This document shows, piece by piece, positions 1 through 58,197 of a DNA stretch of 58,197 nt; positions within the stretch are counted from its first letter, which is position 1; every line of letters begins with the position of its first letter. Made by a program: the position numbers and the translations under genes. The DNA is from Patescibacteria group bacterium (GTDB taxonomy: Bacteria; Patescibacteriota; Patescibacteriia; UBA1558; GWA2-36-10), in assembly GCA_041665545.1 (NCBI GenBank), contig JBAYIQ010000005.1, positions 1-58,197 on the forward strand, written 5' to 3'. A model generated the notes under the pieces. The model had not been told where the DNA came from and did no database searches. It saw nothing but the letters and a program-made list of their open reading frames with translations.

Positions 1-244
1 AATCGTTACCAAATACACCTCAAAGAGGTGCAATTACGTTACAACACTCGCAATCCTCAGAAACTACGCTTACTTGTTAGAAAAATGTTACGTTTTGATG
101 ATAAATAGTAGGCCAGACCGCTTTGACAAGGGGGCTTATTCCTCTTCCCAAACACTTCAAGAGGGCTAGATGTTCCTCCCCTGTCAAGGGGAGGTTGGAG
201 GGGTTAAAAGATTGGGCTAGTAAAGTTTTTCAACAAAAAGAAAA

Positions 245-266
245 GCTCAGTCCCCGTGGACTGAGC
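245..266 (-). terminator. Rho-independent terminator hairpin downstream of the Cys-rich ORF
   Basis: Stem gctcagtcc/ggactgagc with a 4-nt loop. A T-run follows on the minus strand (plus-strand caacaaaaagaaaag). Confidence 0.5.
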
Positions 267-286
267 CTGTGATTGGAAAGACCGTG

Positions 287-538
287 CTACTCGGTCTTCT
301 GAGAAGCCAGAAAGACCGAGCAGTGTTTGTGATGCTCTCCCATGCAGCCATTCTTGATGCGGTGCCCGCAAACGCAGGTACTGCAACAAGGCAAACAGTG
401 CTTGGCCATGGACTGGCCGTCACTGCCTATGGTGTGGCACAGACAAAAGCATTCGTGTGGATCGACATAGCAACTGTCGCTGGAGCCCATCCTCAACTTG
501 TCGGCGATCAAGTCGCCAATTGGCTTAAGGTTGCGCAT
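287..538 (-). CDS. Small Cys/His-rich protein (83 aa); possible metal-binding protein or RiPP-like precursor
   Basis: AGGAGG lies 6 nt upstream of the ATG (minus strand gaggaggtcagtaATG). There are 10 Cys and several His in 83 aa, and no N-terminal hydrophobic segment. The locus is visibly GC-rich relative to its flanks and has a terminator downstream. Confidence 0.5.
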   Translation of the reverse strand: MRNLKPIGDLIADKLRMGSSDSCYVDPHECFCLCHTIGSDGQSMAKHCLPCCSTCVCGHRIKNGCMGEHHKHCSVFLASQKTE

Positions 539-640
539 TACTGACCTCCTCTCTTAGTTTTGAATTTCTTGGAAGAACCTATTAATAACGATAGCTTATC
601 GTCTAAAAAAACAAATGTCAATAAAAAAAACGCCGGCTGA

Positions 641-683
641 AGAACCGACCCGCGAGGTCGACGCGACCTCGCGGGTCGGTTCT
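641..683. terminator. Perfect ~20-bp inverted repeat hairpin (agaaccgacccgcgaggtcg / cgacctcgcgggtcggttct)
   Basis: Seen directly in the sequence. It is GC-rich and lies at the right edge of GC-rich islet A. Confidence 0.45.
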
Positions 684-699
684 TTTCACAAAACAAAAA

Positions 700-730
700 C
701 CCCCGCACTACTAGGCGGGGGTTTTATTTT
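700..730. terminator. Bidirectional rho-independent terminator
   Basis: Stem cccccgc/gcggggg with a T-run after it on the plus strand and an A-run before it. It lies just downstream of minus-strand ORF 738..1268. Confidence 0.6.
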
Positions 731-737
731 AACTTTT

Positions 738-1268
738 TTATTTATAACTATTAATCATTTCCATGACCTTGGAGTCGGACGGCAGATCTTCAAAACCGAA
801 AACTTTTTGGCGATTGACTGCTAGCCAGCCAGCAGAGTCATCTCCTCGTTTTTTAAGAACCTCTACACTTTCGGTGCTCGGCTCTCCTCCTTCTTCGGTC
901 GCTGGCTTGTCCACAGTTTGCGTATCAATAAAATAGACATCACTAAGATAAATATTGTACGCATCTTCTTTGGCAACTTTGGCATAATATACTATGTTAT
1001 TTTCTAAATAAATTATTTTATAACCAGCTTCGGCGACTGGCTTCTTGGTCTTCTGCTTGTCAAACATTAAAAAAGCAGACAAGGCCAAAATCAGGATAAT
1101 TAGTAGTAGATAAACTCCGGTAAAATTTTTCTTTTTACCAGTATTGGATTTGCGAGCCACAAAATCTTCAAATTCCATTATTTCCGGCTCGGCTTTTAAT
1201 CTGGTAGTTTCTTTTTTAGTGGTGCTTTTTGCGCGAGGCATAAATTTGTGTTTAATTGCTAATATCAT
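738..1268 (-). CDS. Hypothetical membrane-anchored protein (176 aa)
   Basis: Six-frame ORF with a basic N-terminus and a single hydrophobic helix (VYLLLIILILALSAFLMF). No recognisable domain. Confidence 0.5.
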   Translation of the reverse strand: MILAIKHKFMPRAKSTTKKETTRLKAEPEIMEFEDFVARKSNTGKKKNFTGVYLLLIILILALSAFLMFDKQKTKKPVAEAGYKIIYLENNIVYYAKVAKEDAYNIYLSDVYFIDTQTVDKPATEEGGEPSTESVEVLKKRGDDSAGWLAVNRQKVFGFEDLPSDSKVMEMINSYK

Positions 1269-1323
1269 AGCAGATATTTTAAAATTTTACAAAATTAATT
1301 GTCTGTACTAATATATAATCAAG

Positions 1324-2397
1324 ATGAAGAAGGGCGATTTTTATTTTTATTTACTTTCCCAGGCCAAAATATCGGCTCGTCTTTTTTGGCGACTACAAAG
1401 CTCTTTTGTTGACAGTAAAAGCATTGTCGACAAGGCCAAGATTGACAATCCCCTAATTCCAGCCAAGCTAGCCCAAGAAATCAAACGAGTTTGCGTGGAA
1501 GAAGAATCTCTGGCCCAAAAATTCGAACAACTAGAAAATTATTTTACTATTTTGGATGATTGCTACCCCAAATTACTCAAACAGATCTATGATCCACCTT
1601 TATTTTTATTTTATTCCGGAAATCTAGAGTTATTAAAAAGTGACTATCTGCTCAGCATGGTTGGCTCGCGGCACACCACGCATTATCACCAGCAAGCAAG
1701 CGAAAACATAATTGGCGAATTGGCTGGCTCGCCACTAATAATAGTCAGTGGCTTGGCCATGGGTCTTGACGCTATCTGCCACCAAACGGCTTTGAAAAAT
1801 AATTTACCAACTATCGCTGTCTTGGGCTCGGGAATGGATCAAGCCAGTTTTTATCCTAAAATAAATTTTGCTTTAGGACAGGAAATAATAAAACAAAATG
1901 GTTTGATATTGTCGGAGTACCCCAATGGCACCAAACCAGCCCTGCATCACTTCCCCAGACGCAATCGAATATTAGCGGGTTTGAGTCGAACCACGGTCGT
2001 GCTCTCTGGCGCTCTGAAATCTGGGACACTAATCACAGCTCAAGTGGCCTTGGATGAAGGACGAGAAGTATTTGCTTTGCCGGGCAATATCAACCAAAGC
2101 TTGTGCCATGGTCCTAACAAATTACTGCAAAACGGCGCCCACATCCTACTGTCTGGCCAAGATATTCTGAATTTCTATGAACTCACCGGACAAAGTAAAT
2201 TGCCAATTTTAAACAACATCTTCACTAATAACGAAAAAATAATTGTGGATTTATTGAATATTGAACCCTTAAATTTGGAAAGTTTGATCAACAAAATATC
2301 CTGGCCTTTGCCCACCCTACAAGCCACTTTATCGTCCTTGGAAATAAAAAATATTATCCAAACAAATAACGATGGACAAATAGAATTAAAATGGTAG
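1324..2397 (+). CDS. dprA: DNA processing protein DprA (Smf)
   Basis: Rossmann-like DprA core motifs (LSMVGSRHTT..., IIVSGLAMGLDAICHQ, LPGNINQS) in a 357-aa product. Confidence 0.85.
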   Translation: MKKGDFYFYLLSQAKISARLFWRLQSSFVDSKSIVDKAKIDNPLIPAKLAQEIKRVCVEEESLAQKFEQLENYFTILDDCYPKLLKQIYDPPLFLFYSGNLELLKSDYLLSMVGSRHTTHYHQQASENIIGELAGSPLIIVSGLAMGLDAICHQTALKNNLPTIAVLGSGMDQASFYPKINFALGQEIIKQNGLILSEYPNGTKPALHHFPRRNRILAGLSRTTVVLSGALKSGTLITAQVALDEGREVFALPGNINQSLCHGPNKLLQNGAHILLSGQDILNFYELTGQSKLPILNNIFTNNEKIIVDLLNIEPLNLESLINKISWPLPTLQATLSSLEIKNIIQTNNDGQIELKW

Positions 2398-2470
2398 GAC
2401 TTGATAATTTTTTTACTTTGTTGTATAGTCAGCGAAATTATGTCATAATTTGTTTAAATCAAATTAGTTT

Positions 2471-4663
2471 ATGTCAAAATTAATTATTGTCGAGTCCCCA
2501 ACCAAAGCCAAAACTATCAGTGGTTTTTTGGGAAAAGAATATAAAGTGGAGTCTTCCTATGGCCATGTCCGAGATTTGCCTGTCAGCAAGCTCGGTGTTG
2601 ACGTGGAAAATAATTTCGAACCCACCTATGCCGTGCCAACCAAAGCCAAAAAAACCGTGGCCAATTTGAAAAAATTAGCCAGTAAGGCCGAGATGGTCTA
2701 CTTCGCGACTGACGAAGACCGTGAAGGAGAAGCTATTAGCTGGCACTTACAAGCATTGCTTGGTGTACCCGTCAAAAAGCAAAAAAGAATTGCTTTTCAT
2801 GAAATTACCAAAAAAGCTATTCAACAGGCCTTGGAAAATCCCCGCGACTTGGATAGTTTTTTGGTTGATGCTCAACAAGCGCGTCGCATCCTTGATCGCC
2901 TAGTCGGCTACAAGCTCTCTCCTCTACTTTGGAAAAAAGTAGCCAGAGGTCTATCAGCCGGACGCGTGCAATCAGTGGCTGTCCGATTGATAGTAGAAAG
3001 AGAAGACGAAATCAAAAAATTCGTGGCCCAAGAATATTGGACCATCGAGGGGCAAGCTGAACATGATAAGCAAGATTTCAAAATAACTGTCTTCCAACAT
3101 CAGGGCAAAACTTTGGATAAATTTGATTTGGATAAAACCAAAGCCGAAACTGCGGTTCGTGAAATAACTCCAGCCAAACTATTGGTCAGACAAGTAGAAG
3201 CCAGAGAAATCAACAAAAAGCCAGCTAGCCCTTTTACCACCTCCACCCTCCAACAAGATGCCAACCGTCGTTTTGGCTACTCGGCCAAGCAAACTATGAT
3301 GCTGGCTCAACAGCTATATGAAGGTGTGCATTTGGGCAGTGAAGGACATGGCGGTTTGATTACTTACATGCGTACTGACTCCCAAAATTTGTCCGCTGAC
3401 TTTGTGACGTCAGCTAATGAATGGATTGTCAAAAACTTTGGTGAGCAATATGCTAGTCAGGGCGGACGCAAATATCGCACCAAAGCCAAGCTAGCCCAAG
3501 AAGCCCATGAGGCCATCCGTCCAACTGATGTGACCAACACGCCTGACAAAGTAAAAGAATATTTGGATAGCCGCCAACACAAATTGTACTCCCTGATCTG
3601 GCAACGCTCTGTGGCTTCCCAAATGGTTGATGCCACTTTAGAAACCACTTCAGTAATAATTGACGCTAAAAACACGGAGTGGACTTTGAAAGCCACTGGC
3701 TCAGTAATCAAATTCCCTGGCTGGCAAAAAGTATATGCCACTGGCAGTGAAGAAAATATTTTACCAGCGCTCAAAGAAAACGATCAGGTGAACTTAAAAA
3801 ATCTGGATGCTCTGCAACACTTTACCATGCCACCTGCTCGCTACTCAGAAGCTGGCCTAGTCCACGCCATGGAAAAACTCGGCATTGGCCGACCTTCTAC
3901 CTATGCCCCGACTATTGCCACTATCGTGGAAAGAAAATATGTTGATAAAATAGAAAAAAGATTGGCCCCCACAGAAATTGGCACTGTGGTCAATAAACTT
4001 CTAGTGGAACACTTCCCCGATATAGTTGACTACAACTTTACAGCCGAGATGGAAAATGACTTAGACAAAATTGCTGAGGGCAAGAAAAAATGGCAACCAG
4101 TGATAAAAGAATTTTATGAACCATTTGCAAGACAATTAGCTATGAAAGAAAAAGAAATAGACAAAAAAGAAATTACAGAAACAGCCACTGACGAAATTTG
4201 CGAAAAATGCGCTTCGCCAATGGTTATCAAACTTGGCCGCTTTGGCAGGTTCTTAGCTTGCACCAATTATCCGGATTGCAAGAATACCAAGCCCCTAGGA
4301 GAAAACGGTGAAGCCCAAGAGCCAGAAAAAACTGACGAAGTCTGCCCCAAATGCAACTCGCCCATGATTTTCAAAACCGGGCGCTTTGGCAAATTCTTGG
4401 CCTGCTCTAATTATCCCGAATGCAAAACCACCAAGCGCGTGGAGCAAGGTACTGGCGTCATCTGCCCCAAGTGCAACAAGGGCGAGATGGTCGCTCGCAA
4501 AGGACGTGGCGGAAAATTCTTCTACACCTGCAACAAATATCCAGAATGTCAGCATATCACTTGGAGTAAACCAACTGGCGAGTACTGTCCCGAATGCAAA
4601 CAACTCTTAATCGCTGGACCAAAAGACACAGTCAAGTGCGAAGCTTGCGATTATACTAAATAA
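2471..4663 (+). CDS. topA: DNA topoisomerase I with C-terminal zinc-ribbon repeats
   Basis: Toprim N-terminus LIIVESPTKAKTI...SYGHVRDLP. Four C-terminal CxxC...CxxC zinc ribbons. 730 aa. Confidence 0.95.
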   Translation: MSKLIIVESPTKAKTISGFLGKEYKVESSYGHVRDLPVSKLGVDVENNFEPTYAVPTKAKKTVANLKKLASKAEMVYFATDEDREGEAISWHLQALLGVPVKKQKRIAFHEITKKAIQQALENPRDLDSFLVDAQQARRILDRLVGYKLSPLLWKKVARGLSAGRVQSVAVRLIVEREDEIKKFVAQEYWTIEGQAEHDKQDFKITVFQHQGKTLDKFDLDKTKAETAVREITPAKLLVRQVEAREINKKPASPFTTSTLQQDANRRFGYSAKQTMMLAQQLYEGVHLGSEGHGGLITYMRTDSQNLSADFVTSANEWIVKNFGEQYASQGGRKYRTKAKLAQEAHEAIRPTDVTNTPDKVKEYLDSRQHKLYSLIWQRSVASQMVDATLETTSVIIDAKNTEWTLKATGSVIKFPGWQKVYATGSEENILPALKENDQVNLKNLDALQHFTMPPARYSEAGLVHAMEKLGIGRPSTYAPTIATIVERKYVDKIEKRLAPTEIGTVVNKLLVEHFPDIVDYNFTAEMENDLDKIAEGKKKWQPVIKEFYEPFARQLAMKEKEIDKKEITETATDEICEKCASPMVIKLGRFGRFLACTNYPDCKNTKPLGENGEAQEPEKTDEVCPKCNSPMIFKTGRFGKFLACSNYPECKTTKRVEQGTGVICPKCNKGEMVARKGRGGKFFYTCNKYPECQHITWSKPTGEYCPECKQLLIAGPKDTVKCEACDYTK

Positions 4664-4753
4664 AATACAAAAAAGACTTGGGAATGACCTAGGTCTTTTT
4701 CTTTTTATTGTATATTTGAACTTTTCCCCTAAAAATACTATGATAAGGGCTAT

Positions 4754-6193
4754 ATGGCTACAGTAACATTTGAGGATTTAAGGGAAATACTAGCTGACAA
4801 CTATCCGGGTGAAGACATTGGTGTCATCATCAAGGCTTTTCATTTTGCTTCTGAAGCGCACAAAGGCCAAAAAAGAAACACTGGCGAGGACTATATTTAT
4901 CACGCGCTAGCCACGGCTTACAACCTAGCCAAGATGCGTATGGATATACCCTCTATCGCCGCCGGGCTCTTACATGATGTGCCAGAAGATACTGATTTTA
5001 CTTTTGAAGAAATAAAAAATAATTTTGGCTCAGAAATATATTATTTAGTAAAAGGCGTCACCAAGCTAGGAACTTTGAAATACAGAGGCCTGGAGCGCTA
5101 TGCTGAAAATTTACGCAAAATGTTTTTGGCCATGTCCAAAGATTTGCGCGTCATCATCATCAAGCTAGCCGACAGATTGCACAACATGGAAACCCTAGAA
5201 GGTGTGCGACCAGAAAAACGTTTGCGCATTGCCCAAGAAACCATGGAAATTTTTGCGCCTATTGCCAACCGCTTGGGAATGTTTCGCATCAAAATTGAAC
5301 TAGAAGATCTGGCCTTCCCCTATGTCTATCCCGAAGAATACAAATGGGTGTCTGAACTAGTGCAAGACCGCCTGAAGACCGAAAGCAAATATATTGAAAA
5401 AATAAAAAAAACTACTCAAAAAGATTTGGCTAGACATAATATACCCTACATAATCATCAAAGGGCGAGTCAAAAGCTTGTACGGCATTTACCAAAAAATG
5501 ATCCGCAAGAATAAAGATATCAATAAAGTTTATGACTTGATTGCCTTGAGAATTACAGTCAATGATATTCCTGATTGCTACTTGGTGCTTGGTATCATCC
5601 ACAAACGCTGGACGCCCTTGAAAGGCCGAGTCAAAGATTATATTGCTCAACCAAAACCCAATGGCTACCAGTCATTGCACACTTCAGTCTTTACCGAATT
5701 TGGCAAAGTAGCCGAATTCCAAATTCGCACGCGTGCTATGGATGACGAAGCCGAATATGGTGTGGCCGCTCACAGCCGTTATAAGGAAATTGGCATTTTG
5801 GGCAAAAGAAAAAAGCCACCCAAATGGCTACAAGATTTGATGGAGATTCAAAAAACTATTACTGACAATACTGAATTTATCAAACATATAAAAAATGATC
5901 TGTTTGCCAATCAAATTTTTGTCTTTACTCCCAAAGGCGATGTCATTGAGTTGCCAGAAAATTCTACTCCTTTGGATTTTGCTTATCATATCCACACTGA
6001 CATCGGCACCCAATGCATTGGCGCCAAAATCAACGAGCAGATTGCCTCTCTGGACACACCCTTGAAGTCTGGTGATGTGATTGAAATTTTGATCAACAAA
6101 AGCCGGAAGTATCCCAATCCTGATTGGCTGGATATTGTAGTCACTAATTTAGCAAAAAACAAAATCCGCAGTCAGTTGAAGAATAAGATGTAA
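4754..6193 (+). CDS. rel: Rel/SpoT-family (p)ppGpp synthetase/hydrolase, short form (HD + synthetase + TGS; no C-terminal ACT region)
   Basis: HD motif HKGQKR...HD, the synthetase region and a TGS-like segment (FVFTPKGDVIELP...). The protein is 479 aa whereas canonical Rel is about 700 aa. Confidence 0.8.
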   Translation: MATVTFEDLREILADNYPGEDIGVIIKAFHFASEAHKGQKRNTGEDYIYHALATAYNLAKMRMDIPSIAAGLLHDVPEDTDFTFEEIKNNFGSEIYYLVKGVTKLGTLKYRGLERYAENLRKMFLAMSKDLRVIIIKLADRLHNMETLEGVRPEKRLRIAQETMEIFAPIANRLGMFRIKIELEDLAFPYVYPEEYKWVSELVQDRLKTESKYIEKIKKTTQKDLARHNIPYIIIKGRVKSLYGIYQKMIRKNKDINKVYDLIALRITVNDIPDCYLVLGIIHKRWTPLKGRVKDYIAQPKPNGYQSLHTSVFTEFGKVAEFQIRTRAMDDEAEYGVAAHSRYKEIGILGKRKKPPKWLQDLMEIQKTITDNTEFIKHIKNDLFANQIFVFTPKGDVIELPENSTPLDFAYHIHTDIGTQCIGAKINEQIASLDTPLKSGDVIEILINKSRKYPNPDWLDIVVTNLAKNKIRSQLKNKM

Positions 6194-6249
6194 AAAAAGA
6201 GACCCTATTTTAACCCGGGTCTCATAGAGAGGGTTGGCGGTTGACGCCA

Positions 6250-6609
6250 TCAAAGGAGAGCTCGCCCAGTAGTACGCATCGGTATCTTCCCGATCATTTG
6301 TGTCAGGAAGAAGAAGATCGTGAAGGAGATAATCAGTGGTACGCACATTTGAAAAGTGGATGTTATCGCCATCATATAGATGAGCAAAAAACAAGCGAGC
6401 GTAATGACGATCAGAGAGGTTAGTGCCGCGAAACAGAACCTCCACGACAACGTCGACAGAGCTATCCCCCAAAGCGTCCCGGTTGCTGTGCCAAAGAGGG
6501 CGAAGGTTGTGTAATTGCATATCACGTTGTCGTTGAACACGTCGATGAAAATGCCGACGATGGTCAGCGTCGCCAACAGACTCAGGATGATAAGCGCGAG
6601 CGTCTTCAT
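6250..6609 (-). CDS. Small secreted/membrane protein (119 aa) in GC-rich islet B
   Basis: AGGAG RBS 7 nt before MKTLALIILSLLATLTIVGIF, which looks like a signal peptide or TM helix. Local GC is higher than the flanks. The alternative overlapping frame 6149..6640 was rejected. Confidence 0.45.
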   Translation of the reverse strand: MKTLALIILSLLATLTIVGIFIDVFNDNVICNYTTFALFGTATGTLWGIALSTLSWRFCFAALTSLIVITLACFLLIYMMAITSTFQMCVPLIISFTIFFFLTQMIGKIPMRTTGRALL

Positions 6610-6740
6610 GGTAGTTCTCCTCATTTGAGGAACAAACCATAGGCTGAACTGCCTAATTTTTGGTTTTCAAAGTATTATATCATATATAGTACATTTTGTC
6701 AAGCCAAACCTAAAAATAGCCATTTTTGGCTATTCGCACA

Positions 6741-6828
6741 GTCATTCTGGAGCGAAGCGATAGAATCCATAAGTTTAACTTATGCTTGTAGATTCTATCG
6801 GCTCCCTTCGGGAGCCTCCAGAATGACG
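6741..6828. terminator. Nested multi-stem inverted-repeat element downstream of parB
   Basis: Three nested inverted repeats: gtcattctggag/ctccagaatgac (12 bp), gatagaatc/gattctatc (9 bp) and cataagt/acttatg (7 bp), plus a ggctccc-ttc-gggagcc hairpin. Confidence 0.4.
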
Positions 6829-6844
6829 ATAAAATGCTAAAATT

Positions 6845-7723
6845 TTACTCCTGCAATTTATTTAGTAGATTTTTTAATTCTTCGTGAGAATAAAAATCAA
6901 TCACAATTTGACCGCGCTCGCCTCTTTTTTTGATAGAAACTTTGGCGCCAAGATTCTTGGCTAGTTTATCTTCATAAGCCACGAGAATAGGATCTTGTTT
7001 TTTTTCATTTTTATCTTTGAGCACCGTGCGGTGTGCTAACTCGTCTAGCTGTTTGACCGTCAAATCCGAGTGCAATATTTTTTTGAAAATTTTAATTTGT
7101 TCGGTCTTACCGGGGTAGCTCAAAATTATTTTGGCATGAGAAAAAGTTATTTTGTTTTCCGCTAACGCTTCTTTGATAACAATAGGTAATTGCAGTACTC
7201 GCAACATATTGGCAATGGTCGAGGGACTTTTGCTGACTTGCTTGGCAATGTCTTCTTGTGACAAACCAAACTCCTCCATCAGCCGTTTGTAACTGCCAGC
7301 TTCTTCCAGACAGTTGAGGTCATGACGCTGAATATTTTCGATGATTGATAATTCCAGCTTGTCGCGATCTGATACTTCTTTGATAATGACCGGCACCTCA
7401 GTCATGTTCAAAAGTTGCGCGGCCTTCAAGCGCCGCTCACCAGCAATCAACTGCCAAGTATCTCCCACTCTGGTTACCACCAATGGCTGGATGATGCCGT
7501 GCTTTTTGATTGACTCAGCCAGTTCATTGAGCTTGTCATGATCAAAGTTGGTTCTGGGTTGCCACGGATTAGCGCTGACCTTGTCTATTGGCACAGTGAT
7601 TACTTGCTGACCGCTGGGTGTTTCATCATCACTAAAAGTATGCGCTGAAAAATAATCACGCGCGTTGTTTGATTTTCCTTTGTTGGGTATCAATGCCCCT
7701 AAACCTTTACCTAAAGCTGACAT
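6845..7723 (-). CDS. parB: Chromosome partitioning protein ParB (Spo0J)
   Basis: ParB box LIAGERRLKAA. HTH region GLSQEDIAKQVSKSPSTIANMLRVL. Confidence 0.9.
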   Translation of the reverse strand: MSALGKGLGALIPNKGKSNNARDYFSAHTFSDDETPSGQQVITVPIDKVSANPWQPRTNFDHDKLNELAESIKKHGIIQPLVVTRVGDTWQLIAGERRLKAAQLLNMTEVPVIIKEVSDRDKLELSIIENIQRHDLNCLEEAGSYKRLMEEFGLSQEDIAKQVSKSPSTIANMLRVLQLPIVIKEALAENKITFSHAKIILSYPGKTEQIKIFKKILHSDLTVKQLDELAHRTVLKDKNEKKQDPILVAYEDKLAKNLGAKVSIKKRGERGQIVIDFYSHEELKNLLNKLQE

Positions 7724-7737
7724 AAATTTTAGTTAAA

Positions 7738-7760
7738 AGTAGAAAGTATAAAGTAGAAAG
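7738..7760. repeat. Tandem heptamer AGTA(G/T)AA x3 in the parA-parB intergenic region
   Basis: Sequence aaagtagaaagtataaagtagaaag. The same motif recurs in both orientations between groES and groEL. Confidence 0.35.
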
Positions 7761-7820
7761 TTTTTATAGTTTATTAAATAAAATACTTTTGGCTCTATAA
7801 TTTTACTTATTATTTTATAT

Positions 7821-8591
7821 TTATTTATTTTGATTATGCCACAATATTTCTTGAGCCAATCTCTTGTAGGCCTTGGAGCCAGCTGATTCCAAATCATAAT
7901 CCTTGATGGACAAGCCATGTGATGGGGCTTCGGCCATACGGACATTGCGTGGAATTACTGTCCGAAAAATTCGCTCGGGAAAAAATTTATACAACTCTTG
8001 AAAAACAGCGTTGGATAATTTGTTGCGACTATCGTACATGGTCATGACCGCACCCAATATTTTCAAATCTGGCTGTAAATGCTCTTTGATAAGATTGATG
8101 GTGTTCAAAAGCTGAGACAAGCCCTCCAAAGCATAATACTCACACTGCACTGGAATCAAAACTTCTCTGGCGGCCACCAAGCCATTGATAGTCAGCAAAC
8201 CCAAAGATGGTGGATTATCAATCAAAATATAATCATATAGATCAACTACTTCTTGCAAATTTTCATGCAATCTATATTCACGATTAGCTTCATTGACTAG
8301 ATCTACAGCCGCGCCAGCCAAATCCGGAGTACTAGGCGCCAGATGAAAATTGGGTTGATGAGCTTTTATCACTTCACCAATTCTGGTATTAGGGTCAATC
8401 AAAACTTCATAAATGCCTTTACTTACTTCGCGAGGATTAATACCCAAGCCCGAAGAAGCATTGCCTTGAGGATCAATGTCCACTATCAAAACCTTCTGGC
8501 CAAATTCTTTAAGCCAAGCAGCCAAATTGATGGTGGTGGTGGTTTTTCCAACACCGCCTTTTTGATTTACTACTGAGATAATCCGAGCCAT
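7821..8591 (-). CDS. parA: ParA/Soj partitioning ATPase
   Basis: Deviant Walker A motif NQKGGVGKTTT. 256 aa. Lies upstream of parB. Confidence 0.9.
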   Translation of the reverse strand: MARIISVVNQKGGVGKTTTTINLAAWLKEFGQKVLIVDIDPQGNASSGLGINPREVSKGIYEVLIDPNTRIGEVIKAHQPNFHLAPSTPDLAGAAVDLVNEANREYRLHENLQEVVDLYDYILIDNPPSLGLLTINGLVAAREVLIPVQCEYYALEGLSQLLNTINLIKEHLQPDLKILGAVMTMYDSRNKLSNAVFQELYKFFPERIFRTVIPRNVRMAEAPSHGLSIKDYDLESAGSKAYKRLAQEILWHNQNK

Positions 8592-8646
8592 AAATACCCT
8601 TTCAAGCTACCCTTATTATACTAGATTCAAGACAATCTCTCAATCA

Positions 8647-8922
8647 TCAACCATTTTTGCTAGTATAAAAAAACCGACCAACCAGCCAACCCAAACACCA
8701 GCCGGCTACTCCACCACCCAATATGTATAACTCTGACCAATCGTGCAAATAATAATTACAATAAAAAAATGCTGCCGCAAAACCAATCATTGTTCCTTTT
8801 ATGCAATAAGAAATAGTGAACTGCGAAATTTTGTAGGCCTCGCTATGTTCTTTGGGACCAAAATTTTCTTGGGGTTTTGGTTTTTCTTTATTTATAATAT
8901 GCAGTGGTGGTTTGTAAGCCAT
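8647..8922 (-). CDS. Hypothetical small membrane protein (91 aa)
   Basis: Six-frame ORF with two hydrophobic helices. Tightly coupled to the downstream M23 peptidase gene. Confidence 0.4.
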   Translation of the reverse strand: MAYKPPLHIINKEKPKPQENFGPKEHSEAYKISQFTISYCIKGTMIGFAAAFFYCNYYLHDWSELYILGGGVAGWCLGWLVGRFFYTSKNG

Positions 8923-8923
8923 A

Positions 8924-10126
8924 TTAATTTAATTTATTTTGCCAATCTTTAATATAATTTTTATAGGCCTCAAGGTTTGTGTCCCCAATTGATTTTTGAG
9001 CGGGCATATCTAGGGTCATGGGATTTATTTTTGTCCCGTTTTTGACTATCTCATAATGCAAATGTGGGCCAGTAGACAAACCAGTGGATCCGACTTTGCC
9101 AATAGTCTGCCCCTGTTTTACTGCCTGTCCAACTTTTACCAAAATCTTACTCATGTGCCCGTAGTTTGTGCTATAGGTACTATTGTGCCTGATAGTTACC
9201 AAATTTCCATACCCCGCCCTACTCCAACCAGCACTTGTGACCACGCCATCACCTACTGTCTTGATCGGTGTGCCAAGAGCGGCCGCATAATCAATGGCTC
9301 GATGTCCGGTGCTGATATTGAAAGCCGAGATATATCGCTTACCGGTCGTGAAGCCCGAGCTGATGTAACGAAAGTCTACTGGATTTTTCAAAAATATTTT
9401 TTCTAGTGACTTACCTTCTGGATCATAGTAGCCATCAATCAGCTCATTATCATCGCCTGTCCCTTCATTATAATAAAATCCCTCCACGACTTTGCCATCA
9501 TTGACAAAGCGAGCAGCCATTACCTGACCCGGCATTACATACTGGCCATTTCTATAACGCTCCTCATAAATAAATTTATAAGTATCCCCCTGTCTGATGC
9601 CCATACCAAAATCAATGCTCCAAGCAAAAACATCAGCCAAGGCAATAATCGCCCGTTCATCAATACCTTGAGCCATAGCTGATTCATATAGTGAACTATC
9701 AATCGAGCCACTGACTGTCTTTATTTTTATTTCGTAATCAATCTTTTTTCTTTCAGATCTATAAGCGCCGTCAATCAAATCAATATATAGCTCTTCTTCT
9801 GAGCTAATAGCGTAAACCATTTGCCGTAACTCGCTGGTTTGCTTATCAAAGAAAAATTTTATCTCTTTACCAGCCCTGATGCTAGCCAAATCATAAATAT
9901 CTTTTGAGGCCGTAATCAAGCCATTGGTGGTGCTAGCTGATAGACCAGCATTTTCAGTAATGACTGAAAAAGTATCACCCGGATTGATAATCACCGACAC
10001 TTCTCTATACTTTGACTCTGGAGCTGGGCTTGAATCCTGGCTAAAAACGCTGTTTTTGGGTAAAAAATAAATAACGGCGCCAGCCGCCAAAAATATAAGG
10101 GCAATTATAATACTTTTTTTCAGCAT
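8924..10126 (-). CDS. M23 family metallopeptidase (LytM-like) with N-terminal TM anchor
   Basis: HxxxD...HLHYE zinc motif (GPHLHYEIVKNG). N-terminal hydrophobic anchor. Confidence 0.8.
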   Translation of the reverse strand: MLKKSIIIALIFLAAGAVIYFLPKNSVFSQDSSPAPESKYREVSVIINPGDTFSVITENAGLSASTTNGLITASKDIYDLASIRAGKEIKFFFDKQTSELRQMVYAISSEEELYIDLIDGAYRSERKKIDYEIKIKTVSGSIDSSLYESAMAQGIDERAIIALADVFAWSIDFGMGIRQGDTYKFIYEERYRNGQYVMPGQVMAARFVNDGKVVEGFYYNEGTGDDNELIDGYYDPEGKSLEKIFLKNPVDFRYISSGFTTGKRYISAFNISTGHRAIDYAAALGTPIKTVGDGVVTSAGWSRAGYGNLVTIRHNSTYSTNYGHMSKILVKVGQAVKQGQTIGKVGSTGLSTGPHLHYEIVKNGTKINPMTLDMPAQKSIGDTNLEAYKNYIKDWQNKLN

Positions 10127-10201
10127 ATACTATATTTTAATTAAATTATACGATTTTAGCAAACCCTATGAAAAGAGCTGGATATTATATATAATTATGC
10201 T

Positions 10202-11329
10202 ATGCGGAAAATAGGCCAAAAGCGACTAATAGTGTACCCCTTTTTGTTGGGTGCGGCTTTTATGCTGGCTAGTGATTTGCCTTTGGCACGCATTAGCTAC
10301 CCCAATGCCGACAGGACAAACCCCTCAAGCTCTACTCCGGAAAAAATATTACATTTAAAAAAACCCGACTACGTGCGGGGAATTTATCTGACTGCCTCAT
10401 CAGCCGGTAATGACAGCTACCGCCAAAAACTTATTGTTAATTTAAAAAAGGGCTACATCAATAGCGTGGTAATTGATATCAAAGATTATTCTGGCTACAT
10501 ACTTTATGATACTCAAGTTGCTGAAGTAAATGAAATCCAAGGAAAAAAAATAAGAATGGACGTCGACCAAGTAATTGATGATTTCCATGAGGTTGGAATA
10601 TACACCATAGCTCGTCAGACTGTTTTCCAAGATCCGGTTTTGGCGGAGGCCAAACCTGAGCTGGCTATGCACACCAAGGCAGGAAATATCTGGCGTGATA
10701 ACAAAAATTTGGCCTGGCTTGACCCTGGCAATGAAAAAGTGTGGGAATATAATTTGGCTATATCCCGCGAAGCAATACTTTTGGGTTTTGATGAAATTAA
10801 TTTTGACTACATGCGCTATCCCAGTGACGGCCCTATGTCTAGTCTGGACTACAACTTGCCACCCGAAAAACAAAAATACGATGTCATGAAAAGTTTTTAC
10901 CAATACTTATCCAAAAATATTTCTGGTCTGACGCCAATTTCTGTAGACATGTTTGGCTTGGTCATGGACAATGTCAAAGATAATTATGATTTAAATATTG
11001 GCCAACGCTTGATTGATGCCTTAGATTATTTTGATGACATTGACCCCATGATGTATGCTTCGCATTACCCCAAAAATTATTTGGGCTATGAAAACTCGGC
11101 CGAGCATCCGGGTGAAGTAGTCGCCTATGGACTAAAGATCAGTCAGGCCACCACTACCAATCGTCGAGCCAAAATCAGGCCTTGGTTGCAGGCCTTTTCT
11201 ATTGGTGCTGTCTATGACCAAGAAAAAATAAAAGCGCAAATCAGGGCCACTGAAGCAGCTACCAGCACTTCTGGCTGGCTATTTTGGAATGCCCGCAATG
11301 TTTATGCGGATTATATGTTTGTAGAATAA
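10202..11329 (+). CDS. Putative glycoside-hydrolase-like TIM-barrel protein (DUF4015/GHL-like), secreted
   Basis: N-terminal signal-like segment. The family assignment is from memory of motifs (IRGIYLT...VVIDIKDYSG) and is tentative. Confidence 0.4.
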   Translation: MRKIGQKRLIVYPFLLGAAFMLASDLPLARISYPNADRTNPSSSTPEKILHLKKPDYVRGIYLTASSAGNDSYRQKLIVNLKKGYINSVVIDIKDYSGYILYDTQVAEVNEIQGKKIRMDVDQVIDDFHEVGIYTIARQTVFQDPVLAEAKPELAMHTKAGNIWRDNKNLAWLDPGNEKVWEYNLAISREAILLGFDEINFDYMRYPSDGPMSSLDYNLPPEKQKYDVMKSFYQYLSKNISGLTPISVDMFGLVMDNVKDNYDLNIGQRLIDALDYFDDIDPMMYASHYPKNYLGYENSAEHPGEVVAYGLKISQATTTNRRAKIRPWLQAFSIGAVYDQEKIKAQIRATEAATSTSGWLFWNARNVYADYMFVE

Positions 11330-11331
11330 AA

Positions 11332-12087
11332 TTAGTCGCCTATTTCAATACCCACTGGACAATGATCTGAGCCCAAAACCTCATTTAAAATAAACGCTTG
11401 CTTTATTTTTTTTATAATATTTTTTGAGACACAAAAATAATCAATGCGCCAACCCACATTTCTGACCCTAGCTCCAGCCCGATAGCTCCACCAAGAGTAC
11501 TGAATTTTATTAGGATGAAGCATACGATACGTATCTTTGAAACCAGAGAAAAAAAATTTATCCATCCACGCTCGCTCTTGAGGACTGAAGCCAGCACTAT
11601 GAATATTTTCTTTTGGCCGAGCCAAATCAATTTCCTGATGAGCCACATTAAAATCGCCACAAACTATTAGTGGTTTTTTTGTGGCTAATTTTTTTAAATA
11701 GGCCAACAACTTGTCATTCCATTTTATTTTCCAAGGCAGACGCCTCAAATCATCTTGAGCATTAGGAAAATAAATATTTACTAAATAATATTTGCCGATA
11801 TCCAAAACCAATATTCTACCCTCATCATCCCATGATAATTTTGGCAGGGCTCTGGCCACCAAACCATCTCTGACCAAAATTGCTGTGCCACTATATCCTG
11901 GCCTTTCCGCTGGATTCCAAAACTCTTGATAGCCCGCAAAATCAAACTGCTCTTTGTCTCTGGCGCTATGTGATATTTTTATTTCCTGCAAACACAAAAA
12001 ATCGCTTTGGGATTTTTTTAGAAAACTAATAAATCCTTTTTTAACAATTGCCCTAATACCATTTACATTAAACGATAAAATTCGCAT
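11332..12087 (-). CDS. xth: Exodeoxyribonuclease III / AP endonuclease
   Basis: MRILSFNVNGIRA N-terminus typical of ExoIII. Start moved to the internal ATG at 12087 (M13 of the listed ORF), which abuts the E1 inverted repeat. Confidence 0.85.
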   Translation of the reverse strand: MRILSFNVNGIRAIVKKGFISFLKKSQSDFLCLQEIKISHSARDKEQFDFAGYQEFWNPAERPGYSGTAILVRDGLVARALPKLSWDDEGRILVLDIGKYYLVNIYFPNAQDDLRRLPWKIKWNDKLLAYLKKLATKKPLIVCGDFNVAHQEIDLARPKENIHSAGFSPQERAWMDKFFFSGFKDTYRMLHPNKIQYSWWSYRAGARVRNVGWRIDYFCVSKNIIKKIKQAFILNEVLGSDHCPVGIEIGD

Positions 12088-12195
12088 CCCGTTAGAAATT
12101 CTCTTTACACTTTTTTCTGCCATAAAATTAAATATACCCTATTATTTTACTGATGATTATACGGCCTGCTAAAATAAATTTCTAACGGGACGCAT
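12085..12195. repeat. E1: ~110-bp element with 15-16-bp terminal inverted repeats (gcatcccgttagaaat ... atttctaacgggacgc); left arm overlaps the xth ATG
   Basis: Seen directly. Same architecture as E2-E4. Confidence 0.6.
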
Positions 12196-12428
12196 AAAAA
12201 TTATTTTACTTTTTGTTGTCGCACTGTCAAACTACGCCGAATTATAAAATTCGAGGGGGTGCGGTAAGCAGGCCGTCCTTTTCTATTGCCAACTTTATGG
12301 TGCTGTTTCATGTTATAATTATAGCACATCATTGAATAATGACTCTATTACAGTAGCCAAGCGGGTTAATGAGATAGTGGCATTGACTTTATGTAATATA
12401 TATTGTAAAATCATCTGTGTTTAATTGA

Positions 12429-12478
12429 GCCGAAGTGGCCCGCCCGGCGCGCCAATGGCGCACCTTTGGCGGATGAGT
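12429..12478 (+). repeat. Partial duplicate of the tRNA-Leu 5' end (gccgaagtggc) followed by the GC-rich motif cccgcccggcgcgcc...tggcggatg
   Basis: An 11-nt match to tRNA-Leu positions 1-11. The motif is homologous to 13674..13715 upstream of GIY-YIG #2. Confidence 0.5.
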
Positions 12479-12542
12479 AGCTTGTTTCAATCAACTTTGG
12501 TTTAATTAAAAAAGCACGCTTAGAATTTATAATTTACTTTAA

Positions 12543-12629
12543 GCCGAAGTGGCGGAACTGGCAGACGCGCTGGACTCAAAATCCAGTGACCGCAAGGTCG
12601 TGGAGGTTCAAGTCCTCTCTTCGGTACCA
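12543..12629 (+). tRNA. tRNA-Leu (CAA), class II, CCA encoded
   Basis: Cloverleaf folded manually: acceptor gccgaag/cttcggt, anticodon loop cuCAAaa, long variable arm. Confidence 0.85.
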
Positions 12630-12718
12630 CTCGATTCGCCTTTTGCTTCGCAAAAGTCTCACTCGCGGTCTACGGTGCTTATCGCACCTCCGACCATTTC
12701 ACAATAAATAATCGAGTG
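12628..12718 (+). repeat. R1: ~91-bp element bounded by cactcgattc...gaatcgagtg inverted repeats, starting on the CA of the tRNA-Leu CCA end
   Basis: About 90% identical to R2 (13232..13323) and R3 (47629..47720, opposite strand). Internal hairpins cttttgc/gcaaaag and ggtgc/gcacc. Confidence 0.65.
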
Positions 12719-12796
12719 CCCTGCCATTCGGCCCTGAGGGGCCTCAGGCCCTGAACGGGAGCGAACGAAGTGAGTCGAAGGGCATAAACAATTTCA

Positions 12797-12813
12797 GGGC
12801 CGTTAGCTCAGTT
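12797..12813 (+). repeat. Partial duplicate (17 nt) of the tRNA-Ala 5' end, followed by a ~80-nt hairpin-containing insert
   Basis: gggccgttagctcagtt is identical to the first 17 nt of the tRNA-Ala at 12895. Confidence 0.55.
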
Positions 12814-12894
12814 TCGCCCACAGGGCGACCACCCAGTGGGTGGGGCTAGTCATGTTGATTTGCTCATTAAAGTTTTTACAAAAAATTATTCTTT

Positions 12895-12971
12895 GGGCCG
12901 TTAGCTCAGTTGGCTAGAGCGCTTCCATGGCATGGAAGAGGTCGCAGGTTCGACCCCTGTACGGTCCACCA
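12895..12971 (+). tRNA. tRNA-Ala (GGC), CCA encoded
   Basis: G3:U70 in the acceptor stem. Anticodon loop auGGCau. Confidence 0.85.
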
Positions 12972-13061
12972 TAAACCATTCGCTACGCTCAGGTTTATGG
13001 CACTGCCATTTTATTTAGGGCAGCGCCGTGAACTTGAGGAGCGTAAGCGACGAATAGTTCA

Positions 13062-13138
13062 CGGGGTGTGGCGCAGTTGGCTAGCGCGCACGCATGGGGT
13101 GCGTGAGGCCGGAGGTTCAAGTCCTCTCACCCCGACCA
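13062..13138 (+). tRNA. tRNA-Pro (GGG), CCA encoded
   Basis: C1:G72. Anticodon stem cacgc/gcgtg with loop auGGGgu. An upstream 9-bp hairpin (ccgtgaact/agttcacgg) overlaps the tRNA start. Confidence 0.8.
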
Positions 13139-13155
13139 ATTTATAAATTAATCGG

Positions 13156-13233
13156 GGCAGGGTAGCTCAGTTTGGTTAGAGCGTGGGACTCATAAGCCCG
13201 AGGTCGTGGGTTCGATCCCCACCCCTGCTACCA
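13156..13233 (+). tRNA. tRNA with CAT anticodon, elongator-type (Met, or Ile2 if lysidinylated), CCA encoded
   Basis: Loop cuCAUaa. C11:G24 in the D-stem. G1:U72 wobble. One mismatch at 31:39. Confidence 0.7.
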
Positions 13234-13323
13234 CTCGATTCGCCTTTTGCTCCGCAAAAGTCTCACTCGTGGTCTCCGGTGCTTATCGCACCTCCGACCA
13301 TTCTCCATATCATGAATCGAGTG
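13232..13323 (+). repeat. R2: second copy of the tRNA-3'-flanking inverted-repeat element
   Basis: cactcgattcgccttttgctccgcaaaag...catgaatcgagtg. Begins on the CA of the preceding tRNA. Confidence 0.65.
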
Positions 13324-13406
13324 TTCCGAGCGAAGTCGAGGGACATGAGATAAAGAGAAGCGCATCGAGGGACACGAGAAATCACCATTCTCCAAAAAAA
13401 AACGGT

Positions 13407-13652
13407 ATGAAAAAATTTTTCTTTTATTTTGCCCGATGTAACGATAATACCCTTTATGCTGGTTACACAAATAATATAAAAAATAGAGAAATAAAACACA
13501 ACGACGGTAAGGGCGCAAAATACACTAAATGTAGATTACCAATAAAAATAATATACTGGGAGAAATTTGATACCAGGATTGAAGCCATGAAACGGGAAGC
13601 ACAAGTAAAACGTTGGAGTAAAATAAAAAAAGAAAAATTAATAAAAAATTAA
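13407..13652 (+). CDS. Small GIY-YIG nuclease-superfamily protein (81 aa, YhbQ/UPF0213-like)
   Basis: FYFARCNDNTLYAGYTNN...KHNDGKGAKYT and a C-terminal RE...KRW helix. The 5' extension of the listed ORF overlaps a tRNA and R2 and was trimmed to the ATG at 13407. Confidence 0.75.
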   Translation: MKKFFFYFARCNDNTLYAGYTNNIKNREIKHNDGKGAKYTKCRLPIKIIYWEKFDTRIEAMKREAQVKRWSKIKKEKLIKN

Positions 13653-13653
13653 A

Positions 13654-13715
13654 TTTTTTACGACGCGGGGTAGCCCGCCCGGCACGCCTACGGCGAAGCC
13701 GTGGCGGACGGGAGC
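13654..13715 (+). repeat. 20-nt duplicate of the tRNA-fMet 5' end plus upstream T-run (ttttttacgacgcggggtag), followed by a GC-rich motif leading into GIY-YIG #2
   Basis: Exact 20-nt match to 13987..14006. Motif cccgcccggcacgcctacggcg...gtggcggacgg is homologous to 12440..12478. Confidence 0.6.
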
Positions 13716-13730
13716 AGTACCACACTGAAT

Positions 13731-13985
13731 ATGCATATGAAAATATTACTTTTTTATACTTATGTCCTAAAAAGTAAAAAAGATAACAAATTGTATGTTG
13801 GATATACCGATAATCTAAACAAAAGAATCCAAAAACATAATGATGGAAAAGTTGAATCAACAAAAAATAGAAGACCATTTACATTATTATATTTTGAAGC
13901 TTGCCTAGATAAGTATAAAGCAATAAAAAGAGAAAAATATTTTAAAACGGGCTTTGGTAGGAGATTTTTAAAAAGTAGGATATAA
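13731..13985 (+). CDS. Small GIY-YIG nuclease-superfamily protein #2 (~84 aa)
   Basis: YTYVLKSKKDNKLYVGYTDNLNKRIQKHNDGK. About 45% identical to #1. The listed ORF starts at GTG 13701; ATG 13731 or 13737 is more plausible. Confidence 0.75.
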   Translation: MHMKILLFYTYVLKSKKDNKLYVGYTDNLNKRIQKHNDGKVESTKNRRPFTLLYFEACLDKYKAIKREKYFKTGFGRRFLKSRI

Positions 13986-13996
13986 TATTTTTTACG

Positions 13997-14073
13997 ACGC
14001 GGGGTAGAGCAGTTGGCAGCTCGCCAGGCCCATAACCTGGAGGTCGCCGGTTCGAGTCCGGCCCCCGCTACCA
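13997..14073 (+). tRNA. tRNA-Met (CAT), initiator-like, CCA encoded
   Basis: Unpaired C1xU72, A11:U24 and loop ccCAUaa. The anticodon stem has only two of the three canonical G:C pairs. Confidence 0.7.
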
Positions 14074-14117
14074 ATTTATACAATCCGAGGTAGCTCAGTG
14101 GTAGAGCAGTTGGCTGT

Positions 14118-14703
14118 ACATTTACATCGTGTATGTGGTATACTTATTGATGTATGCCAGATACAAGAAAATATGTCGATCGTGCTGAGTATTTAAAACA
14201 AGCAGTTGCTAAACGTCGTAAAGATGTGAAAATAATGCTTGTAAAATATAAGGGCGGTAAGTGTAAGACTTGTGGCTATAAAAAATCCGTAGAAGCTCTT
14301 GAGTTCCATCATATAAATGAAAGAAAAAAGAAGTTTGGAATTTCTGGGCAAGGATTAACTAGATCTTGGAAAAGTGTAAAGCAGGAAGCTGATAAATGCA
14401 TCTTGCTTTGCGCAAATTGCCACAGGGAATTGCACGCAAAATAGTGCAGCTTCCTCAAGTAATTGAGGTTGACAAACGGGGTGAACTGTCCCGCAAAACG
14501 GGAGCCCGCCAAAGGCGGTGCCGGGAAGCCTAAGTCTAAAAGATATGGTAATCCGCAGCCAAGCCCTGAACCAGATGGTTCAGGGAAGGTTCAGAGACTA
14601 TCCGAAAGGAGTAGGCAGTATTTACTAGCCGAAGCGCCCCGCATCCTAAAAAATTATAGGATGATGATATAGTCCATCCCTTTAGGAAACTTAAGGATCG
14701 ATG
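14118..14703 (+). mobile_element. Group I intron (IC3-like) in the tRNA anticodon loop, carrying an HNH ORF
   Basis: By eye, matches conserved group I segments of the Anabaena tRNA-Leu and Azoarcus tRNA-Ile introns as recalled (atatggtaatccgcagccaagccct, agagacta, gacaaacggggtgaa). The 5' exon ends in U and the intron ends in G. Confidence 0.65.
14154..14444 (+). CDS. HNH homing-endonuclease-like protein (96 aa), intron-encoded
   Basis: CKTCGY...EFHHINERKK...CANCHRELH: HNH motif with zinc-binding Cys pairs. Confidence 0.75.
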   Translation: MPDTRKYVDRAEYLKQAVAKRRKDVKIMLVKYKGGKCKTCGYKKSVEALEFHHINERKKKFGISGQGLTRSWKSVKQEADKCILLCANCHRELHAK

Positions 14704-14907
14704 TAACCAATTGGTCGTGGGTTCAAATCCCTCCCTCGGAGCCATTAAAAAAATATCAACTTCTGTTGGTATTTTTTTAATCTTGGCAACACCTCCTTTT
14801 AGTCGGAAAAATTATTTATTCATTCCAAATTTTATGCCGAAGCCAAATAAAAAACCATCCTGAGTGTAAGTCGAAGGATGATTTTTTATTTTTAGTCGAT
14901 AAGTAAT

Positions 14908-15264
14908 TTACTTATCTTGTTCGTCAAGTTTGACAGCGGCTTCAGGGGTGGTAACTGATTTACTCATAACTAGGCCTTTGATAATTGCCCAGGCAATCAG
15001 CCAGTATACCAGCATAGCAAGCAAGGTTGTCCATTCCATCACGCTACCTTCCACGCGTGATATTCTGAAAACACTTAGGAATGGCCCGGCAAAAGGTGTA
15101 GTAACAACGTAAATAAAATGAGAAAAACCGGCTACTGGATTTGCGCCCAAAAATTTAAGCACAAAACGGAAGGCCAGTAAAACTTCAATGATCCCTAAAA
15201 TATACCAAACAACTTGCGTAATACGGAAAAGGGGCTTGGTACGAGGAGAATTAATTGCATCCAT
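14908..15264 (-). CDS. YggT-family small membrane protein
   Basis: FRFVLKFLGANP...PFAGPFL motif pattern typical of YggT/Ycf19. Start trimmed to MDAINS. Confidence 0.55.
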   Translation of the reverse strand: MDAINSPRTKPLFRITQVVWYILGIIEVLLAFRFVLKFLGANPVAGFSHFIYVVTTPFAGPFLSVFRISRVEGSVMEWTTLLAMLVYWLIAWAIIKGLVMSKSVTTPEAAVKLDEQDK

Positions 15265-15345
15265 AATATTTTTATTAATAATAATTATAATAAAAACCAA
15301 AGAACAATACTAAATTTAAAAAAATTTTAATTTTACTACCAAGGG

Positions 15346-15498
15346 CTATTTAAGAGGATTTCTCCCTTGAATAACGCGAATCAAAAAGAAGATGACTGCT
15401 ATCACTAATAGCAGATGAATAAACCCACCAAAAACAAAATGGGTTATTATACCAAGTAACCAAAGAACAATTAGGATAATGGCAATTGTATAAAGCAT
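15346..15498 (-). CDS. Possible small membrane protein (50 aa), not in the ORF table
   Basis: Read by hand: MLYTIAIILIVLWLLGIITHFVFGGFIHLLLVIAVIFFLIRVIQGRNPLK. Two hydrophobic helices. Confidence 0.3.
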   Translation of the reverse strand: MLYTIAIILIVLWLLGIITHFVFGGFIHLLLVIAVIFFLIRVIQGRNPLK

Positions 15499-15603
15499 AA
15501 TATATTATTAATGATTAGTAGTCGCTTATCTAGCTTGAGTATAGCGCACATCGATTTATAAAGCTACTAATGTCAATAAGCAGAAATAATTGGCAAACAA
15601 AAA

Positions 15604-15630
15604 ACCCCGCTAAATGCGGAGTCTTATTTT
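15604..15630 (-). terminator. Rho-independent terminator after ORF 15631..16044
   Basis: Minus-strand RNA ctccgc-attta-gcgggg followed by ttttt. Confidence 0.5.
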
Positions 15631-16044
15631 TTATGAAATTGGTGCGGCTGGAGGTGGTGGGGTCATTGGTGGTAAATTTGTTGGCGCTTGATTTTCAATA
15701 ATCACTGGGTCGGCAAATTTCCACCAAGCAATCATATATAGCAATAATAAAATCAAACCAACTAACATAGCTTTGCCAATATTTGAAATATCTCCAAAAT
15801 TTTCTCCCAACAAATGCAGAATAACTACATCGGAAGCAAACAAGAAGCCCAGACTAATTGAATAAACGTGGGAGACCAACATGCCAATCATAATGTAAAC
15901 ACCGCCAAAAATCATTAATGCTCCCCAGTAGTCAAATGCCTCGGTATTACGTAAATAGGTAGCTGTAAAATAAGCCAAGGCCACACTAAACAAAAATATA
16001 ATCATGCCAAAAACTATCTTGATTGTAGCATTTTTATTCATCAT
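15631..16044 (-). CDS. Hypothetical polytopic membrane protein with Pro-rich C-terminus
   Basis: Four hydrophobic helices. C-terminus PPMTPPPPAAPIS. Confidence 0.5.
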   Translation of the reverse strand: MMNKNATIKIVFGMIIFLFSVALAYFTATYLRNTEAFDYWGALMIFGGVYIMIGMLVSHVYSISLGFLFASDVVILHLLGENFGDISNIGKAMLVGLILLLLYMIAWWKFADPVIIENQAPTNLPPMTPPPPAAPIS

Positions 16045-16165
16045 GATAATTTATCCTTTAATTTATAAATTGAAACAACAATAGCCACCACTAGACCAAA
16101 GGCAGCCGCCACAATCCTAGCCAGTTCACTCAACTCCCACAGACGTGAATACACTAACAGCAAAG

Positions 16166-16573
16166 TCAATGCTCCCCAAAAATATTACTATACATAATAA
16201 CTGATCGTTGCTTCATGAAAATACCCCAAACCGTAAAAACATAAGCTACTACCATACTAATGATCATGACCAGCAAAGAATTTTCAAAAGCATCAATCAA
16301 ATAACGGATGAAAATTGGGAACATGGCGGAAATGGAAAAAATCAGCAGAGCATTGCGAACTTGAAACAATTCGGTGTGCTGAGCTGGCTTTTTTTTGTGG
16401 GTAAATGACCTGATAATCCAGATCAATAAAAAAATCCACAAAAAATTACCCAATATCATGCCTATTACACCGCCAAGATCCCCACTCCACATGACATCGG
16501 AAAAAGATATAAATATCAAACCAACGGAAAAAATCAGCAGAGGCCAAATAAAAATAAATGTTAGTATATCCAT
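16166..16573 (-). CDS. Hypothetical membrane protein (135 aa)
   Basis: Six-frame ORF with hydrophobic helices. Confidence 0.45.
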   Translation of the reverse strand: MDILTFIFIWPLLIFSVGLIFISFSDVMWSGDLGGVIGMILGNFLWIFLLIWIIRSFTHKKKPAQHTELFQVRNALLIFSISAMFPIFIRYLIDAFENSLLVMIISMVVAYVFTVWGIFMKQRSVIMYSNIFGEH

Positions 16574-16627
16574 ATATTTATATTATACCACTGTGAGAAC
16601 AGCTGTAAACTAACACTGTGGATAAAA

Positions 16628-18253
16628 CTACTTAATAATTAATCTTCCCTGATCAAAACTTAGCCACTTGACTGTCCCCTGTCGCAGTGCTGAGAGCAAC
16701 TCTGCTTCTGGCATAAGACGCGCTAGATCTGCGGTATAATTTTGATAATTATAATGCCACAATTCAAAATATACTTGATTGACTGTGATGGAGGTCAAAC
16801 CAGTAACTACAAAACTGCGATCAATGCTTTCCAAAAACCAACCCCGCTCATCAGCGCGCCAACGCAACAAATGTTGATTTACATTATAATTTTTTAGTTG
16901 CACATAAACCGGCAAAGACATAATCTGCGGATGACTGTCCGGGTAATATAACTCCAGGGCTTGCTGTAAATTATTTCTAAACACTTCCGCGCCCTGCAAG
17001 TTATCCGGCAAAGCCACGCTGATTACTTTGGTATCTGGCTCAAGGTGTAAGTCGGCATAACTGGCTACTATCTGCCGACTTAAAGCACCGGCCTTTGACC
17101 AAATTATATTTTTATCATTGATAATCACCATTGAACAAATTGCCATAAAAAATATTATAGCCATTTTTTTGCTAATAGTCAGTTTCAGATCAGCCAACAA
17201 AGAAATAAACCAAATCACAAAAAAAACTGTCGGCAAATACAAATATCTTTCTCCGGCAAATGTCGTGCGATGCAAACCCAAGGGTAAGACTGGCAAGCAG
17301 CTTAAGATCAATAAAAGAAAAAAATAAAGCCGTTGCTTGTTTTTGTAACGCCACAAATAAAATATGTAAAATATCAAAAACAAGACAAAGGCCCCAGCCA
17401 AACCCCAAGAATAATGATACCAAACTTTATAAAAAATGGTTTGAAAATAACCGGCACTTGGCCAAGCTAAAAAAATAATGGCTAAATTTCCTAACCATTC
17501 GTTTATCTTCAAACCCAAACTGGCTTGACCATAATAACCAAACAATTGCCCAGTAGCTTGCCAGCGTAAAATGAAAAAAATAATTAACCAGAAAAAATAA
17601 GGCAATATCTTTTTGCTAAATATTTTATTTTTTAAATATAAATTAATAAAAATAATAGCCAACGGCAGGGTCATGACAATCTCTTTGCAAAGTAACCCCA
17701 AAACAAAAAAAGTAATTGATAAAAATAGAGCTAGACGTTTTTTGGTTTCAGAAAATTTCAAGTAAAATATCAAGGACAATAAATAAAACAAAGTGCCAAA
17801 AAGATGCGGCCAGGCCGCAATCCAAGAAATGGCCTCAACTTGCACTGGCCACAACAGAAAAAACAAGCCACACAAACTAGCCCAATAAGCGGCTCTAGCT
17901 TGATACTGACCTAATAATTTTTTGGCCAAAACATAGACCAACCAAGCATTAGTAGCGTGCAAGAATATGCTAATCGCGTGATACCACTGATAATGCAAGC
18001 CAAAAAATTTCACTGCTATCTTCCAAAAAATAAACAAAAGTGGATTATAAGAGCCACCAAGTTTCAGGCCCTCGTAATTAGTAATAAAAATCGACCAATC
18101 CCAAGACCGACTTTTGGCTAATGACAACCAATGAAAATCGTCACTAACAAAAAAATTGCTCAACACTCTAAAATACAAAAGAAAAACCACTAATAAATAA
18201 CAAAACCAAATAAACATTTGGTTTTGATATAGTTTTAATAACTTGTTGCGCAT
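16628..18253 (-). CDS. Large polytopic membrane protein, possibly a GT-C-fold glycosyltransferase (PMT/ArnT-like)
   Basis: More than 10 predicted helices. A DDFHWL acidic motif sits in the first loop. The C-terminal ~150 aa are soluble. The family assignment is tentative. Confidence 0.4.
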   Translation of the reverse strand: MRNKLLKLYQNQMFIWFCYLLVVFLLYFRVLSNFFVSDDFHWLSLAKSRSWDWSIFITNYEGLKLGGSYNPLLFIFWKIAVKFFGLHYQWYHAISIFLHATNAWLVYVLAKKLLGQYQARAAYWASLCGLFFLLWPVQVEAISWIAAWPHLFGTLFYLLSLIFYLKFSETKKRLALFLSITFFVLGLLCKEIVMTLPLAIIFINLYLKNKIFSKKILPYFFWLIIFFILRWQATGQLFGYYGQASLGLKINEWLGNLAIIFLAWPSAGYFQTIFYKVWYHYSWGLAGAFVLFLIFYIFYLWRYKNKQRLYFFLLLILSCLPVLPLGLHRTTFAGERYLYLPTVFFVIWFISLLADLKLTISKKMAIIFFMAICSMVIINDKNIIWSKAGALSRQIVASYADLHLEPDTKVISVALPDNLQGAEVFRNNLQQALELYYPDSHPQIMSLPVYVQLKNYNVNQHLLRWRADERGWFLESIDRSFVVTGLTSITVNQVYFELWHYNYQNYTADLARLMPEAELLSALRQGTVKWLSFDQGRLIIK

Positions 18254-18254
18254 T

Positions 18255-18713
18255 TTAAAACACTAAAGCTGTAAAAAATATGGTTACTAGAATTTGAAAA
18301 GTAAGTCCAAAGGGCATAGTAAAATCATAACCAATCAAATTGTGCACTTTGACATGTAATCTATTGTACCAGCCCATAAATTTTAGATGCAGATAATCAC
18401 TAGCCATCCAAATCCAATCAGGTATCCAGGAGCCAACCAAGGCGGCTGCCAAAACATATTGATTAAAATCAATCTGGGAAGTCAAAAAAGAAAATATCAA
18501 TATTGCTGAAAAGACAACATCAACCGCGGCAATCTTAAGCTCAAAAATTTTCTGCTCGTGCTCATTTTTTTTGTGATAATCAAAATCACTATCGCCGTGC
18601 GGTAAAAAATCCAAAAAAAAGTGCATAGCAAAACCGAGCAAAAAAGCCAGCCAAGGATTGACCAACCTAGTGGTCAGCCACAAGGCCACAGAAGTATGGG
18701 CCGTCATAAACAT
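18255..18713 (-). CDS. Hypothetical membrane protein (152 aa)
   Basis: Six-frame ORF with His/Asp-containing hydrophobic segments. Confidence 0.4.
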   Translation of the reverse strand: MFMTAHTSVALWLTTRLVNPWLAFLLGFAMHFFLDFLPHGDSDFDYHKKNEHEQKIFELKIAAVDVVFSAILIFSFLTSQIDFNQYVLAAALVGSWIPDWIWMASDYLHLKFMGWYNRLHVKVHNLIGYDFTMPFGLTFQILVTIFFTALVF

Positions 18714-18732
18714 ATATGTAGGTAGCTAATAG

Positions 18733-20031
18733 TTAATAATCTCTAAGTTTGCGCATATCCTCATGCTTTTTGATGCGCTCTAGAGCTTTGGCCTCAATTT
18801 GCCTGATGCGCTCTCTGGTCACTCCAAATTCCTGACCCACCTCTTCCAAGGTGTGCGCCACGCCATCAGTCAAACCAAAGCGCATTTCTAGAATTTTTTG
18901 CTCGCGCGGAGTCAAATCCTGAATAACATGACGAACATGATCGCTTAATAGTTTCATAGCCGCCACGCGATCGGGACTGATATTTTTTTCATCCTCAATA
19001 AAATCACCCAAAGTGCTGTCATCGTCATCATCACCAACCGAAGCTTCTAGAGAAACCGTCTCTTGGGAAATCTTGATAATCTGTCTGATCTTATCAATAT
19101 CCTCGCCCATCTCCACAGCAATCTCCTCAGGTAGTGGATCACGACCCAGTTCTTGCACCAGACGACGCTCAATTTGATTAAAGCGATTGATGGTTTCAAC
19201 CATGTGCACGGGAATGCGAATAGTGCGTGACTGATCAGCCAGAGCGCGAGTGATAGCTTGTCTAATCCACCAAGTAGCATAAGTAGAAAATTTGAAACCC
19301 TTACGATAATCAAATTTTTCTACGGCTCGAAACAGACCAATATTACCCTCTTGAATAAGATCCAATAGAGTCAAAGAACGGCCAGTAAATTTTTTGGCAA
19401 TACTGACTACCAATCTCAAGTTGGACTCAATCAATTTTTTCTTGGCTTCCAAGTCGCCTTTTTCTTTGCGCTTGGCCAGCATCATTTCTTCTTCTTGCAC
19501 TAGTAGTGTCACCTTGCCAATCTCCCGCAAATACATCTGAATAGAGTCAGCGGCAATGTCGGTCAGATCACCACGCTTTTCATCAGCTTGGATACCTGAT
19601 TTGGACACAATGTCCTCGCCCTTGATACCGGAATCCAAAATATTGCCTTCAGTGGAAATTACCTGAATAGCCAAATCTTCTAATTTATCCAAAAATTCTT
19701 CGTACTTACCAATGTAATCTTCCACATCAGTAAAGGTGCGTAAAATTTCCTCTTGAGTAACGAAGCCTCGAGAGTGAGTTTTTTTTAGCAAAGCTTGAAT
19801 AACCTCATCGCTAATCTCAGCTTTGGGGCTTTTTACTTTGACTATTACTTTACTTTTTTTAGTGACTAATTTTTTTGCGGGCTTAGTCTTCTTGAGGCCC
19901 AAATTTTTTTTCGCCGATTTTTTTTTCGGCGTTGCTTTTGCCTTGTGCGGCTTGGGTCTGCTGTGTTTAACAGCAGTTTTGAGTTTTTTATTCAATTTTT
20001 TGTGGCTTTTGGCCTTTTTTACAGTCGTCAT
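18733..20031 (-). CDS. rpoD: RNA polymerase sigma-70 factor RpoD with Lys-rich N-terminal extension
   Basis: Region 2 motifs [37 protein letters not shown]. Region 4 [18 protein letters not shown]. Confidence 0.9.
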
Positions 20032-21818
20032 TAGCGCTGTAGTTTAGTTATTTCCTTATTTAATAAATTAATTTTATGGGTAATTTGGTCTTGAGTTATT
20101 GTGTCATTTTTTAGTTCGGCCTGACGCAATTGCTCAATCAAAAGCTGACGGCGCTCTTGGAATCTGTTGCTTTTCAATCTTTCCAGAGAAACATTGAAAT
20201 TGCTGTCTAGCTCCTGACCCGATAAATCAGCCATGTTTTGCTCAGCTGACATTAGTAGACGAATATACTGCTGTTTGGCCTCGACTTCCAGTTCGGGCCA
20301 ATCAATAAAATTATCTAAATTATGTTGCTTAGTATAATAGATTATTACCTTTCTGTAAAGATCTAGCAAGTCCGCTTCCATCATTTCTGGCTCCAGCTCA
20401 TTGACCAGGCGCTCCAGATAATTGTTTCGAAAAAATACAATTCCTAATAATTCTTCACTCAAAAAACTGACACTTGGTTTTTTGATGGCTATGACTTTCT
20501 TTTCGGGGCGAACATTTTCCAAGAAACTGCTGACTTGCTTGAGATCACTTTGCAAAATATCTAAAGGCAAATGCAACTTGTCAGCCAATAATTGCAAATA
20601 ATGAGATTGTTCAACCGCGCTTTTTAAATATTTTATAATCGGTAATAATTTTTGCACGGCTATTTTTTTGTGATCAGCCCGATTCAAGTCCACACCAGAT
20701 AAAATTCGCTGAAAATAATAATCCATCACTTGTATAGAATCACGCACCAATTTCAGCCATAAATTTTTATCGCTCTTTACTATGTCAGCTGGATCTTGAT
20801 TTTGTGGCAAGACCAAAATTTTCATATTCATTTCTTGAGCCCAGGCCAAAGTAATACTGCGCAAAGCGGCATTGGAGCCAGCTGTGTCACCATCAAAAGC
20901 CAAAATAACATTGTTGGTATAGCGCTTGATCAACTTCAAGTGATCAATGGTTAAAGCTGTGCCAGAAACTGCCACGGTATTAGTAGTGCCAGCTTGCTGA
21001 CTCAAAATCGCGTCAAGATTGCCTTCCACAATAATCAAATAATTTTTTTGCTTGATGGTGGCTTTGGCCAAGTGCCAACCATACAGTATTTTGCTTTTGT
21101 CATAAATATTGGTTTGCGGACTATTGATATACTTGCCACCAAAATCTTCGTCATGATAAACAATACCCTGCAAAGTGCGCGAAGTAAAAGCCACCACTCG
21201 CCCAGCTGTATCAAATATTGGAAACATCAGTCGCTTGCGAAAGCGATCCACGTAGCCACTGCCATCTTTTTTCTTTACTGAAATGCCAGCTTGAAAAATA
21301 TCGGTATCCGAAAATTTCTTGGCTTTCAAATACTGCAGAGCTTCATCCCAAGACTCGGTACTTAAGCCCAGACCCCATTTTTTTATACTGTCCGTAGTCA
21401 AACCCCGAGACAAAAGATAGTCCAAAACTTTGGCGCTGGTTTCATTTTTATCAAAAAGATTGCTCTGATATTTTTCCGCAATCAAATGATTTATTTCAAA
21501 CAAAAGATTAAAATTTTCCTTGGGTAATGATTGATAGCCAGCCAAAGAAACATTGGCTTTCTCGGCCAACAGCTTGATGGCTTCCGAAAAACTCAAACCC
21601 TCATATTCTTGAATAAAAGTAAAAATATCTCCGCCCTTGCCACAGCCAAAACAATGCCAAATTTGCTTTTCCCGAGAAACCATAAAACTGGCGGTCTTTT
21701 CATTATGAAAGGGACAACGCGCTTTGAGGTTGGAGCCAGTCGAATTCAAGGTGATATATGTGGAGATAATGTCGGCTACATCCAACTTGGCTTTTATTTC
21801 TTCAACCGGGTTCTGCAT
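20031..21818 (-). CDS. dnaG: DNA primase DnaG
   Basis: Zinc-binding [11 protein letters not shown]...[10 protein letters not shown]. Toprim region EGNLDAIL...FDGDTAG. Confidence 0.9.
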
Positions 21819-21928
21819 CCCGTTAGAAATTTAAATAATTAAACATATAACTAAAAAAATAAAATTTATCAATAAACCCATTATTTTTTCCACTAAACCT
21901 AGTTTAATGAATTTCTAACGGGATGCAT
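21816..21928. repeat. E2: ~113-bp element with terminal inverted repeats (catcccgttagaaattt ... aatttctaacgggatgcat); left arm overlaps the dnaG ATG, right arm abuts the GC-rich island
   Basis: Shares the 23-nt extension gttagaaatttaaataattaaac with E3. Confidence 0.65.
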
Positions 21929-21962
21929 AAGCTTATATTAGGTGAAATACGATTTTTAGTCA

Positions 21963-21995
21963 AAAAGAAAGGCGCTCGAGAGGGGTTTCTCGAGC
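21963..21995 (-). terminator. Terminator hairpin (11-bp stem ggcgctcgaga/tctcgagcgcc) with T-run on the minus strand
   Basis: Lies directly downstream of island ORF 22028..22444. Confidence 0.55.
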
Positions 21996-22027
21996 GCCGT
22001 GGATTGTTGTCGGCTACTGGCCCGCGC

Positions 22028-22444
22028 CTAGGCGTGGACCTGGTAGACCGAATTGCCCCGAGCCGACTTCCAGCTGTCCGCCGATCCGTCGCGGACCAGC
22101 GCTTCGAGGTTGGACCTCACCAACTGGAACAGAAAGAAGTTCCGCTTCTCCCACCGATAGAGGCGCCGCATGACCATGCCAGCGGTCATGGGATGCCTCG
22201 CCCTCTGCATGAGCACGAGCACGCGCTCGCTCATGGGCTGATCGACCATGATCGGCGTGAACTTGACCTCGATGGCCACACCGTCCAGTTCTCCGACGGC
22301 GAGGATCGACGCCGGACGACGATCGCGCGCCCTGCGGATGAACCTCTCGGCCACGGGGAAGACCTTCCCAGCGAAGATCGCGGGCACAGTGATCGAAAGC
22401 ATGATGATGGCGATGATGAGCACGAAAATCTCGATCGGATTCAT
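22028..22444 (-). CDS. Membrane-anchored hypothetical protein (138 aa) in the GC-rich island
   Basis: GGAGG lies 5 nt before ATG. N-terminal TM helix IEIFVLIIAIIMLSITVPAIFAG followed by an Arg-rich soluble domain. The overlapping plus-strand ORF 21923..22534 was rejected. Confidence 0.55.
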   Translation of the reverse strand: MNPIEIFVLIIAIIMLSITVPAIFAGKVFPVAERFIRRARDRRPASILAVGELDGVAIEVKFTPIMVDQPMSERVLVLMQRARHPMTAGMVMRRLYRWEKRNFFLFQLVRSNLEALVRDGSADSWKSARGNSVYQVHA

Positions 22445-22596
22445 GACGCCTCCAATGGCTTGGGACCAGGAACAGTGACCTATATCACATTCATTGGCCT
22501 TTTATGGCCAAAATGCTTCGAAATTAATGCTTGATGAACTGTAAAACAGTATATCATAGCACAAAAAATAAAAGTTGTCAAGCCACGGTTAAAAAT

Positions 22597-22627
22597 AACC
22601 TTCGAGGTTGCCATAACCTCGAAGGTT
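22597..22627. promoter_or_regulatory. Perfect 13-bp inverted repeat AACCTTCGAGGTT-N5-AACCTCGAAGGTT between divergent island genes
   Basis: Seen directly. It lies ~55 nt upstream of a TTGACA-N16-TAGTAT promoter-like sequence at 22684..22711. Confidence 0.45.
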
Positions 22628-22869
22628 GGCCGTGTCTACTAGTATTGCACTGATTTGTTGAACCCACGCTACAAACACTTGACAAAATATTATTATTATG
22701 ATAGTATAAAATGTTTTGACCAAATAGCAAAAAATTGAGCTTTTGGTTAAACCAAAAGTTCTTTGAAATGTCATACATCACTCGTAAAAACAACTAATAA
22801 GATCGAGTTTTCTGTCCACAAATCCTATGGCCACAGTGTCAGTGCAACCACGTAACGAAAGGAGTTTCG

Positions 22870-23460
22870 ATGGAACACCAGCAGACCTTCTGGCACATGC
22901 TGGGGAACGACGTGGGGATGATGACGTTCGCCGTTCTGGGCTTCATTGGCGGAGTGTTCACTTTGATCACTCTGGCCTTCGGCCACGGCGACCACAACAT
23001 CGACCACGACTTCAGCGCGGGCGACCACGACTTCAGCGCGGGCGACCACGACAACAACGCCGGCCCGAACGTGTTCTCGTTCCGCAACATCATGCTCTTC
23101 GTCACCGGCTTCGGTGGAATCGGCATGCTGGCCAAGTACCATGGCGCAAGCTTCATTGTGAGCAGCCTCTGGGGCGCTTTCTCTGGCTTCATCATGGCAT
23201 TCGTCGGCTACCTGATCTACCGCGCCCTGTACAAGAGCCAGGCGACCTCGCACATCGACAACTGTTCGCTGTGCGGTTCGATCGCTCTGGTCGAACAGGC
23301 CATCGTCGCTAACGGCATGGGTATCATCGTGGCCGGAGGCGAGATTGGCCACCTCGTTCGCCTCCAAGCCAGAACGAAGGAAGGAACCCCGGTCGCAAAC
23401 GGCCGACAGGTCCGCATCCTGAATATCAACGGGACCGAAGCTCTGGTCGAGGCCCTCTAA
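22870..23460 (+). CDS. NfeD-like membrane protein (YqiJ-type: TM region + C-terminal OB-fold)
   Basis: AAGGAG RBS. Hydrophobic N-terminal half with HD repeats. C-terminal domain VANGMGIIVAGGEIGHLVRLQ...GRQVRILNINGTEALV. Lies immediately upstream of an SPFH protein. Confidence 0.7.
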   Translation: MEHQQTFWHMLGNDVGMMTFAVLGFIGGVFTLITLAFGHGDHNIDHDFSAGDHDFSAGDHDNNAGPNVFSFRNIMLFVTGFGGIGMLAKYHGASFIVSSLWGAFSGFIMAFVGYLIYRALYKSQATSHIDNCSLCGSIALVEQAIVANGMGIIVAGGEIGHLVRLQARTKEGTPVANGRQVRILNINGTEALVEAL

Positions 23461-23503
23461 TCCCTGCTCCAACACACCACCGTCTTCCCAAAGGAGTATC
23501 AAG

Positions 23504-25228
23504 ATGGAACAGTCCGCACACTTCATGCAGTACCTGATCCCCGCGATCATCCTGTTCGTGCTGATCGCCTTTCTGGGTGTGATCCGCCTGGCGGCCAAGA
23601 ACTACATCAAGGTGGCCCCGAACGAGGTGGCCATCATCAGCGGCAGCCGTCACAAGACGACGGTCACGCTGCCCGGCAAGGAGAACGAGCCCCCCACTAC
23701 GGTGGTGCGCGGATACAAGCTGGTCACCGGTGGCGCCTTCTTCAAGGTGCCGATCCGCGATCGGGTCGAGATCATGAAGCTCAATCTGATCCAGATCATT
23801 GTCCAGGTCACCAACGTGCCCGCCCTCAACGGCGTGCGCGTGACGGTCAAGGGCATCGCCAACATCAAGATCCTCTCCGACCAGGCCTCCCTGGCTCTGG
23901 CCGTGGAGCGCTTCCTGGGGAACAACCTCAGCGAAGTGGAACGTGTGGCCAATCAGAACCTGGAGTCCAACCTCCGCGCCGTCGTCGGCACGATGACGGT
24001 CGAGGATCTGATCCGGGACCGGGCACAGCTCCAGGCCCAGATCCTCCGGGAAGCGGTCAGCGACATGTCCAAGATGGGTCTCGGTGTGGACCTGATGAAC
24101 GTCCAGGAGATCACGGACGAGAACGGGTACATCGAGGCCCTGGGCATGGCGCGAACCGCCGAGGTCAAGCGCGACGCAACCATCGGCAAAGCCGAGGCCC
24201 AGCGTGACGCCGACATCCGTTCCGCGGAAGCCGGACGGCTGGGCGAGACGGCCAAGGCCGTGGCTGCACAAGCCATCTCGGATGCGCAGAAGGCCAAGGA
24301 TATCCGCGTTGCCGAGAACGAGAGTCTGGTCAAGGCACAGCAGGCCAGGATCCCGATCATTGCGGAGCAGGCTCGAGCCGAGGAACAGAAGGCGCTCAAC
24401 ATCAAGACCGTCGAGGCCGATCGTGCCAAGACCGAAGCCGAGATCGCCCTGCAGCAAGCGGCTCAGCGCCGGCACGAGGCCGAGCTGAACGCAACTACGA
24501 TCATTCGGGCCACGAAGGACAAGGAGGCCCTAGTCATCGCTGCCGAGGCCAAGGCCCTGGCGGCGGAACGGGAAGGCGAAGCCTACCGCATCCAGCACGA
24601 GATGGAAGGCAAAGGTGACCAGGCCAAGCTGACTGCTGTGGCTCAGGGACGCAAGGAAGCGGCGGCGGCTACCCAGACCGAACTGGAAGCCGCGGCTGCC
24701 GGTAAGAAGGCCGGACTGCTGGCTGACGCCGAGGGTGTCAAGCAGAACGGTCTGGCCAGGGCTGCCGGAGTCGAAGCCGTTGGTGTGGCTGAGGCCACGG
24801 CTTCGGCCAAGAAGGCTGAGGCTTACACCCTGCTTGATGCCAAGGGCATCATGCTCATGCTGCTCCAGCTGTCGCCGGACGTCATCAAGGCGCTCGGCGT
24901 GGCTGTCGGCGACGCCATCAAGCCGTCGGCAGATGCCATCGGACAGGGCCTGGGTAACATCAAGGAACTGCGCATGGTGGATCTGGGTGGCGGTTCGGCT
25001 GGCGGGGCTGGCGGGGGCAATGTCCTCAATCAGTTCGTCAACCAGCCCATCCAGACCTTGTATGGCCTGATCGAACGGATGAAGGCCACGGGCATGGCAC
25101 CGGCGTTCATGAAGCTGGCCAAGGAGAAGCTCGGGCTGGATCTCACGGACGTCTTCGCTGGTGCTCCTACCCAGACGACGTCGGACGACACGCACAAGAA
25201 GGGTGGTGATGACACGGCTACGGCTTAG
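23504..25228 (+). CDS. Flotillin-like SPFH/band-7 protein (YqiK-like) with Ala/Glu-rich coiled-coil
   Basis: N-terminal TM helix, SPFH core (KVPIRDRVEIMKLNLIQI...LMNVQEITDENGYIEALG) and an extended EA-rich repeat region. Confidence 0.85.
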   Translation: MEQSAHFMQYLIPAIILFVLIAFLGVIRLAAKNYIKVAPNEVAIISGSRHKTTVTLPGKENEPPTTVVRGYKLVTGGAFFKVPIRDRVEIMKLNLIQIIVQVTNVPALNGVRVTVKGIANIKILSDQASLALAVERFLGNNLSEVERVANQNLESNLRAVVGTMTVEDLIRDRAQLQAQILREAVSDMSKMGLGVDLMNVQEITDENGYIEALGMARTAEVKRDATIGKAEAQRDADIRSAEAGRLGETAKAVAAQAISDAQKAKDIRVAENESLVKAQQARIPIIAEQARAEEQKALNIKTVEADRAKTEAEIALQQAAQRRHEAELNATTIIRATKDKEALVIAAEAKALAAEREGEAYRIQHEMEGKGDQAKLTAVAQGRKEAAAATQTELEAAAAGKKAGLLADAEGVKQNGLARAAGVEAVGVAEATASAKKAEAYTLLDAKGIMLMLLQLSPDVIKALGVAVGDAIKPSADAIGQGLGNIKELRMVDLGGGSAGGAGGGNVLNQFVNQPIQTLYGLIERMKATGMAPAFMKLAKEKLGLDLTDVFAGAPTQTTSDDTHKKGGDDTATA

Positions 25229-25320
25229 TAGAACTGACTGTCTCTGACGGTCTGAACTCTGAGCCAAAGCTTTCATAGAGGGGAGGCGGTGCTACACAGC
25301 ACCGCCTCCCACTCCAAAAC

Positions 25321-25359
25321 AAGAGGGATCTTTCGTAACCCCTCTTTTTTTATTTTTTA
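25321..25359 (+). terminator. Rho-independent terminator after the flotillin gene
   Basis: Stem aagaggg/ccctctt followed by tttttatttttt. A separate 13-bp-stem hairpin at 25281..25310 has no T-run. Confidence 0.6.
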
Positions 25360-25405
25360 ACCAAAATAAAAAGGGTACTCCCTAATTACACTGTCAACAC
25401 AAAAA

Positions 25406-25456
25406 GACCCTGCACCGGAGCCACGTAAGTGGCGACTGGTACAGGGTCGATTTTTT
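25406..25456. terminator. Bidirectional terminator (nested hairpin gaccctg...cagggtc) flanked by A- and T-runs
   Basis: Serves plus-strand island transcripts and minus-strand ORF 25463..26422. Confidence 0.55.
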
Positions 25457-25462
25457 ATACTT

Positions 25463-26422
25463 TTATTTTACTGGCACTGGTGGCGCCACTTGAACTGGCG
25501 AACCATCCTTATTGAAGGCCTGCACTTTTTGAGTCAAACACTGATAGCCAATACCATGTGGCCAGCGCGTGTCATAATAATAAGCCATGTCTTTGTTTTG
25601 AGTGTTGGCTGAAGCGTCAGTCAAAAAAGTAGTGCACAATTCATACTCCCGATCGCCTTTGACCTGGTATTTAAAAATTTCTTGAGTCTTGGGGTTTTTT
25701 AATAAATCATCACTAATATATGTGTACTCTGCTTTTAGGGCGTTAAAATCCGCTGGTAATTTTTTATATGTTTGATAATAATTATTTAAATCCTGATCAA
25801 TCTGATAAAAATTATTAGTAACCCTTTGATCAATCTGTCTGTTTCTAGCTACTTGAGGAGATTCTACTATAAACAGCGAAGCCACAAAAGTGACAATAAT
25901 CACTGCCAGTGAAGCAAAAAAGTATATTTTTATAACACTGTCTTTATAGCCAGCAGTTTTTTCCCGTCTAATATCATAAAAATAAAAGGAAAAAACAATG
26001 CCCGAAATAACCAGAGTGGTTAAAGATTTGAGAATAATTTGAGTAGTCAAAGCGCCGTTTAAAAAATTGACCAGAATAGCAATCAGAGAGCCAATCATTA
26101 CTAAAAAGGCAATGAAGATGATTAAATAAGTCAACCATTTGCGCACGCCTGATTCTTTGTCTAGCTCGCCTTTGTACAAACTGCCATAAATAAACTTATT
26201 GCAAAAATAATAAGTTGGTGTGGCAATCACTAGTGAGGCGATAGCAAACTTTAAGATATCCGAAGAAAAAGCCGCATTGTTTTGACTCAAAATATCAACA
26301 ATATATTTGTTGATCAATTGAAAAATTATTTGTCCAACGTTGACGGACACGAAGCCCAAAGCCACCAACGCTAACAAATAAAGAAACGCAAACTTCGCTG
26401 AATTGTTTTTTGTGTTATCCAT
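25463..26422 (-). CDS. Hypothetical membrane protein (319 aa; ~5 TM plus C-terminal soluble domain)
   Basis: Six-frame ORF with hydrophobicity pattern. Confidence 0.5.
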   Translation of the reverse strand: MDNTKNNSAKFAFLYLLALVALGFVSVNVGQIIFQLINKYIVDILSQNNAAFSSDILKFAIASLVIATPTYYFCNKFIYGSLYKGELDKESGVRKWLTYLIIFIAFLVMIGSLIAILVNFLNGALTTQIILKSLTTLVISGIVFSFYFYDIRREKTAGYKDSVIKIYFFASLAVIIVTFVASLFIVESPQVARNRQIDQRVTNNFYQIDQDLNNYYQTYKKLPADFNALKAEYTYISDDLLKNPKTQEIFKYQVKGDREYELCTTFLTDASANTQNKDMAYYYDTRWPHGIGYQCLTQKVQAFNKDGSPVQVAPPVPVK

Positions 26423-26481
26423 ATTTTTTGGTTAATTATTAATAAAGTTAAAAAATCATAAAAATAAATCGCAAAAAAATA

Positions 26482-27219
26482 TTAATCAGGTTGAGCGACT
26501 CCCCCTAAATTAGCATGTAAATTCATAAAGTACTCGTGTACAACAATAATAGACACAAATACAGCAAAACGAAATATAAGATCAAATATTGAAAAATTAA
26601 CACCCGAAATATATATTGATAAAAATGATGTGCTCGGCCACAACCAATTATTATAAACAACTAACACCGCTTGCATAATAATAAATACTAAGGAAAAAAA
26701 AGCAGCAGTCGATAAAGATTGCTTTAACAAGTCTTTTTGCCAAGAAATAATAATTGCCGCTGGCAATATAAAAAAAGGAACAAAAATAAGATAACTGCTA
26801 AACTTAAAAAAATATGGATACGCAAAGCACAGGGCTAAAACAGTAATCAATAAAAAAATGTAAAGGGAAAATAAATAGTGAAAACGATCCGAAATATCAC
26901 CAACCTGCTCGTGTTTCACAAAATATTTATAAAAAGAAATGACCCATAAAACTGTAAAAAAAGTGAAAAGTAAATTTGTCATGGCCAAAGGAGCCGCTGG
27001 AATCCGCCAATCACCACTGCTAACAAAACGACTAGCCAGTGCTATCAAGGGAGTAATGAGCGCTGTTACAATCAAGGAAAACAAAAAAACCTTGGCGCGA
27101 GCAATGCTTAGCCAAAAAAAATTTACTAATGTCGGTGGTACAAGCACCAAAGCAACCGCCATGTAATAATTGAGATTAAAAAAGACAATGCCTATGGCCG
27201 CCACAATGGTATAGGCCAT
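26482..27219 (-). CDS. Hypothetical polytopic membrane protein (245 aa)
   Basis: Six-frame ORF with many hydrophobic helices. Confidence 0.45.
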   Translation of the reverse strand: MAYTIVAAIGIVFFNLNYYMAVALVLVPPTLVNFFWLSIARAKVFLFSLIVTALITPLIALASRFVSSGDWRIPAAPLAMTNLLFTFFTVLWVISFYKYFVKHEQVGDISDRFHYLFSLYIFLLITVLALCFAYPYFFKFSSYLIFVPFFILPAAIIISWQKDLLKQSLSTAAFFSLVFIIMQAVLVVYNNWLWPSTSFLSIYISGVNFSIFDLIFRFAVFVSIIVVHEYFMNLHANLGGVAQPD

Positions 27220-27292
27220 TAAACAACTAATTTTTACCGTTGCTTTATTAATGTTGATAATATTATTGAAAATTATTAATAAAATTTATTGA

Positions 27293-27805
27293 TCAAGAAA
27301 CTACACCACTCAGCAATCCTTTCAAAAAAACTGAATCAAAAATCGCGCTTGTTATATATATATTATAAATATAGTGCAAGAGCACGGCCCCCATCAGGCC
27401 AAAAACAACATATTTTCTTTTTTCTAACCCAGACATTACCATCAATAAAACAGTAGAAAAATGCATGGGTAGAGGCCATAAAAATCTGGCTAAAAAAAGA
27501 TCATAATCACCCGCTCTAATAAATCCTTCCAAATAAAAAATATTTTCCCAAATACCAAAAATTAGGCCAAAGAAAAAACCCATTAACATTTTTCGGTTCG
27601 AACCAACAAGCTTTAAAATAAAAAAATAAACCACCAAGACCTTGCCTAATTCCTCAAAAACTATTGACCACGAAGGTGCCATTTTCCCCAAAAAAATCAA
27701 CAAAAGCGGTAAAAATGTAGCAAAGATAATTATCAACAATAACGAATTTTTATCGCCATCACCCAGTATTCCTTCTTTGGCTACTTGATCATTTTTCATT
27801 ACCAA
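27293..27805 (-). CDS. PrsW-like intramembrane protease family protein
   Basis: EELGK (EExxK) motif, ENIFY, and conserved His in TM segments. Paralogous to 28854..29312. Confidence 0.5.
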   Translation of the reverse strand: MVMKNDQVAKEGILGDGDKNSLLLIIIFATFLPLLLIFLGKMAPSWSIVFEELGKVLVVYFFILKLVGSNRKMLMGFFFGLIFGIWENIFYLEGFIRAGDYDLFLARFLWPLPMHFSTVLLMVMSGLEKRKYVVFGLMGAVLLHYIYNIYITSAIFDSVFLKGLLSGVVS

Positions 27806-27826
27806 GTTTTTTTTAATAATAATATA

Positions 27827-28642
27827 TTATAGTATAGCACCAGGAGAAAAAACTACATACAAATATAGGCCAATAAATAAAATAGCATAAGCCAAGATAA
27901 TGGCCACATAGACCCAAGGTTTATAACCTTTGTGTTCCAGCTTGCTGTGGCCTTTGATTTTGAGTAGATTATTATATAACTGATAAGTATAGATGATAAT
28001 AAAAATACCAAAAAAGAAATCAAAAATAGAACTAACAAAATCTTGCAGTGCTTGATTTTTTATTATACTCATCAGCAAGCTGAATAAAAATAAAGGTACA
28101 AATAGGGCCAACAAACGCAAAGCCACTGCGCTCCAATAGCCCGTCACTAGCTCTTTGCTTCTTTTTACAGCTGTATAGCCGTGATAATTTTCCAAGAAAA
28201 ATACCCACATTACTAGTGAATAAAATATCAGAAAAATAAATCCGGGAACTACCAATAATATCAGCCACAACATAAGCATCAAGCCCGCCCAAAATAAAGT
28301 CAAGGAATAATTCCAAAAATATTTACCAGCTGATCGCCAAACATCTTTGACACTAGTTATATCTTTACTAACCATCAAATAAACGGCGATATTGATGCGA
28401 AAAGAAATATATAAAAGCGGTATGGCCATCAATAATGCTAGTAAAGTATTGATCACTGTAAAGTTAGGGTCATTTCTAAAAATAACAGCAATTATTGCTA
28501 ACAAAATAGCGACTAATAAGGATGGAAGAAGACCAAGCAAGGCCATTCGAATTATTGTCTTTATCTTTTCTTTGTACATTGCCCAAGAGCTTATAAACAG
28601 CTCATTGACTGGCAACAATGGTGTCATTTTTTCTGCGTCCAT
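27827..28642 (-). CDS. Hypothetical polytopic membrane protein (271 aa)
   Basis: Six-frame ORF. Confidence 0.45.
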   Translation of the reverse strand: MDAEKMTPLLPVNELFISSWAMYKEKIKTIIRMALLGLLPSLLVAILLAIIAVIFRNDPNFTVINTLLALLMAIPLLYISFRINIAVYLMVSKDITSVKDVWRSAGKYFWNYSLTLFWAGLMLMLWLILLVVPGFIFLIFYSLVMWVFFLENYHGYTAVKRSKELVTGYWSAVALRLLALFVPLFLFSLLMSIIKNQALQDFVSSIFDFFFGIFIIIYTYQLYNNLLKIKGHSKLEHKGYKPWVYVAIILAYAILFIGLYLYVVFSPGAIL

Positions 28643-28647
28643 AAAAT

Positions 28648-28824
28648 TTATTTATTATTGCAAGGTGTTGTTGGCTGAGAAGCACTCGGATTGCCGTGTT
28701 TAACCCACTGGCCTTTGGTACAAAGCCAAGTGTCCTCATCGCCACGCAACCACATCAAACCAGCTAACAAAAAAGCGGCCACTAAAAAAATGATAATAAT
28801 GATAAAAAATTTTGGTGGTTTCAT
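28648..28824 (-). CDS. Possible small secreted/membrane protein (58 aa), not in the ORF table
   Basis: Read by hand: MKPPKFFIIIIIFLVAAFLLAGLMWLRGDEDTWLCTKGQWVKHGNPSASQPTTPCNNK. Confidence 0.3.
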   Translation of the reverse strand: MKPPKFFIIIIIFLVAAFLLAGLMWLRGDEDTWLCTKGQWVKHGNPSASQPTTPCNNK

Positions 28825-28853
28825 ATAATGTTAATTAAATTTATTTGACCAAA

Positions 28854-29312
28854 TTAAAGCCAAAAAACAAAATAATTATTATAAAAAAAGTGAATCGCCA
28901 TAGTAATTATCATTGCTATTATAATCCAACGCCTATCGCGCCAAGCCAGCAATAACATAAAATAAACCGTCAGCAGATGCATCAAAGTCGGCCAGAAAAA
29001 ACGCCATAAATATAAACTAACAGAATTTTGTTGGGCAAAGTTTAAAAAATAAAAAATGTTTTCGGACATGGCAAAAACTAAAACAAAAACTAAAGCGCCC
29101 CAAACTCTCTGTCCTCCTTGACCAAATTTTAATACCATATAAACCACTACCAAACCCTTAGCGACTTCTTCAATTAATGCTGGATAAGGTAATAGTATCT
29201 TTTCAACAAACAATAATAACAAGGGTAATAATAAGCCAATCAATGCTAAAAAAGTAAAATAACGACTATTGTCTAGGGGCTCTGTTACTAACTTTTTTGT
29301 TACTGTCACCAT
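28854..29312 (-). CDS. PrsW-like intramembrane protease family protein
   Basis: IEEVAKG (EExxK) motif, ENIFYFLNF, and His in the last TM. Confidence 0.5.
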   Translation of the reverse strand: MVTVTKKLVTEPLDNSRYFTFLALIGLLLPLLLLFVEKILLPYPALIEEVAKGLVVVYMVLKFGQGGQRVWGALVFVLVFAMSENIFYFLNFAQQNSVSLYLWRFFWPTLMHLLTVYFMLLLAWRDRRWIIIAMIITMAIHFFYNNYFVFWL

Positions 29313-29317
29313 GCTTA

Positions 29318-30313
29318 TTAATTACTCTGACTTTTGTTATTGACAAAATTATAAGTGTCCTTAGAAATTAAAGAAATCAAATCTTTGGCTTTGGCTAACT
29401 CAATATTGGAAGTCATGACGCAAATAAAATATGGATTAACCGCATGATAAACAACGCCACAGTCGTGCAAAGCATCCAATCTTTCCCCATATTTATGAGC
29501 TATCTGGACTTCCCAGGGAATCTTGGCTGACAACAAACTTTCTGCTCTAGTATCGGTTGTTAAAGACAATAAATATTCTGAATTATCTGGTGTTAAAAAA
29601 GTGGAATAATATAAAGACTTAAATAATCGGCTATACTCGCGCGGAGTAACATATTGATTGGAATTTTCTGAGATATATGGATTATTGATACCGACATGAG
29701 TAAAGACGGCGTTTAACTCCTCTGGTTGCAATTGCCTTTTCAAAATATTTTTAGCCGTGTTGTCAGATACCTTGAGCATCAGTTTCAACAACTCACTGAC
29801 TGTATAAGATTCATTAACAGTGAAGCGCTCTGGCACGCCAGCGCTTTTGTCAATATCTTCCGCCTTAACCGGCAACTTGTCATCCAAGTTAAGTTGTTTG
29901 TTCTCAATTTTTTTCATGACAGACATGGCAATGGGAATCTTCAATAAGCTAGCTGGAAAAAAATTATCTTTTTCATTGATACCCATCCACGAGCCAGTGT
30001 TGATATCTTGAATATAAATACCTAATTTTTGACTGGGACTCAAAATACTTAAATTTTTCTCCAACTGACTTTTTAAGTCAACAAAATGCAACAATATTTT
30101 ATCTGTCTCTATATTACTATCGATTGGCACCAGCTCAATTTTTTTACTAAGCAAACTATGACTAGCTAACCATTCAGTATTTTTTTTATCTAGTTCAGTT
30201 ATTTTGCTACCACTTTTATAATTGAAAAAAAATAAAATATTAGCTAAAAAAGATAACACCAAAAGCGCAATCAATATGTAAATTTTCTTAACCATAATTT
30301 TTTTCATTAACAA
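29318..30313 (-). CDS. Class A beta-lactamase-like serine hydrolase (secreted)
   Basis: SxxK (SLLK), SDN (SDNTAKN) and K(T/Y)G-like (HKYGE) motifs. Signal/TM at the N-terminus. The start lies 6 nt after the giant-gene stop. Confidence 0.65.
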   Translation of the reverse strand: MLMKKIMVKKIYILIALLVLSFLANILFFFNYKSGSKITELDKKNTEWLASHSLLSKKIELVPIDSNIETDKILLHFVDLKSQLEKNLSILSPSQKLGIYIQDINTGSWMGINEKDNFFPASLLKIPIAMSVMKKIENKQLNLDDKLPVKAEDIDKSAGVPERFTVNESYTVSELLKLMLKVSDNTAKNILKRQLQPEELNAVFTHVGINNPYISENSNQYVTPREYSRLFKSLYYSTFLTPDNSEYLLSLTTDTRAESLLSAKIPWEVQIAHKYGERLDALHDCGVVYHAVNPYFICVMTSNIELAKAKDLISLISKDTYNFVNNKSQSN

Positions 30314-33300
30314 CTATTTTAGTTCTTCAGCATATTCAGCAAACACCCAGCCAACTTTATTTTCAGTTAAAGCTATTTGATACCAGCCAAATTTTTCTAA
30401 ACCCTGAGCCGCCACTTGACTAAGCAAGTCGTATTTTTCTCCGGCACTTACTTTGGCCACAACGGCTGTTTCTTTGGAAGCTTCCTGCCTGACATTGAGC
30501 CAACCAGTTGGTGTATCTTTAATAATAACTTGTTTCTTCATTAAAATATCTTCCGTAGCGGGTACTGTGCTACTAGAAGTGGAACTGGCACTTTCTGAAC
30601 CAAAACTAAAAGCCATATTATTATCAGCTAAAACAGGAATATTATCAAGCTTATTGACGTCAGTTTCAGAGGCGACGGTCACATTGTTGGCTGACCTAAG
30701 TTCGTCAGTCTTAATATATTTTGATAAATTTTGTCTAATATTAGCCAAAATACCATATTTATCAACTAACAAATACAAAACTATAAAAATCAAAACAAAA
30801 GTAATAAGCCAGACTTTATTTTGTCTGATATTTTTGAACAAGCGAGTAAAAAATTGCTTAATATAGATTAAAAAACTTGTCGATACTTTGGCCTTTGCTT
30901 CGACGCTAGCTATATTGGCTGGACTATTTTTGCTAACTGCTGCTTTCTTCTTTTTTCTGCGCCCACCAGAGGAATTCATTTTTTCCATATCAAGCGGCTT
31001 GCCAGTCAAAATATGCGACTGCAAGGCCATCTGACCATTGGCTATGGCTACTTGATGCTTCCACATGGAGAACAAGATGGTCACTAACAAACCAAAGCCG
31101 GTGACAAAAGCAATAATGATCCCCCACACCGAAATGGTCTGTATACCACCCAAGGCTCCCAAAAATCCGCGAGAGGCATCAGCTTGGCTCAATAGTGACT
31201 TCAATTCATCCAATTCTGTCTGCACACTAATAAAACTTTCTTTATTTTCTCGATAAGTCATAATTTTATCTTGCGGGGAGGCAGTATTTTCTTTTTGAGT
31301 ACGCAGAATTTTTTCTACTTTGCTATCAATATCATTTTTGAGTAATAAAGCTTGAGAAGAAAGTTGATTTTTTTCTAATTTCTTATAAAAATCATTGGCC
31401 TGCGTCTTGGCTATAGTCAAATCATTTTCAGCAATCTGCCAAATATCTCGCATTTTAATAAATTTTTTGACCGAAGCACCCGGAGCCAATTCAATCTCGC
31501 CAGCCGCATACAAAGTATCTAGCTGAACATCGTACTGAATATTGAAACCGCCATCATCCATAATGTGCTCTACTTTAGCTTCCTTTGGAAGATAAATCTT
31601 GAATGGCACTTTTTGAGCAGTCTTGGCTGGATTGGAAAGCATGATGTTCAAATCCACTGAACCAGAGGTGTACCAAGTGCTGACTATCGGAGCCGTGGCC
31701 TGCTGAACCACTTGACGCTGAACAGTGGTGACGGCTTTGTAGTCGGCTAATTTATTACGCACATATTTTATATCCGTCATATTCTCCTGCGAGATGGACA
31801 GTATTGAACTCAAAGTATCGCTATCCAGACGGCCCAGTTTGGTATTGATGTTCTGAATGGAGTTGGAGATGGTACCCATGGCTGTGAACATCTCCTCGGG
31901 CTTCACATTGTAAACATTGGTATTGTTGGTGGTACTACTGCCGGAGCCAACTTCAATATTATCAATACTTGTTTCTAGAGTAGCGATGCTAGCTTCAATA
32001 TTATCTAGTTGAGTTTTGATTAAAGCAATATCTGCCTTGATCAAAGTCACGTCGTCCTTGATGCCAGCCACATCGGACTGGATGGTGCTGATCTTAGTCA
32101 CTGGTACGGCTAATGTTTTTAAAATAGTAAAAGCGTCACTGCTAGCTGGCGCAAAGGGAAGATCTGGTTCTACTGTAATGGCTTTGGTTGTACCATTATA
32201 ATCATCTATTCTTCTGGCTACACCACTGTTTTGGCCAGAAGTAAAAGTCAGCAGTGCGTGAGCATATAAATCATTGACAGCGCTGGTAAGATTTGTGCCA
32301 AATAAAGAAATTGTCGGGCTAACTTCGGCTGTAGAAACAGCGGAGCGAATGGCAATCAAATCATTGGACAACAAATCAACTGAGTTACTCACCGCGTCTA
32401 TACTATTACCCAGTGTCGTTTCAGTGGACTGCAAATCAGATAATGTGGCTAGCGACCCACTGTCTAAATCCGCTCCTGATAAATAACGACCACTGTAGGC
32501 CCAAATAGAAGCCGCGTCCAAAGTAGCAGTATTTGAAGTCTGGGCCAAAATAGTAAAGGTGTCAGCATTGGCAGGAGCCAGAGCCAAAGCAGGATCGACC
32601 GTGATCGCCTTGGTGGTGCCATTGTAGCCCATAATCCTTCTCGCCTGACCAATATTTAAACCCGAGGTGAACAATAAGATATTATTTTTATAAAAATCAT
32701 TAGTGGCATTAGTCAAGGCAGTAGCAAATACTGTGGTTGATGGCGCCAAATCATTCACTGAAGTTTCCGAAACAATCAAGGCATTGATAATTTTATCTAG
32801 CTTAGTGCTGTTGACGCTAATAGCACTAGCCAAAACTGTTTCCGTATCTTGAATATCTGACAAAGTAGCTAAAGAACCAGAGTCTAAAGTGGCACCTGAT
32901 AAATACCTGTCGCCATAGGTCCAGATAGCGGCCGCATCAACTGCCGAGTTGGCTGTCTGCGCTAAAATAGTAAAGGTATCGGCATTAACCGGAGCTAAAG
33001 ATAAAGCTGGCGAAACAGTAACCTGTTTGCTAGCCCCGACATAATCGGTAATACGACGCGCTTGACCAGCGTTGACGCCAGAAGTAAAAACCAAGACACC
33101 GTTGTTATAAAAATCATTACTGTTGCTGGTCAAAGTTGTAATAAATTGATTATCTGAAGCGCCGGCATCATTGACCACTTTTTGTTCCACTATTAAATTA
33201 TTAATCAGCGTATTTAATTGTCCGCTCAAAGTACTTTCGGTAGATTGTATATTTGACAAAGTGGCTAAAGATCCGGAGTCTAAAGCGGCGCCTGACAAAT

Positions 33301-36300
33301 AGCGACCATCGTAGGCCCAAATAGCGGCTGCATCAAGTGAGGCATTGGCGGTTGAGGCCAAAATAGTAAAAGTATCACTGCTAGATGGAGCAACCGACAG
33401 AGCCGGAGTAATAGTCAATTTTTTGGTAGCGCCAACATAATTGCTAATGCGTCTAACCTGACCAGCATTGGATCCAGAGGTAAATACCAAAACACCGTCA
33501 TTATAAAAATCATCATTGGCATTGGTCAGGGTGGTAATAAATTCTGTGGTTGAGGGACTTGGGTCATCAACGGCTTTTTGGGCGACCAATAAATTATTTA
33601 TCAAATTGCTTAAACTATTGGCAACCGCTGTCACCTCAGCTGATGAAGCGCGAGAAGAAATAGTAGTATCAATATTGGTTTTTAATAAAGAGCCAATGCT
33701 ATTGATAGTCGTGATTGAGGTCAAAAGTGTATCCCAAACTCGTTGTGCCGTCAGATCGCCAGATGTTAGGGTGCGAGTTTCATAAGTCCAAATTTCAAGA
33801 GCTAAAGCGGCTAAACCATCATTCTCAATACTAGTAATTGTCCTGGTGCCCTCACTCCAAACATCTGATGCCGTCAAATTACTAGTGCCACGAGAAGAAA
33901 TAGTAGCATTCAAATTATCAACTATCAGTTTGCCAATAGAACCACCCGTAGAAAGCAAAGCTGATGCTATATTCCAGACTTGAGCTGGATCAGATAAGGT
34001 GACTCCACCACTCAAACTGCGGCCACCAGCTGACCAGACATCAGCCGCTGAAATATTATTTAAGGCCTGTATGTCAGCCAAAGTAGCCAAGGAGCCACTA
34101 TTCAAAGTAGCGTCAGTCAAACGACGAACATTGTACTCCCATATTTCTTGGGCAGTCGCCCCGCCACCGCCAGTAGCGCTAGAATAATAACTTAAAATAA
34201 TAAATTCATCATTGAAAGCTGGCGCATAAGGCATGGCCGCATCCACCGTAATTGCTTTGGTGGCGCCATTGTAGCTAGAAATTCTACGGGCAATACCAGC
34301 ATTCTGGCCACTCATCATAACCACCATTTGATTTTGATAAAAATTAGAAGTGGCTTGTGTCATGTCTGTCACAAAGACAGTGGCTGAAGCGGCCACATCA
34401 TTGACCAAGCCCCGCTTGATGGCCAAGCGATCATTTAAAAGTTGCCCAAAAGATCCATCAATATCAGCAAATGACCCCACTTGTGCTCCCCAAATACTAG
34501 TAGCCGTCAAGCCAGTTGACAACCACGGCACCACTGGTTGACCAGAAGAATGAAAATCCAAAGTACCAGTATCTACTGTACCCGATAAAACAGCCATATC
34601 ATCTATGTACACCGATGGCTGTCTAAAAATAATATAATCACCCATCGTGGCATTGGTCAGAGTGGTACTTAAAAGATGTGGCACTACTCCACTACCCTTC
34701 AAATACAATAACTGGGCAGTATTTTTTACAATATCAAATATCTTACCATTAGCGTCTTTAAATTTATAGCCGACCCATTGATTGGTGGTCCAACTTTTAT
34801 CAACATCCTCAACAATGATTGGCAAATAATTACCCAAGGAATCATCGATAATTTCACTGGTGCCAGAATCAGCGGCCACAAAAGCTGACTGCACGGAAAA
34901 TTTTATATCGGCAATAGCTGACTCTGTAGGCGTACCAGACACCACAAACTGTTGCCAATCATTAGCCGTGTCTTGTGCTGTCCAAGTAAGGTTGGCACCA
35001 GTCATACCCAGACCAGATAAGGTAACTGTCGGTAAATTAGTAGACCCATAATAACTATTGATATTCATATAGCCCGTAATGGCTAGTGGCTGGTTAGCCA
35101 CACCAATGACTTTGGCTGTATATTCAAGTGGCGCATCAGGATTCAGCGAATCCAGACGCCACGCATAACCACTAGCTGTGTGAGCAGTGGAATCATTGAG
35201 ACCTAACCCGGAAGTTCGCATATTACCAAAAGTGGTAAAATTAACTATGTCTTTAGTCGAGCTAGAATAATTGCCGCGAATATCAGCTCCGGGGATAGTC
35301 AGACCATAAAAATGTTCTGGTATCCTAGACATATTATTATAATCGGCCATGCCAAACAAAACCGGACTTAATAATTGAGTATTAGAGCCGGTAAATTGCA
35401 TCAATGATTCTGCTTCAAAAGTAGTGGTATTAGCTGGTATACTAATATCTGCCTCATTCCAAGAACCACGACCAAAAATACTACCACTATCCATAATACC
35501 CACATTGGCCGTGGTTTGGGCCACGCTGATTCCTGCGCCATATCCAGCTTGATTTAAGGTGACAGTATCCGAGACCGAGCCATCAAAAACATTATCAGAC
35601 ATCGTGAGGAAAGAATTACCATTGAGCCGTATACCAAAATTATTTACTGAAAAAATATTGTTAGCGATAGTCATTTTGGCTACGCCACTATTTAAATTAA
35701 CTGCTCCGCTAGTAATACCCGTCACACCATTATTATAAAACTGGCTATTAGCAATAGTGTACAAACGTCCAGACACAAAAGAAGCCGCACCATTAGCCGA
35801 GGTCAAAGCCGCATTAGTGTTGCGACATCCCATAAATATACTGCCATCAATGCCAACGTTTTGTGAAGCTGTAGCATTATAACCAGTGCCTAAAGTAGTG
35901 GCGCCAAAGTTGGTGGTCACAAAATATGCTCCCACAGTATTAGTGCCTTGAGTTTTGGCTGATACCGTATAAGCACGATCATAATAATTATAAAATACTG
36001 ACTTACTGACTGTCTGTGTTGGTTTGACCAATGTGGAAGTATAAGGATTGTTCATTATAGAAAAATTACTATACTGATTCTCAGTAGAAAGATGACTAAC
36101 GTTCAGATTCGCTAAACCTGACAAACCCACAGCTACTGTACCAAAAGCATTGCCCATGTGTATGGGCGTGGCCACTGTGGCACCGGTAGCATTTATTTCC
36201 TCATCCGACCACATGTGTATACTACGCTTGAGATTCAACACTGGCGAATTGTAAGGAGCTGAAGTAGAGTCCCGCTTGGCCTTGTGATGGAAAGTAAAAT

Positions 36301-39300
36301 TATTTGACCAGCCAGCCAAAGTGGCCGCTGTACCATTTTCTAGAAAACCAGAACCAAACTTTATCCTAGCTGATGGTGTGTATTTTTCTCCAGTATTATC
36401 CACCCATATTCTTGTGCGATCCGGATAGGTCACAACTCTTATTCTATCATTGCCCGTATCAGCACCGTTGGTAAAAATCATGGCTGGATTGCCATAGGCA
36501 TAGTCTGCCCAAACAAAACCCTCTTGAGGATTCATGGCCGCGTCAAAACTAGCGCGAAAAATATTAATACCAGTACTAGTCGCGTAGCCAGTACCGACAG
36601 TCTCACCTCCCACCCAAGCGCTGGTTGGTGGTGTAAAGTTACCCCAGTCAGTGGCCGAAGTACTGATAGAATTATCAAAAATCGCAAACTCATCCAAAGC
36701 GCCATCAAAAGGCGCAGCAAAATCATAACGATTACCGAGCTTAATCAAACCAGCGTTTATACCTCTAGTACCGACAGCCGACCCCTGACCAATGGTAAAG
36801 GCCGTGCCATTCAACCAAGCTCTTTTGGCGTTAGCTGTTTCATCCCAAGCCAAACGAAAATGATACCAAGTACCAGCGGTAGCTGAAAATGCTTGCCTTA
36901 ACAAGGTACCTTGAGCAGCGGCGGCATACAGGCCAACTTCCAAGAAACCTTCTGGGGTAGAACTGGAAGTATTTATGTGCCTGATAAATAAACGATCAGT
37001 ATCTATCTGAGCAACATTGGCTTGATCAAGCAAATACATACCATAAGGATGCGTGCTAGTAGCTGGATAACCGTTATAAGAGGGCTTGAACCAAAAATCA
37101 ATTGTGCCATTTTGTCTGGTGGTAATTGTGCCACTTTGGGCCTCAATATTATACCTAGTTGGCACCGCGCTACCAGTCAAAGTAAATGCTGGAGCTATCA
37201 TCACCGCGCTACCTATGCCATTCTGACCAGTCCAAGAACCAGTATTGCGTCGCATGTTATCCTGCAAGAGCAATTGACGCGCGCCAAATTTTGGTCCAGT
37301 CGGTGTGCCAGAATTTATACGCAAAGAGATTTCACTATTTGGCGATGTATAGGTACTACCTGCCGTAGCCGTACCAGCAGCACCAGTAGCACTACCAGTG
37401 ACATCATATTTACCACTAGTAGGGTTCCATTCGAAATCCCAAACTTCATATTTGGTATTGACACCAGTAGTAATTGGCACGCTACTATCAAGACCAAAAC
37501 TATTTCTAATAGCCGTAGAACCAATATATATCTTATCCCCTATTTCCGGATTTACTACGCCATTCCAACCACCTTTGTGTTTGATAATAAAATTAAGATA
37601 ACTGCTAGTAAAAGGAACACTCGGATAAGCCGTGCCTATCAGACCAGCACTTTCTCCGGTCACTCGCCAAGAACCAGTATTATTAAAATTATCAGAAAAA
37701 CCAAGGTCCGTGCTTAAATTATCAAATTTTACTTTATTACCCACACCAGCCGAACCAGCACCAGCATAAACACCAAAGCGACCACCTGCGTAGGTGGCAT
37801 TCGTCTGAGAAGTATCCCACGACCCTTCGGTCGGATCAGTATCACAATCTGTGGTAGCCCAAAACTTAGCATTGAGAGTGGTGCCTACGGCCTGCGCTTT
37901 GAGACAATACCAAGCAGAAGTGGCAAAGGCCTTGGAAAAAGCTGAGCCAATTACTGTCGGCACACCTGCCAAGGTAGTATATAAACCAATGGTATTGACT
38001 GCGTTAGTTTTGTTAATCAAAGCGGCATAGCCATTACCATCAATACTTTGCCTAAAAGTAAGACCTAATTTCCTATTACTACCGTCTTCCACATTATCCA
38101 TATACACCAATGCTTTGATGGTATAATCGCCATCACTCAAACTTCCATAGCTATTATGCAAAGCTATGTTGGCTTGATTTGTTTCATTGATATTTAATGT
38201 CCCGTCACTGATGTGCCAAATATAAGGAGCCGACGGCAAAACATTTACTGTACTGGCCATTCTTTGCACCTCTACCCAACCTGGGGAATTACCATATTCC
38301 AACATATACTGCTCATTGGGATTATAGGTGGCTCCTGGTGTCACAGCGCCAATCTTGGCTTCTTGCACGCCAGAAGACACGGTGATGGCTCCAGAGGAAA
38401 GTCTCTCAATACCACTCATGCCCATAGGAGTGGTCTGGTTGGTCGGAGAGGTGGTCCAAGAACTGACTGAATCAACTTTTAATCTAACCCAATAAGCATT
38501 AACTCCATTAACAGTTGTCTTGGCCGGAGTGCCAGTCAAATCATTTGGTGTCCAGGATAAAATACGACGATTGTTAGTAGCGCCATTTTCCGTCAAAAAA
38601 TTACTAGGATTAAAAGACTTCCATTGCCCGCCATTCAATCGGCTGATTGTTGCTGTTTGATCCGTGGTATAGCCCAAGGGCACCGGCTCGGTAAAGGTAA
38701 TAACGCCAGCGGCGATTACGCTAATGCGTCGATAAATAGGATCAGAATTATTATCGTCAATCATCACTACTTGATCAACACCAAAGTTAGCTTGATTGCC
38801 AGAGGTCACTGACACAGTATAAGAATTTATAGTTGTATTGGCTGACAATGGCACGGAATGTCCGGTACGCATTTGGTATTTATAAGCATCGCGGGGTGTA
38901 AAAGATGTCCAGCCAGCGCCATTATAAAATTGCCATGACAAGGAAGCGCTAGCATCCATGGCTACACCCATATTCAACTCCAAAGAATAAATCATGTTAC
39001 TACCTTGATCGCCAAAATATATAGCATCATCAGCCTCTACTGTTGGATTGGCCCCATCCACAAACATGGTCCAAGCTGATGTAGTAGCATAGTTTCCAGA
39101 AAAACCACTTGTACCATTATTATTATAAATATCAGTCAGGGGTATGGTGCCAATTTCTGCCACTTCCATATTTGGTGTGGGCAAAGAATTACGTCCACCA
39201 GCGGTAGCTAGTCCTGTCCAAACTGGAAACTGATTACCATCATCATTGGCTCCCATCCGTAAAGATGAAAAATTGTTATCAACTGCTTGGTTGGTAGCGC

Positions 39301-42300
39301 CAGCGACAGCTATGTTATCCAGTGGCTGCCAATTACCCACTACATTATCCTTGACATCTACCCAAGTATTGCCAGCATCAGCGGAATTGTTACCCAAGAA
39401 ACCCGTGTCAATATTACCATCAATATCTACAGCTAAGTCGCTTTTCATGGTCCGAAAAGCGTCTGAGCCAGCAACATAAAGATTTGTACGCCCGGCGCGA
39501 GCATTTTGTTGAGTAGCCGTAATAGCGCCAGTCATAGTATAAATACCCGCTCGCCTATCAGCTCCAGTAGGTAATTCGGTAGCTGGTCCCTTGGCCACAA
39601 AAGCACTTTGCCCCGTAGTATAGCCCACAACCAAGTTGGCTGTGACCGTAAGCGTTGTCGCATTTTCAACAGCCGCTACTATTCTAGTTGTGGGTAAAGA
39701 ATCATTATCGTCAATTATAATAGTATCACCGGGGTTAAAACCAGTAGTAGAAATTACTGTCAAAGTAGCGCTAACGGCTGTGTCAGCATTTAAATTTGTA
39801 TTGACTGCTGGACTAACATTATCCCAATATATATCTACCAGAGACGAAGCGGGAATAGCCGCTCCACTTTGACCAAAGGCCACTGAAGCATCGGAATCTA
39901 CTAATATTTTGCCAGGGATAGTCAGGCGATAATGCTTGTTAGCACTGGTATCAACATTTAGCTTGGAACCGGGGCAAACAACCGCTGATATCCAACCGCC
40001 ATTTTGTGAATAAGCCGAGTAGTTGGTACGCGTGCCTGCACCATCATTGATGGCATCACCTGACTTACCGGTGTAAGCCATAGCCGCGTCCCAATCACGA
40101 TCTATTGTTACCACGTGCTCTTGTTTGCTAGACCAGTTAAGATCATTTGTTAAAGCCGAGGCATCACCCGTATCTGGATCAGCTTTTCCATTACCAACTA
40201 TTATAAGATCACCATCAGCTGGGGCTGCGGTATTACCCGTACCGTAGGCCACAAAGAAAATGTGTCTATTGCTTAAAAAAGGATAACGAACAAGCGAAGT
40301 TGCCAAAGCTTCCATTTTAGCATAAAACAACAACACGGATGTGGTGCGCGCTAAAAGAGTTGTAGTGCCTGCTGGATTTTGAGTATGATTAAATGTGGTC
40401 CATTTCATTACCGCACCATCAGCCGGAGTACTAACGGACATGTTAGCTGAAATTTCAGCTATCTGAGCATTATCTGCTGTGTTATAACCAGTGACAAAAG
40501 CTGCGTCCAAAATAAGTGATGGCCCACCGCCACAATTAACATCTGTGCCATTTACTGTCGAAATAAAGCGAGTAACAACGACATTGGAATTATTATCCCA
40601 AATCGCGACACTGGGCGAAGTACCAACAGCCGCGGTAAATCCAGCAATACTAGCCACGCAGACTCTAGTAGTGGCTGTAGAATTTGCTGTCAATGTGGTT
40701 ATGGCTCCCTGGACTATTCTTTGTTTCCACGTAGCTTGCGCTATACTAGCATTTTTATCAGTAGTAAAACCAATCACTGTGGCGGCTGTGGTGATAATAG
40801 AAGCACCGCCCGAACAATTAGAATCAACCTCATTTACTGAAGCTACGGTTAAGGAAACAGTGGTTGTATTGGAATCCCACAAGTTTATTGTTTGATTAGC
40901 AGCAAAACCAGTTATTGAAGCCACACACAACCTAGTTGTCGCCGTAGAATTAGCAGTCAGGGTAGTAAATGGTACTCCATCGTTGACCCAGGAAGCTGCT
41001 GTACCACCAGTGGCTGGGGTAGTTAATTTTCTACTTTGGGTACCGGAAACAGAACCAGCCAATGTCCAATTTGAGCTGGCCGAAGAATAAGTGGCAGTCC
41101 AGTGTTGATTTTCGGTACGCCTTACTGTCGGCATACCAGTACCAGCTGCTGAGTTGCCAGCTACCATAGCGGTAAGCAAACCAGCAGCGCTAGAATTACC
41201 GGTCAAAACCAAAGGCATATTCACGGTTGGAGCGCTGGCGCCAGCAATATCAGTAACACCAATGGTTCTCAATGTGCCATCAACTGTAGGAAAATTACCA
41301 TAAGGAGCATTAGCGGCCCAAGTACCAAAAACAGGAGCGCCAGCGCCAAAGTTGCTAATACGAATACCGTAATGTTTGGTGGTCAATACACCCACTGCTG
41401 GATCAAAACGAAAATCAATCATAGCATGCCCAAAATTTCCTGGCGTCAAGTTTTCACCAGACAAGGCCTGATTGAACTGCCAAATAGTTTTGCGCAACAC
41501 TATTGTATCGTCTGGGTAGTTGTAAGCACCCTGAGTGCCGGTAACATATCCCGTGCAAGAGGTAGTGCAACTAGCTGTCGGAAACTCCAAAAGCTCAACC
41601 AAAATATCCGGATTTGATAAAGAAGTAGCCGTCGGATTTTCCATGGATAACATAATGCCAGACAAATCAGCGCTGGCATTGGGTTTGAAACCAATAAACT
41701 GTGAGGTGGCCAAAGTAGCATTGGCTGCCAAGGCCAAATACCCAATTGCCTGTCCACCAGCACTACCATCAGTCGTGCCACCAGGATTGATTGGGTTAAA
41801 ATTGCCAGACTCAGCATCACCGTTGACGCCGTCGCCAGAATAAGCCAAAGCCGTCAGCCAATTTGAACCACTTAAAGTGGTAGTTTGCCCAGAAACTTTT
41901 ACCAAGCCAGTGAAAGTAGCAGCATAAGCTGGTGTCCGATCTCTAAAAAGCCACTCAAAAAGTGGAGTTAAAGAAGCCACACCTAGTGTGGAAATAACCA
42001 AAAAGAAAATCATCCAGCCAGCCATCGCTCGCCTCAACAACAATTGATTTGGCTCCCTGAGTAATTTCTTAAAATCACCAAAACCAATGACCGGTGACAT
42101 GGCCTCCTGAACTTCGCGTCCTTTGGGTAATATCTTTTTTTCGTATGTTTGAGGAATATATTTAATAAATGGCTTAGCTAGCCACAACATAAACAATTTA
42201 AATTCTTTAACCCTAAAGTTAAATTTAATCTTCAGTGACTTGGGACTGGCAAATAAACTAACCGCTTTAGCCCCAAAAAATCCTAAAAATTTGACATAAA

Positions 42301-42745
42301 AAACAATTGTCGCGTACCAGACAATTTTTAATAAATAAAAAATAATTAAATATAGCGCTTTAAAAATATAAAATACCGCTTGAGCCAAGGCATTGGCTAT
42401 AAAACGCATACCTTTTTCTAAAGCTGGGGCTTTTTCTTTGATAAAATAATAAAAACGACTCAAATATTTCCAAGAAAAACGGAAAAAATTTTTCAAAAAT
42501 GGCCCTAAGTCCTCGACAATAAACTCTTTAACCATTGGAGCCAACCATTTTATAAAACGCCAACAATTTTTGAATATAAAAACCAAAACTACTGACAATA
42601 GATAGCCAACTAGCACTAATATTGAACCGACTATCTTAGCTAACCAGACCAATGAATAAAGTATAAATTCTAGAATTTTAATAATTGTTTTTCTGTGGCG
42701 GATAGATGGTTTTAGTCGCCACGAGGGAAGTAGATGTCTATTCAT
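30314..42745 (-). CDS. Giant membrane-anchored surface protein (4143 aa)
   Basis: Uninterrupted 12.4-kb ORF. N-terminal cluster of TM helices, then a Thr/Ser/Gly/Asn-rich ectodomain with parallel beta-helix-like repeats and a LamG/ConA-like segment (DFWFKPS...WYHFRLAWDE...FDGALDEFAIFD). Five ~133-aa tandem repeats follow, then a coiled-coil, two TM helices and a C-terminal SH3b-like domain (GWLNVR...GWYQI...GWV). Confidence 0.8.
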   Translation of the reverse strand: MNRHLLPSWRLKPSIRHRKTIIKILEFILYSLVWLAKIVGSILVLVGYLLSVVLVFIFKNCWRFIKWLAPMVKEFIVEDLGPFLKNFFRFSWKYLSRFYYFIKEKAPALEKGMRFIANALAQAVFYIFKALYLIIFYLLKIVWYATIVFYVKFLGFFGAKAVSLFASPKSLKIKFNFRVKEFKLFMLWLAKPFIKYIPQTYEKKILPKGREVQEAMSPVIGFGDFKKLLREPNQLLLRRAMAGWMIFFLVISTLGVASLTPLFEWLFRDRTPAYAATFTGLVKVSGQTTTLSGSNWLTALAYSGDGVNGDAESGNFNPINPGGTTDGSAGGQAIGYLALAANATLATSQFIGFKPNASADLSGIMLSMENPTATSLSNPDILVELLEFPTASCTTSCTGYVTGTQGAYNYPDDTIVLRKTIWQFNQALSGENLTPGNFGHAMIDFRFDPAVGVLTTKHYGIRISNFGAGAPVFGTWAANAPYGNFPTVDGTLRTIGVTDIAGASAPTVNMPLVLTGNSSAAGLLTAMVAGNSAAGTGMPTVRRTENQHWTATYSSASSNWTLAGSVSGTQSRKLTTPATGGTAASWVNDGVPFTTLTANSTATTRLCVASITGFAANQTINLWDSNTTTVSLTVASVNEVDSNCSGGASIITTAATVIGFTTDKNASIAQATWKQRIVQGAITTLTANSTATTRVCVASIAGFTAAVGTSPSVAIWDNNSNVVVTRFISTVNGTDVNCGGGPSLILDAAFVTGYNTADNAQIAEISANMSVSTPADGAVMKWTTFNHTQNPAGTTTLLARTTSVLLFYAKMEALATSLVRYPFLSNRHIFFVAYGTGNTAAPADGDLIIVGNGKADPDTGDASALTNDLNWSSKQEHVVTIDRDWDAAMAYTGKSGDAINDGAGTRTNYSAYSQNGGWISAVVCPGSKLNVDTSANKHYRLTIPGKILVDSDASVAFGQSGAAIPASSLVDIYWDNVSPAVNTNLNADTAVSATLTVISTTGFNPGDTIIIDDNDSLPTTRIVAAVENATTLTVTANLVVGYTTGQSAFVAKGPATELPTGADRRAGIYTMTGAITATQQNARAGRTNLYVAGSDAFRTMKSDLAVDIDGNIDTGFLGNNSADAGNTWVDVKDNVVGNWQPLDNIAVAGATNQAVDNNFSSLRMGANDDGNQFPVWTGLATAGGRNSLPTPNMEVAEIGTIPLTDIYNNNGTSGFSGNYATTSAWTMFVDGANPTVEADDAIYFGDQGSNMIYSLELNMGVAMDASASLSWQFYNGAGWTSFTPRDAYKYQMRTGHSVPLSANTTINSYTVSVTSGNQANFGVDQVVMIDDNNSDPIYRRISVIAAGVITFTEPVPLGYTTDQTATISRLNGGQWKSFNPSNFLTENGATNNRRILSWTPNDLTGTPAKTTVNGVNAYWVRLKVDSVSSWTTSPTNQTTPMGMSGIERLSSGAITVSSGVQEAKIGAVTPGATYNPNEQYMLEYGNSPGWVEVQRMASTVNVLPSAPYIWHISDGTLNINETNQANIALHNSYGSLSDGDYTIKALVYMDNVEDGSNRKLGLTFRQSIDGNGYAALINKTNAVNTIGLYTTLAGVPTVIGSAFSKAFATSAWYCLKAQAVGTTLNAKFWATTDCDTDPTEGSWDTSQTNATYAGGRFGVYAGAGSAGVGNKVKFDNLSTDLGFSDNFNNTGSWRVTGESAGLIGTAYPSVPFTSSYLNFIIKHKGGWNGVVNPEIGDKIYIGSTAIRNSFGLDSSVPITTGVNTKYEVWDFEWNPTSGKYDVTGSATGAAGTATAGSTYTSPNSEISLRINSGTPTGPKFGARQLLLQDNMRRNTGSWTGQNGIGSAVMIAPAFTLTGSAVPTRYNIEAQSGTITTRQNGTIDFWFKPSYNGYPATSTHPYGMYLLDQANVAQIDTDRLFIRHINTSSSTPEGFLEVGLYAAAAQGTLLRQAFSATAGTWYHFRLAWDETANAKRAWLNGTAFTIGQGSAVGTRGINAGLIKLGNRYDFAAPFDGALDEFAIFDNSISTSATDWGNFTPPTSAWVGGETVGTGYATSTGINIFRASFDAAMNPQEGFVWADYAYGNPAMIFTNGADTGNDRIRVVTYPDRTRIWVDNTGEKYTPSARIKFGSGFLENGTAATLAGWSNNFTFHHKAKRDSTSAPYNSPVLNLKRSIHMWSDEEINATGATVATPIHMGNAFGTVAVGLSGLANLNVSHLSTENQYSNFSIMNNPYTSTLVKPTQTVSKSVFYNYYDRAYTVSAKTQGTNTVGAYFVTTNFGATTLGTGYNATASQNVGIDGSIFMGCRNTNAALTSANGAASFVSGRLYTIANSQFYNNGVTGITSGAVNLNSGVAKMTIANNIFSVNNFGIRLNGNSFLTMSDNVFDGSVSDTVTLNQAGYGAGISVAQTTANVGIMDSGSIFGRGSWNEADISIPANTTTFEAESLMQFTGSNTQLLSPVLFGMADYNNMSRIPEHFYGLTIPGADIRGNYSSSTKDIVNFTTFGNMRTSGLGLNDSTAHTASGYAWRLDSLNPDAPLEYTAKVIGVANQPLAITGYMNINSYYGSTNLPTVTLSGLGMTGANLTWTAQDTANDWQQFVVSGTPTESAIADIKFSVQSAFVAADSGTSEIIDDSLGNYLPIIVEDVDKSWTTNQWVGYKFKDANGKIFDIVKNTAQLLYLKGSGVVPHLLSTTLTNATMGDYIIFRQPSVYIDDMAVLSGTVDTGTLDFHSSGQPVVPWLSTGLTATSIWGAQVGSFADIDGSFGQLLNDRLAIKRGLVNDVAASATVFVTDMTQATSNFYQNQMVVMMSGQNAGIARRISSYNGATKAITVDAAMPYAPAFNDEFIILSYYSSATGGGGATAQEIWEYNVRRLTDATLNSGSLATLADIQALNNISAADVWSAGGRSLSGGVTLSDPAQVWNIASALLSTGGSIGKLIVDNLNATISSRGTSNLTASDVWSEGTRTITSIENDGLAALALEIWTYETRTLTSGDLTAQRVWDTLLTSITTINSIGSLLKTNIDTTISSRASSAEVTAVANSLSNLINNLLVAQKAVDDPSPSTTEFITTLTNANDDFYNDGVLVFTSGSNAGQVRRISNYVGATKKLTITPALSVAPSSSDTFTILASTANASLDAAAIWAYDGRYLSGAALDSGSLATLSNIQSTESTLSGQLNTLINNLIVEQKVVNDAGASDNQFITTLTSNSNDFYNNGVLVFTSGVNAGQARRITDYVGASKQVTVSPALSLAPVNADTFTILAQTANSAVDAAAIWTYGDRYLSGATLDSGSLATLSDIQDTETVLASAISVNSTKLDKIINALIVSETSVNDLAPSTTVFATALTNATNDFYKNNILLFTSGLNIGQARRIMGYNGTTKAITVDPALALAPANADTFTILAQTSNTATLDAASIWAYSGRYLSGADLDSGSLATLSDLQSTETTLGNSIDAVSNSVDLLSNDLIAIRSAVSTAEVSPTISLFGTNLTSAVNDLYAHALLTFTSGQNSGVARRIDDYNGTTKAITVEPDLPFAPASSDAFTILKTLAVPVTKISTIQSDVAGIKDDVTLIKADIALIKTQLDNIEASIATLETSIDNIEVGSGSSTTNNTNVYNVKPEEMFTAMGTISNSIQNINTKLGRLDSDTLSSILSISQENMTDIKYVRNKLADYKAVTTVQRQVVQQATAPIVSTWYTSGSVDLNIMLSNPAKTAQKVPFKIYLPKEAKVEHIMDDGGFNIQYDVQLDTLYAAGEIELAPGASVKKFIKMRDIWQIAENDLTIAKTQANDFYKKLEKNQLSSQALLLKNDIDSKVEKILRTQKENTASPQDKIMTYRENKESFISVQTELDELKSLLSQADASRGFLGALGGIQTISVWGIIIAFVTGFGLLVTILFSMWKHQVAIANGQMALQSHILTGKPLDMEKMNSSGGRRKKKKAAVSKNSPANIASVEAKAKVSTSFLIYIKQFFTRLFKNIRQNKVWLITFVLIFIVLYLLVDKYGILANIRQNLSKYIKTDELRSANNVTVASETDVNKLDNIPVLADNNMAFSFGSESASSTSSSTVPATEDILMKKQVIIKDTPTGWLNVRQEASKETAVVAKVSAGEKYDLLSQVAAQGLEKFGWYQIALTENKVGWVFAEYAEELK
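32200..33650. repeat. Intragenic tandem repeats (~400-bp period, about 4 copies) inside the giant gene
   Basis: Near-identical DNA blocks (...gagtctaaag...cctgataaata...cccaaatag...) recur at about 32450, 32870 and 33255. Corresponds to the FTSGxNxGxxRRIxxYxGxTK...DTFTILA...LDSGSLATLS protein repeats. Confidence 0.7.
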
Positions 42746-42842
42746 AAAAATACAAAAATTTTATTATTTTTTATTTTTTAACTAGCTATATTATAACACA
42801 AAGTAAAAAAATCTCATAATAAATCATCAACATTAATTCTAA

Positions 42843-42866
42843 CAAAAAACCACCGCTAATTGGTGG
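42843..42866 (-). terminator. Rho-independent terminator (ccacc-gctaatt-ggtgg) downstream of the AlkD-like gene
   Basis: Hairpin with A-run on the plus strand (T-run on the minus-strand transcript). Confidence 0.5.
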
Positions 42867-42894
42867 CTAAAAATTGCTAAAATTTATTATAAAA

Positions 42895-44175
42895 TCATGT
42901 TTTTTCTTTGATTCTCCTCTTTATTTTTCTTAATGTTATAAAAACAAAAAACCCAAACCACAAAACAAACAAAATCGCTGATAAATAGAGGGTTAAACCA
43001 TTAAATTTAGCTTGCGATTTTAACCTTTCAACTAAAGCTTGGAAATAATTATTTTTTTCTACCACAAAGTTTAAATTCATCCGCACTTCACTGGCCTCAC
43101 TTTTTGTTAATTGATCAATGGCGGTCACAGCCACAATCTGCCCCTTATAATAGCCAGCTTTCATGTCTAGGGGCATAGTAAACGCTAAATCAATATTTTT
43201 GGCCTTGCCCATTTCTAGGCTGACATTTTTTACATCAATTTTTAAAACATCTTTTTGATCATCGCTAAAATAAGCCGCTAGCTCCACATCTAAATCACGC
43301 TGACCAATGTTAACCAATAATAAATTTTTTATATCCCATATCTCACCCGGCTTGACTGTATGATCAAGATTATAGTCATTTGGTGAAAACATCAACTCTC
43401 CGCTAGCCCACGCCGAAAATGGCAGACCTAGAAAAAACAAGAGAGCAAAAAATTTAAGCAATCGACTGGTGCTATTTTTTTTACCTAGATAATGTTGCCT
43501 CTTTTTTTCTAACAATCTTTCAATCGCATACCTCAACATAGTGCGAGGCATTGTTTTATAATTTTTATCCAAAAAATTAAGCAAAATCTGCTCATCACAG
43601 CGCTTGCCAACTTCTCTCAGCATCCAACCAACGGCTTTCTGGATCAAATCGTGCTTATCGTGTAGCAAAATATTGGCTATTTTTATAGTTTCTTTAGATT
43701 GACAGTAATAAATAAATTGAAAAGTTGCTAAAATAGCTATACGCCTTTGCCAAAGATTTTTGCTTTTGGCTAATTTGTACAAAATATTTTTTGGTTTATC
43801 AGCCAAATAAGCGCCCACTATACGTGGAGCTGTCAAATCTACTAAATCCCAATTATTTATATATTTATAATTTTTTAAATACAAACCAAAAATTTGCTTC
43901 TGTTTTTTGCTATCCCCCTTTTTATATTGTTCAACCAAAATTAATAAAGCGCAAAGGCGTTCTTCATGGATTTTAGAATGCAACAACTCGCTGACTTGCT
44001 TAAGCGGTAAATCAGAGTATTGTTTAGAGACTTTTCTAATGTCGGGCACCACTACGCCAATGAATTTGTCACCCTCGCTGTATTGTCCTTTACCAGTTTT
44101 AAAAAATCTCTGCAAAATTTTGGCTTTGCTCGACTTAGATAATTTTTTTAGGTCTTTTTTAACATTGGCTACCAT
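42895..44175 (-). CDS. AlkD-like DNA alkylation repair (HEAT-repeat glycosylase) domain fused in frame to a C-terminal signal-peptide-bearing TM domain
   Basis: The N-terminal ~235 aa match the DNA-alkylation-repair family. An internal signal-peptide-like LLKFFALLFFLGLPFSAWASG and a terminal TM helix follow. This may be two genes, with a TTG start for the second. Confidence 0.55.
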   Translation of the reverse strand: MVANVKKDLKKLSKSSKAKILQRFFKTGKGQYSEGDKFIGVVVPDIRKVSKQYSDLPLKQVSELLHSKIHEERLCALLILVEQYKKGDSKKQKQIFGLYLKNYKYINNWDLVDLTAPRIVGAYLADKPKNILYKLAKSKNLWQRRIAILATFQFIYYCQSKETIKIANILLHDKHDLIQKAVGWMLREVGKRCDEQILLNFLDKNYKTMPRTMLRYAIERLLEKKRQHYLGKKNSTSRLLKFFALLFFLGLPFSAWASGELMFSPNDYNLDHTVKPGEIWDIKNLLLVNIGQRDLDVELAAYFSDDQKDVLKIDVKNVSLEMGKAKNIDLAFTMPLDMKAGYYKGQIVAVTAIDQLTKSEASEVRMNLNFVVEKNNYFQALVERLKSQAKFNGLTLYLSAILFVLWFGFFVFITLRKIKRRIKEKT

Positions 44176-44216
44176 AAACTAATTTTAACTTAAATTCTAA
44201 ATAAACAAAAGCGACC

Positions 44217-44247
44217 CGCCTCGCCCTGCAGATGCAGTGGCGAGCTG
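44217..44247 (-). terminator. GC-rich imperfect hairpin downstream of the TlpA-CcdA gene
   Basis: ctcgccctgca...tgcagtggcgag. Confidence 0.3.
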
Positions 44248-44267
44248 AGCCGCATCAAAAAATTAAA

Positions 44268-45548
44268 TTAACTACCAAAATTCATTAATACTTCTGGTTT
44301 AAATATCATGAGCAAGCCAATGACCAACATCAAAATGCCACCAATCAATCGCGAAGCTCTGGTGTATTTGGTGGTCAAACCAGTAGCTTGTAAAGTAAAC
44401 ATAGCAATAAAGAAAACAACCAAATCATCCAGCATAAAAAAGAATATGTAGAGTAAAATATAGCCATAATAATGCCAGCCAGTCATATTATTCATGGCTA
44501 GCATCTGAGTATAAACTGCTGGAAAGCCAGCTGAGCATAATAACTCGATCAAATTGACCATAAAAGCCAAGGCCATGATACCAAACAAAGCTAACCAAAA
44601 ATTTTGATGTGAAACGTAACCCTTTAGCTTATCCATGGTTTTCTTTTTTTTCTGAACATCACCAACTTCACAGGATGCGTCTTTGTTTTTGTAAAAATCT
44701 TTGAGACTATAGCCAGCGCCCATTAAGGCAACTAGACCAATCAATATTTTTACCCAAGCTACTACTCCGATAAATAAAAAGATGTTAAGCCAAGCCACCA
44801 TAAATAGAAAATAAACCGCGGCTGAAGCTACTATAAAAGATGAGCCCAATATCCACATCCTTTTCCTGTTTTGCATACCGATCAGCAAGCTGATCAAAAA
44901 AACCAAAGTCCACATAGCGCAGGGATTGAAGCCGTCCAAAGCACCAATGATAATTGTCAAAACTGGCAAAGAAAACTTAGCCATATCAATCTTACCAAAT
45001 ATACCAGCGTCTATTTTTCCAACTGCTTTTGATTTATCTTGCTGGCTGGGATCATCTTTTTTATCAATACTTGCTTCCTCGATTATTTTTAGAGCTGGCA
45101 CTATAGAAGCCACAGAATCCGGACAAATGCCCCCCACACATTCTTTGATTCTGGCTTCTATCTTAGGAGCAGTATAGCTTTCATCAAAACCAGTGAAATA
45201 TTGATCACCAATAATAGTAAAGGGCACGCCGCCAACATTAGCTTGGAGTTTTTTAGCTACTTCAATCATCAAACTAGCATTGCTTTGATGATTCCAGACC
45301 TCAAACCTCTGTATTCTTAAGTCCGGATATTTGGACTCAATGCTTTTCAAAAATACTTCTTCTTTGGCGCAATGCGGACAGCCATCGCCCCAAAATAAGT
45401 ACAAATTTGTTTTAGCTGAGCTGGAACCAGTTATTTCTATACCTTGGTTGTTTGTTTGATTATTCTCAGAGTTGCTAAACTTAACAATCACAAAAAGAAA
45501 TACAACAACTAATAACGCTCCCAAATAAAGATACTTATATTTGCCCAT
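44268..45548 (-). CDS. Thioredoxin-like (CPHC) domain fused to a CcdA/DsbD-type transmembrane thiol-disulfide transporter
   Basis: N-terminal anchor, WGDGCPHCAKEE thioredoxin motif, then a polytopic region with FNPCAMW and a second Cys (CSAGFP). Confidence 0.7.
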   Translation of the reverse strand: MGKYKYLYLGALLVVVFLFVIVKFSNSENNQTNNQGIEITGSSSAKTNLYLFWGDGCPHCAKEEVFLKSIESKYPDLRIQRFEVWNHQSNASLMIEVAKKLQANVGGVPFTIIGDQYFTGFDESYTAPKIEARIKECVGGICPDSVASIVPALKIIEEASIDKKDDPSQQDKSKAVGKIDAGIFGKIDMAKFSLPVLTIIIGALDGFNPCAMWTLVFLISLLIGMQNRKRMWILGSSFIVASAAVYFLFMVAWLNIFLFIGVVAWVKILIGLVALMGAGYSLKDFYKNKDASCEVGDVQKKKKTMDKLKGYVSHQNFWLALFGIMALAFMVNLIELLCSAGFPAVYTQMLAMNNMTGWHYYGYILLYIFFFMLDDLVVFFIAMFTLQATGLTTKYTRASRLIGGILMLVIGLLMIFKPEVLMNFGS

Positions 45549-45605
45549 ATATATTAATTTATTTTATTAAGCTTTTTTATAAAAAATTAAAACTACTAAT
45601 ATTTT

Positions 45606-46079
45606 TTAATCATCTTCTTCCTCATCATCATTGCCAACCACATTAGTATTTTGATTTGTGTTAGCTGGTGGTATGGCCACCGCATCTGTAGAAACAGTTG
45701 ATCCGATTATACCGATCTTGTAACTAGCCAAAATATTGCTAGCATTAGCCGAATGACCCTGAGTAGCAAAGGCAGCGGCAATATCGCCTCCGCAATATTT
45801 AATAATGTTTGATTGCCCACCGGGATGTGATTTTATATATGATGTCACATTATAGACATTATTGCCAGCTGTCACCCAGCAGTCAGAAGCCATATTGTGT
45901 TGGGTTACTATAGCAGTAGTTAGAGTATATGTCACTGGCGCGATATTGGCAGGATTGTTGGTTAATAAATTTCCTAGGTTGGTTAAACTTCCATTATTTT
46001 GTCTTACTAAACTATTAACAAAAAAAATGCTGACTGCTCCCCAAAAGATAAATACCGCTATAATTATTATTTTATTCAT
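45606..46079 (-). CDS. Secreted cytochrome b5-like heme-binding domain protein with acidic C-terminal tail
   Basis: DCWVTAGNNVYNVTSYIKSHPGG...GGDIAAAF (HPGG motif). Signal peptide. C-terminus DDEEEDD. Confidence 0.6.
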   Translation of the reverse strand: MNKIIIIAVFIFWGAVSIFFVNSLVRQNNGSLTNLGNLLTNNPANIAPVTYTLTTAIVTQHNMASDCWVTAGNNVYNVTSYIKSHPGGQSNIIKYCGGDIAAAFATQGHSANASNILASYKIGIIGSTVSTDAVAIPPANTNQNTNVVGNDDEEEDD

Positions 46080-46186
46080 CCGGTTAGAAATTTAAATAAT
46101 TAAACTTTTTATAACTAAAGTAAAATTTTGCTAAATAATTTTTATACATATTTCTAAATATTATCCCGTGAATTTCTAACGGGATG
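46077..46186. repeat. E3: ~110-bp inverted-repeat element (catccggttagaaattt ... aatttctaacgggatg); left arm overlaps the ATG of the cytochrome-b5-like gene
   Basis: Homologous to E2 beyond the inverted repeats. Confidence 0.65.
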
Positions 46187-46196
46187 AATATATTTA

Positions 46197-47513
46197 TTAT
46201 AACATTTTAAAAGCCTCGGGATTTATATTTTTTTTCGGAATACCTGTTCTTAGCAAAGCACTGGTCAAAGCCGACATCATGCCTACTGGCCCACAAATAT
46301 AAAAATGGCAAGCCCTAATATCAGCAACAAATTTTCCTAACTTTTCTAAATCAAAGCGCCCTTCTTTATCGGATATATAAATATTCAATTTAAATTGCGG
46401 ATAAGTTGTTTGGGCCTGCTGAAAAATATCAAGTGCCACCAAATCTTTTTCCGAAGTCACTATATAAAATAAATCCACAACACCGGCGCCAGTTTTTTTG
46501 ACACCCAAGGACTGAGCCAAACTCACAAAAGGAGTGATGCCAATGCCTCCTGCCAGCCAAATTTGATGATAATTGAGATCTAAGTTGTCGCCAAAACTAC
46601 CATAAGGTCCATCAAGCACGGCCACACTACCAACCTTGAGTTTTGCCAGCTTGGCCGTATAAGCACCAAGATTCTTGGCCATGATAGTCAAGCTGTGATC
46701 TGGATAAATTTGAGCCACTGAAAAAGGATGTTCCTCTCCTTTTTTTATATCAGGAAAGCTGACAAAAATAAATTGCCCTGGCTTGACGTCAATTATTTTT
46801 TTATCTGGCTGAAACGTGATGCTGACTATACTAGTACCTAGTTGTTCAACTTTACTCACTACAAAACGTCTAGATTTTATAGCATAACCAACCAAAAATA
46901 ATCTAACTAAATAGAGCAAAACACTAATTGATATTAACAAAATATAATAAATGGCTAACAACGGAATGCTTTTTATATCGCTGTCTATTAGTAGTGCGTG
47001 AACACCGCCAATCATCAATGGTACGGCCAAAATACTATGCAAAGATTTTAATTTTTCATATTGCAGGCGCCAAAAAAAAGTCATCAACACTAAAGCCATA
47101 AATACGAGAAGAGAAATATAGCCAAAAAGATAAGCGGTTTGAGACCAATTAGTAAAAATACCAAAAGCCGCTTGATTAGAAACTGACAAACGGCTGGCTG
47201 CCAAAAATAAAGGATGCAAAATTATAAAAGTAAAGGAAATTGTACCGAGCCAACGATGAATATTGATGACTTTTGGCAAACCATAAAAAAGCTTGTCCAG
47301 CCAGACAAAACGAGCAGACATCAGAAGCGCTAAAGAAAAAATCGATAAGCCCAACAGCCCAGATAATTTACCTAAAGTGGAAAACAAAACTGGCCAAGGA
47401 TAAAACGATCGGCTAAAAGGTACGTCTGTATACAAAATAAAAAGCGGTACTATCACAATTAGTGCCAGAATTAACAAGCTTATGTATGATTTTATGGTTT
47501 TTTGATTAACCAT
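46197..47513 (-). CDS. NOX/ferric-reductase-like flavocytochrome (ferric reductase TM domain + FAD/NAD-binding domain)
   Basis: Paired His in TM helices (HRWLG...ILHPLF; HSILAVPLMIGGVHALL). HPFS FAD motif. GGIGITPF NAD(P)H motif. Confidence 0.7.
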   Translation of the reverse strand: MVNQKTIKSYISLLILALIVIVPLFILYTDVPFSRSFYPWPVLFSTLGKLSGLLGLSIFSLALLMSARFVWLDKLFYGLPKVINIHRWLGTISFTFIILHPLFLAASRLSVSNQAAFGIFTNWSQTAYLFGYISLLVFMALVLMTFFWRLQYEKLKSLHSILAVPLMIGGVHALLIDSDIKSIPLLAIYYILLISISVLLYLVRLFLVGYAIKSRRFVVSKVEQLGTSIVSITFQPDKKIIDVKPGQFIFVSFPDIKKGEEHPFSVAQIYPDHSLTIMAKNLGAYTAKLAKLKVGSVAVLDGPYGSFGDNLDLNYHQIWLAGGIGITPFVSLAQSLGVKKTGAGVVDLFYIVTSEKDLVALDIFQQAQTTYPQFKLNIYISDKEGRFDLEKLGKFVADIRACHFYICGPVGMMSALTSALLRTGIPKKNINPEAFKML

Positions 47514-47628
47514 TTATAGATTATATTATTTGTTTATTATAATTAATTATGCGCTTCTGGTCAAACAAAAAACAACCCGACGGGTTGAAAGTATGACATG
47601 TCTCTCGACTCGCTACGCTCGCTCAAGA

Positions 47629-47720
47629 CACTCGATTCATGATACGAAAATGGTCGTAGGTGCTGAAAAGCACCGGAGACCACGAGTGAGTTTTTTGCTA
47701 AGCAAAAAACGAATCGAGTG
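47629..47720 (-). repeat. R3: third copy of the tRNA-3'-flanking inverted-repeat element (after tRNA-Ser)
   Basis: The reverse complement aligns with R1 and R2 and starts on the CA of the tRNA-Ser CCA. Confidence 0.65.
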
Positions 47721-47808
47721 GCGGAGAGGACAGGATTTGAACCTGCGAGGGATTTTACTCCCTACTCGCTTTCCAAGCGAGCGCACTAGACCACTATGCG
47801 ACCTCTCC
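47719..47808 (-). tRNA. tRNA-Ser (GGA), class II, CCA encoded
   Basis: Acceptor ggagagg/cctctcc, G73, anticodon loop uuGGAaa, long variable arm. Confidence 0.85.
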
Positions 47809-47880
47809 ATATTATAAATATTATTTACGCTTTTCCCGCCCGCCCCGCAGCGCGGGGCAAGCGGGATATGCGACCTCTCC
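47809..47880 (-). repeat. 14-nt duplicate of the tRNA-Ser 5' end (ggagaggtcgcata) separated from the gene by a GC-rich hairpin insert (ccccgcagcgcgggg)
   Basis: tatgcgacctctcc at 47867..47880 matches 47795..47808. Confidence 0.55.
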
Positions 47881-47960
47881 CTATTAAATAAACCTAGTAC
47901 AATATAAACGAAACTCACGTATTAGTCAATGAGCTGTGCTTAAAAAAATTATTTACAAGT

Positions 47961-48260
47961 TTATTCTTTTTTCTTATCCAAGCGATCCAGTTTCAAAATT
48001 CTGACACCAAAATAAACAACCAAGGCAACAATAATAAAATCTATCACTGTGTTCACAAAAGCGCCAAACATAATTTTATTTTCACCAAGCTGCCAAGCTA
48101 ATTGATCTAAATTGGCGCCACCTAGCAATGAACCAATCAAGGGATTGATAATATCATTGACCAAACCAGAAACTACTTTGGAAATAGCGCCACCAAGTAT
48201 GAAACCAACAGCCAACCCAACAACTCCCTGCTCTCTAATAAAGTTTATAAATCCTTTCAT
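47961..48260 (-). CDS. mscL: Large-conductance mechanosensitive channel MscL
   Basis: Alignable to E. coli MscL (FINFIREQGVVGLAVGFILGGAISKVVSGLVNDIINP). 99 aa. Confidence 0.85.
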   Translation of the reverse strand: MKGFINFIREQGVVGLAVGFILGGAISKVVSGLVNDIINPLIGSLLGGANLDQLAWQLGENKIMFGAFVNTVIDFIIVALVVYFGVRILKLDRLDKKKE

Positions 48261-48402
48261 ATTTTACCCCGTTAAATAATTTTTATCGGGTCCAGCTCGA
48301 TAAAAATTAAATTTAATTAATAATAATTAAAAAATTGAATTGTTATAATTATTTTTTTGGTTTATTTTTATGCCCCAATAAATTAAATTTATTTAACGGG
48401 GT
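48258..48402. repeat. E4: divergent member of the E family (accccgttaaataatt ... aatttatttaacggggt), between the cca stop and the mscL ATG
   Basis: 13-14-bp inverted repeats about 105 bp apart. The arm sequence is related to the E1-E3 arm cccgttagaaat. Confidence 0.45.
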
Positions 48403-49970
48403 TAATCTGTTAATAATAACTTTTCTAATTTACCCATGGCCTCTGTAACGTCTTTTATGCCAGATAATACTTGAATAATATCTTCCTGACTAAAACCACG
48501 ATTATCTCTCAATTCTCTACTCAAATATATCAAGCGCCCAATCTCTGGACCAGGGGCAAAGCCCATTTGCAAAAAATCTCTACCCCACATTATCTCTGGC
48601 GCCACTTGTCGATCAACGCCAATACTTTCAGCTTTAGCTATCAACCACTCAACTAATTCTTTTATCTTTTCCTTATCTTCTCTTCGAGTAGCTCGATAGT
48701 CAGCTTCTGACAAAAAAGCTGACTCTCTGATACTAGACGGCGCCAAATCTCTAGCCAAACGACGAAAAACACCATCTTTTATTTCACGATTTTGCAACAT
48801 GTCATTATACAAATACATCGGTCTCATGTGATGACGCACCAAAGGCAAAACTCGTGCTTCTGTGGCCCCATCTACCCTGATGCTGTCTAAAAAAACTTTA
48901 GTCAAACCAACGCTGGCCAAATCGTGACCGTGAGCAATTATTTTTCCGTCTTTTTCCTCGGTTGTTTTTGCTTTACCCAAATCATGACACAGAGTAGCCA
49001 GCATCAAAGGCCATATTTCCTGATCAGTTAATTTCTCTCGCCTAGCAATGTCCATCATTTCATCAACCGCCAACAAAGTATGCTCCCAGACATTACCTTC
49101 CGGATGAATTTTGGGGTCTTGTGGCGTTTCCTGCAAAGCTAAAAATTCTGGATGCAACTCTTTAAAAACGCCTAGCTCCACACCGGCTTGCAAACCCCTT
49201 GATGGTTTATCGGATTTTAACAAAAGCTTACGCCATTCTTCATAAATTCTCTCCTCTGATAAATGTTTTAAACTATCAGCCATGCTGCTCATCACTCGAC
49301 GACTATCCTCATCCATAGTCAAATCAAAGCGACCAATCATTTGCATGGCTCGCAATACTCTAACTGGATCTTCGGAAAATGTTTTTTCGTCGACAATCCG
49401 CAAAGTTTTATTTTTTAAATCATCTATTCCGTGATATGGATCAAATACTTGTCCAGTCAATGGATCAGCTAAAATAGCGTTGATGGTAAAATCACGACGC
49501 CGTGTTGCCTCGGATATTGACATATAAGGATCAGACTGTGCGGAAATGCCCCTTCCACGCTTTGATTCAGTTTTTGAATCGCGACGCGGTAATGACACAT
49601 CAATCTCAAAGCCGTCTTTGATAGAAAGTTTAAGAACGCTAAAGGCTTTTCCCACTTCCCCTAAACGACCAAAAGGTCGTAATAAACCTTCCAATTTATC
49701 TGCTTCTAAACCATAGACTTCAATATCAAAATCTTTTGATTCTACATCGAGCAATATATCTCGCACACTACCGCCAACCAGCAAAGCGCGTCCGCCAGCT
49801 TCCTGAACGGCCCGACAGATTCTTGTCACAGCTTCGTAAGTTTCGGCCTGTTTTTCCAAACCCCTTTCCTGCCATTCAGCAATATAGTTTTCAGGCAAAG
49901 CCAAACTGACAGCCGTGTCATCCACTTCCTTGGTTGGAATAATTTTTTCTGGTGTTTCTGAATTTGGCAT
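48402..49970 (-). CDS. cca: CCA-adding tRNA nucleotidyltransferase with C-terminal HD domain
   Basis: Pol-beta-like head GGSVRDILLDVESKDFDIEVYG and an HD motif (HDLGK). Confidence 0.8.
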   Translation of the reverse strand: MPNSETPEKIIPTKEVDDTAVSLALPENYIAEWQERGLEKQAETYEAVTRICRAVQEAGGRALLVGGSVRDILLDVESKDFDIEVYGLEADKLEGLLRPFGRLGEVGKAFSVLKLSIKDGFEIDVSLPRRDSKTESKRGRGISAQSDPYMSISEATRRRDFTINAILADPLTGQVFDPYHGIDDLKNKTLRIVDEKTFSEDPVRVLRAMQMIGRFDLTMDEDSRRVMSSMADSLKHLSEERIYEEWRKLLLKSDKPSRGLQAGVELGVFKELHPEFLALQETPQDPKIHPEGNVWEHTLLAVDEMMDIARREKLTDQEIWPLMLATLCHDLGKAKTTEEKDGKIIAHGHDLASVGLTKVFLDSIRVDGATEARVLPLVRHHMRPMYLYNDMLQNREIKDGVFRRLARDLAPSSIRESAFLSEADYRATRREDKEKIKELVEWLIAKAESIGVDRQVAPEIMWGRDFLQMGFAPGPEIGRLIYLSRELRDNRGFSQEDIIQVLSGIKDVTEAMGKLEKLLLTD

Positions 49971-50032
49971 ATTAATAAAAATCAGCTAATTGTAAAAAAC
50001 AAATCACTGATTTTCAAATAACAAAATTAAAA

Positions 50033-52423
50033 TTATTTTCTTTTCCGACTTTCAACTTGCTTGATAGCCAAAGTGGTTTTGATCACTGTGTCGGGATTCA
50101 AAGAAATTGAATCAATACCTTCTCTGACCAAAAATTGCGCAAAATCTGGAAAGTCAGATGGCGCTTGTCCGCAAATACCAATTTTTCTTTTATTCTTTTT
50201 GGCTGTCTTGATTACTTGGCTGATCAAAGATTTGACGGCTTGGTTACGTTCGTCATAAACATGAGCCACAATTTGTGAATCGCGATCCACGCCTAAAGTA
50301 AGCTGAGTCAAATCATTGGAACCAATAGAAAAGCCATCAAATATCTGACAAAATTCTTCAGCCAAAATTACATTGGATGGTATTTCACACATAACATAAA
50401 CCTCCAAACCACCCACTCCCCGCCTCAAGCCGTGTTTGGCCATGATGGCCAAAACTTTTTTGCCTTCCTCGATAGTCCGACAAAATGGCACCATGATTTT
50501 CAAATTCCTCAAACCCATGTCTTCTCGGACTTTAACTAGGGCTTTGCACTCCAACTCAAAAGCCGCTATGTATTTGGGATCATAGTATCTAGAAGCTCCC
50601 CGCCAGCCAATCATGGGGTTGGACTCCACTGGCTCAAACTCGGTACCGCCAATCAAATTGGCATATTCATTGGATTTGAAATCTGACAAACGAACGATTA
50701 CATCTTTGGGATAAAAACTAGCAGCAATTCTCGCCACGCCTTCGGCTAGTCGATCCACAAAAAATTGTGTTTTATTCGGATAAGCCGCGGTTAATTTTTC
50801 AATCTCGCGCTTAGCTTTTTTATTTTTCAATTTATGGAAATTGAGTAAAGCCAAAGGATGGATTTTGATGTATGAAGTAATAATAAATTCTTCACGAGCC
50901 AAACCCACGCCATCATTGGGAATAAAACTCTGGGCCATAGCCATTTCTGGATTGCCGATATTCATCATAATTTTGGTGCGAGTTCTTTTTATTTTTTTCA
51001 AATCAGTTTCTTTGATTTGAAATTTCAACAAGCCATTATAAATATAACCACGCTCGCCTTCAGCACAACTGATGGTCACGGGTTGTTTGTTTTTGACTTT
51101 TTCCGTAGCATCAACTGTGCCAACCACACAAGGGATGCCTAGCTCACGAGAAATAATCGCGGCATGACAAGTGCGTCCACCAGCATTGGTGACAATAGCC
51201 GCGGCTTTTTTCATAATCGGCTCCCAATCTGGATCAGTCATTTCGGTAATCAACACTTCACCTTGTTTGAAGTTACCAATTTCGGCCACATTTTTTATCA
51301 CATGAGCTGGTCCCTGACCTATCATGTTACCCACTGAAGCACCTTCGGCTAACACTTTACCACTGGTTTGCAAAATATATTCTTTGAGCTTGGTAGGATC
51401 ATCTTGTGAGCGTACAGTCTCCGGACGGGCTTGCACAATATACAATTGATTAGTCAGACCATCTTTGGCCCACTCCATGTCCATGGCTTTGTTGTAGTGC
51501 TTTTCAATAATCACTGCCCACTTAGCCAGGCGAATTACTTCCTTGTCAGTCAAAACAAATTTGTGCCTGTCTTTGGCTGGCACTTTCATATCAACAGTAG
51601 CGTGAGTGCTGCCGGCAAAATTGTAAATTAATTTTTGTTCTTTTGACCCGATACGGCGACTAATAATCGGATTCAAGCCCTTTAGTAAAGTCGGTTTGAA
51701 GACATAATATTCATCCGGATTGACTTTGCCCTTGACAATGTATTCTCCTAAGCCATAAGTAGCGTTGATCAAAACCGCGTCTTTAAATCCTGACTCGGTG
51801 TCAATCGAAAACATAACGCCCGAGCTAGCTTTGTCCGAGCGCACCATTTTCTGCACGGTGATCGAAAGCTTGATAGAAAAGTGATCAAAGCCCTTGTCCG
51901 TGCGATAAGAAATAGCCCGATCTGTAAATAAAGAAGCCACACACTTGCGACAAGCATCAAGTAGGGCTTTTTCGCCTTTGATATTCAAATATGATTCTTG
52001 TTGTCCAGCAAAAGAAGCATCAGGCAAGTCTTCGGCCGTGGCTGAACTGCGAATAGCTACGTCAGTATTGACCGTCTTGAATTGCTGAGAAAGCTGATGA
52101 TAATGATTTATAATTTCTTTTTTCAAATCATCAGGAAACTCGGCTTGCAATATTATTTTTCTAATCTGAGCACCACGCTCAGACAAATTTTTCATGTCCC
52201 CAGTATCCAAATCTTTCAAAATTTTCTTTATTTTATCTTTGACGCCACTGCTGTCCAAGAAATAATCATAAGCGGCGGCTGTCACTGCATAGCCATTGGG
52301 AATTTTGACACCAACTGGCGTCAACTTGCGATACATCTCGCCCAGTGAAGCGTTCTTGCCACCGACAATGGGTATATCTTTGATACCAATTTCATTGAAC
52401 CACAAAATAAATTTTTTTGACAT
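50033..52423 (-). CDS. ppsA: Phosphoenolpyruvate synthase (pyruvate, water dikinase)
   Basis: 796 aa. N-terminus MSKKFILWFNEIGIKDIPIVGGKNASLGEMY aligns with PpsA. Central phospho-His region and C-terminal PEP-utilising TIM barrel. Confidence 0.85.
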   Translation of the reverse strand: MSKKFILWFNEIGIKDIPIVGGKNASLGEMYRKLTPVGVKIPNGYAVTAAAYDYFLDSSGVKDKIKKILKDLDTGDMKNLSERGAQIRKIILQAEFPDDLKKEIINHYHQLSQQFKTVNTDVAIRSSATAEDLPDASFAGQQESYLNIKGEKALLDACRKCVASLFTDRAISYRTDKGFDHFSIKLSITVQKMVRSDKASSGVMFSIDTESGFKDAVLINATYGLGEYIVKGKVNPDEYYVFKPTLLKGLNPIISRRIGSKEQKLIYNFAGSTHATVDMKVPAKDRHKFVLTDKEVIRLAKWAVIIEKHYNKAMDMEWAKDGLTNQLYIVQARPETVRSQDDPTKLKEYILQTSGKVLAEGASVGNMIGQGPAHVIKNVAEIGNFKQGEVLITEMTDPDWEPIMKKAAAIVTNAGGRTCHAAIISRELGIPCVVGTVDATEKVKNKQPVTISCAEGERGYIYNGLLKFQIKETDLKKIKRTRTKIMMNIGNPEMAMAQSFIPNDGVGLAREEFIITSYIKIHPLALLNFHKLKNKKAKREIEKLTAAYPNKTQFFVDRLAEGVARIAASFYPKDVIVRLSDFKSNEYANLIGGTEFEPVESNPMIGWRGASRYYDPKYIAAFELECKALVKVREDMGLRNLKIMVPFCRTIEEGKKVLAIMAKHGLRRGVGGLEVYVMCEIPSNVILAEEFCQIFDGFSIGSNDLTQLTLGVDRDSQIVAHVYDERNQAVKSLISQVIKTAKKNKRKIGICGQAPSDFPDFAQFLVREGIDSISLNPDTVIKTTLAIKQVESRKRK

Positions 52424-52494
52424 AAATCTCTAGATTAAAAAATGACGGCACAAATAAATATCAGCCAGCCGTGTGGCAAAAATTTTATTATTTA

Positions 52495-52803
52495 TTAAAC
52501 GTTTAACTTCTCAACAAAGCGTCCTAAAATAGGCAGGCGCCAATATTTACCATGCAAAGTCTGGCTGATGCCACGCACGGCAAAATAAATTGCCAAAATA
52601 AATACTGGCCACAACAAAGGGAAAAAAGCGGCGCAGACTATTTCTAATAAAAACAAAAGTAGTCCCTGCTTGGCATGAAAATGCGCATAGGGCGAATGCC
52701 TTTTGAACATCAGGGGAAATAAGCATAAAATCCCCACATAGCTCATGGCCGCACTTACTTTGTGCTCCTCAACATCGTGCTTGTTTATTTGTATTTTTTC
52801 CAT
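52495..52803 (-). CDS. Small membrane protein (102 aa), DUF4870-like
   Basis: Two TM helices with YAHFHAKQGLLLF. The family assignment is tentative. Confidence 0.4.
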   Translation of the reverse strand: MEKIQINKHDVEEHKVSAAMSYVGILCLFPLMFKRHSPYAHFHAKQGLLLFLLEIVCAAFFPLLWPVFILAIYFAVRGISQTLHGKYWRLPILGRFVEKLNV

Positions 52804-52808
52804 AATTT

Positions 52809-53324
52809 TTACTTTTTATTTAATTTAAAAAATATTAAATTTATTATCGCTACCATAAACAAAGCCCAAATTGGCTCGACTAAAATATTGAGCCAAGCCC
52901 AGGCCTCGGGCATCATCATTACTTTCATAATAGCCACCAAAATACTAGCCACAATGACACCAGAAAAAGCCACGGCTACTATTTTTTCCCGATTCAAACT
53001 CCACTGGTAATAGCCCAAGTATAGCCACAAAAGTAGTACTAACAAACGATAAATCCAGGTCACAATCGTGATGGTCAAGATCGGCCAAAAATTTTTGATG
53101 CCCAATGACCAGAGCAGATACTCGCCTACCACCATAAGTAAAATAACTAGCAGAGAAGAAAAAACCCAACTAAAATTTCTCACATTTTTTGGCCTGAGTT
53201 TGACGACTTCTTCTTTAAGCTCATGCTCTATTTCTGGTAAGCCAAAATCTGCTACCCAAATCTCTTCGTGGATGGAAACAACTTTACCATCAATTTCCAC
53301 TTGCTCAATTTTTCCCTGCATCAT
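52809..53324 (-). CDS. Hypothetical polytopic membrane protein (171 aa)
   Basis: Six-frame ORF with a soluble N-terminal ~45 aa followed by 4 TM helices. Confidence 0.45.
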   Translation of the reverse strand: MMQGKIEQVEIDGKVVSIHEEIWVADFGLPEIEHELKEEVVKLRPKNVRNFSWVFSSLLVILLMVVGEYLLWSLGIKNFWPILTITIVTWIYRLLVLLLWLYLGYYQWSLNREKIVAVAFSGVIVASILVAIMKVMMMPEAWAWLNILVEPIWALFMVAIINLIFFKLNKK

Positions 53325-53370
53325 AGGCTTTTTTTACTTCTATATTATAACAGAAATTGCAGCAAAACCA

Positions 53371-53398
53371 AAACCCTCACTTTTCAAAATGAGGGTTT
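53371..53398 (-). terminator. Rho-independent terminator (aaaccctca...tgagggttt) downstream of the repeat-rich surface protein gene
   Basis: 9-bp stem followed by a T-rich tract on the minus-strand transcript. Confidence 0.55.
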
Positions 53399-53417
53399 CA
53401 AAATATAGTGCTAAAAA

Positions 53418-55310
53418 TTATTGAGCAATTTTTGATAAGTCGCTATCAGTAATACCCAAAGATCTGAAGCGCATAATCTGATAAGCGGCCTCACCGTCTC
53501 TCATATAATAACGTTTACCGTCACTTGGATCGATGTACCAAGCCTCACCGCGGGATTGCACTTGAAGCACGATCTTACCTTTTAACCTGTTGGCCAATGC
53601 ATTATCACTACTCAAAACACCAGTTCCCAAAGGATTAGTGCCGGCCAAAATTTCAGCCCTATCACTGACACCATCACCATCGGTATCGGATTTATTTATA
53701 TCAGTGCCCAAGCCCTGCTCTAGTTTATTACCCAAACCATCACCATCAATATCATTATCACTGAAACGATCTTCAAAACCAATTGGTATTTTAGCTAAAT
53801 CATCATTAGTAATACCCAAGCCCGCCTCACGCATCAAACTATAAGCAGTAGTTCCGTCTTTTAGATAAAATCTTTTATCATCTTTGGGGTTGACATACCA
53901 AGCTTCGCCATGACTTTCGACCTGCAAAAGTATGCGGCCTCTAACTCTGCTCATTAAATTTTTATCCGCTCCTTGATTCATAATTCTCTCCTGTTCTCTA
54001 TTTTGAACACTGTTACCATTGTCGGCGACGCACACTCCCTCTTTATCACCGTGAGCCAAGTGAACAGCCAAAGCGCTTTGAGCAATCTCCAAAGTGTTTG
54101 TTTTACCATTGCCTACAACATGGCAAACTTTTATTTTATTATCAATCAAAACTCCGCCACCTAGAGTAGTGAAATTAATAGTAGTAGGATTGCCATATCT
54201 ATAGCTCACCTCACCAGCAACACCAGCAACTGATTTTACTTCGATGTAGTATTTTGTAAATGGTTGCAAATTATTTAAAGTAACCATACTGGCATTATAA
54301 TTTCCTGTGGCCTCGGGGCCATTCAAAACACCAGTATTAACCCAAGCCAAACCAGCCAAGGCGTCCGTGCTGGTTGCATAGCGATAATAACCATCACTAC
54401 TCATGTTAACTACTTGCCAATATACTCTGGCTGACTTTAGAGCAAGTTGATCTACTCTAGTTTTAGCAATGTCCAAGGCAGAGGTATAGTAACCCATGCT
54501 ACCAGGTACAAAGGTCAAAATCTTAGCTAGACCATACTGTGTGCCTAAAAATTTTCTGACTTGAATATAGTAAGTAGCCCCCGCCTCTAAGCCACTCAAA
54601 TCTACCTGGCTACCAAACATATTGCCAGTGACTTCTGGACCATTACTGACACCATCGCTGCGCCATGGTAAGTTGTTTAATTCACTTTGATTTTTGGAAT
54701 AACGATATTCCCCACTACTGCCAACACCAGCTCGCCAATATACACGAGTGACTGTATCTGAAATATTAGTAATTCTGCTCTCGGCAATGACTAAATATTG
54801 TGAGAAGTCAGTAATAGTTGGTGCACATCTAAAATTGGCCTGGCACCAAGAATTACTCTGATAATTAGAGGTATAAAGAGCACTGTCCGCCAGATCATGA
54901 ATGCCATCATTATTCACATCAAAAGTGCCCGCGCAACCAGCATAGAGCGCCACGTCGCTTAAATTTCGTGCGCCGTCATTATTTATATCACAAACAGCAA
55001 GACCAGTATCTGTGGTATTGCTAGAGGCCGTGGTGGCTGAACATCTAAAATTGGTCTGACACCAGGAATTACTCTGATAATTAGATGAGTATAGGGCATT
55101 GTCTATCAGATTGTGTACACCATCATTATTCACATCAAAAGTGTCCGCGCAACCAGCATAGAGTGCCACGTCGCTTAAATTTCGTGCGCCGTCATTGTTT
55201 ATATCACAAACAACTGGGCCGCTGTCAGCAGTGCCCGCTGGGGCAGTAGCCAAACTAAAACCTGGCAGAGCCATGGTCATCACCATCAGTGTAAAAAATA
55301 GTTTTTTCAT
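53418..55310 (-). CDS. Secreted repeat protein with dockerin/EF-hand-like Ca-binding modules (DINNDGARNLSD...FDVNNDG), a thrombospondin-type-3-like DxDxDG motif and two C-terminal ~50-aa repeats
   Basis: Signal peptide MKKLFFTLMVMTMALPGFSLA. A duplicated ~72-aa module. C-terminal GEAWYxxPxDxKRxYxxDG...LGITxxDLxKI repeats. Confidence 0.6.
   Translation of the reverse strand: MKKLFFTLMVMTMALPGFSLATAPAGTADSGPVVCDINNDGARNLSDVALYAGCADTFDVNNDGVHNLIDNALYSSNYQSNSWCQTNFRCSATTASSNTTDTGLAVCDINNDGARNLSDVALYAGCAGTFDVNNDGIHDLADSALYTSNYQSNSWCQANFRCAPTITDFSQYLVIAESRITNISDTVTRVYWRAGVGSSGEYRYSKNQSELNNLPWRSDGVSNGPEVTGNMFGSQVDLSGLEAGATYYIQVRKFLGTQYGLAKILTFVPGSMGYYTSALDIAKTRVDQLALKSARVYWQVVNMSSDGYYRYATSTDALAGLAWVNTGVLNGPEATGNYNASMVTLNNLQPFTKYYIEVKSVAGVAGEVSYRYGNPTTINFTTLGGGVLIDNKIKVCHVVGNGKTNTLEIAQSALAVHLAHGDKEGVCVADNGNSVQNREQERIMNQGADKNLMSRVRGRILLQVESHGEAWYVNPKDDKRFYLKDGTTAYSLMREAGLGITNDDLAKIPIGFEDRFSDNDIDGDGLGNKLEQGLGTDINKSDTDGDGVSDRAEILAGTNPLGTGVLSSDNALANRLKGKIVLQVQSRGEAWYIDPSDGKRYYMRDGEAAYQIMRFRSLGITDSDLSKIAQ
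54826..55212. repeat. Intragenic tandem duplication (2 x ~170 bp, 216-bp period, ~90% identical)
   Basis: catctaaaattgg...tatatcacaaaca occurs twice. Encodes the duplicated dockerin-like module. Confidence 0.7.
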
Positions 55311-55509
55311 AATTTTTAGATAATTAATATTAAATTAATAAAAACCCTATGTATATTAATAGATTTGATATTTTTTACTATTCATAAATATAATTATAGC
55401 ATGATTTTTCGCTTTAGTCAATAAAAATAAGCCCTTTTTATTAATGAAGGACCTATTTTTTAACAAAATTTATTTTATCCCTCGATACGGCTCAAGATAT
55501 TTTTGAGTA

Positions 55510-57243
<1,734 letters not shown>

Positions 57244-57250
57244 TGATTAA

Positions 57251-57526
57251 TTATTCGATCACCGCTAATAAATCGTCATGATTTAATATTTTGTGTTCCA
57301 CGCCATCTATCTTAATTTCTGAACCGCCGTATTCAGAAAAAACAACTTTTTGGCCAAGAACCAAATTTAATTTTACAATTTTTTCTCCACTGCCAATGGC
57401 AATGATTTCACCTTCTTGACGAGACTCTTTGTTGACTGTCTCTGGCAAAATAATACCCGCCTTGGTAGTTTCTTCTTTGGGTAATGGTTTGACAATCACC
57501 CTATCACCTAATGGTTTTAACTTCAT
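57251..57526 (-). CDS. groES: Co-chaperonin GroES
   Basis: MKLKPLGDRVIVKP...GEKIVKL. 91 aa. Confidence 0.95.
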   Translation of the reverse strand: MKLKPLGDRVIVKPLPKEETTKAGIILPETVNKESRQEGEIIAIGSGEKIVKLNLVLGQKVVFSEYGGSEIKIDGVEHKILNHDDLLAVIE

Positions 57527-57548
57527 ATTTTTTTATTAATTAATCAAA

Positions 57549-57575
57549 TTAGCACTCTCTATTTTAGAGTGCTAA
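57549..57575. promoter_or_regulatory. CIRCE element (HrcA operator) upstream of groES
   Basis: Perfect TTAGCACTC-N9-GAGTGCTAA. Confidence 0.9.
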
Positions 57576-57741
57576 TGATTTTTTGTCAAGATCACATGTG
57601 CCAAATAATATAGAAGGTCGCGCCAGCGACCTGAGCGTAGGCGAGCTAAGCTCGCCGAAGTCGAAGGTTGACAAAAACCAAGTAAAATGATTTCATTTCA
57701 ACTATAGTGAACAAAACCACATACCATTTGGGAGGTGAAAC

Positions 57742-57987
57742 ATGCGCGCCATCTACCACAAGAATCGTCTGATCAACGAACTCCATCGTCTCTTCTACGC
57801 CACCTGCGTCTGGGTCATGGACCTGCCCGACAATGTCCCCAAATTCCTGAGATACTCAAAGATGGAGCTCAAGGAGAGAGCTTCGAACACGTTTCACATT
57901 CTGCTCTTTTTCGGCGCCTATGCTCTGCTCGGCTTGATCGACCTCTTCCGTGGCCTGCGATACCGCCTTCGAGACAAGGTGCTGTGA
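57742..57987 (+). CDS. Small hypothetical protein (81 aa) in GC-rich islet D
   Basis: GGGAGG lies 6 nt before ATG. GC-rich. A C-terminal hydrophobic helix. Followed by a GC-rich terminator. Confidence 0.45.
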   Translation: MRAIYHKNRLINELHRLFYATCVWVMDLPDNVPKFLRYSKMELKERASNTFHILLFFGAYALLGLIDLFRGLRYRLRDKVL

Positions 57988-58039
57988 TGCTCTTTCGACT
58001 TCGTGCCCTAGCTACCGATTACACACGGCGGCTGGGGCT

Positions 58040-58075
58040 TTTTTTTCGACCCGCCGGGTGACCCGCCGGGTCGTC
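58040..58075 (+). terminator. GC-rich hairpin/direct-repeat terminator (cgacccgccgggt x2) after a T-run
   Basis: ggggcttttttttcgacccgccgggtgacccgccgggtcg. Shares the core cgacccgc with the hairpin at 641..683. Confidence 0.4.
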
Positions 58076-58197
58076 GCAAAAGAATCAAGAGCTTGGAATC
58101 AGCTGGACAGGTACTAGGTAGTTAATACCCATGTGCGTACGCTCATTGTTGTAATAACTTAAATACTTAATTAAAGCTTCTTGTAAGCTAACAAGAT

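Follow-up and report, generated by a model that had tools for sequence, protein, structure and literature searches.

The window analysed here, i.e. the whole stretch of 58,197 nucleotides of a Patescibacteria contig, carries GC-rich gene units embedded between genes of much lower GC content, and two of these units, islets B and D, are considered in detail. Islet B lies between relA and parB and comprises the following features:

6194-6826, minus strand, islet B as a whole, about 630 bp, from the relA stop codon (6193) to about 18 nt beyond the parB stop codon (6845)
6250-6609, minus strand, ORF B, 119 aa plus stop, with four predicted transmembrane helices
6617-6621, minus strand, Shine-Dalgarno (SD) motif AGGAG of B, 7 nt before the ATG, read from the sequence and an SD table
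6702-6674, minus strand, sigma-70-type promoter of B, TTGACA-17-TATAAT with a TG before the -10 box, 12/12 consensus positions
6192-6223, minus strand, terminator of B, hairpin GAGACCC...GGGTCTC followed by T7, adjoining the relA stop codon, read from the sequence
6714-6735, minus strand, hairpin and T-run, flanked by the Y-shaped element and the B promoter, a terminator-like site
6741-6827, minus strand, Y-shaped palindrome at the edge of the insertion towards parB, outer stem GTCATTCTGG/CCAGAATGAC around two inner hairpins

An earlier reading of the letters alone, hereafter the sequence-only reading, had proposed in islet B a membrane-type gene of 119 aa with AGGAG at -7, and the ORF, the spacing and the helices were all found. 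The GC contents at its first, second and third codon positions (GC1, GC2 and GC3) are 0.375, 0.425 and 0.675, and an AlphaFold2 model of low confidence (pLDDT 64) places the helices at residues 2-25, 31-50, 55-78 and 81-106. The hairpin at 6714-6735 is likely to be a terminator or an insulator against read-through from parB; together with the Y-shaped element it belongs to a region (6705-6845) with a predicted RNA fold of -57 kcal/mol (z = -7.2). An Rfam search with the Y-shaped element gave no match, related copies of it are found in the loci L020, L001, L034 and L065, and an 11-mer of it also opens the flank of an islet in L102.

The limits of islet B are defined by comparison with L102, whose RelA and ParB are 92% and 89% identical to those of the window and whose relA-parB spacer measures only about 65 bp: homology to this empty junction stops at the 3' end of relA and, on the other side, at about position 6827. 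The relA|parB junction is devoid of B in every relative examined, namely L008, L009, L012 and L033, with RelA identities of 76-81%, and L102 and L096-L101, with RelA identities of 92-94%. The B region of the window is 100% identical over 6879 bp to an independent Logan assembly of another run. From the loci compared, B is taken to be a strain-specific, recent arrival at the convergent relA|parB junction. Searched against sets of 5.8 billion and 1.8 billion proteins, the B protein had itself as the sole real match; an exhaustive HMMER search returned two weak extra matches, and that to P0005, a protein of 2496 aa, was rejected as non-homologous, since it concerns a soluble stretch which recurs in this eukaryote-like protein, and the repeats inflate the score. 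Because B is without homologue, the evidence for its foreign origin consists of its composition and its absence from relatives. No integrase and no mobility gene adjoin B, only the palindromic element, and neither a donor nor an integration machinery was identified for it. In L102, another GC-rich, SD-led cassette is located between relA and topA, with a flank hairpin also present at positions 175-194 of the window and with a 29-nt copy of an IS end.

Islet D is located in the slot between groES and wzy, near the end of the contig, with the following features:

57615-57656, plus strand, two GC-rich hairpins 5' of the D promoter, AGGTCGC/GCGACCT and GGCGAGC/GCTCGCC, from a hairpin scan
57668-57696, plus strand, candidate D promoter, TTGACA, 17 nt, TGaTTTCAT (extended -10 box), read from the sequence
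57730-57738, plus strand, SD GGGAGGTGA of D, with its GGAGG core 6 nt 5' of the ATG
57742-57987, plus strand, ORF D, 81 aa, with a predicted helical-hairpin fold and a hydrophobic helix around residues 51-69, GC3 0.744
58005-58046, plus strand, intrinsic terminator of D, 12-pair stem and T8, consensus fold -23.5 kcal/mol
58047-58073, plus strand, second hairpin 3' of the D terminator, containing CGACCCGC and a tandem 12-nt duplication (GACCCGCCGGGT twice)
58086-58197, minus strand, 3' end of an IS481-like transposase gene, adjoining islet D and cut off by the contig end
58090-58101, terminal inverted repeat AGCTTGGAATCA of the IS481-like element, seen as an inverted-repeat pair

The gene of 81 aa with an SD at -6 that had been proposed for islet D was found as described. 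Among the diverged alleles of the window, L001 and L095, its 81-codon frame is intact throughout and free of indels, with 34 invariant residues, and the SD block is identical in all three; the AlphaFold2 model of the protein is of low confidence (pLDDT 58). Since a simple consensus scan gave no flag there, the D promoter is given as a candidate, its block being kept in all three alleles. The hairpins at 57615-57656 are mostly kept in L001, where the first 5' arm differs (aaaaTCGC vs aggTCGC), and in L095 they are replaced by a different hairpin, which is also present at positions 22598-22630 of the window. On the 3' side, two G-U pairs of the terminator are Watson-Crick pairs in L095, and GACCCGCCGGGT occurs as a single copy in L001 compared with two in the window. 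A weak pairing of the D SD with codons 4-8 is predicted, and the leader and this possible SD-occluding stem bear a loose resemblance to type I toxin-antitoxin systems. Assignment to that class was rejected: the islet proteins measure 81 and 119 aa, compared with about 60 aa or fewer, and no antisense promoter was found in B or D.

D occupies the same groES|wzy slot in the two close relatives L001 and L095, where its homologues are 75% and 52% identical, and no homologues were found besides these syntenic copies. The cargo beside groES consists of D only in L095, of D and two further GC-rich genes in L001, of D and the IS481-like element in the window and in L106, and of an NfeD-flotillin pair in the more distant L088 and L089. 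As read from these loci, the slot beside the groES/CIRCE promoter is a cassette hot spot with exchangeable cargo. The synonymous divergence of D (dS 0.30-0.69) equals that of the flanking genes (0.26-0.77), and for this reason D would not be a recent insertion and would have descended vertically together with its flanks from a time preceding the split of the three sampled strains. Nonsynonymous evolution, in contrast, is 10-30 times faster in D than in its neighbors (dN 0.135-0.37 vs 0.006-0.05, with a dN/dS of 0.45-0.55 for D), and both the 5' region, with leader and SD, and the 3' UTR with the terminator are more conserved than the coding sequence. Substitutions in D comprise 46 GC-to-AT changes vs 27 in the reverse direction, a modest excess (p = 0.03), whereas the neighboring genes are balanced, and GC3 is 0.71-0.77 across the three alleles. 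The 36-aa fragment of the IS481-like protein in the window matches Pfam rve_2 (23.9 bits), and the full gene of 292 aa, present in the second assembly L106, has NCBIfam IS481 as its best match, with 187 bits against a cut-off of 224. As this element is absent from L001 and L095, it must have arrived after D.

Three further GC-rich units are found in the window, and are listed here together with a gene referred to below:

287-538, minus strand, islet A gene, 83 aa, Cys-rich, SD AGGAGGT, GC3 0.71
640-684, a 21-bp hairpin of islet A, 5' of its promoter
1324-2397, DprA gene, cited for DNA uptake
22028-22444, minus strand, GC-rich gene of 138 aa with an N-terminal transmembrane helix, SD GGAGG, GC3 0.86, promoter TTGACA-17-TATGAT, terminator at 21971-21998
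22870-25228, plus strand, operon of an NfeD-like and a flotillin (SPFH/Band_7) gene, GC3 0.81-0.83, both genes SD-led, AT-rich leader of about 190 nt, terminator at 25281-25310

The sequence-only reading counted four insertions in 58 kb, which is an underestimate, as at least five GC-rich transcription units are present (287-538, B, 22028-22444, 22870-25228 and D). The flotillin matches Band_7 with E = 3e-22 and the FloT model with 194 bits (equivalog cut-off 700), the match to the NfeD C-terminal domain is weak (E = 0.009), and the order of the genes, a Band_7/SPFH protein preceded by an NfeD-like membrane protein, is that of SPFH/flotillin-NfeD operons. The leader of the operon is conserved with L088. 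In four low-GC Patescibacteria contigs, flotillin islands occupy different loci; the GC3 of the flotillin is always 0.74-0.88, and a purine-rich SD-like motif, which in some is weakened to AAAGGGG, stands before the island genes in every case. Third-position singletons in the flotillin islands amount to 140 GC-to-AT vs 13 AT-to-GC by a parsimony test that is composition-biased, a ratio of about 5:1 being expected at equilibrium by our own calculation, given the skewed composition and the long branches. The sequence CGACCCGC had been taken as a core shared by the terminator of D and the hairpin at the edge of islet A. Its excess in the window is real (4 copies vs 0.44 expected), but blastn shows no similarity between the A and D hairpins, and the copy of islet D lies in the second hairpin (58047-58073), after the true terminator. 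As a repeat family it was rejected, because one copy, at 44212, is found in the spacer between native genes and the A and D hairpins share no extended similarity.

In composition, the profiling of GC and codon usage suggested by the sequence-only reading sets B and D clearly apart, chiefly at third codon positions. GC3 is 0.675 in B and 0.744 in D, compared with 0.376 +/- 0.042 in 24 native genes, and none of the native in-frame windows reaches these values (0/1119 of B-sized and 0/1206 of D-sized windows). The bulk GC of B is 0.49, compared with 0.41 for the window, which still places B in the top 0.6% of native in-frame windows. Likewise, codon log-likelihood favors the island model for both genes, and the synonymous codons of the islets are flipped relative to native usage, from TTA/TTG to CTC/CTG for Leu, from ATT to ATC for Ile and from TTT to TTC for Phe. 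A census of high-GC3 ORFs over 73 loci is contaminated by antisense and alternative-frame ORFs of native genes, and only clean cases were used. The islet promoters and leaders are all AT-rich, with a GC content of 0.32-0.38.

The count of SD motifs, also suggested beforehand, separates the two sets of genes of the window, with a strong SD in 6/6 islet genes vs 1/37 native genes (Fisher p = 1.1e-6 within the window). Inside native genes GGAGG is found 11 times compared with 26.6 expected (0.41 of expectation), a depletion which fits a ribosome able to read SD motifs. About half of the Parcubacteria are without the anti-SD (CCUCC) in their 16S rRNA (PMC9297842), and neither the window nor any of the fetched loci contains a 16S rRNA gene.

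In the search for a donor, no identifiable high-GC source was found for the islets. Neither B nor D was found in any high-GC context among the 5.8 billion or 1.8 billion proteins, and no relatives were obtained from viral contigs (searched with B, D and the 138-aa protein), PLSDB plasmids (B only) or INPHARED phages (D only). B, D and the other small islet proteins have no match in Pfam, NCBIfam, PHROGs or PADLOC, and a permissive Rfam search of both islets gave nothing credible, its best hit, CRISPR-DR on the duplicated hairpin, being below threshold. The closest relatives of the flotillin (61-72% identity) all lie in GC-rich islands of other low-GC Patescibacteria, and its best named match outside Patescibacteria has 53% identity. 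Because an AT-rich promoter and leader travel with the flotillin island, the transferred unit would already be adapted to Patescibacteria. Genomic islands and transferred genes abound in this group, and in the study cited here 83% of the inferred transfers run from Patescibacteria to Patescibacteria (PMC12455944).

The sequence-only reading ascribed the islets to repeated acquisition from a high-GC partner or host. Repeated acquisition is in agreement with the foreign composition and the insertion behavior of the islets; a high-GC source is not borne out, D would not be a recent insertion, and for B, D and the flotillin no closer homologues outside the recipient clade were found. We consider it unlikely that each islet came straight from such a donor, e.g. 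the actinobacterial host of an epibiont, with a composition that has not yet drifted. The islet GC3 of 0.68-0.86 and a codon usage typical of genomes with about 60-65% GC would fit this origin, as would strong SD motifs, which are typical of such donors, the net GC-to-AT drift in D and the presence of DprA, which is compatible with DNA uptake. Nevertheless, the protein, viral, plasmid and phage sets hold no B or D homologue in a high-GC context, the nearest flotillins belong to Patescibacteria islands with no named outside match above 53%, inserted AT-rich consensus promoters and leaders are unexpected from a high-GC genome, and D was already in place when the strains diverged. Less probable still is that the islet genes are old genes of the lineage, their GC3-rich codons and SD being maintained through selection or GC-biased gene conversion, e.g. 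in a class of SD-dependent genes under separate regulation, in which case their composition would be no sign of foreign origin. GC3 is indeed steady in the three D alleles (0.71-0.77) and in the four flotillin islands (0.74-0.88) despite a dS of 0.3-1.1, SD and leader have changed less than the coding sequence, the islet promoters are of native type and the avoidance of GGAGG in native genes suggests an active anti-SD. Against it stand the patchy and site-variable distribution, with B found in none of the relatives examined and the flotillin island at varying loci, and the GC-to-AT excess in D next to neighbors at equilibrium; moreover, a decay calculation suggests that the observed GC3 would be compatible with neutral amelioration from about 0.9.

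That the ORFs are spurious and the islets instead represent repeat elements or structured, GC-rich non-coding RNAs is very improbable. Although many GC-rich hairpins lie at the islet edges and B is without homologue, both ORFs show a strong three-base periodicity with GC3 well above GC2, the spacing between SD and ATG is correct, the D frame with its 34 invariant residues has stayed intact in three diverged alleles, B has four regular hydrophobic helices in its predicted structure and no Rfam family matches. Assembly or binning chimeras, in which GC-rich foreign fragments were joined into a low-GC contig, are hardly credible. The contig is metagenome-assembled and the compositional boundaries are sharp, but native sequence stands on both sides of each islet within a few hundred bases and an AT-rich promoter and a GC-rich ORF form a functionally coherent unit. 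The sequence-only reading had likewise held chimerism to be unlikely, and the identity of B over 6.9 kb in an independent Logan assembly and the recurrence of D and its junctions in JGI, ENA, Logan and GTDB assemblies of different samples agree with it.

The observations on composition, SD use, the anatomy of the islets, their occurrence at orthologous sites in relatives, rates of divergence and the adjoining IS are, in our opinion, probably best explained by B and D being two of at least five horizontally acquired, self-contained accessory cassettes in a low-GC Patescibacteria genome with an SD-free core. In each cassette, an AT-rich sigma-70 promoter with its leader, a strong SD, a GC3-rich ORF and an intrinsic terminator would follow at least one GC-rich hairpin, and such upstream hairpins probably insulate the cassette from neighboring transcription. 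Such cassettes would land in intergenic gaps at gene ends, entering by DNA uptake followed by illegitimate or IS-assisted recombination, and their proximate source would probably be a GC-rich, SD-using pool of accessory genes swapped among Patescibacteria, direct transfer from a high-GC host being less likely than this. The islets would be expressed, and translated in an SD-dependent manner. Their products are most likely small membrane proteins acting at the cell envelope or at the interface with host or phage; as the structure models are of low confidence, the functions proposed are guesses.

Several known systems share features with these cassettes. The genomic islands described in Patescibacteria are likewise of atypical composition, patchy and located between core genes, and are transferred mostly within Patescibacteria; the islets differ from them in being far smaller (0.45-3.3 kb, one or two genes) and in carrying their own promoter, SD and terminator, and the contrast in translation starts with core genes is not described there (PMC12455944). 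Phage morons also have their own promoter and terminator, an atypical GC content, an intergenic placement and a variable presence, whereas the islets stand among chromosomal housekeeping genes (relA/parB, groES/wzy) and not in a prophage; identity with morons was rejected, there being no PHROG, IMG/VR or INPHARED match and no phage context. Integron cassettes and CALIN arrays resemble the islets in their small ORFs, mostly without homologues, in their imperfect palindromes and in a hot spot with exchangeable cargo. This identity was rejected as well, as the islets have their own promoters, their upstream hairpins are without attC ends (RYYYAAC/GTTRRRY), and neither an integrase nor a co-oriented array is present; the only recombinase seen is the IS481-like transposase beside D. 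The elements IS1397 and ISKpn1 insert at palindromic REP/BIME sequences. As a possible parallel, an rve-type IS, with IS481 as best match, adjoins the GC-rich hairpin after D in the window, and an IS-end remnant lies beside hairpins at another islet in L102, two instances in total.

The division between SD-led islet genes and SD-free native genes is a notable part of this finding. SD-poor Bacteroidetes keep an SD on a few special genes, as in the autoregulation of rpsU. The window resembles these bacteria and the Parcubacteria without anti-SD (PMC9297842) in having core genes without SD and a small subset with a strong SD, but differs from the case of rpsU in that this subset consists of foreign-looking accessory genes and includes no ribosomal-protein gene. 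Tentatively, and with considerable doubt, we may hypothesize that two regimes of translation initiation coexist, an SD-free core with AT-rich or leaderless starts and an SD-dependent, mobile, GC-rich accessory pool. If so, the anti-SD would be kept or selectively exposed mainly for the accessory genes and would constitute a separate channel of translational control; should the 16S rRNA be found to lack CCUCC, the conserved SDs of the islets would need a new explanation. The division thus raises the question of whether the ribosome of this lineage still uses the anti-SD, and for what, and it provides a simple sequence marker of recent gene gain in these genomes.

Gene gain at the cell surface is regarded as a main route of adaptation in ultra-small epibiotic bacteria. 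The islets point to gene gain in the form of kilobase-scale, ready-to-express cassettes placed in specific intergenic slots, of which the slot beside groES swaps its cargo between relatives.

At least five GC-rich units, holding six genes in total, lie among the native, housekeeping-type genes of the window, which is a contig of a metagenome-assembled Patescibacteria genome:

287-538, minus strand: islet A gene, 83 aa
6250-6609, minus strand: islet B, ORF of 119 aa
22028-22444, minus strand: 138-aa gene
22870-25228, plus strand: NfeD-like and flotillin genes
57742-57987, plus strand: islet D, ORF of 81 aa

The sequence-only reading had counted four insertions using a Shine-Dalgarno (SD) motif; the SD-led GC-rich units are real, although more numerous. 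Its description of B (119 aa, AGGAG 7 nt 5' of the ATG) and of D as an SD-led 81-aa gene (GGGAGGTGA upstream) was confirmed, and both proteins are 100% identical to NCBI entries 'MAG: hypothetical protein WCV69_03425 / WCV69_03665 [Patescibacteria group bacterium]'. Since the bulk GC of B (0.49; window overall, 0.41) is only moderately raised, GC at third codon positions (GC3) is its decisive compositional signal: GC3 is 0.675 in B and 0.744 in D, as against 0.376 +/- 0.042 in 24 confident native genes, and all of the more than 1100 length-matched native in-frame windows fall below these values. Synonymous choice is likewise opposite, the islet genes lacking TTA and favouring CTC/CTG, ATC and TTC, and the native genes favouring TTA/TTG, ATT and TTT. 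The islets are not an artefact; in agreement with the earlier view that chance chimerism is unlikely, an independent Logan assembly, made from another run, matches the B region at 100% identity over 6879 bp, and D with its junctions is found again in assemblies from JGI, ENA, Logan and GTDB.

The two gene classes also differ in translation signals, a strong SD preceding 6/6 islet genes versus 1/37 native genes (Fisher p = 1.1e-6). The upstream regions of these 37 genes are AT-rich and essentially devoid of SD, and several carry a TATAAT-like box 5-12 nt 5' of the ATG, which suggests leaderless or very short-leader mRNAs. Upstream of islet genes the SD recurs over alleles and lineages, the three D alleles sharing the same SD and some flotillin islands having a weaker form, and GGAGG within native coding sequence is depleted to 0.41 of expectation (z = -3.3; control pentamers, 0.6 to 1.6). 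Together, this recurrence and depletion suggest that the ribosome of this lineage recognises SD. The anti-SD motif has been reported missing in about half of Parcubacteria (PMC9297842).

Each islet is predicted to be a complete expression unit, with the following parts in B and D:

6741-6827, minus strand: B, Y-shaped palindromic element at the islet edge (fold -57 kcal/mol, z = -7.2)
6714-6735, minus strand: B, small terminator-like hairpin
6702-6674, minus strand: B, extended sigma-70 promoter (sequence match, perfect 12/12)
minus strand: B, leader of about 65 nt, SD AGGAG, ORF
minus strand: B, hairpin and T-run adjoining the relA stop codon
57615-57656, plus strand: D, two GC hairpins
plus strand, 3' of these hairpins: D, candidate promoter TTGACA-17-TGaTTTCAT
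plus strand: D, short leader, SD GGGAGGTGA, ORF
58005-58046, plus strand: D, terminator (12-pair stem and T8)
plus strand, 3' of the terminator: D, further hairpin

Promoter and leader segments of the islets are AT-rich (GC 0.32-0.38) and their ORFs have GC3 of 0.68-0.86, so the islets are mosaics in which recipient-like regulatory DNA is joined to GC-rich-looking coding DNA. The terminator of D had been said to share a cgacccgc core with a hairpin of islet A. The 8-mer CGACCCGC is indeed over-represented (4 copies in the window versus 0.44 expected), but in D it sits inside the second hairpin, beyond the real terminator, one copy lies in a native spacer, and no similarity longer than CGACCCGC was found between the hairpins.

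The B insertion is specific to this strain. Where RelA is 76-81% identical, relatives have relA and parB directly adjacent or flanking an unrelated low-GC gene. Among closer relatives (RelA 92-94%, ParA 91-94% identical), the junction is empty in one, L102, where a single bidirectional terminator lies in a spacer of about 65 bp, and in L096-L101 it carries a low-GC pilin-like gene (329-334 aa); alignment to the empty site bounds the insertion at about 6194-6826. A search of 5.8 billion clustered proteins and an exhaustive HMMER run against 1.8 billion representatives gave no homologue of B, and protein family, viral and plasmid searches gave no match. Two weak HMMER matches were rejected as chance, inflated by repeats. 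AlphaFold2 places four helices, at low confidence, on the hydrophobic segments of the protein.

D, on the other hand, is not recent and has been resident for longer, in a cassette hot spot. L001 and L095, both close relatives (GroEL 99.1% and 97.6% identical), carry D homologues of 75% and 52% identity in the same position, between the groES/CIRCE promoter and wzy. The dS of D (0.30-0.69) is like that of the flanking genes (0.26-0.77) and its dN far higher (0.135-0.37 against 0.006-0.05; dN/dS 0.45-0.55 against 0.01-0.12), so D has been inherited together with its flanks, its protein meanwhile evolving 10-30 times faster at non-synonymous sites. The coding sequence of D is less conserved than the promoter block, the leader, the SD and the 3' UTR/terminator; weak pairing between the SD and codons 4-8 is possible. 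The slot holds D alone in L095, D and two further GC-rich genes in L001, a GC-rich NfeD-flotillin operon in the more distant L088/L089 (GroEL 85% identical) and, in this genome, D, then an IS481-like element bounded by 12-bp inverted repeats, within which the contig ends. A perfect CIRCE operator (57549-57575, TTAGCACTC-N9-GAGTGCTAA) overlaps the groES promoter (TTGACA-17-TAAAAT, 57589-57561) and is conserved across all relatives, also where the adjoining cassette differs.

Single-allele changes in D run 46 GC-to-AT against 27 AT-to-GC (p = 0.03), those in neighbouring genes being balanced (162:159 and 96:75), an excess that fits amelioration. The same test on third positions of the flotillin islands gave 140:13; because composition is skewed and branches are long, this ratio is biased (about 5:1 calculated at equilibrium), and it was set aside. 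By a simple dS decay estimate, neutral drift starting from a GC3 of about 0.9 at the strain split could account for today's value of about 0.72; selection could alternatively be maintaining the GC3 of the islets. As to the source, the sequence-only reading had proposed repeated acquisition from a high-GC partner or host. Acquisition stands, but the searches gave no B or D homologue from a high-GC background, and the closest matches gave no support for such a donor. Flotillin, the only islet gene with broad homology, has its closest relatives (61-72% identity) exclusively in GC-rich islands (flotillin GC3 0.74-0.88) at varied loci of other low-GC Patescibacteria contigs (native GC3 0.20-0.47), their genes preceded by purine-rich SD-like motifs; the best named match outside Patescibacteria reaches 53%. 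Thus, repeated acquisition is supported and the sequences point to a Patescibacteria-associated accessory pool, a high-GC host being an unproven and unlikely proximate donor. A published survey of aquifer Patescibacteria found islands and transferred genes in large numbers and placed 83% of the inferred transfers within Patescibacteria (PMC12455944). The AT-rich NfeD-flotillin leader (about 170-190 nt; window 22679-22869, L088 9135-9370) moves together with the island; a hairpin and a 'gtcatacatca' block within it have been kept in islands that occupy different loci (77% over 103 nt), and the leader may be a regulatory RNA.

The contig ends within the IS481-like element, which occupies the position of wzy in relatives; 58086-58197 (minus strand) holds the final 36 codons of its rve-type transposase. 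A second assembly (L106, 1-930) shows the full 292-aa gene, with GC3 of 0.30 and no SD, and the terminal repeats AGCTTGGAATCA. In L102, a different GC-rich, SD-led, signal-peptide cassette lies between relA and topA, and 29 nt of the IS left end (cgttatggttcaatAGCTTGGAATCAcct) are repeated directly 5' of its promoter (about 7130-7170), a hint of a link between the IS and cassette borders. GC-rich hairpins are common to non-orthologous flanks: cctcccctgtcaaggggagg at window 175-194 and L102 about 7095-7128, and aaccttcgaggtt..aacctcgaaggtt at window 22598-22630 and L095 7897-7929. The palindrome beside B belongs to a family of about 85 nt (outer stem GTCAT(T/C)C...G(A/G)ATGAC, two inner hairpins) with copies on distantly related Patescibacteria contigs (L020 86-169, L001 13947-14028, L034 934-1026, L065 3698-3777); Rfam gave no match and IMG/VR no copy. 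Outside the window, several relatives share a GC-rich ORF of about 60 aa between uvrA and uvrC, another cassette in the same style (minus strand; L088 18117-18308, L001 17056-17235, L095 13861-14088), with an SD in L088 and L001 and none seen in L095.

The window holds further features. The motif tttaattatttaaatttctaacgggATG lies upstream of dnaG and another gene (21816-21845; 5' of 45606-46079), and an inverted copy (21900-21926) opens a short native-looking start, MHKLILGEIRFLVKKK, which runs directly into the terminator of the 138-aa gene and may be what is left of a gene that the island disrupted. A group I intron (14473-14696, plus strand, flank to about 14745; Rfam RF00028, 81 bits) is followed by a tRNA-3'-half-like sequence, ggtcgtgggttcaaatccctccctcggagcca, suggesting an intron-split tRNA gene uncalled by ARAGORN. 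In the islet A protein, a charged N-terminal stretch is followed by about 13 cysteines in CxC/CC patterns; the protein may bind metal or be processed into a modified peptide. The product of a giant ORF (30314-42745, minus strand, 4143 aa) and a signal-peptide protein (53418-55310, minus strand; 43.5% identical to its counterpart in the relative with GroEL 99% identical) are probably further fast-evolving surface proteins.

The islets are horizontally acquired accessory cassettes of a known kind, alike in anatomy to phage morons but chromosomal, and their products are predicted to be fast-evolving small membrane proteins. What is notable in this organism is the split between SD-led and SD-free genes, together with a slot beside groES that swaps its cargo.

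Follow-up and report, generated by a model that had tools for sequence, protein, structure and literature searches.

The four inverted-repeat pairs (E1 to E4) found in the window, the whole 58,197-nucleotide stretch of DNA analysed here, are mobile DNA and not operators, and are very probably non-autonomous copies (MITEs) of a very small DNA transposon family whose full-length relatives encode a nuclease. We regard them as non-autonomous derivatives because the same ends bound a nuclease element of ∼270 bp, one 115-bp copy of which is internally deleted. They are short and present in multiple copies, contain no complete ORF and combine terminal inverted repeats (TIRs) with target duplication and empty sites; a longer coding element with the same ends is found in L019, L116, L255 and L260, and a deletion derivative in L066. 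An earlier note on this DNA had proposed a MITE-like mobile element as one of its readings, which the TIRs, 4-bp duplications, exact empty sites, occurrence at 240 or more other loci and a coding partner now bear out. The family appears to be previously undescribed and very widespread; full-text literature searches, the sequence itself included, returned no description of it.

Inverted pairs, start codons and empty sites in the window

The 12-mer CCGTTAGAAATT occurs in five exact copies in the window against 0.02 expected from shuffles, confirming the four inverted-pair copies of the earlier note. The copies are paired and inverted throughout, no solo arm is present in the window, and the left arm of E3 is a sixth copy with one mismatch (CCGG). 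The boundaries in Table 1 were refined from the inverted-repeat search to include the complementary terminal base, giving three copies and one variant (E4) in the 58 kb, each 104-135 bp long with an AT-rich interior that holds short uORFs only. As claimed, gttagaaatttaaataattaaac and an ataactaaa block are common to the interiors of E2 and E3, which are related. The view of the earlier note that these are homologous copies and not convergent palindromes is supported.

Table 1. Coordinates of the elements, their flanks and the host promoters in the window
Feature	Position	Strand	Details
Inverted pair E1	12084-12107 / 12170-12193		inverted-repeat search
E1, 104-bp putative non-autonomous element at xth start	12087..12190	-	ends TCCCGTTAGAAATT (12087-12100) and AATTTCTAACGGGA (12177-12190)
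E1 target-site duplication, gene-proximal	12083..12086	.	CGCA on +, TGCG on coding strand; same as 12191-12194
E1 target-site duplication, distal	12191..12194	.	CGCA; with 12195, retained old start ATGCG (minus strand)
xth sigma-70-like promoter TTGACA-16-TAAAAT	12203..12230	-	11/12 matches; 7 nt before old ATG (A at 12195)
Inverted pair E2	21811-21831 / 21910-21930		inverted-repeat search
E2, 106-bp element in dnaG start codon	21818..21923	-	ends TCCCGTTAGAAATT (21818-21831) and AATTTCTAACGGGA (21910-21923)
E2 target-site duplication TGCA, gene-proximal	21814..21817	.	relatives without E2 read A|TGCA|G
E2 target-site duplication TGCA, distal	21924..21927	.	with 21928, retained old ATG
Original dnaG-rpoD promoter TTGACT-17-TAATAT	21935..21963	-	leaderless arrangement, 6 nt upstream of old ATG
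Inverted pair E3	46063-46092 / 46171-46200		inverted-repeat search
E3, 106-bp element in cytochrome-b5-like gene start codon	46079..46184	-	proximal arm with one mismatch (TCCGG)
E3 proximal flank TTCA	46075..46078	.	within ATGAAT; reads TGAA on coding strand
E3 distal flank TGAA on + (TTCA on coding strand)	46185..46188	.	inverted relative to proximal flank, not direct
Inverted pair E4	48263-48286 / 48382-48405		inverted-repeat search
E4, 135-bp variant-subfamily element	48267..48401	-	ends CCCCGTTAAATAA / TTATTTAACGGGG; flanks TTTA / TTAA

The apparent fusion of one arm to the downstream start codon arises because the terminal base of the element and the duplicated TG rebuild an ATG or GTG. 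In E1-E3 the terminal T of the element overlaps a minus-strand CAT, the coding-strand A being the first base of ATG; base 12087 is thus the A of the rebuilt xth ATG (12087-12085, minus strand) and base 21818 that of the rebuilt dnaG ATG. Fusion had been claimed for all four copies and holds for these three, whereas the mscL ATG (48260-48258) lies 7 nt past the E4 arm and is not fused to it. The suggestion that the arm forms part of the initiation region is true in a literal sense, the last base of the arm being the first base of the start codon. The start codons of dnaG, xth and the cytochrome-b5-like gene lie inside an 18-21-bp closing stem and have no Shine-Dalgarno sequence. Folding of the leaders, which the note had called for, gave strong closing stems in every case (E1, -34.2 kcal/mol, z -4.5; E2, -38.8, z -6.7; E3, -26.8, z -4.3; E4, -31.2, z -3.4).

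Comparison of orthologous start codons, also called for, showed that E2 and E3 sites are empty in relatives and that E1 and E4 are partly common to them. The filled E2 site reads A-TGCA-[T CCCG...CGGG A]-TGCA-G, that is, with a 4-bp target duplication, and its exact empty counterpart, TAATATAAGCTTATGCAGAACCC (that is, AAGCTTATGCAGAACCC), is found in L257, whose DnaG is 96% identical; the site is also empty at DnaG identities of 88% (L258), 87% (L243), 83% (L244) and 62% (L245). The retained old dnaG ATG opens a 9-codon uORF (MHPVRNSLN, then stop), and a strong terminator directly precedes the element. The E3 site is empty in L261, as TATATATGAATAAAATAATAATT, where the ferric reductase is 85% identical, and in L262 (69%), where the two genes are 6 nt apart. 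Its inverted flanks leave E3 without the old upstream ATG and extend its palindrome to 30 nt (83%).

E1 and E4 are the older copies and occur in relatives too. A decayed E1 (TCCAGTTAGAAATTT) sits in the same place in L244, and the element is absent from L245. The longest xth ORF begins 12 codons further upstream, within E1 (12123). E4, whose variant-subfamily arm is CCCCGTTAAATAATTT, lies between the stop codon of the CCA-adding/poly(A) polymerase gene and mscL. The same element is present in L262, next to the 69%-identical ferric reductase, with a well conserved interior in which a hairpin carries changes on both sides and a TATAAT-like box is retained; for this reason we consider it old and, judging by its conservation, probably exapted.

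Ends, flanks and start codons across the family

Pattern scans recovered the same ends, 13-14-bp TIRs of the form YCCCGTTAGAAAT ... ATTTCTAACGGGR, at no fewer than 240 loci (at least 120 metagenome and at least 120 genome stretches). The sources span many CPR/Patescibacteria phyla, Deltaproteobacteria, Planctomycetes and Omnitrophota, although these labels are taken from MAG record titles and the breadth may be exaggerated by binning errors. Scans of IMG/VR for short and long versions gave no matches, so a phage vector was not seen. In 1.72 Mb around the copies, arms were paired 546 times and solo 56 times, and arm variants co-varied within one element in 119 of 122; AAATA-type arms like those of E4 recur in other genomes (L186, L200 and L228). 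Interiors differ between lineages and may be tRNA genes, GC-rich repeats or a nuclease ORF, the tRNA genes (L018 and L217) clearly being passengers. A bulge-helix-bulge intron, prompted by the L018 tRNA halves that are split at the anticodon loop, was rejected on the continuous 14-bp stem with no second bulge, the direct-repeat flanks and the DNA-level empty sites. Integron attC sites were likewise rejected: they have the opposite polarity (5'-RYYYAAC ... GTTRRRY-3' against 5'-GTTAGAA ... TTCTAAC-3' here), target duplications flank the copies and no integrase recurs among the 240 loci.

Flank statistics were compiled from 237 non-redundant copies, sampled from the matches listed and not a census. 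The bases beside CCCG and GGG were complementary in 231 of them. The 4-bp flanks were identical direct repeats of the form TNNA, most commonly TGAA, in 141 of the 237, so that a perfect direct duplication is missing in 40% of copies; the central dinucleotide was direct in 154 and inverted, as in E3, in a minority class of 18. The target consensus over these copies is a degenerate palindrome, R-T-N-N-A-Y. Within one subfamily, the flanks of 19 copies oriented by their interiors were TAAA/TAAA in 12 and TTTA/TTTA in none.

A start codon adjoins the element in half of the copies, its first base being the last base of the element. An outward ORF of at least 60 codons starts exactly at the terminal base on 104 of 396 element sides, against 0-6 at other offsets from -9 to +9. 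Among 98 gene-adjacent copies, the upstream flank was ATGAAT, ATGAAC, ATGAGT, ATGCGT or ATGGAT in 63, and a -10-like peak lay 7-8 nt before the old ATG. Judging by these flanks, the preferred target is TGNA following the A of a start codon, above all A/TGAA. Insertion there would leave the old ATG upstream of the element, and the last element base (A or G) with the duplicated TG would create a new ATG or GTG before an intact ORF.

The position of the host promoters bears on whether the element is instead a mobile promoter cassette, in which an outward promoter in the AT-rich interior drives the adjacent gene, as the earlier note had suggested. Promoter-like hexamers do occur inside E1 (TAGAAA-17-TATAAT), and the TTGATA-N16-TTATAT reported for E2 is present by eye but fails a promoter scan, having no A at -10 position 2; the scan found a better promoter just outside the distal arm. 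The terminator right before E2 and the conserved box in E4 are further points in its favour. Against this, neither the xth nor the dnaG-rpoD sigma-70-like promoter is within its element: each precedes the duplicated old ATG by 6-7 nt, and that of dnaG-rpoD is kept in relatives without E2. Since the xth promoter ends 7 nt before the retained old ATG, we read it as the pre-insertion leaderless promoter, now upstream of the whole of E1. In addition, no gene-directed -10 peak was found inside the element relative to an opposite-strand control in the 98 gene-adjacent copies, and the interiors may be tRNA genes, GC-rich repeats or the nuclease ORF. We therefore consider a promoter cassette very unlikely.

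A further alternative is a cis-regulatory RNA leader, in which base pairing between the arms masks the start codon in the mRNA, with control through the uORF, RNase III-type processing, temperature or a binding protein. It is favoured by the strong closing stems (-26.8 to -38.8 kcal/mol) and by the expectation that the whole element is transcribed, because the host promoters lie upstream of the distal arm. The uORF starting at the retained ATG crossed the interior without a stop more frequently than other frames did (20/69 versus 55/345, p = 0.016) and often ended at an ATGA overlap (11) or at the TAA of the arm (7); the element was read in frame as an N-terminal extension in only 2 of 69, which led us to reject that possibility. 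The conserved E4 interior, with hairpin changes on both sides relative to its 69%-identity relative, also points this way. On the other side, E2 and E3 are recent insertions in essential or housekeeping genes that close relatives operate without, interiors are unrelated between lineages, the Rfam 15 covariance models gave no match to E1-E4 at gathering score or even at E <= 5, and what is conserved is a TIR at the level of DNA, accompanied by a target duplication. As an explanation of the family an RNA leader is rather improbable; such a role fits a mobile origin and would most plausibly add only a secondary function, for E4 above all.

The earlier note had also raised an operator pair for a looping regulator, to which we add promoters inverted by a recombinase (invertons). 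Identical inverted sites 60-95 bp apart before several unrelated genes could suggest the former, and inverted repeats around an AT-rich segment are the anatomy of the latter. Yet the sites are polymorphic insertions flanked by target-site duplications, empty at orthologous positions in close relatives and found in many phyla beside arbitrary genes, housekeeping genes of all kinds among them. The JGI and ENA assemblies of this genome, which are independent, are identical over E2 with the interior in the same orientation, and no recombinase, integrase or regulator gene recurs near copies at the 240 loci. Both possibilities can be given hardly any weight.

The nuclease gene between the same ends

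The full-length relatives have the same ends and a single gene, which encodes an 86-residue GIY-YIG nuclease with an Slx1/UPF0213-like fold. ORFs of this kind, bounded by the TIRs and flanked by target duplications, were found in L019 (TTCG) and in L116, L255 and L260 (all TGAA). The ORF starts just within the left end and continues across the right one, so that its last codons, SLTG, are the right TIR; its stop is the TGA of the duplication and overlaps the rebuilt host start (RTGA, either ATGA or GTGA). The ORF has 5730 homologues, the best 120 of which are ∼80% identical across phyla and carry the names Planctomycetes, Giovannonibacteria, Terrybacteria, Scalinduaceae and Omnitrophota in their MAG record titles. 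The arm-encoded xLTG is present in 116 of these best 120, with the stop directly after it in 98, and the arm-encoded MNPVR(D/N) start in 13. PF01541 is assigned to all homologues listed, TIGR01453 matches the 86-residue protein weakly, and the catalytic-type residues Y5, Y16, G18, R26, H30 and E50 are invariant in the alignment. The best sequence match is 1ZG2 (UPF0213); the fold model (pLDDT 92) is closest to UPF0213 BH0048 (1ZG2), Slx1 and HIGLE. The internally deleted 115-bp nuclease element lies at 10793-10907 of L066, the one clear case of an ORF remnant in a MITE interior, most interiors being unrelated to the ORF. One paper notes that genes passed by Patescibacteria to other bacteria include GIY-YIG genes (PMC12455944). 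No TIR-bounded nuclease gene was found in the window, where the GIY-YIG ORFs at 13407-13652 and 13740-13985 have no such ends.

A more conventional explanation is that E1-E4 are MITEs of a DDE insertion sequence family with a 4-bp duplication (IS1380/piggyBac-like, IS5-like or IS701-like), the transposase being encoded elsewhere and the nuclease being a passenger or homing gene. TIRs with a 4-bp target duplication are the hallmark of DDE elements, and piggyBac ends (CCCTAGAAAG..., with a TTAA duplication) resemble those of the family. The GIY-YIG protein could indeed be a passenger, as the unrelated tRNA genes between the same ends are, and these genomes also have many GIY-YIG genes of the same superfamily that lack TIRs and seem to be mobile in their own right. 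Opposing this explanation, the 1.72 Mb contained no TIR pair with a spacing between 260 nt and several kb, apart from the ∼250-nt nuclease elements. When 2471 ORFs from the 240 loci (up to 8 kb per copy) were clustered all against all, no recurrent transposase family emerged, the recurring families being housekeeping only at no more than 14 loci each, and no DDE (RNase H-fold) transposase was found between family ends within ∼8 kb or less of copies. The nuclease, moreover, is built into the ends, its last four codons being the right TIR in 116 of the best 120 homologues and its stop falling in the duplication; its spread across phyla at ∼80% identity equals that of the MITEs, and the orientation-locked duplication of one subfamily is not predicted by a symmetric DDE reaction. 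A DDE family is thus an unlikely source.

Possible mechanism, known relatives and implications

The nuclease found between the ends of the full-length relatives suggests how the family might move. We propose that the GIY-YIG nuclease is the mobilising enzyme and would make 4-nt staggered cuts at R^TNNA-Y sites, which the ends re-create on both sides of the element. Host ligation or repair would then reseal the donor and join the element to a target whose tetranucleotide matches. This cut-and-rejoin model is consistent with the orientation-locked TAAA/TAAA flanks and the palindromic consensus, whereas the inverted flanks of some copies, E3 included, are not predicted by it in its simple form. 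The full-length element would use the promoter and initiation signals of the host gene and hand ribosomes back through the stop/start overlap. With the short copies in the window, transcription of the host gene would start at its old promoter and cross the element, and translation would require the closing stem of 18-21 bp to be melted or processed first. E4, and perhaps E1, may be old copies that have become part of the 5' region of the host gene.

Going further, the full-length element may be an autonomous DNA transposon of a new class and, at ∼270 bp, perhaps smaller than any other known; it would be moved by its 86-residue Slx1-like nuclease. We put this reading forward tentatively, as possible rather than probable. 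GIY-YIG enzymes are hydrolytic nucleases, and we know of none that transposes DNA on its own. The enzyme would act like a mobile restriction enzyme, cutting at R^TNNA-Y and leaving joining to the host ligase. Such a transposon predicts seamless excision (the E2 junction would be ATTTCTAACGGGATGCATCCCGTTAGAAAT), an orientation-locked duplication and a circular intermediate whose junction is a perfect palindromic site, ATTTCTAACGGGR-TNNA-YCCCGTTAGAAAT. It would be adapted to start codons, borrowing host promoters and initiation signals that are often leaderless and returning ribosomes at AUGA or GUGA, and would have moved in recent times between CPR bacteria and unrelated phyla that live alongside them, with thousands of MITE derivatives as the result.

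Bacterial MITEs such as Correia/NEMIS of Neisseria, RUP, ERIC and MITEAba12 resemble the present family in size (∼100-150 bp), TIRs, a short target duplication, the lack of coding capacity, high copy number and presence/absence polymorphism between relatives, and also lie near genes, are co-transcribed and have ends able to form an mRNA hairpin. They differ in that their duplication is TA, whereas here it is a 4-bp TNNA, insertion is exactly in the start codon with the terminal base rebuilding it, ends are identical across many phyla despite unrelated interiors, and the sole coding partner with the same ends is a GIY-YIG nuclease and not a DDE transposase. Elements of the piggyBac/IS1380 type share a T...A tetranucleotide duplication and ends of CCC followed by a TAGAAA-like sequence, and piggyBac excises seamlessly, as the proposed model predicts for this family. 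In contrast to them, the family targets TNNA with a variable centre rather than TTAA, its elements are only 100-270 bp, and its candidate enzyme has a GIY-YIG fold, no DDE transposase having been found.

GIY-YIG homing endonucleases (I-TevI, Seg proteins and free-standing genes) are likewise small selfish ORFs of the same superfamily that spread horizontally and sit between or beside conserved genes. They have a separate DNA-binding domain, are copied into the cognate empty allele by recombinational repair, and lack TIRs, target duplications and MITE derivatives. The nuclease here has the GIY-YIG core (conserved Tyr, Tyr, Arg, His and Glu) but is a bare 86-residue catalytic core closest in fold to Slx1, HIGLE and UPF0213; it has no extra DNA-binding domain, and in place of TIR-free homing to a cognate site we found many unrelated loci, TIRs and duplications. 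Slx1/HIGLE and UPF0213 (YhbQ, BH0048) proteins provide the best sequence (1ZG2) and fold matches, and Slx1/HIGLE-type enzymes cleave DNA at branches or hairpins, structures that inverted repeats allow an element to adopt. They are host repair enzymes, Slx1 requiring Slx4, and to our knowledge no member occurs inside a repeat-bounded mobile unit. The overlap of the nuclease TGA with the rebuilt host ATG or GTG resembles the stop/start translational coupling (AUGA/GUGA) of operons, except that here it is made at insertion from the terminal base of the element and the duplicated target.

These insertions have practical consequences for annotation and for strain typing. Gene callers misplace starts at these sites: the 263-residue xth call begins inside E1, as it does in the relative L244, and nuclease ORFs are called with an MNPVRD extension. 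The presence or absence of copies provides a fine-scale strain marker for uncultured lineages, E2 separating strains with 96% identical DnaG. If the association between the ends and the nuclease holds, a common repeat of CPR/Patescibacteria and other groundwater and sediment bacteria would be explained, and nuclease-only transposition, distinct from the DDE, HUH, serine, tyrosine and Cas1 routes, would become testable. Because the enzyme has only 86 residues and the ends only 14 bp, the biochemistry would be easy, and the system may have value as a tool. The same association would describe a selfish element that is nearly harmless to its host, inserting into a start codon, rebuilding it and coupling its own translation to that of the host gene.

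Insertion of E1–E4 and their genomic setting

The four inverted pairs that the earlier note had described at an xth-like gene (E1), dnaG (E2), a cytochrome-b5-like gene (E3) and mscL (E4), all encoded on the minus strand, were recovered at the same positions by inverted-repeat analysis of the window. The 12-mer CCGTTAGAAATT occurs five times exactly (0.02 expected from shuffles) and a sixth time with one mismatch, the six copies forming three head-to-head pairs with 62–78 nt separating the extended arms; no solo arm was found in the window. The window is a metagenomic Patescibacteria (CPR) contig and was assembled twice independently (JGI 3300037810 Ga0376277_0002854; ENA ERZ27249449 k141_1089640). 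The proposed fusion of one arm to the start codon held for E1–E3, in which the start codon takes its A from the terminal base, but not for E4, whose arms are the variant CCCCGTTAAATAATTT and end 7 nt short of the mscL ATG.

We compared the dnaG locus with those of five relatives (L257, L258, L243, L244 and L245, with DnaG 96, 88, 87, 83 and 62% identical to that of the window, respectively). All five have TTGACT-17-TAATAT (or TAAGAT), 6–8 nt and then the ATG, with no element, and dnaG is therefore leaderless or nearly so. The ORF begins ATGCA in all but the most distant relative, L245, where the start is ATGATG. The empty site in L257 reads ...TAATATAAGCTTATGCAGAACCC and the filled site in the window ...TAATATAAGCTTA-TGCA-[T CCCGTTAGAAATT ... 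AATTTCTAACGGG A]-TGCA-GAACCC, which together make a classic filled/empty pair in which 4 bp of target are duplicated. E1 is built in the same way, with CGCA on both sides, and 7 nt separate the end of its upstream promoter (TTGACA-16-TAAAAT) from the old ATG, which is retained. At E3, two relatives (L261 and L262) have the empty site ferric-reductase-stop-TAAAAAATATAT-ATGAATAAAATAATAATT, so the target was A|TGAA of a start codon inside an operon; the distal flank of E3 is now inverted (TTCA), not direct. An operator pair for a looping regulator, one of the two readings offered previously, is not supported, since the sites are insertions with target duplications and are empty in relatives. The other, MITE-like, reading was right, the short copies having every structural hallmark of a MITE.

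The four copies are not all equally old. At 96% DnaG identity E2 is missing, as is E3 where the ferric reductase is 85% identical (L261), E1 is present as a decayed copy in the 83% relative and absent from the 62% relative, and E4 persists with a well conserved interior in L262, where the neighbouring gene is only 69% identical. An internal hairpin of E4 has changed in both of its strands yet still pairs (TTTTTATCG...CGATAAAAA versus TCGAGC...GCTCGA), and a TATAAT-like box is conserved in the interior between the window and L262. E4 is thus an old copy and may since have been co-opted as the regulatory region of mscL.

Several other features surround the elements (see table). A GC-rich island between a DUF5671 gene and dnaG carries a Band_7/SPFH gene, and the strong terminator at its end extends into the dnaG −35 box; the island is absent from L257, L258, L243 and L244, where a DUF5671 or small methyltransferase gene directly precedes dnaG, and in L245 a small, different GC-rich ORF occupies this position. 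The island looks like recently acquired foreign DNA. The cytochrome-b5-like gene adjoining E3 has one Cyt-b5 domain, and its orthologues in relatives (265–283 aa) have two repeats of Cyt-b5-like type; the second of these and the N-terminal signal or anchor are retained in the window, so that the gene there has undergone an internal deletion. An apparent tRNA gene starting near 14077 is interrupted by an ORF, which ends ...LLCANCHRELHAK with an HNH-like signature by eye, and then a group I intron; this tRNA is not among the ARAGORN calls.

Features located in the window and in loci fetched from relatives or other genomes and metagenomes
Feature	Locus	Positions (strand)	Duplication	Remarks
Long element	L019	982-1262	TTCG	
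Long element	L116	3148-3422	TGAA	arms CCCGTTAGAGAT / ATCTCTAACGGG
Nuclease element	L255		TGAA	host VWA gene rebuilt A+TGAA; nuclease stop overlaps as ATGA
Nuclease element	L260		TGAA	host start rebuilt as GTG; old ATGAAC kept
Nuclease elements	L246, L259			flanks decayed
Short copy with remnants of nuclease ORF	L066	10793-10907		115 bp
GC-rich subfamily	L129, L135, L141, L146, L162, L177, L181, L182, L184, L189, L192, L210, L223, L226, L235, others			
Nest of tRNA gene halves	L018 (metagenome contig Ga0210049_1017225)	3570-5100		
tRNA between arms	L217	2852-2960		
xth as called	window	11332-12123 (-)		263 aa
xth as called	L244	16778-17569		
GIY-YIG ORFs	window	13407-13652 and 13740-13985 (+)		31% and 56% identical to P0126
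20-mer TTTTTTACGACGCGGGGTAG	window	13656-13675 and 13986-14005		tRNA-Met 5' end
Apparent tRNA gene region	window	14077-14750		
ORF in tRNA interruption	window	14154-14444		96 aa
Group I intron	window	14473-14696		RF00028, 81 bits
GC-rich island	window	21960-25400		54–56% G+C versus 32–40% around
Terminator	window	21971-21998		
Band_7/SPFH gene	window	23504-25228 (+)		574 aa
Single long ORF	window	30314-42745 (-)		4143 aa; 42–46% G+C, above surroundings
Cytochrome-b5-like gene	window	45606-46079 (-)		157 aa
E4 hairpin	window	48277-48309		
E4 hairpin	L262	1075-1110		

Ends, spread and start-codon preference of the family

A scan for the paired-arm pattern matched at least 120 metagenome stretches and at least 120 GTDB species genome stretches. 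Going by the labels of the MAG records, carriers among the matches listed include many CPR phyla (Saccharibacteria, Nomura-, Moran-, Doudna-, Kerfeld-, Jorgensen- and Campbellbacteria, Kazan and others) as well as Deltaproteobacteria/Syntrophaceae, Planctomycetes/Phycisphaerae, Omnitrophota, Nitrospirae and others. In 231 of the 237 non-redundant copies among these matches the base outside CCCG is complementary to that outside GGG, and the inverted repeat is therefore YCCCGTTAGAAAT; in 141 the adjoining 4-bp flanks match perfectly as direct repeats, and the central dinucleotide of the flanks has direct orientation in 154 and inverted orientation in 18. Duplicated tetranucleotides have the form T-N-N-A, most commonly TGAA/TTCA, then TAAA/TTTA and TTGA/TCAA. 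Across 1.72 Mb of fetched loci 546 arms are paired and 56 solo, the majority of the latter having a decayed partner. Arm variants co-vary inside one element (119/122) and complementarity ends sharply past the 12–13-mer.

Interiors vary by lineage (AT-rich, GC-rich repeats, whole tRNA genes) and form small subfamilies only. One GC-rich, internally repetitive subfamily (AATGCCCCGCTGC...GCAGCGGGG...) with the same ends occurs in several copies per MAG in Deltaproteobacteria/Syntrophaceae-labelled MAGs, its TAAA flanks in constant orientation relative to the interior. In L018, several tRNA 5' halves stop at the anticodon loop and run into a left arm (CCCGTTAGAAAT or CCCGTTAGACAT), followed by complete tRNA-Ala and tRNA-Pro genes inside arm pairs and lastly by right arms with the matching tRNA 3' halves, the arm variants agreeing (GACAT with ATGTC); this arrangement suggests that tRNA-carrying elements repeatedly entered other tRNA genes at the anticodon loop and that rearrangement followed.

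In 101 of 198 copies with enough flank, an ORF of 60 codons or more reads outward from a start (ATG, GTG or TTG) placed exactly at the terminal base; counted by side this is 104 of 396, against 0–6 at any other offset from −9 to +9. The opposite flank is ATGAAT, ATGAAC, ATGAGT, ATGCGT or ATGGAT in 63 of the 98 copies having a gene on one side, so that the old start codon is kept upstream. In gene-adjacent copies a TANNNT hexamer peak ends 7–8 nt before this old ATG, a leaderless-promoter arrangement. No gene-directed −10-like hexamer peak was found inside the 98 gene-adjacent elements relative to an opposite-strand control, indicating that elements generally bring no promoter and that transcription comes from the host promoter. 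The suggestion of a mobile promoter cassette is not supported, given this result and the position of the E1 promoter and the conserved E2 promoter outside the elements. These data show insertion with a 4-bp duplication and a preference for A|TGNA of start codons, the terminal R rebuilding the start.

The uORF from the retained ATG has 9 codons in E2 and 8 in E1. In the short copies of the window the arms fold into an 18–21-bp stem that buries the real start, and a Shine-Dalgarno sequence is lacking. Family-wide, the uORF frame is open through the interior in 20 of 69 cases versus 55 of 345 other frames (p = 0.016), and the uORF frequently ends at an ATGA overlap or the arm's TAA, hinting at selection for translational coupling in some copies. 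In the full-length element, translation from host signals or its own ATG would end in an RTGA overlap, coupling it to the host gene. The xth gene is called from an ATG inside E1, in the window as in L244, which lengthens the protein by 12 residues encoded in the element (MAEKSVKRISNG); more likely, the original start is the rebuilt ATG at the end of E1. Many database entries for the element's nuclease begin with the arm-encoded extension MNPVRD.

A nuclease-only coding partner and its possible mechanism

Two long arm pairs in the fetched loci (L019 and L116) enclose a small ORF for a GIY-YIG protein of 86–87 aa. The ORF opens just within the left end, a few bases in, and continues across the right end; its stop in L116 is the TGA of the duplication. 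A protein database search with this nuclease gave 5730 matches at E <= 1e-5. Among the best 120 of these 5730, which are ~80% identical to the query and almost without exception 86 aa long, the arm-encoded xLTG motif is present in 116 (a stop following directly in 98) and the N-terminal MNPVR(D/N), the translation of ATGAAY-CCCGTTAGAGAT, in 13; named sources include Planctomycetes, Giovannonibacteria, Terrybacteria, Scalinduaceae and Omnitrophota. The spread of the nuclease is the same as that of the short elements. Member DNA was also read at L255, L260, L246 and L259. The L066 copy retains ~25 codons from the start of the nuclease ORF and ~25 nt from its end, and is a direct deletion derivative of the nuclease element. 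Short copies have the same ends as a nuclease-only element, from which at least one of them derives.

GIY-YIG-type residues are invariant in the nuclease alignment, the sole match in a PDB sequence search was UPF0213 protein BH0048, and the model (pLDDT 92) is closest in fold to BH0048, Slx1 and HIGLE, then I-TevI and UvrC. BH0048, Slx1 and HIGLE are structure-specific nucleases that cut branched DNA. I-TevI-type endonucleases belong to the same superfamily, but the nuclease here is without their DNA-binding domain and homing behaviour. Within about 8 kb or less around each copy in the fetched loci we found neither a larger TIR-bounded unit nor a recurrent transposase-like family, and a search of IMG/VR gave no matches for the element, so that no second enzyme candidate emerged. 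The ends (CCC...TAGAAA), 4-bp T..A duplication and predicted seamless excision recall piggyBac/IS1380, yet the DDE transposase that defines that group was not found over the same distance. The short copies resemble Correia-type elements in size, closeness to genes and hairpin-forming ends, but are set apart by a 4-bp duplication of the form TNNA, by the rebuilding of the start codon and by ends that are identical across phyla. A full-text literature search, in which the arm sequence was also used, turned up no account of an element of this kind; one paper (PMC12455944) includes GIY-YIG genes in its list of transfers out of Patescibacteria into other bacteria.

The tRNA cluster adjoining E1 contains two small GIY-YIG ORFs without inverted-repeat ends, which we compared with P0126, an 86-aa TIR-bounded nuclease. 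The 5' end of tRNA-Met is repeated there, and it looks as if the second ORF inserted with partial duplication of the tRNA gene. GIY-YIG ORFs lie between tRNA genes in relatives as well.

The nuclease would be the mobilising enzyme, and three observations fit a restriction-enzyme-like cut-and-rejoin. First, flank alignment gives a degenerate palindrome, R-TNNA-Y, as target. Second, the terminal Y and R of the element restore this context at either edge of an inserted copy, making both duplications complete sites again, and cutting the two would give 4-nt overhangs on donor and element that are compatible with each other. Third, a 19-member subfamily oriented by its interior has TAAA/TAAA flanks in 12 and TTTA/TTTA in none, as expected if the tetranucleotide moves along with the element or has to agree with the target, and unexpected for a symmetric DDE reaction. 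The nuclease ORF runs straight into a T[AG][AG] stop in 98 of the 116 xLTG carriers among the best 120 of 5730; this orientation bias points the same way, but could stem from selection for a compact ORF. Alternatively, microhomology-templated repair of a nuclease-made break would leave identical junctions. For cut-and-rejoin as for host-gene translation, we infer the enzyme's role, the cut geometry and the translation route.

In conclusion, the finding is real and much larger than sequence alone could show, and its link to a repeat-bounded, nuclease-only element that targets start codons makes it a strong candidate for follow-up.

Follow-up and report, generated by a model that had tools for sequence, protein, structure and literature searches.

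The window analysed here, a 58,197-nucleotide stretch of DNA from a Patescibacteria group bacterium, carries four sites that probably arose by integration of palindrome-based mobile modules, a family common in Patescibacteria. At each of them an intact tRNA gene (Leu, Ala, fMet or Ser) has an exact copy of its own 5' end (the first 10–17 nt) upstream; the order is always a partial tRNA copy, a GC-rich palindrome, an AT-rich spacer or a gene for an 82-amino-acid GIY-YIG protein and, finally, the intact tRNA (Table 1).

The four exact duplications had been proposed from inspection of the sequence alone and were all confirmed: 11 nt for tRNA-Leu (12429–12439 repeated at 12543–12553), 17 nt for tRNA-Ala (12797–12813 at 12895–12911), 21 nt for tRNA-fMet (13653–13673 at 13977–13997+) and, on the minus strand, 14 nt for tRNA-Ser (47880–47867 at 47808–47795). 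With four leader bases included the Leu repeat covers 15 nt with one mismatch, and the extended fMet repeat covers 26 nt at 92% identity (11 leader nucleotides plus tRNA positions 1–10). Because a given 11-mer is expected only about 1e-4 times in 450 nt, duplications at four of the six tRNAs are far beyond chance. In three of the four sites the tRNA sequence is picked up again for 5–6 nt 3' of the palindrome (AGCAGT for fMet, GGCTAG for Ala and GCGGA for Leu; Table 1), and the palindrome therefore sits inside a truncated 5' fragment of 14–23 nt. The exact copies given previously (11, 17, 20 and 14 nt) hold but fall short of the real fragment, and the palindrome interrupts a longer truncated copy instead of opening the insert as had been supposed. 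The GC-rich motif reported as common to the Leu and fMet inserts is indeed shared, over 39 nt at 79% identity.

Table 1. Positions of the tRNA genes, partial copies, palindromes, spacers and GIY-YIG genes in the window.
Feature	Position	Strand	Remark
Promoter-like site of tRNA-Leu, native	12383..12411	+	TTGACT-17-TAAAAT; directly 5' of the partial copy
Partial 5' copy of tRNA-Leu	12425..12439	+	4 leader nt (1 mismatch) and tRNA 1–11; repeat match
GC-rich palindrome of Leu insert	12440..12473	+	Degenerate relative of the fMet palindrome; ends in GCGGA
AT-rich spacer, ORF-less Leu module	12474..12542	+	Contains promoter-like TTAAAA-16-TATAAT
Intact tRNA-Leu(CAA)	12543..12629	+	
Partial 5' copy of tRNA-Ala	12797..12813	+	Positions 1–17; repeat match
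Double hairpin TCGCCCACAGGGCGA CCACCCAGTGGGTGG	12814..12843	+	In D-loop of the partial Ala copy
Resumed tRNA-Ala, GGCTAG	12844..12849	+	Positions 18–23, 3' of the hairpin
AT-rich spacer, ORF-less Ala module	12850..12894	+	
Intact tRNA-Ala(GGC)	12895..12971	+	
tRNA-Pro(GGG)	13062..13138	+	Empty site in the window
GIY-YIG gene #1	13407..13652	+	81 aa, UPF0213-like subfamily; PF01541 match
Partial 5' copy of tRNA-fMet	13653..13673	+	11 leader nt and tRNA 1–10; repeat match
GC-rich imperfect palindrome CCCGCCCGGCACGCC...GGCGGACGGG	13674..13712	+	Presumed cognate site of nuclease #2
Resumed tRNA-fMet, AGCAGT	13713..13718	+	Positions 11–16
GIY-YIG gene #2	13737..13985	+	82 aa, alternative start 13731; 78-aa CPR family
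Short leader, gene #2 stop codon to regenerated tRNA-fMet	13986..13997	+	Duplicated in the left copy
Intact tRNA-fMet(CAT)	13998..14073	+	
Partial 5' copy of tRNA-Ser	47867..47880	-	Positions 1–14; just downstream of promoter-like site 47929–47901
Ser GC-rich palindrome TCCCGCTTGCCCCGCGCTGCGGGGCGGGCGGGA	47834..47866	-	Folding -20.8 kcal/mol, z -4.6
AT-rich spacer, ORF-less Ser module	47809..47833	-	
Intact tRNA-Ser(GGA)	47719..47808	-	

The units are small (0.1–0.33 kb); their only ORFs are the GIY-YIG genes, and they contain no ORF for a tyrosine or serine recombinase or for an HUH/Y1 transposase. Rfam covariance models gave no match in 12429–14006 other than the tRNAs, even at E-values up to 10, and a known RNA family was rejected on this basis for the palindrome, the partial copy and the 3' trailer. 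The only group I intron is that of the tRNA-Asn gene next to the region. Short repeats can be mis-joined in metagenome assemblies, and identical tandem units such as those at loci L143 and L208 might conceivably be produced by the assembler; however, the window arrangement was recovered from separate JGI/NCBI and ENA assemblies as well as from a relative in Logan assemblies with 94% identity, different studies together supply over 50 loci with the same layout, and partial copies of 10–28 nt are too short to mislead k-mer assemblers. An assembly or annotation artefact is thus extremely improbable; assembly error had been named by the sequence-only reading as a possible refutation.

Tests in relatives, as that reading had suggested, did reveal empty sites. 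In relative L086, whose xth product is 90% identical at the amino acid level, the Leu and Ala sites are empty with identical flanks; its tRNA-Pro, the site of which is empty in the window, has the identical 30-mer Ala hairpin inserted after GCGCAGTT. Three further relatives (L088, L211 and L214) have no insert at any of Leu, Ala, Pro and fMet, and in these and in L086 the flank with the Leu promoter-like site also precedes the intact tRNA-Leu. L088 and L214 form an empty/filled pair for a third GIY-YIG subfamily at tRNA-Asn. The fMet unit was not polymorphic for presence or absence where it now stands and both window GIY-YIG genes are strongly conserved between relatives, a pattern that is also compatible with domestication; as to the polymorphisms, precise loss instead of gain is conceivable.

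Dozens of CPR genomes have tRNA genes arranged in this way. Of 76 informative genome loci, 60 have the gene of the 78-amino-acid GIY-YIG family shortly before a tRNA in the same orientation; the tRNA starts at most 130 nt from the GIY-YIG stop codon in these and at most 25 nt from it in 43, against an expectation of about 0.5 loci from tRNA density. The full design (partial copy, GC-rich insert and resumed tRNA) was found in 51 distinct instances representing 19 isoacceptors among all distinct tRNAs examined, with inserts averaging 71% GC. Unit length is very uniform (282–344 nt), and units form tandem arrays at L085, L011, L143 and L208. Members of the 78-amino-acid family are paired with CCCGCCCGC...GCGGGCGGG palindromes in 63/80 loci, counting palindromes up to 150 nt before or 130 nt after the gene, and in five loci (L014, L059, L046, L057 and L085) the palindrome is present on both sides. 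The 82-amino-acid GIY#3 family is paired with TCCGCCAGCTGGCGGAG and is always at tRNA-Asn, in four lineages; its stop codon falls within the tRNA. Further subfamilies carry other hairpins (L058, L081 and L053). At four loci a GIY-YIG gene lies upstream of a tRNA with neither palindrome nor copy. None of the examined loci lacking a tRNA lay in rRNA, and rRNA genes were therefore rejected as alternative hosts for these. A strict rule of insertion next to TA was likewise rejected: TA lies beside 30 of the 51 inserts (19.4 expected), an enrichment only, and 3' of the palindrome in 19 of 103 metagenomic copies.

The palindrome is a repeat in its own right, dispersed, highly conserved and present in both orientations. 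In metagenomic data 75 of its 125 occurrences are away from any tRNA or GIY-YIG gene, one identical 47-mer was found in either orientation, and a flipped copy of the fMet palindrome (38 of 39 positions identical) is located at tRNA-Asn in L065. Palindromes are 94–100% identical where the ORFs are just 65–76% identical; the fMet palindrome is 100% conserved in relative L002, with 0/70 changes over the left copy and palindrome compared with an ORF dS of 0.63. Occurrence in both orientations and conservation above that of the ORF suggest a function at the DNA level.

The duplication goes with the palindrome, not with the ORF; modules that lack an ORF have it too. These had been read as deletion derivatives of the GIY-YIG element, a reading that finds no support as no ORF remnant was detectable: an nhmmer profile of 81 ORFs had no match in the spacers, Smith–Waterman comparison of the spacers with all ORFs was no better than with shuffles, and the same was true of position matrices of ORF start and end across 10 spacers. 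The ORF-less modules carry unrelated spacers, a point that weighs against the mobile-module reading. When spacers were compared with native upstream flanks, that of Ser was weakly similar to a stretch some 60 nt 5' of the partial copy (matched by 2/500 shuffles) and that of Leu more weakly still to its own flank (37/500); five other spacers showed no such similarity. Of the earlier proposal of a small GIY-YIG mobile element at tRNA 5' ends, the 5' placement, the regeneration of an intact tRNA and the GIY-YIG gene as part of the unit are supported, the last in dozens of genomes and 19 isoacceptors, and the inserts are polymorphic between close relatives with identical flanks; the decay and the deletion derivatives are not supported.

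It could be argued that independent events are superimposed at these sites: REP-like palindromes may insert anywhere and, in an essential single-copy tRNA gene, survive only within a pre-existing or simultaneous partial tandem duplication arising from replication slippage or break repair, with the GIY-YIG gene an unrelated neighbour that favours tRNA promoters. The dispersal of the palindrome, often far from GIY-YIG genes, and the existence of ORF-less modules are in keeping with this, as are the slight similarity of two spacers to native upstream sequence and the GIY-YIG genes upstream of tRNAs without palindrome or copy (gene #1, which directly precedes tRNA-Asn in relatives L088 and L214 in this manner, and the four loci above). 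We nevertheless consider such a coincidence very unlikely, given that the palindrome type tracks the GIY-YIG subfamily, that partial copies without a palindrome are essentially absent and that unit length is so uniform.

Both window ORFs match the GIY-YIG family PF01541 (E = 6e-17 and 62.1 bits for ORF #1, 8e-18 and 64.9 bits for ORF #2; curated cut-off 22.6 bits) and they are 41% identical to each other. ORF #1 does end one base 5' of the duplicated fMet segment, as previously described; for ORF #2 the assignment and the end at 13985 were correct, but the start is likely to be at 13737 rather than 13731, as a database entry and the relatives agree. Among 30 family members Y9, R30, H34 and E66 are invariant and Y7, Y20 and N35 nearly so; these residues, the GIY and YIG tyrosines among them, occupy the positions expected for GIY-YIG catalytic residues, which suggests an active enzyme. 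An AlphaFold model of the gene #2 product has the GIY-YIG fold, a sheet of three strands with helices on its flanks (pLDDT 95.1), and Foldseek matched this predicted structure to UPF0213 (1zg2), Slx1 (TM 0.7) and the catalytic domain of I-TevI, the best matches being UPF0213 and the structure-specific nuclease Slx1; the nearest solved sequence relatives are also UPF0213 proteins. By comparison with relative L002, dN/dS is 0.04 for gene #2 and 0.10 for gene #1, values that point to strong purifying selection and not to the decay proposed earlier. PADLOC gave no meaningful match, and a known defence system was rejected accordingly; a phage origin was also rejected, with only two family matches in 2.9 million viral contigs.

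Homing enzymes are known among the GIY-YIG genes of tRNA clusters (T4 SegB; PMC2330249), and the genes described here could be classical free-standing homing endonucleases that cut the insert-free double-stranded tRNA allele and are copied in by double-strand-break repair, with the palindrome and partial copy merely blocking recognition (immunity) or acting as insulation. SegB-type genes resemble the present ones in lying between tRNA genes and in being polymorphic among relatives, but they are phage-borne and have no palindrome or regenerated 5' end (PMC2330249). Homing would account for the presence of both empty and filled alleles and for the restriction of GIY#3 to a single target. It is unlikely, however, as the proteins are only 78–84 amino acids long, a single catalytic domain spanning the full length with no DNA-binding domain added, and one family, 70% identical, is found at 19 different isoacceptors; in addition, ORF-less palindrome modules have the same duplication and are also polymorphic, the palindrome is present far from tRNAs, and homing would not be expected to duplicate part of its target.

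A second possibility is that the nuclease and palindrome form a domesticated pair with a role in the cell, for instance to restrict or steer single-stranded DNA that enters in natural transformation, like SsnA of Neisseria, the tRNA placement being a stable and well-expressed home for a system that is not now mobile. The dN/dS range of 0.04–0.10, the perfect conservation of the palindrome between the window and L002, the identity of about 60–75% that the 78-amino-acid family maintains across CPR phyla, the Ssn precedent and the dispersal of palindromes in genomes would all be compatible with such a role. We regard it as improbable as the main explanation, since it gives no reason for partial tRNA duplications with a palindrome and has to contend with tandem arrays, many tRNA hosts and the finding that 90%-related genomes differ reciprocally in which of the Leu, Ala and Pro sites are occupied. 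A domesticated system could still retain some mobility.

For a mobile module, we propose the following scheme. The module consists of the truncated first 14–35 nt of a tRNA beside its native promoter, interrupted at a loop or a helix junction (positions 9–10, 13, 18–21 or, rarely, the anticodon loop) by a GC-rich imperfect palindrome of 18–72 nt; this is followed by a gene for a single-domain GIY-YIG nuclease of about 80 amino acids in the autonomous form (fMet) or by an AT-rich spacer of 25–70 nt in the ORF-less form (Leu, Ala and Ser), with the full tRNA gene starting within a few bases 3'. The tRNA would remain functional, and the nuclease gene is placed behind a tRNA promoter. The nuclease may be a hairpin-specific endonuclease of the Ssn type, acting on single-stranded DNA with the palindrome as its cognate site, and cutting beside the palindrome would generate recombinogenic ends within short tRNA homology. 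Integration and excision could then proceed via host recombination between the partial and full tRNA copies (Campbell-like, 'ends-in'), which would leave the palindrome in the promoter-proximal copy and regenerate the gene; ORF-less modules would be moved in trans. Such a route needs an element-borne copy of the target 5' end and therefore explains spread among homologous tRNAs better than an initial move into a different type of tRNA. A simple target-site duplication arising from staggered cuts was set aside, as it leaves unexplained why the palindrome is only in the promoter-proximal copy.

Taken further, and more tentatively, the modules may represent a previously unrecognised minimal mobile element, composed of a GC palindrome with or without an approximately 80-amino-acid GIY-YIG nuclease and lacking any transposase or integrase. 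This element would enter the loops of tRNA genes, probably when these are single-stranded and folded, regenerate the gene by 5' duplication, and be capable of inverting its palindrome, of building arrays and perhaps of transporting whole tRNA genes; Ssn-type hairpin nucleases could have their origin in such a selfish way of life.

Integrase-driven islands and prophages in tRNA genes also duplicate part of the gene and leave a complete functional copy; they rely on recombinases of the tyrosine or serine type, the part duplicated is usually the 3' one, and their length is in kilobases. The modules described here share with them the direct repeat of part of the tRNA gene that flanks the element and regenerates the gene, but have no recombinase, duplicate the 5' part, are about 0.1–0.33 kb in size and have a palindrome within the displaced copy. 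Yeast mitochondrial mobile GC clusters are GC-rich palindromes that spread in an AT-rich genome, often near tRNA genes and endonuclease ORFs; they differ in host, in having no linked GIY-YIG partner shown and in lacking a tRNA 5' duplication.

No description of a design combining a palindrome, a tRNA 5' copy and a GIY-YIG gene was found in the searchable literature; in this respect the earlier remark that the arrangement was not recognised as a described family stands, although a relative in concept does exist in the Ssn nucleases and their hairpin sites (PMC11893778). Ssn proteins are GIY-YIG enzymes of under 100 amino acids that bind hairpin repeats as single-stranded DNA and cut beside them; their genes are flanked by the repeats, and the authors note an IS-like hairpin–gene–hairpin layout (Chenal et al., 2025; PMC11893778). 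The Ssn/NTS system is the closest characterised analogue. Both systems have a single-domain GIY-YIG protein of under 100 amino acids, a cognate (here presumed) GC-rich hairpin that flanks the gene, sometimes on both sides (L014, L059 and L046 here), and a hairpin that is dispersed as a repeat and conserved in sequence, not in structure alone. By contrast, the palindromes here are longer (18–72 nt), and the Ssn paper (PMC11893778) has no mention of tRNA genes, partial target duplication or presence/absence polymorphism. The published SRM pattern (HGTCWY...RNCYNB) matched 0/51 inserts, flanks included and on either strand, and the palindromes were rejected as SRM/NTS repeats. REP/BIME sequences with RAYT, and IS200/IS605, are similar in that dispersed palindromic repeats are read as hairpins by a small enzyme encoded beside the repeat and non-autonomous copies outnumber autonomous ones (PMC11893778); their enzyme, however, is an HUH/Y1 transposase with covalent intermediates, whereas a GIY-YIG hydrolase cannot transfer strands alone. 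In the same host group, GIY-YIG ORFs occur in non-intron insertion sequences of CPR rRNA genes (PMC11270868); these are also small ORFs in stable-RNA genes, at the tops or bases of stem-loops, but in rRNA and with no regenerating duplication or palindrome partner reported.

A module of this type would account for the abundance in CPR genomes of small GIY-YIG genes, often annotated 'excinuclease ABC subunit C', and for their adjacency to tRNAs. Targeting of tRNA genes with regeneration of the 5' end and no recombinase would be an addition to the known strategies, and hairpin-specific single-strand nucleases would gain a concrete genomic life cycle to test. The many natural pairs of enzyme and palindrome are candidates for sequence-specific cutters of single-stranded DNA, and, in practice, the partial tRNA copies and palindromes contribute to variation at strain level and to the mis-annotation of tRNAs in metagenome-assembled genomes.

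The contig comes from a CPR metagenome-assembled genome, is shared by JGI/NCBI and an independent ENA assembly, and carries six tRNA genes, five of them clustered at 12.5–14.1 kb (ARAGORN and Rfam). The sequence-only reading had described, at four tRNA genes, an exact copy of the gene's own 5' end, then an insert, then the intact gene. All four copies were exact on re-examination, the GC-rich motif common to the Leu and fMet inserts was recovered (39 nt, 79% identity) and all four GC segments (Leu, Ala, fMet and Ser) fold into hairpins. The copy-then-insert anatomy, however, did not stand as described: tRNA sequence resumes 3' of the GC segment (AGCAGT in fMet, GGCTAG in Ala, GCGGA in Leu), so the upstream part is a truncated 5' tRNA fragment, 14–23 nt in the window, whose D-arm region is interrupted by a palindrome. 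This interrupted fragment is followed by a spacer or an ORF and then by a complete tRNA gene; native promoter-like sites lie directly upstream of the partial copies. No Rfam family matched the inserts.

Coordinates of features in the window
Feature	Position	Strand	Remarks
Leu partial copy	12429		11 nt, exact
Ala partial copy	12797		17 nt, exact
fMet partial copy	13653		21 nt, exact; 26 nt at 92% including 11 leader bases
Ser partial copy	47880-47867	-	14 nt, exact
GIY-YIG ORF #1	13407-13652	+	
GIY-YIG ORF #2	13737-13985	+	78-aa family
3' structured element	12630-12790	+	conserved structure
3' structured element	13234-13400	+	conserved structure
3' structured element	47718-~47600	-	conserved structure
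Extra palindrome	~12724-12759		36 nt, GC-rich, inside Leu 3' element
tRNA-Asn	14087-14745		
Group I intron	14473-14696		RF00028, 81 bits
HNH endonuclease ORF	14154-14444		
GC-rich island	22000-26000		54-56% GC versus ~40% elsewhere
Band_7/SPFH-domain ORF	23504-25228		

Other structured features were seen in the window. The anticodon loop of tRNA-Asn is split by a group I intron carrying an HNH endonuclease ORF; tRNA-Asn genes at four loci compared from other genomes (L002, L088, L211, L214) are without this intron, and that of a Saccharibacteria genome (L226–L228) also appears interrupted at the same position. A conserved element of about 95–165 nt directly follows the 3' CCA of tRNA-Leu, tRNA-Met and tRNA-Ser, with a closing stem ACTCGATTC/GAATCGAGT, inner hairpins and a GAGCGAAG...GAGTCGAGGGACA tail. 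Its core 18-mer occurs three times (0.04 expected), one copy precedes ORF #1, and there was no Rfam match. The L002 copy has diverged with compensatory changes; the element is missing in L088 and L214 and cut down to a short hairpin in L211. The GC-rich island, which also holds several GC-rich hairpins, may have been horizontally acquired.

Both small ORFs have GIY-YIG domains, as originally read, and are 41% identical. Databases contain more than 1,400 relatives of the ORF #2 family, nearly all of them from CPR bacteria, and scanning a single genome for each species gave at least 581 loci. The residues at the catalytic positions (Tyr, Tyr, Arg, His and Glu) vary hardly or not at all, and a GIY-YIG fold is predicted with confidence (pLDDT 95), closest to UPF0213 proteins and the structure-specific nuclease Slx1. 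A phage-borne family was rejected (two matches in 2.9 million viral contigs), as was a known defence gene (no meaningful PADLOC match). In the comparison of the window with L002, dN/dS was 0.04 for ORF #2 (dS 0.63) and 0.10 for ORF #1; the GIY-YIG genes are thus maintained, contrary to the proposed decay. The partial copy and palindrome have no changes in 70 nt, against four in the following 17 nt. Nor were the ORF-less inserts recognisable as deletion derivatives in three tests (nhmmer ORF profile, Smith-Waterman and ORF-end position matrices).

The design is general. Eighty loci of the ORF #2 family were retrieved, 76 of them informative for tRNA context; a co-oriented tRNA lies within 25 nt of the stop codon in 43 of the 76 and within 130 nt in 60, where tRNA density predicts about 0.5. 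A CCCGCCCGC...GCGGGCGGG-type palindrome adjoins the ORF in 63/80 loci. Of 220 distinct tRNA genes examined, 51, representing 19 isoacceptors, combine a partial copy with a GC insert and a resumption of the tRNA sequence; a classical homing endonuclease is unlikely because the protein is a bare catalytic domain present at so many isoacceptors. GC inserts average 71% GC (18–72 nt) and follow tRNA position 9–13 or 17–22, or in one case (L208) lie in the anticodon loop; the partial copy ends at position 14–35, and 282–344 nt separate it from the tRNA with an ORF and 58–103 nt without. Variants include ORF-spacer-palindrome-tRNA without duplication at tRNA-Lys UUU, palindrome modules flanking the ORF on either side (L014, L059, L046) and tandem arrays (L085, L011, L143, L208). 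At L208 (5380–6420), two tandem GIY-YIG units, whose tRNA-Thr(CGU) fragments bear the palindrome in the anticodon loop, are followed by the intact tRNA and then by the 3' part of another, non-identical tRNA-Thr(CGU), which starts at a palindrome and looks like the remnant of a replaced resident gene. Among the loci examined that lack a tRNA, no rRNA gene was found as host.

Relatives located via the neighbouring xth gene provided the empty-site tRNA genes that had been sought. In L086 (xth 90% identical), tRNA-Leu and tRNA-Ala are intact directly behind window-identical flanks, while tRNA-Pro has a partial copy with the exact 30-nt double hairpin of the window tRNA-Ala; the window Pro site is empty. 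In L088, L211/L212 and L214 (83–84%), the Leu, Ala, Pro and fMet sites are all empty. Since every outgroup is empty, it appears more parsimonious that the Leu and Ala insertions were gained in the window lineage and the Pro insertion in L086 than that precise losses occurred repeatedly. A domesticated host nuclease would agree with the strong selection on the ORFs but is at odds with this presence/absence polymorphism. In L088, L211 and L214 the tRNA-fMet gene is found between Pro and Met, and in the window (13653–14073) and L002 behind ORF #1 together with the ORF #2 unit; this difference suggests that the unit including its tRNA changed place, and a complete tRNA-fMet gene may have accompanied it when it moved or was acquired. 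L086 too has no fMet between Pro and Met. A bAvd and reverse-transcriptase pair (diversity-generating retroelement-like) adjoins xth in L211 (7751–9148) and L212 (4607–5623); the equivalent position in the window lacks it.

The tRNA-Asn site of L088 is empty; in L211 and L214 it bears a GIY-YIG gene of a third subfamily, of the same design with another palindrome, T(A/C)CGCCAGCTGGCGGAG. This 82-aa subfamily (more than 440 relatives) recurs in three further lineages, where it once more lies at tRNA-Asn, has this same palindrome and ends with its stop codon within the tRNA. That palindromes are subfamily-specific contradicts their coincidental insertion independently of the GIY-YIG genes. The stop (L211, L214, L218–L228) is TAG at tRNA-Asn positions 8–10, and RNase P processing would therefore strip it from the message.

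The palindrome also behaves as a separate element. One 47-mer is found both ways round with respect to tRNA and ORF (reverse-complemented, the L031 palindrome matches those of L012 and L062 exactly), and palindromes 94–100% identical lie beside ORFs of only 65–76% identity. The window fMet palindrome recurs flipped (38/39 identical) at another genome's tRNA-Asn. In the D-loop, one orientation gives the junction GG^TAGAGC and the opposite one GGTA^GAGC; adjoining TA is enriched (30/51 versus 19.4 expected), not universal. A metagenome scan with a 20-nt palindrome query gave at least 125 occurrences; among the 125 listed, 25 adjoin tRNA and GIY-YIG gene, 17 tRNA only, eight GIY-YIG gene only and 75 neither. 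Because both orientations function and the sequence is conserved, these comparisons argue for a role at the DNA rather than the RNA level. L086 lacks the extra 36-nt palindrome of the window in otherwise identical sequence, a further case of a small palindromic insertion that is polymorphic.

Among characterised systems the nearest is the Ssn family, GIY-YIG proteins of <100 aa that bind hairpin repeats as ssDNA and cut beside them, and whose genes are repeat-flanked (PMC11893778). That paper makes no mention of tRNA genes, and the module palindromes do not fit its SRM pattern. In the proposed model, the palindrome would be the cognate site of the neighbouring nuclease; a cut beside it could lead to recombination within the short tRNA homology and ends-in (Campbell-type) integration of a unit 'leader-tRNA 1..N-palindrome-N+1..M-ORF'. 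Such integration would reproduce the arrangement of the parts, the confinement of the palindrome to the promoter-proximal copy, and the tandem arrays; precise excision via the direct repeats would yield empty sites and could also account for the identity of the two tRNA copies. We infer this route, which accounts for spread among homologous tRNA genes better than for first jumps to new tRNA types and leaves the unrelated spacers of ORF-less modules unexplained.

Full-text literature searches returned GIY-YIG genes in phage tRNA clusters, CPR rRNA insertions and the Ssn work; they found no description of 5' tRNA duplications that are interrupted by a palindrome and accompanied by a GIY-YIG gene, in keeping with the initial impression that no described element family matched. 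The modules are of a kind with hairpin-partnered small GIY-YIG nucleases and to tRNA-targeting selfish elements, and there is a fair chance that they represent a distinct class of mobile element.

Follow-up and report, generated by a model that had tools for sequence, protein, structure and literature searches.

A probably IA-like group I intron with an HNH gene at position 35/36 of a tRNA-Asn(GUU) gene in Patescibacteria

At positions 14084-14744 of the 58,197-nucleotide stretch of DNA analysed here (the window) lies a split tRNA gene, which we hold with high confidence to be a tRNA-Asn(GUU) gene interrupted between positions 35 and 36 by an IA-like group I intron for which self-splicing is expected. 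The intron is one more member of the family described by Nakagawa et al. (2026, mSystems; PMC13011429), who reported group I introns at tRNA-Asn 35/36 in Patescibacteria and their self-splicing in vitro. We document here the gene structure, the splice junction, a fold backed by covariation and the relationship to this family. The Rfam, ARAGORN, Pfam and PHROGs matches at the split gene are far beyond chance, and the main features of the gene are the following.

14084-14117, + strand: 5' exon, tRNA-Asn(GUU) positions 1-35, ending in C32 U33 G34 U35 (ARAGORN, introns allowed)
14118-14703, + strand: 586-nt group I intron at tRNA position 35/36 (Rfam RF00028, 81.2 bits)
14115-14144, + strand: promoter-like site in the P1 loop, TGTACA, 18 nt, TATACT (consensus scan)
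14154-14444, + strand: ORF for a 96-aa HNH endonuclease, stop codon TAG, in the P1 loop (Pfam, PHROGs)
14703, + strand: omega-G, the terminal intron guanosine; a G precedes UAA at all loci listed, that G being demanded by the search pattern
14704-14744, + strand: 3' exon, tRNA-Asn positions 36-76, U36 A37 A38 to G73 and the encoded CCA (ARAGORN)

ARAGORN in its default mode called no tRNA at 14084-14744; with introns allowed, it assembled a tRNA-Asn(gtt) with a 586-nt intron over the same interval. The joined exons give a 75-nt cloverleaf, CCA included. Read from the sequence, the acceptor is TCCGAGG/CCTCGGA, the discriminator base is G73 and the variable loop has 5 nt, while the T stem (GTGGG/CCCTC) contains one mismatch, U50.U64. 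The anticodon GUU, G73 and the short variable loop are those of a tRNA-Asn, and U1-A72 and G73 are present in all homologous split genes among the matches listed. Default tRNA finders overlook this split gene, so the MAG would falsely seem to be without tRNA-Asn; intron-tolerant tools often label the homologous genes tRNA-Thr. Most of this gene structure had been put forward in the original prediction, namely the exon and intron coordinates, two exon halves that form a tRNA, the cloverleaf with its acceptor, G73, short variable loop and encoded CCA, an exon ending in U (U14117), an insert ending in G (G14703) and an HNH ORF near the 5' end of the intron, and all of it was borne out. Weak matches to YrlA at 14042-14107 and to tmRNA at 14716-14733 reflect tRNA-like sequence only.

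Introns at tRNA-Asn 35/36 were first catalogued by tFind (Williams, 2020; bioRxiv 10.1101/2020.01.27.920355). No site for tRNA introns is commoner in Patescibacteria: a set of 95 complete genomes yielded 22 tRNA genes with introns, 15 of them interrupted here, and HNH genes lie in four of these 15 introns (PMC13011429); a tRNA-Asn host, not among the known hosts listed in the original prediction, had therefore already been published. The intron of GCA_016700035.1 splices itself precisely at 35/36 in vitro (PMC13011429). Over 210 columns the ribozyme in the window is 80.5% identical to that intron, and 66 of 75 positions are the same in the two mature tRNAs. The two introns have in common the host tRNA, the insertion site, the phylum, P7.1 and the splice context (GGCUGU before the intron, G as its last base and UAACCAAUUGG after it); they differ in that the intron of GCA_016700035.1 has 234 nt and no ORF, whereas the one in the window is 586 nt long and contains an HNH gene within its P1 loop and, in P4, a 33-nt insert. 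We infer that the copy in the window is self-splicing. The HNH introns of GCA_000503835.1 (WWE3) and GCA_001029735.1 (UBA1384) are arranged as here, with a PF01844 ORF between the 5' splice site and the guide, and in the published HNH-carrying introns, as in the window, the ORF extends to ...GTGCAGCTTCC.

The window comes from a draft MAG outside the published analysis (PMC13011429). Its locus matches JBAZSO010000005.1 of GCA_041662385.1, which NCBI names Patescibacteria group bacterium; by this name the host belongs to Patescibacteria. The split tRNA-Asn gene occurs in at least about 107 species representatives (about 107 of the 120 loci listed), a family far larger than the 15 genes reported; the HNH-carrying form is found in at least 29 further GTDB species representatives, and the HNH gene in about 28% of the listed family members. 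The listed hosts are mostly Patescibacteria, some records being labelled Omnitrophota, Elusimicrobia, Planctomycetes or Gammaproteobacteria. In viral contigs ten loci were found; in about half of them an Asn-type tRNA gene is split, and the HNH gene occurs in one. Since these loci are too few and their classification too uncertain, we do not argue for phage carriage between hosts. The gene in the window is one well-dissected example of the family, and current understanding is not overturned by it.

The position of the splice junction can be read from intron-less alleles. The exact exon junction is present in 61 metagenome contigs, and only the joining of 14117 to 14704 reproduces their GGCTGTTAACC. 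Several of these contigs are syntenic with the window, with a 97%-identical tRNA-Met just upstream, and differences from the exons in the window are confined to the T arm. U14117, at exon position -1, faces G14446 in a U.G wobble within P1, and G14703 is the last base of the intron. The exon ends in CUGU at 106 of 108 related loci among the matches listed, and intron GCAG lies opposite exon CUGU at all loci examined. No convincing P10 pairing, between UAACC of the 3' exon and the bases 5' of the guide, was found in the window or in ORF-less relatives. Three displaced junctions were considered, one base downstream (Tyr GUA), one base upstream (Thr GGU) and two bases upstream (Thr UGU), and all were rejected; the grounds were the G that ends the intron, the U that ends the exon, the identity elements and the alleles without an intron. 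The preference of the original prediction for Asn(GUU) over Tyr(GUA) is upheld by the same four lines of evidence.

Rfam Intron_gpI (RF00028) matches 14473-14696 with an E value of 4e-19 and 81.2 bits, the gathering score being 50. This match, covariation, the intron-less alleles and the 80% identity to a self-splicing intron all agree with the group I assignment proposed at the outset. The covariation alignment comprised 65 sequences, the window intron and 64 other family members. The fold has 51 pairs, of which 35 have changed on both sides. Pairing is found in 93.5% of cells, whereas sliding the partners lowers it to 34-47%; covariation scores 0.498, compared with at most 0.108 in the slid controls. 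Compensatory changes occur in P2, P3, both halves of P4, P5, P6a, P7.1, P7.2, P8 and P9, so that the conserved P3-P9 core, with the P3/P7 pseudoknot, is supported by covariation. P6 is nearly invariant in the 65 sequences, with a G.U pair altered on one side only, and all invariant core nucleotides of the family are present in the window intron. The Rfam alignment itself places P2 at 14476-14494, a small hairpin at 14500-14509 and P3 as GGCGG at 14514-14518. We rejected this placement because relatives without the P4 insert, together with covariation, give P2 at 14453-14468 and P3 at 14477-14481/14637-14641. The elements of the ribozyme are then as follows.

14113-14117, + strand: P1 5' strand GCUGU, with U14117 in the U.G wobble at the 5' splice site
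14446-14450, + strand: internal guide GCAGC, the P1 3' strand, 329 nt downstream of the exon end GCUGU and starting 1 nt past the HNH stop codon
14453-14468, + strand: P2 hairpin CCUCAA-GUAA-UUGAGG, compensatory changes in 6/6 pairs
14477-14481, + strand: P3 5' strand CGGGG, pairing with 14637-14641; 4/5 pairs covary, 99% of cells paired
14487-14488, + strand: P4 5' strand, lower part UG, pairing with 14556-14557 (covariation alignment)
14489-14521, + strand: 33-nt insert, peculiar to this intron, with hairpins at 14489-14503 and 14504-14521, turning P4 into a four-way junction with zero unpaired bases (RNAfold)
14522-14525, + strand: P4 5' strand, upper part CGGG, pairing with 14552-14555; 3/4 pairs covary
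14529-14548, + strand: P5 hairpin with an exact 11-nt GAAA-tetraloop receptor (CCUAAG ... UAUGG), read from the sequence
14552-14557, + strand: P4 3' strand UCCGCA (covariation alignment)
14558-14590, + strand: P6 (GCC/GGU) and the P6a hairpin; in P6a 5/5 pairs covary
14594-14600, + strand: P7 5' strand GAGACUA with a bulged A, pairing with 14670-14675; invariant in 65/65
14601-14610, + strand: P7.1 hairpin UCC-GAAA-GGA (covariation)
14614-14630, + strand: P7.2 hairpin; its basal pairs covary 3/3
14637-14641, + strand: P3 3' strand CCCCG, covarying with 14477-14481
14642-14663, + strand: P8 hairpin; 4/5 pairs covary
14664-14675, + strand: J8/7 and P7 3' strand (GAUAUAGUCC), nearly invariant
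14679-14696, + strand: P9 hairpin with a GAAA loop at 14686-14689; stem with one U.U mismatch (covariation)

All 19 introns whose P5 is of the CCUAA type have GAAA in L9, compared with 18 of the other 46. That this loop goes together with the 11-nt receptor in P5 is counted as support for a probable tertiary contact between the two.

Among the matches listed, the 33-nt insert in P4 is missing from the three closest relatives; it was found in three assemblies. Several further introns have a bulged U at the same site, and no second copy of the insert, with up to three mismatches allowed, is present in the window. The module of two hairpins may act as a new peripheral domain, adjusting how the ribozyme folds or splices.

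The product of the ORF scores 28.1 bits against the Pfam HNH family (PF01844; cut-off 21.4), matches phrog_2255, 'HNH endonuclease', with an E value of 1.8e-27 and has 661 homologues. Residues C37, C40, H52, H53, C86, N88, C89 and H90 are conserved, and all of these except H52 are invariant across 35 sequences; comparisons with relatives gave ratios of synonymous to non-synonymous changes of 13:6, 33:18 and 36:13. An AF2 model (pLDDT 92.2) has the order strand-strand-helix expected of a beta-beta-alpha core, preceded by a long basic N-terminal helix, and no separate DNA-binding domain is recognisable in the 96 residues. Foldseek returned HNH nucleases only, yet weakly, with all E values above 0.1 and TM about 0.4. 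The sole NCBIfam match, to IscB, falls below threshold (12.7 bits against 175) and is uninformative beyond 'HNH'. The stop codon falls just short of the guide here, while most homologues read on into P1 and P2. Among the matches listed, the ORF occupies the same place in 30 of 30 long introns (511-630 nt), is absent from 78 short ones (180-345 nt) and is degenerate (truncated) in four copies. The gene is thus borne by the intron, patchily distributed among homologous introns and decaying in some, which fits the life cycle expected of homing endonuclease genes. Homologous HNH genes reside at the same tRNA site in ribozymes of two types, IA-like and compact IC3-like, and the similarities among the genes cross these types; this would imply that the nuclease gene moves between intron scaffolds.

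Four other readings of these data were weighed, two of which bear on the identity of the tRNA and of the ribozyme. For most homologous loci ARAGORN calls Thr(tgt) with an intron at 33/34, tFind often does likewise, and the same miscall is found in the published survey (PMC13011429). Applied to the window, such a call would make tRNA-Thr(UGU) the host and place the intron two bases upstream, with U14115 as the exon end. We consider this barely credible, since the displaced intron would end in A14701 instead of G, the junction would no longer be the one that gives the sequence of the intron-less alleles, and sequenced splicing products of the 80% identical relative place excision at 35/36. Bacterial tRNA-Thr generally has G1-C72 and A73, against the U1-A72 and G73 found here, which are consistent with Asn. 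The ribozyme might be of subgroup IC3, the subgroup of the tRNA-Ile intron of Azoarcus and the tRNA-Leu intron of Anabaena, a kinship that the original prediction had favoured. The P4-P6, J8/7, 11-nt P5 receptor and GAAA L9 closely resemble the Azoarcus sequence, and about 25 of 108 tRNA-Asn introns among the matches listed have a compact core into which P7.1 and P7.2 would not fit. By the criteria of Michel and Westhof, subgroup IA is marked by P7.1 and P7.2, two additional hairpins that separate P7 from the P3 3' strand. In the window intron that strand does not follow directly on P7, as it would in IC3; the intervening 36 nt are accounted for by P7.1 and P7.2, both backed by covariation, which makes membership of IC3 very improbable. 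Covariance models class 25 of 28 introns at 35/36 as IA, and no Patescibacteria tRNA intron as IC (PMC13011429). On the two hairpins, the IA hallmark, and on the agreement with this published classification, the architecture appears to be IA-like. Two of the segments cited for the IC3 kinship had also been misplaced: atatggtaatccgcagccaagcc, taken as P7, is really the P5 3' strand, J5/4, the P4 3' strand and the start of P6, and agagacta, taken as the P7 3' strand, is really J6/7 with the P7 5' strand. The third, gacaaacggggtgaa, was rightly put in the P3/P4 region and comprises J2/3, P3 and J3/4.

The remaining two readings concern function. The intron could be decaying and splicing-defective, and the tRNA-Asn gene a pseudogene backed by another genomic copy. 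The P4 insert is not found in relatives whose HNH proteins are 81-94% identical, and the U.U mismatches, one in P9 and one in the T stem, make reduced activity possible. Decay is nevertheless decidedly unlikely: both halves of P4 are intact around the insert and make a perfect four-way junction, two hairpins stand at exactly the insert site in five other introns, every invariant core nucleotide is retained, the covariance-model score is well over threshold and the HNH ORF is uninterrupted and evolves under purifying selection. Copies for one anticodon with and without an intron, moreover, rarely share a genome (PMC13011429). For the HNH protein, a role other than homing, as a maturase-like splicing helper or a domesticated nuclease, has in its favour the very small size and the basic N-terminal helix, which might bind RNA as well as DNA. 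Of solved sequences, a search of the PDB puts a group II intron maturase closest, through its HNH domain; the match is weak (E 0.003) and uninformative beyond 'HNH'. The protein seems unneeded for splicing, however, since most of the listed introns (78 of 108 among the matches listed) and the relative that self-splices in vitro are without the ORF. The catalytic His and Asn and the four Cys are invariant, the pattern of present, absent and degenerate copies is typical of a homing endonuclease gene, and similarity crosses ribozyme types as for a mobile gene. We therefore regard a role other than homing as unlikely; the HNH protein is most likely a homing endonuclease.

The HNH gene may also have its own promoter. 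In the promoter-like site TG precedes the -10 box, the end of which is 9 nt from the HNH ATG. Of 28 homologous intron ORFs, 18 have a -10 box no more than 20 nt upstream of the ATG (expected 0.32), and just two have an SD-like motif. This conserved -10 box suggests an internal promoter and a leaderless HNH mRNA. If so, an mRNA that lacks the 5' exon would keep translation from disturbing the folding of the ribozyme and would uncouple expression of the nuclease from maturation of the tRNA.

From group I chemistry the following course of events may be proposed. After transcription of the tRNA cluster, the intron would fold into P1-P9 with the P3/P7 pseudoknot, P1 being formed by the exon end GCUGU and the guide GCAGC. 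Free guanosine would attack after U14117, G14703 would next take the place of the guanosine, and the exons would be joined to give the anticodon loop CUGUUAA. The HNH gene would be read from its own extended -10 promoter, a few bases 5' of the ATG, into a leaderless mRNA. Its product would cut intron-less tRNA-Asn genes near the junction of GGCTGT and TAACC, and repair would copy the intron in. As far as we found, the P4 two-hairpin module, an HNH promoter of its own and the movement of the HNH gene between scaffolds might, somewhat doubtfully, be undescribed; the insert, the internal promoter and the sharing of a nuclease between scaffolds are modest, testable leads.

Comparison with known systems sets the intron apart in several respects. 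The IC3 tRNA introns, in Azoarcus tRNA-Ile(CAU) and cyanobacterial tRNA-Leu(UAA), are not known to have P7.1, P7.2 or an ORF. Like the intron in the window they are small, bacterial and sited within an anticodon loop, their short P1 being built from loop nucleotides, with docking of the L9 GAAA in the 11-nt P5 receptor and a similar P4-P6 and J8/7, but the host tRNA and the insertion position are different. The phage T4 td, nrdB and sunY introns are of subgroup IA and interrupt protein-coding genes, with ORFs in P6/P9 loops that are mostly GIY-YIG. These share P7.1/P7.2, a looped-out peripheral endonuclease ORF and, if the promoter proposed here is real, expression signals for that ORF with the window intron, which differs from them in its tRNA host, in the location of its ORF in the P1 loop and in the minimal HNH nuclease encoded there. 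At 96 aa and without extra DNA-binding domains, this protein differs from the HNH homing endonuclease I-HmuI and from the minimal HNH nucleases T4 endonuclease VII and Gme HNH, but it is predicted to share with them a beta-beta-alpha metal core and a four-Cys zinc site.

ARAGORN with default settings reports no tRNA at 14084-14744 and six tRNA genes elsewhere in the window; with introns allowed, it places a tRNA-Asn(gtt) gene, interrupted by a 586-nt intron, at exactly these positions. Under the Rfam model for group I introns, 14473-14696 scores 81.2 bits (gathering score 50, E 4e-19). The enclosed ORF has matches to Pfam HNH (PF01844, 28.1 bits, above the cut-off of 21.4) and to PHROG 2255, 'HNH endonuclease' (E 1.8e-27). 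The split tRNA, the group I intron and the 96-residue HNH gene of the original prediction are all confirmed. The features of the locus, all on the forward strand, are as follows.

14084-14117 and 14704-14744: tRNA exons, joined via 14117|14704 into a 75-nt cloverleaf with a TCCGAGG/CCTCGGA acceptor, G73 and a variable loop of 5 nt; the CCA is encoded
14115-14144: promoter-like site (TGTACA, 18 nt, TATACT)
14154-14444: HNH ORF, 96 residues
14489-14521: GC-rich 33-nt insert within the P4 5' strand
14594-14600: P7 5' strand
14601-14610: P7.1 hairpin, supported by covariation
14614-14630: P7.2 hairpin, supported by covariation
14637-14641: P3 3' strand

A formally acceptable cloverleaf can be obtained from three junctions, which read Asn GUU, Tyr GUA and Thr GGU, and for most homologous loci ARAGORN calls Thr UGU, with the intron shifted two bases upstream. 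With 14117|14704, and with no other junction, the 5' exon ends in U and the intron in G. U1-A72 and G73, which are traits of bacterial tRNA-Asn and not of tRNA-Thr or tRNA-Tyr, are present in every homologous split gene among the matches listed. A metagenome scan with the exact 34-nt exon junction as query found the uninterrupted gene on 61 contigs, and the sequence of these intron-less alleles, GGCTGTTAACC, is obtained from the window by 14117|14704 only. For some of them the T arm is the sole difference from the predicted spliced tRNA of the window. Synteny extends in several to a 97%-identical tRNA-Met immediately upstream, and in two of these (L154 and L187) to a protein-coding gene upstream as well. 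In addition, the splicing product of a close relative has been sequenced, with the intron excised at 35/36, between tRNA positions 35 and 36 in the anticodon loop (Nakagawa et al., 2026, PMC13011429). On these four grounds the host is tRNA-Asn(GUU) with the junction at 14117|14704, as had been preferred over a GUA reading, and Tyr GUA, Thr GGU and Thr UGU are rejected. The T stem (14733-14737 with 14717-14721, GTGGG/CCCTC) contains a U50.U64 mismatch. Its 3' strand is CCCCC in the nearest intron-less alleles and in the relative L121, leaving a mismatch at position 64 there too; the stem is perfect in another related locus, L082 (CCCAC).

The Asn host had been thought unknown. With tFind, the count of bacterial tRNA types known to be interrupted by introns went from 4 to 21 (Williams, 2020, bioRxiv 10.1101/2020.01.27.920355), and an Asn type is cited from that study by Nakagawa et al. 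(PMC13011429). The latter authors sampled 95 complete Patescibacteria genomes, classed the Asn introns as IA, four of them encoding HNH (PF01844) endonucleases, and demonstrated precise self-splicing in vitro for the GCA_016700035.1 intron (Nakagawa et al., 2026, mSystems, PMC13011429). The draft MAG studied here lies outside their data set. We compared the validated sequence, taken from their supplementary tables, with the window's intron minus its ORF and 33-nt insert. The ribozymes share 80.5% identity over 210 columns; 66 of the 75 positions of the mature tRNAs agree, and the splice context does not differ. Our intron is a further member of a tRNA-Asn family that is already published, and the premise of an unknown host is thus out of date. 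As far as can be told, the P4 insert, the -10 box before the HNH gene and the two architectures at one site go beyond PMC13011429.

Short introns of the family start G-A-A-A...ACGCAGC; therefore P1 is formed by exon CUGU with intron GCAG, which is true of every locus examined, and the HNH ORF is an insertion in the P1 loop. In the window a single nucleotide separates the HNH stop codon (14442-14444) from the guide sequence GCAGC (14446-14450); the ORF of most homologues continues across the guide sequence into P2. A homology-built structure was tested on an alignment of 65 ribozymes of the same type as the window's, with partners slid by 1-3 columns as controls. Paired cells amount to 93.5% (34-47% in the controls) and the covariation score is 0.498 (at most 0.108), with changes on both sides at 35 of 51 pairs. 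Compensatory changes occur in P2, P3, both halves of P4, P5, P6a, P7.1, P7.2, P8 and P9; P7 is without variation and P6 almost so. P5 contains an exact 11-nt GAAA receptor (CCUAAG/UAUGG) and L9 is GAAA, as it is in 19 of 19 aligned introns with a CCUAA-type P5 against 18 of the 46 others, so that a tertiary contact between the P5 receptor and L9 is visible in the sequence pattern. P9 has one U.U mismatch, and a search of the intron for a P10 pairing found none apparent.

The intron had been assigned to subgroup IC3. Its likeness to IC3 introns in P4-P6 and J8/7 is real. In the Michel-Westhof scheme, P7.1 and P7.2 between the P7 5' strand and the P3 3' strand define subgroup IA. Covariance models likewise gave IA for 25 of 28 introns at 35/36 and IC for no Patescibacteria tRNA intron (Nakagawa et al., 2026, PMC13011429). 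The IC3 label is unsupported because the arrangement found here is that of IA, in agreement with this classification. Two of the three proposed helix labels were also misplaced: atatggtaatccgcagccaagcc, taken as P7-like, comprises the P5 3' strand, J5/4, the P4 3' strand and the start of P6, and agagacta, taken as the P7 3' strand, is J6/7 plus the P7 5' strand. The remaining label was not at fault and, given these corrections, the original interpretation is correct in substance.

The 33-nt insert occurs once in the window and causes the Rfam alignment to misplace P2 and P3. It is absent from the three closest relatives of the intron and was found in three assemblies of the organism (NCBI, ENA and Logan). 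Its predicted fold is two hairpins with both P4 halves still paired, a four-way junction with zero unpaired bases. Five other tRNA-Asn introns (L020, L108, L087, L079 and L025) have two hairpins at exactly the same P4 site, and several more have a lone bulged U there. Since the fold spares P4 and insertion recurs at one site, the insert looks like a recurrent, tolerated peripheral module and not damage. GC-rich palindromic repeat units (...GTCATCCCGAGCGAAGTCGAGGGATC...) are seen in the P5 and P6 loops of a related intron, L021, and a similar unit in intergenic DNA downstream of tRNA-Asn at L127; these look like miniature repeat elements of Patescibacteria genomes.

In a scan of GTDB genomes, one for each species, J8/7-P7 joined to an Asn-type 3' exon was found at at least 120 loci. 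About 107 of the 120 listed are the same kind of split gene, with the anticodon loop CUGU|intron|UAA. Among the matches listed, 78 introns are 180-345 nt long and 30, in the class of the window's intron, are 511-630 nt; 30 of 30 long introns and 0 of 78 short ones have an ORF homologous to that of the HNH protein, which begins 20-80 nt inside the intron. Some of the loci (among L001-L120) are in records labelled Omnitrophota, Elusimicrobia, Planctomycetales/Pirellulaceae, Desulfocicer and 'uncultured Gammaproteobacteria'; the automatic MAG labels may be unreliable for some of these. The combination of intron end and Asn 3' exon also occurs on ten IMG/VR 'viral' contigs (L192-L201). About half of these have a split Asn-type tRNA gene; one (L192) lies inside a tRNA array and one (L195) has the HNH gene. 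They may be phage-borne copies or else misclassified Patescibacteria contigs.

The HNH protein has 661 homologues in the protein database (E <=0.001), the named ones mainly from Patescibacteria lineages. The nearest (94%, 87% and 82% identical) are encoded by the corresponding intron of tRNA-Asn, and synonymous codon changes exceed non-synonymous ones against all three (13:6, 36:13 and 33:18). Across 35 sequences, C37, C40, H53, C86, N88, C89 and H90 show no variation. The AlphaFold model is confident (pLDDT 92.2); in it a beta-beta-alpha core comes after a long helix at the N terminus (residues 7-32). Foldseek returned HNH nucleases only (T4 endonuclease VII, Cap5, Cas9 HNH domains and Gme HNH), every one at E >0.1. 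Of 33 intron ORFs examined, 4 are truncated. The distribution of intact, missing and decayed copies is consistent with a putative homing endonuclease gene, with which the many intron-less alleles carrying an identical target sequence would also be in line.

A -10 box, TA[TC]A[AC]T, ends 2-11 nt (most commonly 9 nt) before the ATG in 18 of 28 intact intron ORFs, against an average of 0.32 expected from random stretches of the same ORFs. Nine of the 18 boxes have a TGn extension; an SD-like motif is present in only two of the 28 ORFs. We infer an internal promoter that would yield a leaderless HNH mRNA lacking the 5' exon.

About 25 of the 108 tRNA-Asn introns at 35/36 among the matches listed have a compact core, AGAGACUA-GAUACC... 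(L009, L015, L022, L034, L036, L037, L041, L050, L068, L074, L075, L076, L077, L083, L090, L094, L098, L105, L109, L115 and others). Just 30-54 nt separate their two P7 strands, which leaves no room for P7.1 and P7.2. These cores look IC3-like; the published survey (PMC13011429) lists no IC introns among those of Patescibacteria tRNA genes. Five to seven compact introns among the matches listed have a homologous HNH gene, and the nearest listed relative of each full-length one is in a P7.1-type intron. This kinship across architectures points to a nuclease gene that passes from one ribozyme scaffold to another at a single tRNA site.

The tRNA cluster upstream (12543-14073) contains two small GIY-YIG ORFs (PF01541), at 13404-13649 (82 aa) and 13701-13985 (94 aa); several tRNA ends in it are duplicated. 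The second ORF is flanked by the copies of a 26-nt direct repeat (13648-13673 and 13982-14007), which takes in the first 10 nt of tRNA-Met. The 5' end of tRNA-Ala is copied exactly over 17 nt (12797-12813 and 12895-12911), and a 74-nt repeat (12625-12698 and 13229-13302, 96% identical) begins in the final bases of tRNA-Leu and of the other tRNA-Met. A GIY-YIG ORF is also found directly upstream of tRNA-Asn in three relatives (L121, L122 and L127). It appears that tRNA genes serve as insertion sites for small GIY-YIG cassettes. Elsewhere in the window, a giant ORF of 4143 aa at 30314-42745 on the reverse strand has internal repeats of about 400 nt at 32121-34672.
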